From Lingula anatina (taxonomy: Eukaryota; Animalia; Brachiopoda), in assembly GCA_051362555.1 (NCBI GenBank), contig CM120640.1:20956001-21020000 (forward strand): a DNA stretch of 64,000 bases, read 5' to 3'. Position numbers and translations under genes: made by a program. The notes under the pieces are model-generated. The model saw only the letters and a program-made list of their open reading frames with translations, did no database searches and was not told where the DNA came from. Shown in pieces: positions 1 to 64,000 of this stretch (position 1 is the first letter of the stretch; the number at the start of each line of letters is the position of its first letter).

Positions 1-384
1 CCAAAAATTAGCACAAACAAATATTTTTTTACAGAAAATTCCCATTTTTAGAAAATTTTGGCTTGTTTGACCTTGAAAAAAAGGTCAAAAGTCAAATCCA
101 AGGGCATATTTGGAATCTCCACATATGACTTTCGGTCAGACTTCTGTAGTAATTTTTCCCATAATTCCTTTGGTTTGGGAGATATTTAGCATTGAATTTT
201 CAAAATTTTGACATGGGTGCATTTCAACAAGCGTCACGCCCAGGCCAGTGCACCGACGGAGACAAAAAAACCAGGGTGTTCAAGTTGAGATTATATGTGA
301 CCTAAATCCAAGAGATGGGGACACAGGTCCTTGCGGTCTAGGAGGAGAAGCGGTAACGGTGACTTGTTTCCGGCGCCCGACTGC

Positions 385-454
385 GGAGCCGGCGGAGCTG
401 CAGGAGCCGGCGGAGCCGCAGGAGCCGGCGGAGCCGCAGGAGCCGGCGGAGCTG
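385..454. repeat. GC-rich 18-bp tandem repeat (GGAGCCGGCGGAGCYGCA, about 4 copies)
   Basis: Units visible at 385, 403, 421 and 439; lies in an intron of the poly-RRM gene, probably inside a repeat element. Confidence 0.85.
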
Positions 455-1123
455 TACGAGACGGGTCGGGACTAAAACCATGAGTACCGCCAGCGTACAC
501 GCTGGTGGTACTAATAATACAACTTTATCATAAAACAAATTATTTTATAGCAAATTCCTTTTTCATTTCGTACTAGTACAGAAAGTTTTATTAAATATCT
601 AATCAAAGTATAACCACCTATCCTTCAGGTAAAGGTTGGGTAAACAGATAAACAGGTAAACAGATATTTTATATTTTATTGTGGTGGGTAGTGAGTAGGT
701 GGGTAGTGGTCAAGCAATTGAAAGTGACAAATAATCAAAGGGATATCTGGATAAGCATAAAAATCTGTTTACCCCACCTCTCCCCAGAGATGCACCTTGA
801 TTCAAGACTTAATCAAGGGGTGGGGGGGGGGGGAGAGTAATTAAGCAATTTTAATTTAACTTTTAAAAAAGTAACAGTTATTTTATCAAAGGGTTACCTG
901 GATGAGTGAGATCATCTGTTTACTCCACCTTAACTAGAGATGTACTTTGATCAGATTTTTGATAAAATTTTCTGTACTTGTACTACATGAAAATAATTTG
1001 TTCAATTTAATGAATATTATCTATCCTCGAGATGCATCATCAAACTGAGAAATATTCATAAAATGGATGAAAAGATTTGTACTCTTTACTTTATATTTTG
1101 TATATAAATATATATATTCTTTC

Positions 1124-1219
1124 GGGGGGAATTGTCCTGGGGGGGAATTGTCCAGGGAGGAATTGTCCGGGGGGAATAGTCCGGGGGGGAATTGTCCGGG
1201 GGGGAATTGTCCTGATACC
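1124..1219. repeat. G-rich tandem array (GGGGGGAATTGTCC x6) ending in GATACC; probable subterminal end of a non-autonomous DNA transposon
   Basis: Six 14-16-bp units read directly; the other end of the element was not identified. Confidence 0.7.
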
Positions 1220-1250
1220 CTTTCTTATATGATGCAGAAGAGAAATGTAC

Positions 1251-4200
1251 CTGGAATGTCTTGAAATGTTACTAGCACTGTTCCCATTTCACTACCATAT
1301 GCAATGCTCTCTATATCACAGTTTGTTTTTGCTTCAAGAAAATTTTCTAAAAGTTCATTTGTTATGGTCTCTGCCAGTCCCTTGATGAATATCCTGTGCT
1401 TATCAATTGGGGGTGGAGGTGTAGAGAGAATGGCATGAAGTCTACAGCCTTCCAACTGAAGTCCAACCTCTGACTCTGATTTCTGCAACACCCGATTCAC
1501 AGCTAAAAGGATGGATGATATGAATGGATAAGAAGGATTTAAAAATTTTGTCCAGCTTGCTTGATTCATACATTAATCTTTAATATTGCACTGAGTTTAT
1601 AAATGTCATTTAATTATCACAACCTTAGTTGCAATTAACTAGTACAAATGACCTTAATTCATGACAATAAATCAATTTTCATAACAATTATTAATCAAAG
1701 GAAAATCCATGCCATACTGGGTGTGGTAGTACTAGTGCTGTTGTAAATTTAAGTCAACAACAAAAACAAAGAATACAAGTCGGTCAAAATCACCTTCTGG
1801 CTCTTTAAATGTCACCACTGCTTCTCTAGCTTCATTGTTCACTTCCACATTAAGCACATTCCCTCCTCCAGACCTTTTTCGATTTTCAAAAAACATCTGA
1901 ATGGTGACCTTGCTGGTGGACTTTTTTAATCCTTTGACTCGAATGTTGCTAGAACATGCTTTTTTCTGCACAAGTCTTTCTTTTAAGATGTTTTCATTCT
2001 CTAACAGAACAAAGAAAAGACCAATTGACATCTGTTTAAATGAAGTTCAAAATTGAAGACACTTTTTTTTCATCTTCACTATATTTATCAATATCTAGCA
2101 TAATTCTCCAAATTTTTCTTCTCTTTCTAGTTAATACTAAAGAAAAGATGCCAGCTTTTCATACATTTCATATAAAAACTTCATGCATTAAGTTATGATG
2201 TAGTCCACTTTTTCAAATCACATTCTATATCTAACAAAACAATTAAATTGATGGGATTACCCTCTGGCTCTTCTGTTGGTTGTCCTTCAGTGTGTAAACA
2301 TATCTCCAAGTCTTGGCCTTCCCATATAATTTTTTTAGATTGGTTGTGCATTACCACACTTTCAGCAACTGAAAATGTTAAAATTAAAATGTTAATAAGC
2401 AAATTAGATGTGCAAAAATATCTTTCTGGCACAAATGACCTAATTTCAAAGTTTTATTGATAGCAATATCTTCAATATATAACATCCAAAACTGAAAGAG
2501 GTTAAATAAATAAAAATTACCTGCTGCATCTTCAAATGTGATGAGAATGAAATCCTGCTTGTGCTCTATCAGCTCAACTTTCCCCCCACCTGTTCTTTTC
2601 TTGTTTTCAAACAGCATTTCCAGAGTTTCATTAGAGGTTCCCTTCTTTATCCCTCGTACCTCTATAGTTCTTGAAGGCACTGGGAGACTAACTGACAGTG
2701 ATGCACCTTCTAAACTAAGTCCTTTCCTGTCAAGTACCTGCCTGGCCACTGCACATATTATAATGTGTACACTTTAATAAGTAACAAGCAGTAAATGTGT
2801 GTGATTACAGTGTGTGACAAAAAGCTAAATATCACACTTATTCAAATGCTTATTTTTTGAAATACAAAGTTATCCACCATAATTGCTATTTAAAAGGGAA
2901 ATAAAAAATCATAAATAACCATTGAATAAGGTAATTCCTAATTATATTGATTGACAGGATACATTGTGTAATGAATTATCTATTTATCTATCTATCTATT
3001 CTTTTTCTTTTAAACTCACCATTAGGATCACTGAAAGTGATAGTCACCACACCTGTTGTTGGGGAGCGGATTATTTCTTTTATTTCACCTCCACCTGATT
3101 TTTTTGAATTTTCAAAAAACAGACTTATCATCTCATCTGAAGTTGAACTTTTCACTCCTCTGACTTCTACAGTGGTGAAACTGTCTTCCTCTGGGCTGAT
3201 TTCTTCATGTTGTATATCTGGCTGTGGTCTACTAATCAAGACATCTTCACCATCAACACTAAGCACTTCTCGTGACAGCACTCTGGCAGCAACTATGAAC
3301 AAACAATGTTTCAAAGTTGATAGTCAACACCATATTATGAATTTCACCAATGACTGAAAACTCACTTTGATGATTAATAATAATAAAATAATGTTCATCC
3401 TTTCATTACTAAGTAGTAATTTTGGCTTGACATCAAATAATAATTTTGTATAAAGAAAGAAGTCCTGAAGTAAATAACAATTATCCGGTTTAATACTAAT
3501 AGGGTGAATGCTATGAGCAACATAAAAAAAAAAAAAAAAAAAAAATCTAAAACAATTTTTTATCTAATTATCAGGGTTTTTAATCAACATTTTGAATGTT
3601 ATCTTGCTATTTTTAAGTTTATTAAAAAGAAAATAATCTCAATTTTAGAAAAATATAACTATATTTATATTACATTGCTTATATTCTTGATTTACCCTGG
3701 TAATTAAACCAAATACAATTCATTTACAAATGTATAGTTATAAGTTATCTTTCTAAGTCTTTATCACTGACAGTGAAATTTACTTTAAGAAGAAAATAGA
3801 TCTTTAAAAAAAATGAAATTATGAACAGTTCTTACCTTCTGCGTCCTTGTACACTACAGTCATAACTCCACTACTGGGATCCCTGGACAGAATCTCAATG
3901 TCTCCTCCACCTGTTCTTTTCTCATTCTCAAAGAGCATTTCTACCAGTTCTTGAGAAGTTTCCTTTCTTATGCCTTTCAAAATGACAGTGCGCTGAAAAG
4001 GGGAGTCTCTATCTTCTTGTAAATTTTGAGATGGTCTCTGTACTTTCAGATCCATGTCTTGTAATCTGAAGCTGCCCTTTTCTAACACACTTCTTGCCAC
4101 TGCAAATTATTACAACCAATGATCAAAACAGTATTTTTGAAAGGGGAATGCAATTTTTTAATCACCTTTGAACAAAAATAATTCCTATAAACAAATTTAT

Positions 4201-5980
4201 AGTGACTGACAGTATAGACTGTGTAATGAATTATTGTAACTATATAATTTTAACTCACCATTAGGATCACTGAAAGTGATAGTGACCACACCTGTTGTTG
4301 GGGAGCGGGTTATTTCTTTTATTTCACCTCCACCTGATTTTTTGGAATTTTCAAAAAATAGACTTATCATCTCATCTGAAGTTGAACTTTTCACTCCTCT
4401 GACTTCTACAGTGGTGAAACTGTCTTCCTCTGGGCTGATCTCTTCATGTTGTATATCTGACTGTGGTCTACTAATCAAGACATCTTCACCATCAACACTA
4501 AGCACTTCTCGCGACAGCACTCTGGCAGCAACTATGAACAAACAATGTTTCAAAGTTGATAGTCAACACCATATTATGAATTTCACCAATGACTGAAAAC
4601 TAACTTTGATTAATAATAATAATAATAAAATGTTCATCCTCTCATTACTTAGTAGTAATTTTGGCTTGACATCAAATAATAATTTTGTATAAAGAAAGGA
4701 AGCCCTGAAGTAATTAACATGTAGCAATTATCTGGTTTAATACTAATAGGGTGAATGCTATGTGCAACAAAAAAAAAAAAAAAAAAAAAAAAATCTAAAA
4801 CAATTTTTTATCTAATTATCAGGGTTTTTAATCAACATTTTGAATGTTATCTTGCTATTTTTAAATTTATTAAAAAGAAAATAATCTCAATTTTAGAAAG
4901 ATACAACTATATTTATATTACATTGCTTAAGTTCTTGATTTACCCTGGTAATTAAATCAAATACAATTCATTTACAAATGTATAGTTATAAGTTATCTTT
5001 CTAAGTCTTTATCACTGACAGTGAAATATACTTTAAGAAGAAAATAGATCTTTTTTCAAAAAAAAAAAAAAATGAAATTATGAATAGTTCTTACCTTCTG
5101 CATCCTTGTACACTATAGTCATAACTCCACTACTGGGATCCCTGGACAGAATCTCAATGTCCGCACCACCTGTTCTTTTCTCATTCTCAAAGAGCATTTC
5201 TACCAGTTCTTCAGACATTTCCTTTCTTATGCCTTTCAAAATGACAGTGCGCTGAAAATGGGAGTCTCTATCTTCTTGTAAATTTTGAGCAGTTTTGGAT
5301 GGTCTCTGTACTTTCAGATCCATGTCTTGTAATCTGAAGCAGCCCTTTTCTAACACACTTCTTGCCACTGCAAAATATTACAACAAATAACACAAAATTG
5401 CGAAAGTTTAAGATTTTGGTCATGCATTTTATCAAAGAATTATAAGAAGCCACTACAATAAAATTAAAAGTCTTAGACCAAGCCCATGCTAGCCTTTTAA
5501 AGGAAATTTTATTTTTGAAAAAGTGGACTTTTTGCCAAGACATCTTTGTGTACCTAGATCAAATTTTGCCCAGAGTGGACCTTTTTCAGCAAATAGGCTG
5601 GTTTATTTGCAACTATCAGAAATTCAAATCACATGTCATACCTGCTGGATTCTCATACGTAATCAGAGCAACATTTCTGGAATGATCTCTTTTCAATTGC
5701 CTTATGTCTCCTCCACCAGATTTCTTTTCATTTTCAAAAAACATCTCCAATGCTATGTCAGAGGTCTCTCTCTTTATCCCATGGACTTCAACTGTAGCAT
5801 CTTCTTCTTTCTCATTCCTTGCCCTTGCAACTGACAACTGAGCTTCTTCCAACTGCAATATTCCTTTTCCCAAAACTTGATCCACAACTAAAAACAAAGA
5901 CATGATAATAAAAAAAATTGAGTTATTTTCTGGAAGAATATATATATCATTTCTGTCTATTAAGTTGATTAAAAAACAGT

Positions 5981-6061
<81 letters not shown>

Positions 6062-9000
6062 AACAATTTATGAAAAAAGGACACCACATTTTTAAAATAC
6101 CATGTATACTACAAAGGTTTTTAATCTTACCTGCTTTGTCATGAAAAGTAATGTAAGCCACTCCATTTGCTCGATCAACTTTCAAGGTTTCTATAGAACC
6201 TCCTCCTGAGCGTTTTTCACTTTCAAAGAACATCTCAATTGTGCTGTCCTGAGTGGTATCCCTGAACCCACGTACTTCTATGGTTTTATGGTAATACTCC
6301 TCACTCTCTGCTGTGTATGTAGAAATATCTAGTCTGGCACCATCTAACTCAAGATCACCTCTGCTCAATACTGCCTGTGCATCTATTGAAGAAATATTAT
6401 CTATAATTATTAATGATGCTATTTTAAATAATACATGTTCCAACTTTCTCTCAAGTTCACAACTCTTCATAAAAATTTCATGAGATATTTTAAAGCCAAA
6501 TACATCAGGAAGTTTTTTTCCAAGCTTAAGCATCTGTCACATGGACATGTAAGTAACAAAAGAGTATTTTTTAATTTGAAACAATGGAAATATTTTCATA
6601 TTACATACATAATATATATTATATATACAAAGATAAAAGCTGAAAACAAGATTAATCAAAATAATACTAAAAAGAAAATTCAAGACAGAAACATTTTTGC
6701 GAAATCCCATTCATCGATACCTTTATTAACTTGTACAAAATAAAATTCAAGTAAATACCTTCTGGATATCTGAATGTTATATAAGCAACATCCTTCCTTG
6801 GCATGTCAAAGGACTCAATTTCACCACCTCCAGAGCGTTTTTTACTTTCAAAAAACATCTTGATGATTTCACCATCTGTGCCACAGTTAAACCCCTGAAT
6901 CTGAAGGGTTTTATTCTCTGTTTTTGCTGTTTCTGGCACGGTTTTCACTTTTGTTTTATCCAGTTGGTTTTCTGTCTCAAGCCCAATGTGTAGTGAACCC
7001 TGGGTTACAGTCAAAGCAGCACCATCCAGCTGGTGGGAACTTTTACTGAGAACTCTCTCTGAAACTATATAAAAATAGACTGGTTTCATGCACAATGTTT
7101 GAATTTAAGTTTCACCATTTATTACAACCCAACATATTATTTCCCCTTATTTTTATTTTCAAGGTGCGTGTCAGTACGCTTTTCACAGTATCATACCCCG
7201 GAACAAATTTTGAGATGAGATACACTACTTTCACACACCCCTCAGAACCATCGCTATCACATCCCGTACTAGGCAAGAGCGGTGTTGCATCTGATAGCAG
7301 GTACTGATGTACACCTTGAAAACAGGTAGTCTGATTTACCAGTGAACTCAAGATCATTCGGTGCCAAGTCTGGTAGTTGGGTAGGCCTGATGTTGTATAA
7401 CACAAAATATATACAGACTTCAATTAAAAAATGAAAATGACTCTGTTGTTATATATGATAATTATATTATTTAAAAATTATTTACTTAACAGGCTGTTAA
7501 TAAACTGGATTATAAATGGTATTATTTTTCAGAGTTCCTGAAAACAATTATATAAGTTTCTTCTCAATCCATATAGCATGTCAACAAACAATAATAATTA
7601 AGTTCAATCATACCACTGTGTTCATAGCTGTCATACACATCCTATTAAATAAACTGTTTCTTGGGTAATGGATGGAATTAATCAACATTTCATTAAAATA
7701 TCCTTTAATCAATATTTCACATAACAAAATTAAACAGAAAACAAATACCTGCAGGATCCTTGTACACAAAGCGAGCCACCCTCATCTGTGTGTTGTAATC
7801 AAAACTTTTCATGACTCCACCACCAGAGGGAAATTCATTCTCAAAGTACTGCTTTATAGCATTCCTTGTTGTTTGTGGAGTAAATCCCTGCACTGTTATC
7901 AGACAGTTGTACATCTTGAGGTTCCCTAAAAATACAAACAATATTTATAAAACATGTCATTTCAGTGAACGGTTATTGTGATTTTAATGACTAAAAAATT
8001 TGCCTTTCTTTAAACATTCTATTTAAAGTGGTATTTTATATTTAAATAGGTGATGTTATCATTAATTATCCAGCTCAAAAAGTCACAGTTTTTGCAAGTT
8101 TACAAATATTTCTGTTTTAATTAGGCCAAGTAACAAAGCCAAATGATATAAACTTGCAAGCTCATATTAGTTTTTAAGTATGAAATTATATAATGTTATA
8201 TAATGTCAATGCATGCACCTGTAATGTCTATAGATATTTTTCTGTTTTGCTTAATACTTGTCCAAAAAACATCCATCCATTCACCAGCATGTCAGCTTGT
8301 CCATCAATCCATCCATCAATATGTCTATCCTTACTTATAAACTCATTTTGGCTTTTTTTCATAAGAATAACTGCTGCATTCTTTTAAATATAAATATAAT
8401 AAAAATGTCATGAGTACATGTTACATACCTGGGTCCACTGAATGAGATACAGCTTGATATGGAGGCGGAGGATATGTCGGACTTACAGGTACATTCCAGA
8501 TAGGGACACCTGTAGGACCAGCTGGTGACTGACCATAGCCATGATAACCGTATCCTGGGCTGAAGACAGGTCCTGATTGTGATGGGGTAGGTCCCATGTG
8601 ATATCCCCAAGCACTATGAAAATCTTTAAATGCATGAAATCACCATTAAAAACAATTCTGTTTTACAGAATGAAATGAAAATACAAACTGAAATTTAAAG
8701 CAAAATTGAAAAGAATAAATTAAGATCATACAGACATATAGATCTACAGTACTAGTGTGCATATATGTATGTGAGTGTTTGTGTATTAATAAGAGAGAGA
8801 AAAAGAACAAAGAGAAATGAAAACGAATTATTATAAATTATACACTTATCCGTACTACATGTACATGTACCTCCTGCAGCTGGAGATGCCAAGGTTGGTG
8901 CAGCATAATCAGGCCTCCATGCATACTTTGGTTGAGTTTGAGCAGGATCAAAGGGAGCATTGAAGGAAGCAGGGGTACCTTTTTCTAAGTGAGATGATTG

Positions 9001-10094
9001 ATGTTCCATTTCCTGAAATGAATTATCCATACAACAGGCATGGCAATCCAATGTTTCATGGAAAAATCAAGATATTTTCAAATGCCAATTAGCTGCCTAC
9101 GTACTTACTATTAAAATGAATGAATCTGTAGGACAACTGACTGTCAACATTGTTGACACCAAAAAGAAAAAGATGTACATTAGGCATGAGTAACAGTATG
9201 ATCGCTTACCATTAAAAAACAAAATTGACCCGTACCTTTTTTTCCTCCATTTCCTGGATCATTTTTATTGCCAAATCTTCTGGGCATTCTGACAGACTAG
9301 TAAATAAATGTCTACTCTCCATTGGGTGCTGAAGGTGTCTTTGTGAGATATTCTCTCTCACTGTAATTGAAATAAAAAGAGGGATATATGTACTGTAGGT
9401 ATATGGCAATGTTTTTTTTTTCATCACCTATAGTTACCAGCTAAACAATATGTACTACAGGGAATGGGAATACAAAATGCAGATTAAAAAAATAATTAGT
9501 GAATGTCCCCATCTTGTCCAGAAGATTTAAATCTTTAAAAGAGAATATATCCTCCTCAAAGGAAAAGTTACCATCCTTAGCAATACCTTAAATAGTTTGT
9601 GCTGCATTACCGGGTACTTAGGAATGTAGAGAAAACATTGCCTCGGCATTTGACCTAATACATGTAAAGCTGACTATTATTCGAGGTAATTGTATAAAAC
9701 TGATTCGAACTACATCTACCATTTTGAACAGCGCGTTCACATGTGATATACAACTGTACGCGTGTTTGCTTGTCTGATTCATACACGAAGAAAACGAATT
9801 GCAAAAATACTATGTAATAAATGTGTATTATAGTCTACGAAAACAGCCATTACCATGCTTGTCACTGAATATGACCACTGCCTCTTTCTCTTTAGTACAT
9901 ACAACATGGCGGACTTCACCTCCGCCCAAGCGACGGCATTCTTCCTGAAAAAAATTGAGCAGAGACTTCGGGCTGGTGTCCACGGAAACCCCGCTCACGC
10001 GGAGACAGCATTCAGACACAACCCCAGCGTCAGTATTCGTCTCCATCAGGTCGAATTTTTCATCTTTTTTCACTTTGAGCAAAGATGCTCGCAT
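1251..10094 (-). CDS. Poly-RRM protein, PARP14/PARP10-like N-terminal region (5' part only; gene continues past the left edge)
   Basis: 16 phase-compatible GT-AG exons: 10094 (or ATG 10046)-9854, 9360-9236, 9012-8871, 8623-8429, 7925-7749, 7064-6759, 6382-6131, 5887-5642, 5367-5095, 4531-4259, 4099-3836, 3292-3020, 2748-2521, 2368-2261, 2000-1794, 1502-1251. The recurrent motif T(I/V)EVRG...(M/L)FFE(N/S)xK(R/K)SGGGxI...A(Y/V)ITF is the PARP14/PARP10/NMI-type RRM signature. No catalytic domain lies within the window. Confidence 0.85.
3010..5375. repeat. Recent intragenic tandem duplication of a ~1.25-kb two-exon cassette
   Basis: 3010-4105 and 4250-5375 are near-identical, including intron sequence; exon pairs 3292-3020/4531-4259 and 4099-3836/5367-5095. 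Confidence 0.92.
5984..6060. repeat. (TC)n(TA)n compound microsatellite
   Basis: Read directly. Confidence 0.95.
7157..7322. mobile_element. Short MITE-like element
   Basis: Imperfect terminal inverted repeats TTTCAAGGTGCGTGTCAGTAC / GTACTGATGTACACCTTGAAAA; absent at the paralogous site near 32150. Confidence 0.6.
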
Positions 10095-10352
10095 TACACG
10101 TAAGAAAAATTCCCAAAAATTTTACCCAGCGTGTACTTTCGATTTGTGCAGTCACGAGGCTGATAAAACCGGGGATTCCCCTGGTGACGTCAATTTCTAC
10201 CATACTTTAACCAATGAGCAAAGCGAACGAAACGTCATCGCTTGTTATAACTTTTATTTGTAATTTGCGGAGTTTCCAGTTAGTGTCAATTTGCTCCAGC
10301 TGGAATAGAATTTGAGAAGATTTCCAGAGACCATTGAGAAAGGACAGTCTAG
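10095..10352. promoter_or_regulatory. Bidirectional promoter with NF-kB, CRE, CCAAT and IRF-like motifs, plus non-coding exon 1 of the plus-strand gene
   Basis: GGGGATTCCCC 10171-10181; TGACGTCA 10185-10192; AACCAATGAG 10209-10218; IRF-like CAAATCGAAAGT (minus) 10135-10146 and AAAGCGAACGAAAC 10220-10233; Rel-like GGGAATTTTTC (minus) 10104-10114 and CGGAGTTTCC 10268-10277. Locally CpG-enriched. Splice donor AG|GTATGT at 10352/10353 is conserved in copy 2. Confidence 0.75.
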
Positions 10353-10765
10353 GTATGTTGTTGCTGTATTTATTAGTTGAATTTAGGGAGCTGTATTTGA
10401 AAAAATCCTACTTTATTTCTTTTATTTGGAATATCCAGGGTATCATGCAATCACCTGACGTGACGGCAAACAGAAAGTCAAACTGGCCACCATATTATCC
10501 CTTATGAAATGGGCTACGAAAGTTAAGAGGGTTCTGCACCAGTCAGAATTATCAGAATTATAAGGTTGGAGAAAGTTATTGTAGCGAGGGTCCTAGTAGT
10601 TGCAGTACTTGCTGTTGGGGAAGGGGGGTGGGGTGGATATACAAAGTTTAAGTTTCATAATGTGAATATGCTTTTCAATACGTGATGGCTCTTGTGCCAT
10701 GTACAGTTTTGCATGCCAAGGCTTTATTAAAACAAATTGTGTTTTTATGTATTTTAGAAGAAAGA

Positions 10766-27214
<16,449 letters not shown>

Positions 27215-29773
27215 GTTTTGATATGCTGACAGTGATGAAATTAGACAAATTTTCATTTGATTATATTTACGGCCTAAAAGTCTCATGATTATTTATTGTT
27301 AAGAAATGAGAGATTGTTTTTCATTTTTCAGCTAGTGATGGTACTTTGTTAGTTGAAAAGTTGATTTTCTTTCCCCTTATCTTATCTGCAACTAAAATTA
27401 AGTTTTGTATAATATTATATCATTGAGAAACAAGTTAGTTTTGTTAGGTTTATGTAATATTGTTCACTGTTAAGAAGCTTTTAAGCTGATAATTTAAGTC
27501 ATATAAAATTTGTGTACTCTCACACCAGGCTAGGATAAAATGCTGTCTAAGGAGGCTCATCTATTTTAATGTTTATTGTAACCTGGGACAGATAAAATAT
27601 TTTATTTAACAAAGTTTTAATTGGACAAGTAAAAAAACTTGTCAGGGGGTTGATAGGAACATGCTGTAGAGTTTAAAGTTATGACAGCAACTATCGTATA
27701 AAGATGAAGCTTATAAGAACATTGTTTGTGTAAGTCTGTTTAAAACAAGTGTGGACAAAAATGTTAGATGTTCCAGTTCAGAACATTTACATACATTTGT
27801 CATTGTTGACATTGCATTCTCGTGAAGACTGCAGGAAGTCACCAAAATTGCATAAGTGATAGTTTATAGACTTGAGTATTTGGAAAAATACTAGTAGGTA
27901 ATTTTTCCCAGTATGAACAAAATAACCAGACTAACTGAATATATATGGATGGATATCTGACTTATAGTACGTATTATAACATGTTAAAAGGGGTTATTGG
28001 TGATGCATAAACACTTATATAGCAAAGAAATGGAATTTTCACTGAAATTTTGCCAATTGTTAATTCCTGTACCTGTACCTAAAATTAATTTCTTGAGAAA
28101 ATTAACATCAATTGGTACGTTTTCAAAATCTATTCAAGATCTTTTTTTTTTCAATCCATCAATATTAAGATTTATTCAGTAATATATAAGATACACCGAT
28201 GTGCACATAATTTACCATAAAATTCAGTTAACTTACTGTAAATAACATTCTCCTAGTGTGTAAGAAGGGTTACTTCAGGTATCATATTAATAATTCAATA
28301 ATAATTTTAATGATAACCTTGCTTTATTCAAATGCCATCCAGCAGGATGCTTTTTTCAGATCCCGTTTATATAAAAATACATACATTTAAATATCTTGGT
28401 GGGTTTTGTTCGTATGCAAGTGTATTATTGTGCCATATATTATCTTTTGCCTTTCTCCAATTTGCATGTGTAAGAGACTATGTATTCAAATTCTTTTTAA
28501 AAGACATTTTAACTGCAGTGATATTAACCATATTTTTACAAAGATTATTATTTTACAATGGAACATTGTTAGATATGAATATTTTGTGAATGCTGTTTTA
28601 AAATTGTTTATTGTCTGAACCTTCTGTTATTCAAAGTACTTTCACTTTCATATAGTCATATATTTGATTGCTTACTTCAGCGAAATAGTCAGAGGAGTTT
28701 TTTTAGATGTTCGTGTATAGATAGAAATTTTATGAACACTAGAATTGCAAAAATTTGAACAGCTGCTCGTCGACCATCAATCAATCACATAAGATATAAA
28801 GGATAAAATTTTAGTGAGTATTACCAAAGAAACCTTGGTCTGAACAAATTTAAGCATAACTGTGTCAGTGTTTTGATTTAACTTAAATTTGTTCATCTCA
28901 GAGATGGCAACACTATTGATTCTACTTATTATTAACATAAGTCTCCTTTAGTAGTAGTTTAATCCAAAGATGTTATAGCAAATGGCTTTGCTGTCAATTT
29001 TTCACCTAATTATGCTTGCAACAAGAGTAAAGCAGTAAAACAACTGATACACATAATTACTTAGCACTGAGAATGACAAATTTTCTCTGTGAACTTTGTT
29101 GTGTTTATTTTTACTTTTTACTAAAAATATGAATGTTTAAAATATGACATATGAAAAAATGGAGTTCAACTCTAACATGTATACAAAATAATTCCAAGTT
29201 TGGAAGTGATCATAAAACGTGAAAATAATTTTTCAATGGGGGGGGGGGGGGGCTGTAAAAAATAAAGTCTAAGAAAGTCTTAAGAAAACCTTGTCCAATG
29301 ATGAAAAATGGATAATATATAAAGAATTTTTATAAATTAGCAAAACCAGTATATATTCACACTTAAACCAGATTGGAAAATTGGAAACATGTATCTCAAC
29401 CAGAGGCAAAACAACCCAGTTTTGTCAATTTGTGTCACTGTTTTGATTTGACTGTGCCTGTCCACAATATTTATCACCAAGAACTGTTTATTGTCCAAAT
29501 ATAAATATAGAAAATGAAAATAAAATGGTTTATCACAGTATTTGTGTGTTGTTTGACTCAATACATTTTCATTCTTCACTACTTTGATAATAATTATATC
29601 ACAAAATATGCCAAATTTTGAATCTCATGCCATGCTAAAATTTATGAATGTTGACTTTTCAATCTTTAATTTCTCTACTCTCAACATGAGCATAAAGCCA
29701 CTCTTGCAAGCATCTAAATCACACACTTCAAACCTTTTACCTAATGTATAACAGAGCAAGGACAAACATGCAC

Positions 29774-31323
29774 CTATGCGAGAAATGTGACTTCATGTTT
29801 TTCAGGTTCCTTTGCACTAGCAAGGGGCTGAAAAATTTCACCCTTTCTCATGTGTTGAACAATTAAATAAAATTTATCACAGACTTCATTTGGAATGGGT
29901 AGCTGATCAATCATAAATGTGTGACCAGGAGTTTGTCCCAGCAAAAAAAATTTTTGCTTAATGTTGGATATTCTGTGTAAACCAACCACACAAAGCTGTA
30001 CTCTATGTTCAGCTTCTGGTTATCCCAGTCTAACTTAACAGTCAGTAGCTGACTGTCATCTGGAATGGACTTCAACTGCTTTGGTTCACTCAGGTTCTGA
30101 CTCTGGTTTGAATGGAATGGTTGAAGAGATATGTTTTTGGTATGTAACAAGGTTGTGCTTTCTATCTCATCAAAATCTTTCTGCTGTAATATCTGAAAAT
30201 GGGACAAACAACAATTGTTAAATTTTTAAAAAGACGGCTGAGAAATTAATGTACATGATTCAATTAATTGACTTAAGCTATGTTTCTGGCCTACTAGTAA
30301 AATAAAAAAAAAAGCATTTTTTGCTAAGAAAAGAGAAAAAATCTTTACATTGCTATAGATATATTTAATAATACCCAATACCAATATTTCTACTACTTTG
30401 AGACAGAACACTAGAGCACAGCAGTGTTAACACTATTTTAACTGTAATTATGTTTTGCAAACTTAAAACAATACATGTATATAAATTATATGAATTTTAA
30501 AATGGAGAAAAATTTGAGACTGATAACCATGTCTGACAAACACCACCAAAAAATATTTCACCATTGCTTAAAAGAAAACCTTCAAATTCAATTCCTGAAA
30601 GGAGATTTTTAGAAATCTGCTATGGCAGTGCATTTTAAACATTTTGAAAAATTACCCAACATGTTTACAATAGTTAGCGTTTTGAAAGGCTGAATAAGGT
30701 GAACTAGGGCATAGAGGAATAGTACTGACACTTGCAGTAAAACCAGATACACTGACTGTTTTACACTAGCAATTCGTTCACTGTGGCTCAATAGATCATA
30801 ACCATGTAACATGATAAATACAGTTACCTGTATCTGTCCCAGAAAGATGCCTGCTTCTGTTGTTAGCACTTAAGATTGTTTTGCACACATCCCAAGAGAT
30901 ATTTTTGTTACGTATAACTCCGCCACTATACAGCTCTGACTATTTAAGTCTGAAGACCCTAAAATTCAGGATATTTAAAGATCATGCACTGAACTCTGTT
31001 ATTATACTCATAATTTCATGCTACATGACTCTCAACTGCCATGAGTAATTAAAATATTTTGCTGCTCTTCCAATCTGAAGAGATTTTATGACAAAAAGTG
31101 CTTCTTTTCTACTAACAGCAACAAAATAGCCAAAATAATGTGACTTTTCAGAAGTGAAGTTCTTTCTTAACCTTTACATTATTGTTAATATTTTCTTATT
31201 CTTTCTGCAGCAAATAATCTGCAAGAGAAAACAGTATTATCAGAAAATTTTATAATAATTTTTCAGCTATTGCCTAAAATACGTTACTGTAATACTGTTT
31301 TAACAATATGCAGCAATACCAAT

Positions 31324-31387
<64 letters not shown>

Positions 31388-31793
31388 CACTAGTATGTAC
31401 TAATAAAGGGAATGGAAAGTAGTTTACAACTTTTAAGTCCACAAATGACCATTTCAAGGCATGTAGATATTATCATCAACCAAGAATAAATTCCACTTGA
31501 AACATGTCCAAGATCAATTCTCAAAAACCCAGCAATGCTAGCCATTGAAATAAGATAAGTTTGGAATTTTAAAAAGTATGTGCAACTGAAGTACAATATG
31601 AGGCTTACTTCACTTATAAGAAATAAAAGCACAAAATAACGTTAAAAAGGTTATGCAATTCTTAATCCTTTCATTCTACATTTCATGTGTCATTCATGTG
31701 CTGTTGTTTCTGTTCTTGGGTAAACTGATCATTGGTGAATGTGGGCTGGGGACGCTGTAGACTGAGGTTATGCCATGGAGTGATGGATATTTT
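29774..31793 (-). pseudogene. Decayed duplicate of ENGase exons 9-12
   Basis: Homologous to 54209-56632. Last exon frameshifted near 29945, exon 10 almost entirely deleted (only about 31203-31218 remains), exon 9 truncated, upstream ENGase exons absent. Confidence 0.88.
31327..31383. repeat. (TA)n microsatellite
   Basis: Read directly. Confidence 0.95.
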
Positions 31794-32195
31794 CTAAATG
31801 ACAAAAGTCACATGACATTCACAAGAATTTCAGAATGAATCACCTGTAAAACAAAGGATAATACACTGTATTATATCTAACCTCCTGCTGAATCTGAAGG
31901 GTTTTATTAAGTGTTTTAGCTGTTCCTGGCACTGCTGTCACTTCTGTTTTATCCAGTTGGTTTTCTGTCTCAAGCCCAATGTGTAGTGACCCCTGGGTTA
32001 CAGTCAAAGCAGCACCATCCAGCTGGTGGTCACTTTTACTGAGAACTCTCTCTGAAACTATATAAAAATAGACTGGTTTCATGCACATTGTTTGAATTTA
32101 AGTTTCACCATTTATTACAATCCAACACATCATTTGCACTTATTTTTATTAAAAAATCTACATTGCATTGTCTTTCGTGTGACGTGTATAAATTT

Positions 32196-32421
32196 CACCC
32201 CATTTCCATAGATTTTTAGATCGATCTATCTCTGTGGGGAGTCTCACTAGATTATTGTCAGCTTGGTCAGCTTAAGCGTCTGTTCCGCCTACTAAAAGCT
32301 GTAAGGGGGTAATTAACTATGGTGCCCACTCGGCTGACTGCAATTTAGCGTGAACCCCCAGGGAGTTAGGTCGATCTAAAACTTAATCTTTAGATCGATC
32401 TAAATCTCTGGGAAAGCACCC
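32196..32421. mobile_element. ~225-bp MITE family, three copies in the window
   Basis: Same sequence at 32196-32421, 34537-34716 (partial) and inverted at 46902-47127; TAGATCGATCTA palindromes near both ends. Confidence 0.85.
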
Positions 32422-33113
32422 TTTATGTACTATAATAAAATATGCTGCTTTTTTTCAAGTAACCCAGTCTAAAACTTGTTAAACACAATTTTCAATGTTT
32501 TATAACACAAATTAGATACAATTAAAAATTGAAAATGACTCTGTTGCTATATATGATGATGATAACATTATTTAAAATTTATTTACATAATAGGCTATTA
32601 ATAAAATGGATTATACAATGGTATTACTTTTCAGAGTTCCTGAAAACATTTATATAAGTTTCCTAGCTCTCAATCCATGTCTCAATCCATGGCATGTCAA
32701 CAAACAATAATTAAGTTCAATCATACCACTGTGTTCATAGCTGTCATACATGTATATACATCCTATTAAATAAACTGTTTCTTGGGTAATGGATGGAATT
32801 AATCAACATTTCATTAAAATACCCTTTTATCAATATTTCACATAACACAATTAAACAGAAAATAAATACCACCACCAGAAGGAAATTCACTCTCAAAGTA
32901 CTGCTGTATGGCATTCTTTGTTGTTTGTGGAGTAAATCCCTGCATTGTTATCAGACAGTTGTGCATCTTGGAGTTCTCTAAATTGCATACAAACAATAAA
33001 CATGTGATTTAAGTGACTGGTCGTTGTGATTTTAATGACTAAAAAACCTGCCTTTATTTACACATTCTTTTCAAAGTGGTATTTTATATTTAAATAGGTG
33101 ATGTTGTAATTAA

Positions 33114-33785
33114 AGTCATAGTAACTCTTTGTTTTGGCCAAAAATTGGATTTCCTGGAGTAAACGGCAATTTTCCCGTACTTACCAATGGTCAACGACCC
33201 CATTTCTGCATTCAAAGTTAGTCTAGGGTTTTTTTTTTTTTCTAAACGCTAGGTTTTTTGTTAAAATCTCCTAAGAGATTTTAACTGACGGGGCCCTCTC
33301 TGACATTGCATAGTCACGCGATATCGAGCGGGGTTTTCTGGTGACCTACTTAAAACTGCAGGAAAAGCTGACAACAACAACACTTTATTACAATAAAATA
33401 AAATTCATATGATATAATCGTTTTATTGCTCAAAATGCATTTATATCTACAATGTGTGCAGTTCTGGGCCTTTGGTTATCCGATACACTGTACAAAAACT
33501 CGCAACTTACGTCTGAGGATTGCATCATGCGCCTGCTATATCTTATCCTGCCACATGTTATTTGGCCTCGAATGAACGCGAGAATCCGCCTGACACGCCA
33601 AAGTCCTTGGCAACGGATGCTTTGACGACCCGGAAGAAAGCCACCGAAAGCCCTATTGACAAGCATAGTTTTTAGTTTTACTACAATAACAGCCGTTTTA
33701 GTAGTGAAAAACAATATAATATATTTCCATGCATTGTTTAAAATGTTTTTCTTGCGGAATATTGAATCTCAGAGTTATTATTGCA
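33114..33785. mobile_element. TTAA-targeting Kolobok-like non-autonomous element
   Basis: Flanked by TTAA on both sides; empty site CATTAATTATCCAG near 8062 in copy 1; left end resembles the element at 35874. Confidence 0.6.
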
Positions 33786-35312
33786 TTAATTATCCAGCTC
33801 AAAAGTCACAGTTTATGCAAGTTTACAAATATTTCTGTTTTAATTTGGCCAAATACTAAAGCCAAGTGATATAAAATGGTTTTCAAAACTTGCAAGCTTA
33901 TATTGGTTTTTAAGTCTGAAATTATATACAGTGTTATATAATGTCAATGCATGTACCTGTGATGCCTATTGATCTTTTTCTGTTTTGCTTAATATTTGTC
34001 CAAAAATACATCCATCCATTCACCTGTATGTCATCTTGTCCATCAATCTGTCTATCCTTATTTATAAACTCATTTTGGCATTTTTCTTCAGAATAACTAC
34101 TGCATTCTTTTTTTAAAATATCAATATAATAAAAAATGTAATGAGTACATGTAACATACCTGTGTCCACTGAATGAGATACAGCTTGATATGGAGGTGGA
34201 GGATATGTTGGGCTTACAGGTACATTCCAGACATAGGGACACCTGTAGGACCAGCTGGTGACTGACCATAGCCATGATAACCGTACCCTGTGATGCAAAG
34301 AGGTCCTGATTGTGATGGGTTGGTCCCATGTGATATTCCCAAGCACTATGAAAATATGTAAGTGTATGGAAACATTAAAAACAATTCTGTTTTGCTGAAT
34401 AAAATGAAAATATAAACTATATATAAACTGCATCGGTATGAGTATCAGAATAAATTAAGATCATACAGACATTTAGTGCGCATGTATGTATGTTAGTGTT
34501 AGTGTGTTAGAAAGAGAGAGAAAAGGAACAAAGACCACATTCCCATACATATTTAGATAGATCTATCCCCTTGGGGAGTCTCACTAGATTGGTGTCAGCT
34601 TCACAGGCTTACAGAATGTCTGTCCCGCCTACTAAAAGCTGTAAGGGGGTAATTAACTATGGTGCACGCTCAACTGACAGCAATTTAGCGTGAACCCCCA
34701 GGGAGTTAGGTCAATCCGGATGGATTTTAAAAAATAACCTATCACTGAATTTCCTCTCTTTTGCAAAACTCCAGAACATTTAGTACCTTTATACCGATAT
34801 CTTAAAAAGAATTAAGTAGATCCCCCTTAAGGGGAAAAATTACCATCCCTGGAAATGCCTTAAAATATTAGTTTGTGCTGCACTACGGGGTACTTCTGAA
34901 TGGCGTGCAGAATTAATTTGCAAACATTGAGTTATCATTCAGCCTTATTCAGGCAAAGCTGAATACTGTTCGCGGTAATTGTATAAGACTGCATGATTCG
35001 AACTAGATCTACAGTACATTTACCATTTTGAACAGCTATTTCAGACGTGATACAACTATACGTGTGTTTGCTTGTCCGATTCATACGCCCACCGGTACGT
35101 GCTAATTCATACACAAAGAAACAGTAATGCAAAAATAGTATATATGTGTATTATAGTCTACGAAAACAGCCATTAGCCCATTACCATATGCTAGTCACTG
35201 AATCTGACCAATGCCTCTTTCTCTTTAGTACATACAGTTCACCTCCACCCAAGCGACGGCATCCTTCCTGAAAAAAAAAACATCTTTTTCTCTTTGAGCA
35301 AAGATGCCTGCA

Positions 35313-35553
35313 TAACACGTAAGAAAAATTCCCAAAATTTTTACCCATTGTGTACTTTCGATTTGTGTAGTCACGTGGTGATAAAACCGGGGATTTCCCT
35401 GGTGACGTCAATTTCTACCATATTGTAACCAACGAGCAAAGCGAACGAAACGTCATCGCTTGTTATAACTTTGTAATTTGCGGAGTTTCCAGTTAAGTGT
35501 CTGTGATAGAATTTGATACGATTTCCAGAGACCTTTGAGAAAGGACAGTCTAG
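35313..35553. promoter_or_regulatory. Duplicated promoter and non-coding exon 1 of fusion-gene copy 2
   Basis: GGGGATTTCCC 35389-35399, TGACGTCA 35403-35410, IRF-like ACTTTCGATTT and AAAGCGAACGAAAC retained; donor AG|GTATGT at 35553. Confidence 0.7.
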
Positions 35554-35873
35554 GTATGTTGCTACTGTATTTATTAGTTGAACTTTAATGAGCTGCACAT
35601 TTGAAAAAGCCCTACTTTATTTTCTATTTATATTATTTGGGATATCCAGGGAACATTTATCAATCACCTGGCGTGAGGGCAAATAGAAAGTCAATCTGGC
35701 CACCATTTTATTCCATATGAAATGGGCTACGAAAGTTTAGAGGGTTCTCCACTAGTCAGAATTATAAGGTGGGAGAGAGTGATTGTGGTGAGGGTCCTAC
35801 CAAGTTACTTGCTGTTTTTTTTTTTTTTTTTTTTTTTTTTTTTGGGGGGGGGGGGGCGGGATACACAGTTTAA

Positions 35874-36867
35874 AGGGATAATAACTGTTCGTTTTGGCCA
35901 AAAATGAATTTTCCTGGAGTAAACAATAATTTCCCCATACTTACCAATGGTTAATTAAAGAATCGATTGATACATTCAAAGTTAATTAGTTCCTGTTTTT
36001 TTCTAAATTTTTTATTTTTTATTTTTTTGTAATAATTTTTAAAAGATTATTACAGAGGGTAGGGAGTACCCCCTTAATCACCAATCACAAAGAATTAAAA
36101 CAGGTCAATCACCAATCATGAATATATATGCAGGTCAATCACCATGGCAATCAAGAGGAATTGAAAGCTATCACCATTCATCAAGATAGAAAATTGCTGT
36201 ACTTGCAGGAATGCAAAGAATTTATAACATTACCAGAATGATTTATTTCGTGTTGATTGACAGGAATAATTTACTTAGAGATATTCAGCCATTCTCATTG
36301 GTCAGGGTTCCAGCGACAAAGACTAATTAGGTGATCATATACGAATTGAAGTGGAAAATAGTGAACTATACTCACATTTCCACTTTTCTACCTTCCTCAT
36401 TTGAAGAGTTTGTTGAATTTATCTCCAGTGAGTGATCGCCTTACAATTATGATGCAAAGTTCGGACTTTCTAGAACAAATTCCTGTAACGCTAATTTTAA
36501 AAACGTTTTCACAAATCACGTAGATTTGGAAGGGTAAATTGCGAATCATGTTGATGAATTTATACCAATAACGTGGACAAAGAAGTTCTTGAATCACATT
36601 GCACACAGAATATTGGGCTCAAATGATGCATCATGCTCAAAAAAAATAAGGCCAATGATGCGTAACGCAAAAGGTATTCCCTACCCTCGTTACAGAGTAT
36701 AGCCATTTATGGAGGTCACGTGACGTAGTCCAATGACAAGCTCAGATATCAGAATAATAGCTGTAACTGCCGTTGTTGTGGTAAAACGGAATATATTTTA
36801 TTTCTTTGAGTTGTTTACAATGTTTTTATTGTGAAATATAGATCTCATATGAAGAGTTATTATCCCT
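35874..36867. mobile_element. Kolobok-like non-autonomous element with a nested TIR element (36055-36688)
   Basis: TIR AGGGATAATAACT / AGTTATTATCCCT with TTAA TSD; empty site AGTTTAAGTT near 10646. Nested element has TIR GAGGGTAGGGA(G/A)TACC. Related copies at about 12200-12435 and 40941-41334. Confidence 0.8.
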
Positions 36868-36982
36868 TTAAGTTTTTTAATGCAAGCATGCTTTTCAATA
36901 CATGCTGTTTTTTGTTCCATTCAGTTTGCATGCCTAGGCTTAATTAAAACAAATTGCGTTGTTATGTATTTTAGGAGAAAGA

Positions 36983-39900
36983 ATGGAGCCTGTGGATTCT
37001 AGAAATCAAGTACGTCACAAAAGCAACAAGTCCATTCTGGTGTTGGGTCTACCAAAGACCATTACAGTGCAAAAGATAAAAATACACTTCCAGAAAAAGG
37101 GAAATGGTGGAGGTGATGTTACCTCAGTTATTTACCCATTCAACAAGATAGCAAACACTGCTATTGTGACATTTGGCAAGGATGAAGGTATTTAGCATTT
37201 AAAATTGGATAAATAATGTCTCATTAAATAAGGGGGAACATAATATCTGTTTGATAGGGGCGGATGCAGAGATATTTTCTGACAAACTTTCAAATTACCT
37301 TTTTGATCCATTTTTGACCCTTTTCCAATTAATAGAAAAAGTTGGATGCCCATCAGTGTAAACTTGAAAAATTCTGACTGCCTCCGAAAAACCCATTAGA
37401 TTACCTCTGCCTTCCCCTGTTTGAATAAAAGCTGCAGTAGTTTTGAAATATTTCGGGTACGTTTATTTAATTTTAAGAAATTTATTATAAGCAAGACATT
37501 TTTTCCTGTTTTCTTCTTTGCATGGTCTCCAGGTCATCTGTATGCCCCAGTACCATTATTCCCGTTCACTAATTTTCCCCCAATCTGTAAATGGAATAAA
37601 TTTTGTATTGGTCTGGTAAGTGAAAAAACTAAAAATTGACCCTAGGATATGCTGTATAATATTCAGTCTCTGAAATTTGCTATACTATAGTATTGGCTGA
37701 CATCCATCCCCCCCCCCTTGAATAATTAAAAAATTAATAATGCAGGCTGACCCTGAAATAAAGTTTGTATTTTTGTTAGATTTTATTTGTTGAAAAAACA
37801 AAAAACTAGAATAAATTTTATTTATTGGTCCTGTTTATAGAGAGTCCCCTCTCATTAACAAATTATCAATGTCTAGCCATAGGTCTTATTGTTCTTTTAT
37901 TTATTCTATATGCTATCCCTTCTGAATCAGACCTGTCAACACTCCTAATCTTGTAGGGAGTCTCCCTATTTTGGGAAATATCTCCTGATTTTTCGATTCA
38001 GACCAAAAAATCCTGATCTATCTATTATCACACATGGCAACATGAAGGGACTTCATTGACAAAAGTGGACCATCACATAATTATTTTCTTAGTTTCATTG
38101 ATTGAGGGTACCCTAGGTTCTAGATTTCAGTTTTGCCAGTTCGAGACTTGTGGCTTCCAAATATGGAGCTCCAGGCGAACACAGCTGTGACATACGAGAC
38201 TTGTGACTTCCAAATATGGAAGCGCCCAAGGCAAAATTTTGCCAAACACACCCCTTGCCTGATGCTAGTTTCTAGAGTCAGTTTTTATGTACAGACACAG
38301 ATGTGTCTGTACATATTGCCATCACCTGCGTCTGTCGTCGCCGTCGTCGCCGATGGTGATGCCGATGCCGATGCCGATGCCGATGCCGTGCACTTTCCTT
38401 GTAAACACGATAAGTGGAACACAGTTTTATTTTTTGCTTTTATATTTACAGAGCTGATGAATATTCATAAAATGCAGGTCAAGTTCGAAAATCAGCATGA
38501 TCGGGCCATTATAGTAGAAGTTATGCTGTTTTTTTCACTTTTCAGCATATATACAACCCTGTAAACACATTTTAAGGAAAACCGTTAGGCCTGTTGTCAT
38601 GAAACTCACAGGAGTAATCAATCTTACTAAAACGCAGGACAAGTTTGAAAATTGGCATGATTGGGCCACTATTTTAGTAGTTATGCTGATTTTTTCATTT
38701 TTCAGCATATATGCAACACTGTAAACACAATATAAGAAAAACAGATAGGCCAATTGTCATTAAACTCACAGGAGTGGTCAATCTTACTAAAACGCAGGTT
38801 GAGTTCGAAAATCAGCATAATCAGGCCATTATTTTAGAAGTTATGCTGTTTTTTCACATTTCCTGAGATTCAATTCTTAGGCATGTTAACAGTCTCATTA
38901 TTGAACTAATAAGATACGTAAAAGTGTTTGTTTGACATTTCCTGCATCTTTACAACATTGTTAGTTGATTATGTAAAAATTATGGTAAACTTGTTATCGT
39001 GTTTTGCGTAATAAAGTGTCAAAAATGGAAATAAACTCATATCATTGCAGTTTGTCAGATTCAATCATTCACTATATTCAGAATCTCAGAATGGAAGAAA
39101 TTGGACATTTAACACTGCTCTATTGATATTTTTCCCATCTCATCAATTTTCTTAGTTGATCATATAAAAATGGCAGTAAACTGTTAATTTTGTTTTATGT
39201 TAAAAATTGTTAAAAATGGGGAAAAAACATTTCAGAACAGTGCTGTCTTGTTTACATTTTGGCATTTTCAAGTTTTGACTTTGAAGTTCCATGGGCCTGA
39301 AGACCTTTGCTAATCATATTTTCTGAATATCCATAATACTAATATTTTATTAATAAAAATTGATGGTCATTATGCTGTTAAACATTATGTAATATTGCAT
39401 CAAAATTTGAAAAAAACATATTTTGGGCACTGCTCCCATGATGACCATTTCAGAAAAACCATGTCACTTACTGTTCTCAAACTTACAGTAAAGAAACCTG
39501 GGACTAAAATACAGCTTCAGTAGGCAATGCAATCTGTTTGGTAATTCTTACTGCCAGTTAAACAGTTTTTTTGTGAAACTTTTTTCACATATTGGCATTT
39601 TCAAGGTGTGACTTTGAAGTTCCACGGGCTTGAATACCCATGCTAGTCACATTTTCTGAAAATACATGATACGTATATTTTATTATTAAAAATTGACGGT
39701 CATTATGCTGTTAACCATTATGTAATATTGCATCAGAATAGAAGAAAACACAATTTTGGGTGCTGCTGCCATGATGACCATTATGGGAAAACCATGTTAC
39801 TTATGATTACCAAACTTTCAAAAAAGATATACAGGACTAAAATGCAGCCTGAGTTGGAAAAACAGTCTAATTGGCTTCTTTTTCTGGAAGTTATACATTT

Positions 39901-42900
39901 TCAAAGTGCGAACTTGAACTCCCATGGGCCTGAAGCCTTATGCTTGTTACACATTTTACTTACATTGGTATTACCTGTTGAGCATAATTAAAATTTGATG
40001 TTGAATTTGCAGTTTAACATGTACTTTTGCATCAGAATTGACAGTAGCCTATTTTGTGCATAGTTATTTCCTGCTTTTTGTCTGTACATTTGACAGCTTT
40101 GCTGCCTTGTTCTGATATGGGTTTTATGAAATCAAGATCGAACTGGCAAAACTGAAATCTAGAACCTAGGGTACCCTCAATCAATGAAACTATAAGAAAA
40201 CAATCACACGTCACATCTCTGTCCCACCTGGAGCTGCCTTTCCTGCCTTGCATTGATGTTATCTGATGTTATCTCGCAGCGATATTAGATGCCTTTAACA
40301 GATTTTTGCAAAATTTATTGTGCACTACTTCTATGTCTTTTTGCCTGGATGCATGCCCCAGATTTCCGTGCCATTATTTACAATTGGAAGAATTTTTTTA
40401 TCAAACAATGTAAGCCACACACTAACATCAATGTCTCCATAACTAAACATATGTGTTTCCTTATAATAAATATTGCTTTTGATGCTTGATCAGCCAAATA
40501 CTTTTGTGTTTTTGTCCAAACACCTTTTATTGTTGATGTTACAAGCAAGCATAATCTACATAATCACAGAAGAGCAATTGACTGTCTTGATTGTTGTCCC
40601 GGGGATTTTGTGGGACATGTTAAGGGGCAGTGCCTGAGTAATTAGATAAACAATTAATGGTCATGTAATCATCCTTGAGATTTCATTACAGGGTCACTTT
40701 GCTGAAAATTACCAGCACTTAAACCAGAGGTATATCTGTGAATTAATATCTAGTGAAAAATCAATCTGTGGCAATGTTAGAGGGTAATTTGTATCATTCT
40801 TTGTTTTTTTAGTTATGGACACCATTTTCAAGTATGCACATACTATCTGTGAGACCCCTGTTCAGATTCATCATTTTCCACAGGTATTTAATTACTCAGT
40901 AGAATTTTGTGAAACTTATTTTTATGGATGGTCAGATTAAAGGGATAACAACTCTTCGTATAATATCCATATTTTACAATAAATGCATTGTAAACAACTT
41001 ATAGAAATATAATAATTTTCTGCCCCATTGACATACAGCATAGAATGCTAGCAGAAAATTTCGTTCAAATATCATTTTAAACAATGCCGTTTGGTAATTC
41101 TCTTAGTTATACTACTTGAAACTGTATGCTGGCATTTGGTTGGCTTTTGTTGCACAAAATTGACTTCATATGCATCTTTAAGAGAATATATATAAAAAAA
41201 AAAGAAAAAAAAAAAAACAGGGACTAACTTTGAATGTTGGAATGGATTTACTAACTATTGGTTAGTATGGGAAAATATTGTCCTTTACCCCAGGAAAATC
41301 CATTGCTTGGCCAAAATGAACAGTTGTTATCCCTTAAAGTACTAGTTGCTACACAAGTTATCCACTGCATGTGATATATGTGATATACAAGAGCATAATT
41401 ATTGAGGCATAGCTGAGATATAGTTATACTTGTCTGTCACATACAGTAGAGGATGAGTAGTAGTGCATGTAACTGACTTTCCACACCTGGATTAAGAAGA
41501 TGATTGCACTTGTATTTCACTTGAAATGCACTGAAGACTATAAAAATATAGTCGAGCCAGAGCCTCTTCTAAGAAAAATAAAAGTGCAATCCTTTTGTCA
41601 AAAGTGCATGTCAAGGAATAAGATACAATATTTCTGTTGTAAAATTTGATCTGCATAAAAATGTAGTTTTAAGATACCACACAGTGAACATTTCTAGTGT
41701 GAATATATTTTTCCTTGGTACATTGTATTTTGTAAGGTTAAGTAAATACATGTATAAATAATGATGCACAGTTGCCAGTAATTTTATGGAAATGTGAAGA
41801 CTTGAGAATTATTACATAAGTAATTTACCCTATTTCCATACAGATAGCCTGTGCAAATGTCCCAGTGGACTGCTACATCCACCAGATTTTTTATGTACAG
41901 ACACAGATGTGTCTGTACATATTGCCATCACCTGTGTCTGTCGTCGCCGATGCCTATGCCGTCGCCGGCGCCGTGCATTTTCCTTGTAAACACGATAAGT
42001 GGAGGGCAGTTTTACTTTTTGGCTTTATATTTACAGAGCTGATGAATATTCATAAAACACAGGTCAAGTTTGAAAATCAGCATGATCGGGCCATTATTGT
42101 AGAAGTTATGCTGTTTTTTCACTTTTCAGCATATATGCAACCCTGTAAACACATTTTAAGGAAAACCGTTAGGCCTGTTGTCATGAAACTCACAGGAGTA
42201 ATCAATCTTACTAAAATGCAGGTCAAGTTTGAAAATCGGCATGATTGGGCCACTATTTTAGTAGTTATGCTGTTTTTTCATTTTTCAGCATATATGCAAC
42301 ACTGTAAACACAATATAAGAAAAACAGATAGGCCAATTGTCATCATTAAACTCACAGGAGTGGTCAGTCTTACTAAAACACAGGTTGAGTTCGAAAATCA
42401 GCATAATCGGGGCATTATTTTAGAAGTTATGCTGTTTTTTCACATTTCCTCAGATTCAACTCTTAGGCATGTTAACAGTCTCATTATTGAACTAATAAGA
42501 CATTTAAAAGTGTTTGGTTGACATTTCCTACATCTTTACAACATTGTTAGTTGATTATGTAAAAATGATGGTAAACTTGTTATCATGTATTGTGTAATAA
42601 AGTGTCAAAAATGGAAATAAACTCATATCATTGCAGTTTGTCAGATTCAATCATTCACTATATTCAGATTCTCAGAATGAAGGAAATTGGACATTTAACA
42701 CTATTCTATTGATATTTTTCCCATCTCATCAGTTTTCTTAGTTGATCATATAAAAATTGCAGTAAACTGTTTATTTTGTTTCATGTGAAAAAAGTGTTAA
42801 AAATGGAAATAAACCCATGTCAGAACAGTGCTGTCTTGTTTCACATTTCCCCAGATTCAATTCTTAGGCATGTAAACAGTCGCATTATTTAACTAATTAG

Positions 42901-45900
42901 ACATGTAAAAGAATCTCAGAATGGAGGAAATTGGACATTTAACACTGTTGTATTGATATTTTTCCCATGTCATCAATTTTCTTAGTTGATTGTATAAAAA
43001 TGGCAGTAACCTGTTAATTTTGTTTTATGTTAAAAAATTGTTAAAAATGGAAAAAAAAAGATTTCAGAACAGTGCTGTCTTGTTTACATTTTGGCATTTT
43101 TAAGTTGTGACTTTGAAGTTCCATGGGCCTGAAGACCTTTGCTAGTCACATTTTCTGAATATCCATGATACTAATATTAAATTGATGGTCATTATGCTGT
43201 TAAACATTATGTAATATTGCATCAAAATTTGAAAAAAACGTATTTTGGGCACTGCTGCCATGAGGACCATTATGGGAAAAGCATGTTACTTATGATTGCC
43301 TAACTTTCAAAAAAGAAATACAGGACTAAAATGCAGCCTGAGTTGGAAAAGCAGTCTAATTGGCTTCTTTTTCTGGAAGTTATACATTTTCAAAGTGTGA
43401 ACTTGTTACACATTTTACTTACATTGGTATTACCTGTTGAGCATAATTAAAATTTGATGTTGAATTTGCAGTTTAACATAATGTACTTTTGCATCAGAAT
43501 TGACAGTAGCCTATTTTGTGCATAGTTATTTCCTGTTTTTTGTCTGTACATTTGACAGCTTTGCTGCCTTGTTATAATAATTTTTATAACGTACAAAATT
43601 ATAATGTGTATATAATAAAGTTTTATGTTGAAATAAAAAACAGTTTGAAATAATTTTGTACTGGGATTGCTAGAAAAATTATATTACATTAAAAAATCCT
43701 TTCAGTTATTTCTATCTGTCACATCCCAAAGCTTATCATTTCATTATATGATCTGTCTCTTGACCATTATACATCACTGAAAATTATGAAGATGGTAAGG
43801 TGAAATAAAAATTTATAGTAGTAGGTATTATTATACTTGTGCACTTTCAGGTATTTTGTGAAGTGCAAGCTGTAGTTGACCCACCCATTGCTGCCCAACT
43901 ATTTGATGAAACCCAAACAACCTTAAACAATTTAGAGCAAGAATGTTGTGTTATGGTAATAAATGAGGCAGGGAGTATAAGATTGAAAGGGAATTGGCAT
44001 CAAGTGCAAAATGGCAAAGAATATCTGTTGATAAAATATATTGAGAGTCTGCAGCAAAAGGCTTCTCCCAATGAAGAAGAAAGCTCAGAAGTTCACACCC
44101 CTTTGCATGGAAAGAAAAGAAAATCAGTTGATATTGAATCCCAACCAAGCACAGTGTTACAGAACCAAGGGCATCATCTAGAGCAAAACTCAAATGTTCA
44201 CCAACAACAGCATCAATATCCTAACTGGAAGGACAAGGCTCAACCTGAGAAAGACGAGACGCAGTCTGTTGATGGAAATGTTAATGGTGGAACTTACTTT
44301 TTTGAAACAATGCGAGGTCTTAATGAAGAGACCCATGCATATGTGATGTGGAAACACCAGAATAAACTCTCTTTGACTGATGGAGATATAGACATTAGAG
44401 GGAAACTTACTGAAGATGGTGAATACCAAGTCCTAGTAGGTGCAAGAAGTCAGACACACTTGGACAAGGCCCTTGATGCATATGTTGAATGTTATCAAAA
44501 GACATATGGCTCTGTTAAAACTGAGAAAATTCAAGCTCCCCAAACCACTACAAAAGAGCAGTGTGAAGGTATCCTTCAGGAGTTGATGGAGAGTTCTCCG
44601 GATGCACTCATTAGCTATGACCCTGATAAGCATGGTTTCACCATTACTGCACCTTTACAAAAAATAGATGGTCTGAAAAACAAAATAGAGATGCAATGTT
44701 TTTCTGTGAACGGGAGTCAAGTGCAAAAGAGAAATCTCAGGAAGTTGGCCAAAGCCCCATCTTTTCCTCCAAATTCTGAAAATTTTATAACGAAGAAAGG
44801 ACTGATGATACGCATTTACCAAGGTGACATTACAACCAGCAATGTAACAGCCATTGTTAATGCTACCAATGAAAGACTTCAGCATGGGGGAAGAGTGGCA
44901 AGGGCCATCAAGGATGCTGCTGGGAAAGACTTCGACCACCAGTGTCGAGAAGCATTGAAGGAAAAGGGTTCATTTGGGGTTACAGATGTGTTGCACACAT
45001 CCACTGGGGGAGAGGGATCCCGATTGAAGTGCAGATATGTCTTGCATGCAGTAGGTCCTCAATGGCAGGACTATGTGGAGAAAGAAAGATGCGCTATTGA
45101 ACTGCGTTGGACATTTTTCAATTGCCTTAAGTATGCAGGGGACCCAGATACAATTGGTGCAGAATCTGTGGCCATTCCAGCAATAAGTTCAGGTGAGAAT
45201 TAAATGTGTTACTACTGGTATTTAGCAAGGTCTGAATTTTTTTTTTAATTCCAAAGTTTGTTGCAGGGCCCAAGGATTCATTGTCACTTGAGAGTAGCAG
45301 GAGGTAAATTTATCTGAAACAGCTCTCCCAGTTAAGGCAGTAAATGACTATTAAAAAGATGGTTATTATTAGGATGGTTGGCACTTTTTGGGCATTTCCC
45401 TTTATATATGTATGTTTCCAAAACTTTGTTCCACTTTCTATTACTCCATCCTGTTCCATACACCTGCATTGGTGTTTTTGTACCTGCCTTATACCATTTT
45501 TTAACCCCATAGCGCCGGGAACCGTACATATGCGGTTCATTTTAAAAAGTCCTCAGTGCCGGGAACTGCATATACGCGGTTTCTGTGTTTACATGCTTGT
45601 ACTGTCCCCTGTCGTTTGTAACAATTCATGCTTCTATCACAAGACTAACTTAATGTTAGTTTTTTGTTTACTACCGGCTTTTGAAAGATGTGTAGAGAGA
45701 ATTAGATAATCAAAAAGCGATTTATTTCAACCAATGTTGAGGCGCTAAGAAGTCAAAATGGTGGCGAGAGGTCAGCAGAAGTTATGGGTTGAGAAATGTT
45801 CTAGATTTGTTAGAAAATTCAGACTTCGGGGAAGAATCCTTGATAGATTTTGATACTCCGATAACTTCAAAGATGATGTACATTTGGCTAGTATGAGTTA

Positions 45901-48900
45901 ATTGTCAGAGAGCAGATTCGGATGTGGGGCTTGATTTATGAAAAACTCTGATGATACTAACAGCAGTAACCAAGCAGACATCAACAGTAATTGGAAGGGC
46001 TATATTGCTGATAAAATGACTGTAACCGTTCTGTGGTAAGTCAGGCTAAATGTTGCCTTGCGTGCTGCAACCACATGTCTTTTCCTGCTTGTGTGTAAAT
46101 ACAGATGTAATATGTTTACTAGTGCGCTGCATCAACATGTCTTTTCCTGCTTGTGTCTAAGTACAAATGACATAGATCTATGTTTACTTGTTTGCTGCAT
46201 CAACATATGTCTTTTCCTGCTTGTGTGTAAATACAGATGTAATATGTTTACTAGTGCGCTGCATCAACATGTCTTTTCCTGCTTATGTCTAAGTACAAAT
46301 GACATATGTTTACTTGTTTGCTGCATCAACATATGTCTTTTCCTGCTTGTGTGTAAATACAGATGTAATATGTTTACTAGTGCGCTGTATCAACATGTCT
46401 TTTCCTGCTTGTGTATTAGTACAAATGCCACGTTTCCTTGTGTTTTTATGATGCAATTTTTATTCACGGAAGTGTAATATTTGCTCATGACAATGTTTGT
46501 ATTCTTGTATATGATTTGAGTGCAAAACAAAATTTTATGACTATCCTGGTTCAGTTGATTAAAAAAATTAATATTGAAAAATGTATTTTATTTACAATTT
46601 ATTTGTGATTACAATTTATTTGTAATTATAAAAGTAATTAGGTGGAAGTCTTCTAGTCAGCTAGCCTGCCTGTATATTGTGCAACTCTGATGTGATACAG
46701 GTTTTTAGGTACAGTACGCCTCCCAGGAAATTTATTATAACTCAAAAACTAAATAAGATATCTTTATGGAATTTTCTGACATTGTTTCAAACATATTTTG
46801 GATGTTTATGAGAAAATTTCAACAAATTATTTGGTAAAGTGAAAAAGAATGTGCATGCTGAAATTAAGGTTTTGTTTTTTAATTCTCTTCGAGAAAAGCA
46901 AGGGTGCTTTCCCAGAGATTTAGATCGATCTAAAGATTAAGATTTAGATCGACCTAACTCCCTGGGGGTTTACGCTAAATTGCAGTCAGCCGAGCGGGCA
47001 CCATAGTTAATTACCCCCTTCCAGCTTTTAGTAGGCGGGACAGACGCTTAAGCCGGTCAAGCTGACAGTAATCTAGTGAGACTCCCCACAGGGATAGATC
47101 GATCTAAAAATCTATGGCAATGGGGTGCAAGTCTCATATTTAAACTCCTGCTATTTCTACCTGAGTCAACAAATGTAAATAAAACTGATATGATTTTAAA
47201 GCTTACATTCTTGGCTTTTTAAAAATGTACAGTTCTTAGGTGTTTTCTAGACAAGTGAATACATTATCATTGATTAAATGAGGCCACCTGTAAAATTGAG
47301 TGCATCCGGGTAGATGGCTCAGGACCAAGGGCACTTTCTAGGTCAGATGCTGTCAGGCTCTATGGGGTTATATATAATGTCATACATATACTTTTCATAT
47401 GGAAATAATTTTGTCACAAATTACAGGGATTTTTGGAGCTCCCAAGGGGACAGTGGCACAGGCACTGCTTGAAGCTGTTTTGGATTTTGATAGAGAACTC
47501 AAGCAGCACAGCACTCTTCAAGAAATCCACCTGGTTAACATTGCTCCTGACATAACTCATTTGATCACAAAGAAATTTGTCAAGATTGGTGCCCCAGACT
47601 GGAAGGGCAACGGATATCTAGCAGCTAACATAGCCAGTAAAACCATACCTGGAGGTCAAGATCATGAAAGTTTTGAGGGAACAAATGTAGATGCTTGCGC
47701 CATTTGTATGGATGCAATGGTCAACCCAAAGCGCCTTGAGAAATGTGGCCATGTCTTTTGCACCAGCTGCATTGACAAGGCATTTAAGCTGAGTAAACCT
47801 GTCTGCCCAACCTGTGGAGCCATTTATGGAGTGATAAAGGGTAACCAGCCACCTGGGAACATGACTTACAGAACTTTTCGTTCTAGCCTGCCAGGACATG
47901 AAGGCTATGGCACAATAGAGATAACTTATTCTTTTAGGGTAGGAATACAGGGGGTAAATACTCATTTTTTCTTTTTTTTTTTCATTTTTTTTTCAGAAAT
48001 TTATTAAATTGACAAATAATAGTGCTAGAATTATATACTAGTGAATATGTCATTAAAATATGTAATACTTCTTGCATTAGAAAATATAATATTTTGGTCC
48101 AATGAACTTTTGCCTAAAAGATACATGTATTGTTTTAGGAAGATCACCCTCATCCAGGCACTTTATATAGAGGTACCACACATGTGGCTTACCTGCCAGA
48201 TTCAACAGAAGGGAGGAAGGTACTAAGACTGCTGCGCAAGGCATTTGATAACAAAGTGGTGTTTACCATTGGAAGGTCCACTACCACTGGCAAAGAAGGG
48301 CAGATAATATGGAATGATATCCACCATAAGACTAGCCAGTATGGCGGACCTACAAAGTATGATTTAAGATTACATGACATTTTCCATACTTGACACAATT
48401 TGCCCCGATTTCTAGAATGTAAGAGAAATCACCCAATCATGTTATCCCAAAATGTTATCAGCAATGCTACGAGGAGCATTCTTAAGCTTACACAGGGTTC
48501 ATGATTAAGATCAGGTCAAATGTTTGGACGTTCATGTTGTACAGTAGTATATGTTCTAAAACATAAACAGTAAATTTTCACTCATAATATTTTACATGTA
48601 CAATATAAGCTTATATGTGAAATACTTATAACTACTTGCTAACAGTAATTTATTGCCACAAAAGATTATATAATATAGTATATTTCCTTTCATATCTATC
48701 ATATTTGCTTTTATTTTTAAAACCTGCTGTGGTTAATTTACTTTGTAAGTGATACTGATCAGGACTCAGGAGTTGGCTTATATGTATTCTAGTTTGATAC
48801 ATGTACATGCATATATTTTGATAAATATCTGATATATATCTCAATCATCTATAGATTTGGGTATCCAGACCCCGGGTACCTTCAGAGAGTTCAGGAAGAA

Positions 48901-50678
48901 CTTAAGGCCAAGGGAATTGAGGAAGAGCAAGATGAAGTTCAGCAACCACCAGGTATGCTAAAATGTACTATGTACACCTCATTGTGATCTCACATACTCA
49001 TACATGTTCATATCCGATTCATTATAAATATGTGCAGTCTTATGGCATATATCAACCATTGAAGATGGTTGTCAAGTAGAGAAGTAAGCCATACCTTTGT
49101 CAGTCATTGTGAGAACAAAATCCAAATGGGCATTTAGTAGCTGATATTGTGACTAACACAAGATATATGTAAGGTTGTGTGGTATCATTAACTTCATTAA
49201 TAGTTAATTGTTATTTCCTCTTCTAACTTTTATGTATGATGCAAAAGTTCACACACACATAATTTTTTTTGTTAGTTGACCACCAGCAAAACAAACATGA
49301 GAAACCCAGCCAGCCCTCAAACACTTTTGACCTTCCTTCTCACTGGAGTCCAATACCTCCAGGCAAAGTTGTGGATATCATTGAGTTAAAGCCTAAGGAT
49401 CCAGATTTCAAGAGAGTAGCAGGAAGTATTTCATTGGGAAATTTCAAGTTGAGCAATATGAAGGTAGGGAAAAGGGTAATAAATAGATGCATGCATCATG
49501 ACCTATCTTTAAAAATGTTATTGGAATTATGCTTAGTGGTAAATTTACAGGTGAAAAGTAAAATGAGCAAAATCTCTGCATCAAAAGAAAGTACTATTTA
49601 TATATATATATTTCTTTTTTAGAATATATTTCATGATGTCTATATTTAAGATATTAATAATTATCAAATAACATCAGTAAAATGGATCATGCAAGCATCC
49701 CCTATTTGACAAATGGTGTTGTTGAATTTTGCCAGAAAAAATTATAATCAAATTTCTTATTAAAAAGAAAATGCTTGACCGTTTGCAATCTTTTGATTAG
49801 ATGGACACTGTGAAGTTAACTCATATAATTTGCTTCAGATGAAGAATAGCCAATAAACTAGGTACACCTTAACCTGGCCAAAACTTGGGATCACTCTAAA
49901 TAATGTGGTAACTTTTTTCAAAATCTTTGTTCAGGAAATGTCACAGGGGAGGCCGCGAGTCAGTACAATGGCAGATTCACCTAGGAAGGTTTTCAATTAT
50001 GATCAGTGATTCTCCTACGACAGTTGTTGATCCTTCAGTTTGTTTTCCTTTGCTAGTAAAAATGCCAAATGGATGATAATTTTAATAATGTCAGCTTTTT
50101 CAAAAAGGAATTTACAGTCTTTTATTAAAGAAATCCAAATCTGTAGTTCATTAAAATTTAAAATGTTCAGCTTGTCAAAAATTGTATTTTGTAATGCCGT
50201 ACATCTATTCAGATGAGTATATCAAAGAAAATATTGATTTTGAACTTTACTGTTCACAAAAGTTGGTCAAGTCATTACCAGGAGATTCCAATAAATTCCA
50301 ATTAATTCTGCGGAATGACACTGAAAACCATGGGCTTTACTAAAAATGTTATATTATCCATATTTTTCATCATAATGGCTTGAATTTTCAATGTTAATAG
50401 AAAAAATATAAATGCAAGTTTACTCTAAAAATGTTCTTGAAAAACAACATTTAGTTGTCATACCACACTCAAAATGTGTATTTTACCAACCAATGACTCC
50501 CTATGAAAAAGCCATCTAATATTTGTTATTTGGGTTATAAGGGTTTGTGTTAGGGTTAGGGTTAAGGGTGCGGTTAAGGTTAGGCACAGCATAAAAAATG
50601 ATAGAATCCCTAAATCAAATTACTGAAATTGTCAAATCAAACAAGATAAACAAATAAAAGCTTTATGAAGTTTTGTGT

Positions 50679-50709
<31 letters not shown>

Positions 50710-51647
50710 GGGGGGGGAGTCAAAATTTCATGGGGAGAATCAGGTTTTCATAATGAAATTTTGACATTGAGATTTTCATGTTACACAGGTACACCTGTGC
50801 TATCCAGGCAGTATGGGGAGGGCCTAAAACAAACACCTTTTTTAAATCTATAAAATAGATTATTTTTGCTAAGTTATTTTTAACTTCCATTATACAGATT
50901 TACCGCATACAAAACTCGGAATTGTTCCAAAGATTCATGGCTAAGAAAAAGAGTATGAGAGAAAATTGCTCCCAGGGCAGCATAATAGAAAGTGAATTGT
51001 GGTATGGGACGACAGAACATACATGTAAAATGGACTCTATCAGCAAATATGGTGTTTGTCCTTATTACAACTCTCACATGGGACATCTTGGTAATTAATA
51101 AAGTCTGGATCTATCAATATTCTATCAATCTTTTATAAAGAATATTATCATTTCTCCAGTGTATTTATTAATTTTTTATAAAATTCATCTTCCAAAGGAT
51201 AGTATTAAAATTTAAAACTAATACTAGTCATGTTACGGAAGGGTATAGTACTGACTACCCATTGTGCATTTGTATTATGGGTCCATGCAGCAACAAACTG
51301 TCAACAGCAACATAGTGAATTTTCACAACTAAAAACTAAATCTACACTAGTATTTTCCTTTGAATTTTTTATTTATTTCAGGAAATGGTGTTTATTTCTC
51401 AGTCAGTGCAGAGAAATGCAGTCAAGTATGTCGGGCTTCATATCCTTCAGGCAAGAAGCACATGATAAAATGCCGTGTGCTGACAGGAGAGTACATGAAA
51501 GGTAGTGCTTGGATGAGGTCTCCACCAGTGAGGCCAGGTTCAGCAGAGACATTCGATTCAGTTGTTGATAGTGTTTCAAATCCATCAGTGTTTGTGATCT
51601 TCTCTGCTGTCCAAATATATCCAGAATACTGGATAACATTAACCTAA
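36983..51647 (+). CDS. DTX3L-like Macro-RING-DTC-PARP fusion gene, copy 2, ~1035 aa
   Basis: Coding exons 36983-37187, 40813-40883, 43851-45192, 47427-47953, 48139-48356, 48855-48952, 49276-49463, 50898-51090, 51382-51647; total 3108 nt, open frame, all splice sites conserved with copy 1, only in-frame indels. Confidence 0.85.
38090..40192. mobile_element. TIR element with perfect 55-bp inverted repeats, hosting a Helentron-associated element
   Basis: TAGTTTCATTGATTGAGGGTACCCTAGGTTCTAGATTTCAGTTTTGCCAGTTCGA at 38090 and its reverse complement ending at 40192. Confidence 0.8.
38282..40111 (+). mobile_element. HINE/DINE-1-like (Helentron-associated) element, copy A
   Basis: 5' T-run plus palindrome TATGTACAGACACA-GA-TGTGTCTGTACATA, (GCCGAT)n microsatellite, ~120-bp internal tandem units, 3' subterminal TGTCTGTACA with a short hairpin ending in TT. 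Confidence 0.75.
40941..41334. mobile_element. Kolobok-like MITE
   Basis: TTAA|AGGGATAACAACT ... AGTTGTTATCCCT; same family as 35874-36867. Confidence 0.7.
41887..43573 (+). mobile_element. HINE/DINE-1-like element, copy B
   Basis: Same termini and body as 38282-40111, with a different internal repeat arrangement and different flanks. Confidence 0.78.
45505..47367. mobile_element. piggyBac-like non-autonomous element
   Basis: TTAA|CCCCATAGCGCC ... GGCTCTATGGGG|TTAT; absent from the copy 1 intron; carries a tandem array and a nested MITE. Confidence 0.72.
46062..46428. repeat. Minisatellite, ~55-64-bp units alternating as dimers (about 6 units)
   Basis: Repeated GCTGCATCAACAT(AT)GTCTTTTCCTGCTTGTGTG...ATATGTTTACT. 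Confidence 0.9.
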
Positions 51648-52331
51648 GTTTTGATATGCTGACAGTGATGAAATAAGACAAATTTTCATTTGATTATATT
51701 TACAGACTGAAAGTTGTTAAGAAATGAGACAATTGTTTTTCAATTTTCAGCTAGTGATGGTACTAAGTTAAAAAGTTGATTTTCTTCCCCCTTATCCTAT
51801 CCACAACTACAAATTTTGGATATATCATTGAGAAACAAGTTAGTTTTGTTTGGTTTAATTTTGTTTACTATTAAGAAGCTTTTAAGCTGATCGTTCAAGT
51901 CATATAAATTTGTGTACTCTCACACCAGGCTAGGATAAAATGGTGTCTAAGGAGGCTCATCTATTTTAATGCGAATCGAAACCTGGGACAGATAAATTGT
52001 TTTATTTGACAAAGTTGACAAACTGGACAAGTGAGAAAAGTTGTCAGGGGGTTGATAGGAACATGCTGTAGAGTTTAAAGTTATGACAGCAACTATCGTA
52101 TAAAGATGAAGCTTATAAGAACATTGTTTGTGTAAGTCTGTTTAAAACAAGTGTGGACAAAAATGTTAGATGTTCCAGTTCAGAACATTTACATACATTT
52201 GTCATTTTTGACATTGCATTCTCGTGAAGACTGCAGGAAGTCACCAAAATTGCATAAGTGATAGTTTATAGACTGGAGTATTTGGAAAAATAGGTAATTT
52301 TTCCCAGTATGGACAAAATAACCAGACTAAC

Positions 52332-52334
<3 letters not shown>

Positions 52335-52373
<39 letters not shown>
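52335..52373. repeat. (TA)n microsatellite
   Basis: Read directly; short in the paralogous position near 27940. Confidence 0.95.
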
Positions 52374-52375
<2 letters not shown>

Positions 52376-54208
52376 TGGATATCTGACTTATAGTACGTAT
52401 TATAACATGTTAAAAGGGGTTATTGGTGATGCATAAACACTTATATAGCAAAGAAATGGAATTTTCACTTAAATTTTGCCAATTGTTAATTCCTGTACCT
52501 GTACCTAAAATAAATTTCTTGAGAAAATTAACATCAATTGGTACATTTTCAAAATCTATTCAAGATCTTTTTTTTTTTTTTCAATCCATCAATATTAAGA
52601 TTTATTCTGTAATTTATAAGATACACAGATGTGCACATATTTTACCATAAAATTCAGTTAACTTACTGTAAATAACATTCTCCTAGTGTGTAAGAAGGGT
52701 TAATTCAGGTATCATATTAATGATTCAATAATAATTTTAATGATAACCTTGCTTTATTCAAATGCCATCCAGCAGGATGCTTTTTTCAGATCCCGTTTAT
52801 ATACAAGGACATACATTTAAATATCTTGGTGGGTTTTGTTCATATGCAAGTGTATTATTGTGCCATATATTATCTTTTGCCTTTCTCCAATTTGCATGTG
52901 TAAGAGACTATGTATTCAAATTCTTTTAAAAAGACATTTTAACTGCAGTGATGTTAACCATATTTTTGCAAAGATTATTATTTTACAATGGAACATTGTT
53001 AGATATAAATATTTGTGAATGCCATTTTAAAATTGTTTATTGTCTGAACCTTCTGTTATTCAAAGTACTTTCACTTTTATAGAGTCATGTATTTGATTGT
53101 TTACTTCAGCGAAATAGTCAGTGGAGTTATTTTAGATGTTTGTGTATAGATAGAAATTTTATGAAGACTAGAATTGCAAAAGTTTGAACAACTACTCGTC
53201 AACCATCAATCAATCAATCACATAAGATATAAAGGATACAATTTTAGTGAGTATTACCAATGAAACCTTGGTCTGAACAAATTTAAGCATAACTGTGTCA
53301 ATGTTTTGATTTAACCTAAATTTGTTCATCTCAGAGATGGCAACACTATTGATTCTGCTTATTATTAATATAAGTCTCCTTTGGAAGTAGTTTAATCCAA
53401 AGATGTTATAGCAAATTAAATGGCCTTGTTGCCAATTTTTCACCTAATTATGCTTGCAACAAGAGTAAAGCAGTAAAACAACTGATACACATAATTACTT
53501 AGCATTGAGAATGATGATAAATTTTCTCTGTGCATTTTGTTCTGTGTTTATTTTTACTTTTTTTCCAGTAAAAATGGAGTTCAACTCTAACATACATACA
53601 AAATAATTCTAAATTTGGAAATGATCATAAATGTGAAAATAGTTTTTCAGTGAGGGGGGGGGGGGGGGCTGAGCTGTAAAAAAATAAAGTCTAAGAAAGT
53701 CTTAAGAAAACCTTGTCCCATGATGACAAATGGATAATATAAAAAGAATTTTTATAAATCAGCAAAAACAGTATATCTTCACACTTAAACCAGGTTGGAA
53801 AATTGGAAACTTGTATCTCAACCAGAGGGAAAGCACCCCATTTTGTCAATTTGTGTCACTGTTTTGATTTGACTGTGCCTGTCCACAGTATTTACCACCA
53901 AGAACTATTGCAGTGTATTGTGCATATATAAATATAAAAAAAATAATAAAATGGTTTATCACAAATTTTGTGTGTTGTTTGACTCGATACATTTTCATTC
54001 TTGAGTACCATGATAATAATTATATTACAAAATATGCCAATTATGAATCTCATGCCATGCTAAAATTTATGAATATTGACTTTTCAATCTTTAATTTCTC
54101 TCTACTCTCAACATGAGCAAAAAGCCACCCTTGCAAGCATCTAATCACACACTTCAAACTTTATACCTAATATATATATATAACAAAGCAAGAGCAGTCA
54201 TGCACCTA

Positions 54209-57200
54209 TTATGCGAGAGATGCGACTTCATGTTTTTCAGGTTCTTGAGCGCTAGTAAGGGGCTGAAAAATGTCACCTTTTCTCATGTGTTGAACAATTA
54301 AATAAAATTTATCACAGATTTCATTTGGAATGGGTAGCTGATCAATCATAAATGTTTGACCAGGAGTTTGTCCCAGCAAAAAATAATTTTTCCTTAATGT
54401 TGGATATTCTGTGTAAACCAACCACACAAAGCTGTACTCTATGTTCAGGTTCTGGTTATCCCAGTCTAACTTAACAGTCAGTAGCTGACTATCGTCTGGA
54501 ATGGACTTCAACTTCTTTGGTTCACTCAGGTTCTGACTCTGGTTTGAATGGAATGGTTGGAGAGAGATGTTTTTGGTATGTAACAAGGTTGTGCTTTCTA
54601 TCTCATCAAGATCTTTCTGCTGTAATATCTGAAAATGGGACAAACAACAATTGTCAAATTTTTAAAAAGACAGCTGAGAAATTAACGTACATGATTCAAT
54701 TAATTTACTTAAGCTATGTTTCTGGCCTACTGGTAAAATTTTTTAAAAAAGTATTTTTTTGCTAAGAAAAGAGAAAAAATCCTTACATTGCTATAGATAT
54801 ATTTAATAATACCCAATACCAATATTTCTACTACTTTGAGACAGAACACTAGAGCACAGCAGTGTTAAAAACACTAATTTAACTGAAATTGTGTTTTGCA
54901 AACTTAATACAATACATGTATATGAATTATATGAATTTTAAAATGGAGAAAAATTTGAGATTGATAACCATGTCTGACAAACACCACCAAAAAATATTTC
55001 ACCATTGCTTAAAAGAAAACCTTCAAATTCAATTCCTGAAAGGAGATTTTTAGAAATCTGCTATAGCAGTGCATTTTAAACATTTTGAAAAATTACTCAA
55101 CATGTTTACAATAGTTAGCATTTTGAAAGGCTGAATAAGGTGAACTTGGGCATAGAGGAATAGTACTGACACTTGCAGTAAAACCAGATACACTGACTGT
55201 TTCACACTAGCAATTCGTTCACTGTGGCTCAATAGATCATAACCATGTAAAATGATAACAACAGTTACCTGTATCTGTCCCAGAAAGATGCCTGCTTCTG
55301 TTGGTAGTGTAGAGGATTGTTTTGCACACATCCCAAGAGATATTTCTGTTATAACTCCACCACTAAACAGCTCTGACTCTTCAAGTTTGAAAACCCTAAA
55401 ATTCAGTATATTTAAAGATCATGCACTGAACTCTTATATTTATAATTTCATGCTACATGACTCTGAGTGAGTAAATGTTGAGACTTGAAATCTTTTGCTG
55501 CTCTTCTAATCTGCAGAGATTTTATGGCAAAAAGTGCTTCTTTACTATAGCAACAATATAGTAAAAATAATGTGACTTTTCAGAATAGGGTTTCCTTCTT
55601 AACTTTTCAATATTATCACTACTATTTTCCAATTCTTTAACTGGAGAAGTTTAAAAATTATAACCAAGACAAAATTTTACAAATATTCCACCCTCACCTT
55701 GTCTCCCATCCACACTGGTTCTGTGACTGAGCCATTCTGTGCCAATTTGGTATTTCTTCCCCCTGCAGACATTCTTTATTGACCATGTCAGTCATCTCAC
55801 TAGTATTTCCAACACTTTGGTCTCCTTCTCCTAGTGATATATTCACTGATTCCTCCTTCTTATTCCCAAAGTTAACATGCTTTGTTTTACCATCCTTCAC
55901 CACTGTCAACTTGAGGAATGCATTGGGGGACATACCTGGGATAGCCTTCACTGTATATGTTATCACCAGACTGCTTTCAATAGCAACTTCTGCAGCAAAT
56001 AATCTGCAAGAGAAAACTGTAATCAGAATTTTTAAAAATAATTATTCAGCTATTGTCTTAATAAGTAATATATATTAATATGTAATAAAGTGAATGAAAA
56101 GTACTTTACAACTTTTAAGTCCACAAATGACCATTTCCAGGCATGTAGATATTATCATCAACCAAGAATAAATTCCGATGGAAACATGTCCAAGATCAAA
56201 TCTATCAAGAATTCTCAAAAAAACCAGCAAAGCGACCCATTGAAATAAGTTTGGAATTTTAAAAAGTATGTGCAACTAAAGTACAATGAGGTTAACCTTA
56301 CTTAAAAGAAATAAAAGCAAAAAATAACATACAAAAAGGTTATGAAATTCTTAATCTTTTCATTCCACATTTTCTGTGTCATTCTTGCCCAGTTTCAGGA
56401 CCTACTTCCACACTGAATTACAAGTTAACAGTTAACACACACACCTGAAGATAATGTTTGACCCATCTGCAGGCAGCATGCCAGTGAGCTTGAGGCAAGA
56501 CCCTCCATTGTAGGCAGCCTCTGTACAGAGGCTCATGTGCTGTTGTTTCCGTTCTTGAGTAAACTGATCATTGGTGAATGTGGGCTGGGGACGCTGTAGA
56601 CTGAGGTTATGCCACGGAGTGGGGGATATTTTCTAAATGACAAAAGTCACATGACATTTATAAGAATTTCAACATAAATCAACTTTAAAACAATGGATAA
56701 ACAAATAGCATAAAATGTGTTAGGATATATTAACATAATTAATAGCCTAAAAAACTCTTTGTTTAAAAAATATACAATGTCATATCATCTTTAGAACGAG
56801 GACAAACAAAGATTTACAAAAAATTAGTCTACTTACAGTTCACTAACACTTCACTCCCAAGTAGAATGTTTTTATGAGTTAAGAAATCCAGCTTAAACCC
56901 TAAATAAGATAAAGCAGACACACACATGCCTAAATGAAATATTATACTACATACCTGTCCCCACTGAAAGAAACTGTTTCCAAAACCGTGGCAGAATGAG
57001 GTAGCAAACGGTAAGTCTCTAACAACAGGATGGATGGCGCAATGTTCATGAAGGAAACTCCAGAACCTAAAGGATAAAAATTTTGTTATATCAAGTTCTT
57101 AAACTGAAGAAGAATTCCTCAGCACTTATGCACTGGAAATCCTTGTATTTTTTCAGTATGCAGTCCACTTGTTAATTCTATTTGAAAGTCAGCATCAGTC

Positions 57201-60200
57201 AAAAATGGCTAAAATCATAAATGTTTTGCTAGTGCTTGTCAATGAATGGAAATAGCTACAGTGGGCAAATTGAATATAATATAGTTGAAGATGGCTTGCA
57301 AGCTAGACATTTTCTATCAATATAGTGGATGGATCAGTTTACAAATACAAAAATGACAAAATACTAACTTATTGTCGTTTTCTGTAAACTCCTCCTTGCC
57401 CAGTTTCTCATAGACCCAACCCTGAGCAAATATGGCAACAGACAGACCCTGTCTCCTGGCCACAGTGACAGCCTTGAAAAGAGGAAAGGAAACGAAAATT
57501 CAGTATACTGAAAAGAAATAAGAGTAACTGCTTATTAAAAGTTATATGGAAACAAGAAAACACAATTCATTGTTGTAACTTACAATCGAAATTTCAGTTA
57601 CACATTAATATTCAAATGATGCAAATAAATTTTATTTTTATGTCTGAGGTCTTCTAGTGTTTGTGAGATCCCTGTGTTTTAAACTTTAATAAATTTATTA
57701 TTGATTCTATGCCAAGAAAGAAAAAAATGAGAGACAGAGAAAGAGAGAGAACATAGGACTATCTATAGATTTTTTTATCTCAATAATATAAGAAAAATAA
57801 AAATACACTAAAAGTCCAGTACATGCATTTCTCCCCTTTAAATTGATAACTACCACAGTATTGTGATGATTAGTCTCAGTAAATTAACCATCATCTTAAA
57901 ATACCTCTTTGGTATTGAAACCTCCTCCTCCAAAACAATTCCTGCCAAACACATCCACACCAACATACACATCATGAGGCCTCTGCTTGGCAACAGCTCT
58001 GGCAAAAGAATTACTGAGCTTCTCTTCTGTCCAAGTATAGTTGAGAAATATCCCATCACAAACATCAAAAAAAGCACTGAAATGCAAGACATTACAGTTA
58101 CCTTGCATACATTAATAAAGCTGCACTATAAAAGACCGAACTTGAATTTAATAAAAAAAATTCATTGATGTTCATGATTTTCAACAGTAATTGACAGCAA
58201 AAACCACAATATCCATAGACTTATCCCATGGTTAATTTTTTCCTCAGGGCCTTTTTATACATAACAATTCTTAAACTATGAACAAAAAGCAACACTTTAA
58301 AGTTTAAAAAAATCAAAATAAATTTAAAACTCCAAATATATATCTAATGTCCATAATTTCTGCACCAAGAAATATAAAAAAATCACAAGGAAAAAAATCC
58401 TACCTGTTGTTCTCATTGAGCTCATCTTGCCACTTGAGCTTTCCACTAGTGATAACACTATCATACCAAATAACCTGTGAGTGTGGATTGACATCATGCA
58501 TGGCTTTGGTAAGCTGTCGAACAAACTCAATCAGGTGGCCCACCTCATCTTTCTAGAAATTAAGCAACTTGTATGATCACTCTGCACCTTCTACTTTTGA
58601 CCAACTAATCACTCAAGAAACTTTTAGTGTGGATCAAAATGACATGTCGCAGATGAAAATCTGTTTATGGTAAAACTAGTCTAATACAACTGCTAAAAAT
58701 AGACCTAAGCTGGCAAGTAATCAACTTTGTGTTTTATGTCAGACTCTAAATCTACTTGTCACTTGCCTTGAACTGGCACATTTCTATTTAAACTAGTTCT
58801 AATGGTGTAGAACTTTATACAAGTACCTCATAAATAAAAAGGTGGTAAAAATAGGTCTTTGCTATTTTGAAACACCAGCTTTATTTATCCAGGTGTATAT
58901 TTCATCTCAATAACCTAACATTTCATATTCCCATTCAAAGACTAACAATAAATTTGAGCAAACCTTAATCTCATTTTCAATATTGACAAGCCAGCCATCA
59001 AAGTTGCAAAATGTAGCTATTTCCACCATCCTCTTTACTAAATCCATGTATGCCTTCTCTGAACTAAGGAAGCTCCTACACCTGGAGGCTCCGTCATCCC
59101 ATTCTGTTATCAAAGTACCTGGATAGAAAAAGAAAACCATATTGTGTAGATGCTGTATCCTTGAAAAAAATTACAGTAAATACTAAGAGTTGATCTCTGA
59201 ACATAAAGATGAATATTTGCAAGAATTTTTTAGGATAAAAATGCAATTAACAATTACCATGAATGAATATCATTAATTATTAACCGTATTCCTGAAAAAT
59301 CTTGATGCAATATGCACTAAGCTTCTTTGAGACTCACAGTATAAACTTTTCTCAATTTTTGAAATAGCATGAGTGTTGGATAAATTGATTTTAGAATATT
59401 TGGGTAAGGCTCCCCCACCTCCACCTAGAATTGCCTAAACATATCACTGGATTTCCTTTTTTTTACACTCTTTGTGTACCTAGCATTGGCACTCCATGCC
59501 TGTGAGCAGCATTGGTCCAGCCTGGTGGAGGGATTGTGATGAAGTAGTGGCTAAAGTAGACAAATGTATCTATGGACTGCCAGTGGAAAAACCTATAGCT
59601 ATTGCAGTCATCACTGCCTTGAACAAACCTGCATAAACAAAACAAAGAAAAAATCTGTATTGGTTATATATTTTTCTGTCATTAGTTATACACTTGTTCT
59701 CACAAGTTGTTTCAGTTAAAGTTTTTTAAGTTAACAGATTGTCAATCCATGACTTTTCTTGCAGCTATTCCCCAATAGAGAAAGGCAACACTAAAGGTAG
59801 TAACATTAATCACGTTTATGTACTATGTTATAATTCATAAATTTTAAATGAATAAAACAAAATCATAATGCCAGCACACCTGTCCTGGAGATAGCCTCCA
59901 GCCATATCATGGCAGATAAGTGTCCTTGGACGATCTGGACGTGGTTGACCAGTGAATCGGACAGTAGACACATAGTGCTGGTGATCTTCTTTTTGCCATA
60001 CACTAAGGTCTTCTAATGTCTTGATAGGAAGGCAGACTGGGCCACATTCTGAAATATAAACAACACTGGATAATTTTACAGAAGTGGTCAAAAAGGTAAT
60101 TTTATGGGGTTACATGGTACAGGTTATACAGTACATGTAGCTGGACCTGGGATATAGATATATTTTTGTCATTTCCTCCTCCTATCTTGCTCTCCATAAG

Positions 60201-60603
60201 CTAGGAAATCAAGTTCTAATGGTATACTTATGAAAAAAACTTGGAATCAAATATTTTTCCTTATATTGCACATTCAATGAATACCTTCACTTTGCCTATT
60301 CATTTCACATTCACATATTTAGCAAATTTATTTAAACTGTATCTACATTGTTATGCTTATTGTTTGGAATATTAGCATTCTGAGAAAGAAAGAATGTACA
60401 CTTCCAGTGGCAAATTCCAGATAAACACTCCTTCTCAATATATGTTCAATTTAATTTTTTTTTAAAGGTGAGAGTAAGAATTTTCTGTGGAACTTAACGA
60501 ACCTCAGTATAGCAACTTAAAAAAACAAAAATTATAATTACAAGATTTATACATTCTCACACAAAAAACAGGTTAATTTCAAACCTTGGTTACTGTCGCT
60601 CAT
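54209..60603 (-). CDS. ENGASE: Cytosolic endo-beta-N-acetylglucosaminidase (GH85)
   Basis: 12 phase-compatible exons: 60603-60585, 60048-59880, 59628-59480, 59118-58964, 58552-58404, 58076-57905, 57472-57369, 57066-56955, 56632-56445, 56003-55698, 55395-55269, 54628-54209. Motifs RTLICHDMAGGYLQDRF, FVYFSHYFITIPPPGWTNAAHRHGV, GTLITEW, FDGWLVNIEN (catalytic N-x-E), WYDSV, VYVGVDVFGR, AIFAQGW, AYNGGSCL. The first exon is the least certain. Confidence 0.93.
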
Positions 60604-62681
60604 AGCATCATATCTCACATTCTCCTATTGATCTAGTTCATTTTAATGAAAGTAGAATATCTGCCAGGGCCGTAGCCTGAGCAAAATGCCAGGGGGGGCA
60701 GTAAGCAGACACGAGGGGGCGAAGCCCCCGAGGGGGGAGGGGGTGTTCAAAACTGTATGTATAATACTGCATTCTGGTGCATTTTAACTGTTATTTATTG
60801 GTCAATCAGAAGTCAGAAATTGTGGGTTCATTTTGCCATAAGTACAGTCATTTTTTCAACACAACACGCCAATTGGCCTGGGGGATAGCTCCCTCAGGGA
60901 GGGTGAGCTTTTTGGCATGAACTGAGTTGGCTAAAAACAGTACACCTTTGTAAACAGATTGTTGAATGATTGTATAGTGGCCATGAGTGCCTTTTCTCAC
61001 AGAATTGATACCAACTTTGCAATTATTTTTTTTTACCTTTGCGATTATTTTTTAACAAAATCCGCAATTTAATTTCCTCCATTATAAGCAAGAGCGAACA
61101 GAGTTAAAAGTATAAGACGACACACAGTCAAATGTTTTAGACGACACACGGCAAAACCGCATACTCATAGAAAGTAATATGCAAAACCTTCGTTTCCAGG
61201 TATATTGTGAAAAAAATATACTTGAGGTCGAGAACAAAATTTGTCAGTAAAATAAACTTGTATCTCGTTACTCTCATCCCTTTAGTGCAGTCTAATTTTT
61301 TGTTGGTATCACGGACTAATAACGTGCGAATATTATAAAAAAAAAAAAGGTTGTCATTTTTAATTTTAAAAATTTCGTTACCAAAGTAGGCTAAAACTTC
61401 GTTACTTCGTGCCCATAATAGCAATGCATGAATTTTAAATTTTTCAAAGATTTATTTTTTTAAAAAAGCCATATTTATCACTTTATGCCACTAGAGATTT
61501 CGAAAAGGTAGTCTACATGTGGAATTCGCGACTACTCTGTACTGTACTATCTTTTTAAACTCATTTTGACTTCTCATCAAATCGAGAGGTGTAACCCCCC
61601 ACCCCCTCCCCCTCTGACAACGATGATCATGAACTACGACTGAATCTCACCTGGCTGCACTGGAACGAATTGAGACATCATTCAGTTCTTGTTCCCTTAC
61701 ACTTACTTTCTACCAAACTGTTTCTTGTTTCTATATATTGATTAGAAGCCGGCACCAGTCTCGGTTTCATTCAGATTATAGAGTAACACATGACCTTGAC
61801 CTTCAGCTACCTTGCAGATTAGGGGAGACTACAATACAATACAATACAATAAATTTTATTTCATGTCGGGTATAAATTGAAAGGAAACATTAGCTTTACA
61901 GCTATTCGCCGACTGGGTAAGGACAAAAACATATCTACAATAATGCAATATTACACATGAAGTCTAGTAAGAATAAGAGAAAATCTTTCTACAAAGACCC
62001 CGCATTATGGAACGACCCCGGATTATGGAACAAAACCGGAAGTTTGCCCTTTTTACCCAGCATGCAGAGCGTAAAAAATCCCCGTTGCCACGAAAGTTTC
62101 AAGCGTCTGCTACAATGTATCAAACGCGCTATGCAGACGCATGTTACGACCTGAAAGTTCGTTGCTCTCAAATTTGATAAAATTAATAATGAACTTACGT
62201 TTATTCAAGCAAGTTTTAAAGCCGTTTATCGTCCGCTTTCGTCTGCACGTGTTACTGTCAGTTTCCGATCTCGATTTCTAACCTTTTCATACTGACTACG
62301 GGTAGATACATCGATCGCTGTGGACGTAAACACGGTCGTCTTTTACTGCTATAAGTATTGTAGCCTAACTTGTCTCATCCCTTAGCCTATTGTTTGTATT
62401 TCTTGTTTTCGGCTTAATGAAACAATTTTAAAACATCCACTTTCAAGAGGTTGAAGTATTCCAAGATCTCATAAAAATGGCTTTGATGTTGGGCATAGCT
62501 GTGGGTGCTTTCTGCTCACTGTAAACTGCCGCTAGAGGACGCTACGAGCGCTATTAGACTCAAGCGACTTGTGAAATAAATAAATTTGTTCTCACAAAAT
62601 AACACTTAATGTTGACTTTTGTATTGACATTATGAGAGAAAAAATCGTTACTGACCTTTTTCATGCTCGATAAATTTCAGC

Positions 62682-63240
62682 ATGTCAAAGAGGAAATTAT
62701 AGGCCCACTCTTATTCAATATCAGAGGCGGCACGTAGGCCTATAGGGCCTATTTGAGGTGCCAAAGACGATCATTTTAAATCATATTTCAGGTAGGCCTA
62801 CACAAATGACACATGATTGATCTTTGTTGTGATGAAAAAAAATATTAGACTTATGAATCATTAAGGGCCTACTAGGTTTGCGCCTTTTCTGGGAGTTTTA
62901 TCTTTAAAACTTCTTATTTCAACTATCTCTATCCAGTAGGCCTATCTTCTTCTTCTATTTTTCTTAATATACCACAGGTGCTCTCAAGGGAGGTGGTCAT
63001 GGGAAGTTGGCCCTCAGTCACTCTGATGAGGCAGCTCTAGTCCACTACTGCCTTATTATGAGTGACTGGGGGTTTCCCTCACCAAAGACTTGGAGTCTTC
63101 AAGTTTGCTCTGGCGGTGGGAAAACAAAGGGATAGGCCTATGGGCTTTTCAGCGTCTAACGGCTGGTGGGATCGGTTCATGAATCGACATCCCGAGTTGT
63201 CCCTTAGAAAACCGGGAAGGATAAATAGGTGCAATATAGT
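62682..63240 (+). mobile_element. Decayed pogo/Fot1-like (Tc1-mariner superfamily) transposase N-terminus
   Basis: psq-like HTH (YSISEAAR..EVPKTIILNHISG) followed by CENP-B-type HTH (LSHSDEAALVHYCLIMSDWGFP..SNGWWDRFMNRHPELSLRKP), with frameshifts; possible element end at TA|CAAAGACCCCGCATTATGGAAC near 61992. Confidence 0.75.
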
Positions 63241-63581
63241 GAAATAAAAAACATGCTAAATAAATGAAAAATAATGAGAAAATGAATTTTGTCTTCAAAT
63301 AAAGATTTGTTCTGACATCGGATAATAAGAAAGCATTATTTAAAAACTTGAAAGAAAGAAAGAAAGAAAAGAAGAGCTGTAGAAAAAATGAGAAAAGCCG
63401 AAGATGGCGCTAAGCGAAGAATGGAGAAAGAGGAGAAGAGAAGAGCGGGTGTGGAGAGGGAGAGGAAGAAGGCTGAGGTACGAGAGCGAAAGGCACAGAG
63501 GGCATTGGAGGTGAAACGTACGTAGAAAAGAAAAGAAGGAAGAAGAGAGAAAAAAGAATTTTTACATTGCGTTGTTTGTAA

Positions 63582-63820
63582 AGCCTAGGTCCCAACCGAA
63601 CGTACGGGCTGCTACGTGTGGTCTACGGCCAAAAAAAATGGGAAAAATTTGGGGAGTTCGTGCGTGAGAACACATCCATCGTGCGACTTTTGGAAGACGC
63701 AAACAGCACATAGTAACTTTTCGACATGATCCACAGCCGCTACGTGCGATCTAGCTACGTCCTAGCCGGACGCAAGGAACTAAAAAACCGTGCGTGCAAA
63801 ACGTATTTGGGACCTAGACT
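63582..63820. mobile_element. PIF/Harbinger-like MITE
   Basis: TIR AGCCTAGGTCCCAA / TTGGGACCTAGACT with 3-bp TSD TAA on both sides. Confidence 0.75.
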
Positions 63821-64000
63821 TAACGCGCAAGAACATTTCACTTGCGCTTAAACCACTACATTTTTGGACGTTTTCCTGTGTTATATCTGCTGGAATTTAT
63901 CAACATTGGTTGAGTTCTTTTGTTTTATACATTTTTTAAAGATTTATATATATATATAGGACCTATATATATATATATTTTTTTTTTTTTTTACCGCAAA

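Follow-up and report, generated by a model that had tools for sequence, protein, structure and literature searches.

The window analysed here is a 64,000-nucleotide stretch of Lingula anatina DNA, an animal sequence with 35% GC, in which two genes lie head-to-head and are transcribed divergently from one short, motif-bearing interval (Table 1). The left gene, on the minus strand, begins with a long array of RRM units and runs off the start of the window. The right gene, on the plus strand, encodes a putative Deltex ligase fused to an ART domain. Both the right gene and the promoter are present a second time farther along the window (copy 2).

Table 1. Positions of genes, promoter motifs and duplicated features in the window
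Feature	Position	Strand	Basis or remark
Left gene, 5' part, 16 exons, continuing past the window start	1251..10094	-	exon model; first three introns read-supported
Intergenic promoter interval (left-gene ATG to right-gene first donor)	10095..10352	.	sequence and reads
Rel-like GGGAATTTT, in the left-gene 5' leader	10106-10114	-	pattern match
IRF-element-like AAATCGAAAGT	10135-10145	-	fits AAANNGAAASY (8 such matches in the window)
Palindromic kB-type site GGGGATTCCCC	10171-10181	.	pattern match
Perfect CRE TGACGTCA, 3 bp from kB	10185-10192	.	pattern match
NF-Y-type CCAAT box AACCAATGAG, CCAAT at 10211	10209-10218	+	pattern match
Degenerate IRF-like AAAGCGAAC	10220-10233	+	one mismatch, in the GAAA core
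Rel-like GGAGTTTCC	10269-10277	+	pattern match
Right gene, non-coding first exon	10290..10352 (5' end approximate)	+	reads and splice 10352 to 10758
Weaker Rel-like GAAGATTTCC	10316		pattern match
Right gene, copy 1, 9 coding exons, 1088 aa	10766..27214	+	exon model, Pfam, reads
Fusion point, stopless last DTC exon spliced in frame to first ART exon	22536..23198	+	reads
Left-gene remnant, copy 2, broken	31888..35313	-	sequence comparison
Duplicate promoter, copy 2	35314..35552 (~35.3-35.55 kb)	.	sequence comparison
Right gene, copy 2, 1035 aa, open	36983..51647	+	triad His to Tyr, macrodomain glycine loop altered

Divergent transcription from a short interval

The left gene has its start codon at 10094 and another Met at 10046, and the first splice donor of the right gene follows position 10352. 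The resulting distances of 258 and 306 bp agree with a preliminary description of this DNA, which had placed the two landmarks about 260 to 300 bp apart. Four RNA-seq runs, chosen by their species label, were aligned to positions 8800-11050 and gave 8, 0, 22 and 28 reads, run X4 contributing none. Runs X1 and X2, which are stranded, show depth of a single orientation to the left of 9940 and only of the opposite orientation to the right of 10244. On the minus strand, the intron 9360/9854 is skipped in five reads of X7 and two of X2, and the intron 9012/9236 by one and three reads in two runs; on the plus strand, the intron 10352/10758 is spliced out in three reads of X2. Spliced reads of opposite strand leave the interval 10095-10352 on both sides and read ends fall inside it, which bears out the head-to-head layout and the divergent transcription that the preliminary description had proposed.

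Mean read overhangs place the ends near 10116 on the left and at 10290-10295 on the right, about 175 bp apart, the 5' ends resting on two to three reads per run. The two divergent transcripts start less than 1 kb apart, as at a bidirectional promoter (few reads, caps not mapped), and the RNA-seq read ends put the promoter core within ~10116-10290. The bin 10168-10243, which holds the kB, CRE and CCAAT motifs, has zero RNA depth in this small set of reads. The 5' part of left exon 1 is covered in the unstranded run X7 alone, and no position with at least five molecule starts was listed in the promoter for the runs aligned to 8800-11050. Reads over the promoter are of the copy 1 type, those on the left covering sequence that is deleted in copy 2, and of the 17 differences from copy 2 within the right gene's first coding exon, 1 was listed in reads.

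Motif content and composition of the promoter

All of the elements named in the preliminary description are present: the kB site, the CRE at a spacing of 3 bp, the CCAAT box, two IRF-like motifs and further Rel-like sites. The consensus patterns were picked after the sequence had been seen, and chance occurrence was estimated from 5000 dinucleotide shuffles of the 258-bp interval. The kB site recurred at a frequency of 0.001, the CRE at 0.0056, the two jointly in 0/5000 shuffles and the extended NF-Y box at 0.0076; a bare CCAAT, at 0.45, is ordinary. Across the whole 64 kb, kB-CRE pairs within 258 bp occur in the promoter at 10095-10352 and in its duplicate, and nowhere else. A pattern search of the interval found neither a strict ISRE (GAAANNGAAA) nor a GAS element (TTCNNNGAA). 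Head-to-head gene pairs and kB/CRE motifs are common.

The CpG o/e is 1.05 in the interval and 1.17 at 9900-10300, against a window median of 0.26 in 400-bp windows, and 2% of such windows reach the value of the promoter, repeats elsewhere in the window being as high. High CpG o/e marks an unmethylated promoter in invertebrate methylation systems, and the composition supports a CpG-rich promoter of the unmethylated type. A second CpG-rich region, partly repeat-like and with a kB-type match at 63068, lies at 61000-63800 upstream of a GH85 gene.

A tandem duplication leaves a second promoter beside a broken left partner

A tandem repeat of about 25 kb has copied ~6895-31861 to 31888-56700, including the promoter at ~35.3-35.55 kb that the preliminary description had missed. 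Because one breakpoint lies within the left gene and the other within the GH85 gene, only the right gene and the promoter were copied whole. The left-gene remnant lacks exons 2 and 3 entirely and about 106 bp of exon 1, and it ends inside exon 6. At the duplication junction this remnant points into a GH85 3' fragment on the same strand, so that leftward transcription in copy 2 could yield a chimeric RNA. The GH85 gene itself (endo-beta-N-acetylglucosaminidase-like by Pfam) occupies 54200-60110 on the minus strand, tail to tail with the fusion gene, and its 3' part is duplicated near 29770-31860.

With its left partner dead, the duplicated promoter offers a natural control for motif directionality. 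Its kB site (GGGGATTTCCC) still matches the consensus and its CRE is unchanged at 35403; the IRF-like motifs (minus-strand at 35354, degenerate at 35438) and the Rel-like motifs at 35482 and 35325, which correspond to the 10269 and 10106 sites, are retained, and the CCAAT is lost, reading CCAAC. The loss could be taken to mean that NF-Y acts for the left gene, an idea that we dropped because the change is one of 4 in an 89-bp block. In the promoter core 10141-10280, 6/134 sites differ from copy 2, compared with 446/4841 in introns and flanks (one-sided p = 0.033) and with a dS of 0.19, the core having been chosen post hoc (p = 0.07 for the full 258 bp). This slower divergence, a weak signal, would argue for function with respect to the right gene and hardly bears on the left one.

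Since copy 2 retains both kB and CRE despite its dead left partner, the right gene may be the only one that the two motifs serve. The interval might then consist of two overlapping one-way promoters, with kB/CRE acting for the fusion gene and the left gene transcribed constitutively in the same open chromatin, without co-induction. The read depth of the two genes likewise does not track across runs, left exon 1 being well covered in X7 and the 5' end of the right gene hardly at all, a comparison confounded by the alignment cut-offs. Against such an arrangement, the palindromic kB and CRE motifs sit about 80-90 bp from the start codon of the left gene, closer to the left read ends, and domains of one pathway are found in both genes. 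We regard the two one-way promoters as unlikely and prefer a promoter that is shared by both genes.

The left gene encodes an array of PARP14-type RRMs

The left gene contributes 1187 open codons, with no stop in the window, that encode 12 PARP14-type RRM units and a proline-rich linker. Pfam RRM_PARP14_3 matches 10 of the 13 minus-strand frames scanned, six of them above the curated cut-off, and the N-terminal PARP14-type RRMs expected of a PARP14-like protein are present. Macro, KH, WWE and ART domains are absent from these 1187 aa, beyond which the gene runs off the window. The RRM exons are all of phase 1-1, so that the array can grow by exon duplication. The segments 2942-4120 and 4197-5388 are a recent internal duplication of a two-exon RRM pair, 92% identical.

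A profile of the 12 RRM exons, searched against 1.84 billion representatives, retrieved 2081 relatives, none of them a close ortholog (best identity ~32%), and the last left-gene exon as a query found no match among proteins of 147-2000 aa. In the best 24 multi-RRM relatives, 17 carry a macro and/or PARP domain, two a GTPase (AIG1 or URGCP) and five no effector, and where macro or PARP domains occur the RRM array fills the first 900-1400 residues, as in the left gene. Seven of the first 10 relatives looked up by name bear the label PARP14-like or PARP. By profiles made for this analysis, the 150 relatives listed comprise 48 with ART, 22 with macro only, 2 with DTC and 78 with none of these, many of the last being short. 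Judging from the array and its relatives, the left gene is likely PARP14-like, an assignment we hold with some assurance, and its macro/WWE/ART part would fall beyond the window start.

It is quite improbable that the left gene is instead another RRM-array immune protein, such as an RRM-GTPase, an RRM-only protein or a second DTX3L-like ligase, in which case the likeness to DTX3L-PARP9 would be partial. Its effector-free 1187 aa, the GTPases and effectorless proteins among the top relatives, the two DTC proteins and the low best identity would all fit that identity. They are opposed by the 17/24 top relatives with macro and/or PARP domains and arrays of like length, and, weakly, by the empty search at 147-2000 aa, which fits a longer protein. 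A PARP14-like left gene is the assignment we retain.

Three proteins (P0088, P0108 and P0109) join PARP14-type RRM arrays to AIG1/URGCP GTPases or to a GT4 conflict-type glycosyltransferase. Their architectures suggest that such arrays may be a reusable sensor module in invertebrate immunity.

The right gene is a DTX3L-type ligase fused to an ART domain

In a single spliced frame, the right gene joins an RRM/NID region, an unassigned middle, a macrodomain, a RING-HC domain, a DTC domain and a degenerate ART domain. The N-terminus matches RRM_PARP14_3 (E = 1.4e-6) and NID (E = 9e-6). The middle has no Pfam KH match; its Atlas lead of 0.78 (leads all <0.8) is to a cluster 36% of whose members carry KH_PARP14. 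The macrodomain of copy 1 keeps its two glycine-rich motifs, and copy 2 has changes in both halves of the first.

The RING is of the C3HC4 RING-HC type and is followed by a DTC domain whose best solved match is DTX3L (104.7 bits, versus 68.8 for DTX2). His832 and Glu858 match His582 and Glu608 of DTX2, as counted along the PDB chain with an inferred numbering offset; according to the accessible part of PMC7615817, both DTX2 residues are required for ADP-ribose ubiquitylation. These features support a DTX3L-type Deltex ligase with its predicted ligase residues intact. The preliminary description had implied a DTX3L-like gene, which is supported, and had missed that the protein has a macrodomain and a PARP domain of its own.

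The last DTC exon is spliced to the first ART exon in 14, 12 and 14 reads of X1, X2 and X3, taken at 88% likeness and with no X8 row among the matches listed. The DTC domain is thus not C-terminal, and ~220 further residues with the ART domain follow it. The fusion-point reads carry three copy 2-type letters and one letter found in neither copy, and what the reads establish is therefore a fusion in the gene family, not in copy 1 alone.

The fusion-gene intron 21142-22535 holds a high-copy element (~21157-22087), read on both strands and likely a transposon, shortened forms of which skip 774 bases in reads. The minus-strand frames 12420-12785 and 23677-24355 look by eye like LINE reverse-transcriptase fragments; Pfam gave no match in two scanned LINE-like frames.

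The fused ART domain has an eroded NAD+ site

Among solved structures, the fused ART domain is closest to PARP14 and PARP15. Its triad reads H-Y-V in copy 1 and in the RefSeq Lingula anatina protein P0001, and Y-Y-V in copy 2, so that copy 1 retains the H-Y-hydrophobic pattern. The ART domain of copy 1 keeps 33 of 45 conserved columns, compared with 30-45 (median 42) in 50 relatives. In both copies and in P0001, other residues stand in place of the GFNR loop, the Ala after YF, a pocket Ser and the nicotinamide-stacking Tyr, the last of which is present in 47/50 relatives; the roles of these NAD+ pocket residues follow PARP1 numbering. Between the two copies, dN/dS is 0.18 for the macrodomain, 0.29 for the DTC and 0.63 for the ART domain. 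The fused ART domain is likely a pseudo-enzyme, its NAD+ site eroded as in the inactive PARP9, with inactivity short of certain because copy 1 keeps the triad His and Tyr. Copy 2 may be a ligase that is both reader-dead and writer-dead, or a decaying copy. A tree of ART domains (53 rows, quick method, long stem of 1.13) did not point to a donor for the fused domain.

Distribution and descent of the fusion

The right gene is 78-85% identical to P0001, which points to a lingulid source for the window; the automatic database record of P0001 already contains the domain string of the fusion. The P0001 model has two tandem macro-RING-DTC units and one ART domain, and it could be a merger of two tandem copies such as the window has, with a different duplication layout. 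Among 83 homologs of the RING-DTC-ART region (1054-3357 aa), 77 have a DTC domain, 57 have macro and DTC, and one, P0001, has DTC and ART. The macro-RING-DTC homologs come from molluscs, annelids, amphioxus, tunicates, corals, a sponge and Lingula. Absence of the fusion elsewhere is weakly tested, since shorter proteins were searched only by a 96-aa query, which gave 4 matches. One macro and DTC protein (P0075, 1360 aa) is labelled Endozoicomonas atrinae and sits on a 748-kb contig, either a host-derived gene or contamination.

In a RING-DTC tree from which 12/79 rows were left out (near-duplicate, multi-copy or partial) and which had no DTX1/2/3/4 outgroup, the fused RING-DTC groups as the sister of an unfused Lingula protein (support 84). 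This placement suggests that the ART domain was gained within the lineage. A search of titles and abstract starts, with subscription papers mostly outside its coverage, found no paper on a DTC-ART fusion or on Lingula with deltex and PARP. The available text of PMC11251020, PMC13224862, PMC4245714, PMC8476169 and the preprint 10.64898/2026.04.23.720386 mentions no such fusion, and Fig. 1d,e of the preprint may show one. On present sampling, the fusion looks lineage-restricted.

A proposed shared promoter for a putative ADP-ribosylation and ubiquitin module

Our main reading, to which we give a probability of about 0.58, is that a bidirectionally transcribed, CpG-rich promoter serves a likely PARP14-like left gene and the right fusion gene, and that the two are switched together in infection by an arrangement independent of that in tetrapods. 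Rel/NF-kB and CREB/ATF would bind the adjacent kB and CRE palindromes and act in either orientation, with NF-Y supplying basal activity, and the kB, CRE and IRF-like motifs would likely turn both genes on together during infection. We infer the co-induction and the factor binding from the motifs and the gene content. In sea anemone, NF-kB, IRF and STAT motifs lie near poly(I:C)-responsive genes (PMC8476169, available text). The left protein would write mono-ADP-ribose, and the right protein would read or erase it through its macrodomain and ubiquitylate it through its RING-DTC. The eroded ART domain would be a non-catalytic docking module, the role that PARP9 would play in trans in vertebrates. 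DTX3L is predicted to touch the ART regions of both PARP9 and PARP14 (PMC13224862, in part).

Pairing and fusion would most likely have arisen in the brachiopod lineage, independently of the tetrapod DTX3L-PARP9 pair. The preliminary description had left ancient microsynteny and convergence side by side; convergence is the most likely and appears far likelier than microsynteny, because the vertebrate pairing is dated after the lungfish split, with zebrafish DTX3L at a separate locus (preprint 10.64898/2026.04.23.720386, available text), and PARP9 derives from a vertebrate PARP14 duplication (PMC13224862, accessible part). A head-to-head DTX3L/PARP14-like pair of the bilaterian ancestor, surviving here and modified in tetrapods, is very improbable: both families are older than bilaterians according to the available portions of the same two sources, and in one scallop a DTX3L-like and a PARP14-like protein both lie on 43,197,688 bp contigs, probably one chromosome, but their accession numbers are hundreds apart, not adjacent, the vertebrate locus is reportedly too young, and the motif set is unlike the STAT/IRF promoter of vertebrates. 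Synteny by accession numbers, tried in this scallop and in a gastropod, gave non-adjacent genes and was uninformative.

The way in which DTX3L, PARP9 and PARP14 link ADP-ribosylation with ubiquitin is under active study, and we know of no settled job for the inactive ART domain of PARP9. The expressed fusion of a DTX3L-type ligase, a macrodomain and a putative pseudo-ART is the most interesting element of the locus, and such a single-chain macro-RING-DTC-ART protein is a ready model for the structure and biochemistry of this coupling. Its eroded NAD+ site suggests two separate origins of a pseudo-ART role. If head-to-head pairing did arise independently a second time, this would mean that co-regulation was selected and not accidentally inherited. 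We advance only tentatively, and with rather more doubt than belief, the broader proposal that lingulids independently built a compact PARP14-PARP9-DTX3L antiviral module, in which a reader/eraser-ligase-pseudo-ART polypeptide is co-induced with a giant PARP14-like writer through an NF-kB/CREB promoter. If true, this natural fusion would show how DTX3L and PARP9 fit together, and the locus would represent a second head-to-head origin on a pre-interferon, NF-kB-based switch.

Comparison with known systems

One of the closest known arrangements is the tetrapod DTX3L-PARP9 pair (human 3q21.1, beside PARP14), in which two divergent genes likewise share a short common promoter and include an RRM-RING-DTC ligase, and in which a macrodomain, an inactive-type ART domain and a RING-DTC are likewise united in one functional unit. 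In humans, DTX3L and PARP9 share an IFN-gamma promoter in head-to-head orientation, and the PARP9 ART domain is inactive (PMC11251020, available text). In the brachiopod, the macrodomain and the ART domain are fused to the ligase itself. PARP9 (KH-macro-macro-inactive ART) has no RRM array, whereas the brachiopod partner opens with 12 RRM units. The vertebrate promoter is IFN-gamma responsive with STAT and IRF sites, as described in the accessible text of 10.64898/2026.04.23.720386, whereas the brachiopod one has kB, CRE and CCAAT motifs and lacks GAS and a strict ISRE. The layout therefore resembles the DTX3L-PARP9 pair but is not that locus, its partner not being PARP9 and its promoter having no GAS or strict ISRE.

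The macrodomain-bearing DTX3L-like ligases of other invertebrates share the macro-RING-DTC core, and the same preprint holds, in its available part, that early DTX3L bore a macrodomain that was lost upon the appearance of PARP9. These ligases end at or shortly after the DTC domain, and an ART domain is found only in P0001 and the two window copies (83 homologs). The left gene is akin to the RRM-expanded PARP14-like proteins of molluscs, amphioxus and echinoderms, with tandem RRM_PARP14_3 units, about one per exon in the left gene, at 25-32% identity, and PARP14-like duplications are frequent in invertebrates (PMC4245714, in part). It differs in that none of the KH, macro, WWE and ART parts of these proteins falls within the window, which makes it a candidate member of the group. 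With the inactive PARP9 and PARP13, the fused ART domain shares a clade-3 ART fold and an eroded NAD+ site. The triad is Q-Y-T in PARP9, whereas copy 1 reads H-Y-V, and its losses fall in the loop and the nicotinamide pocket.
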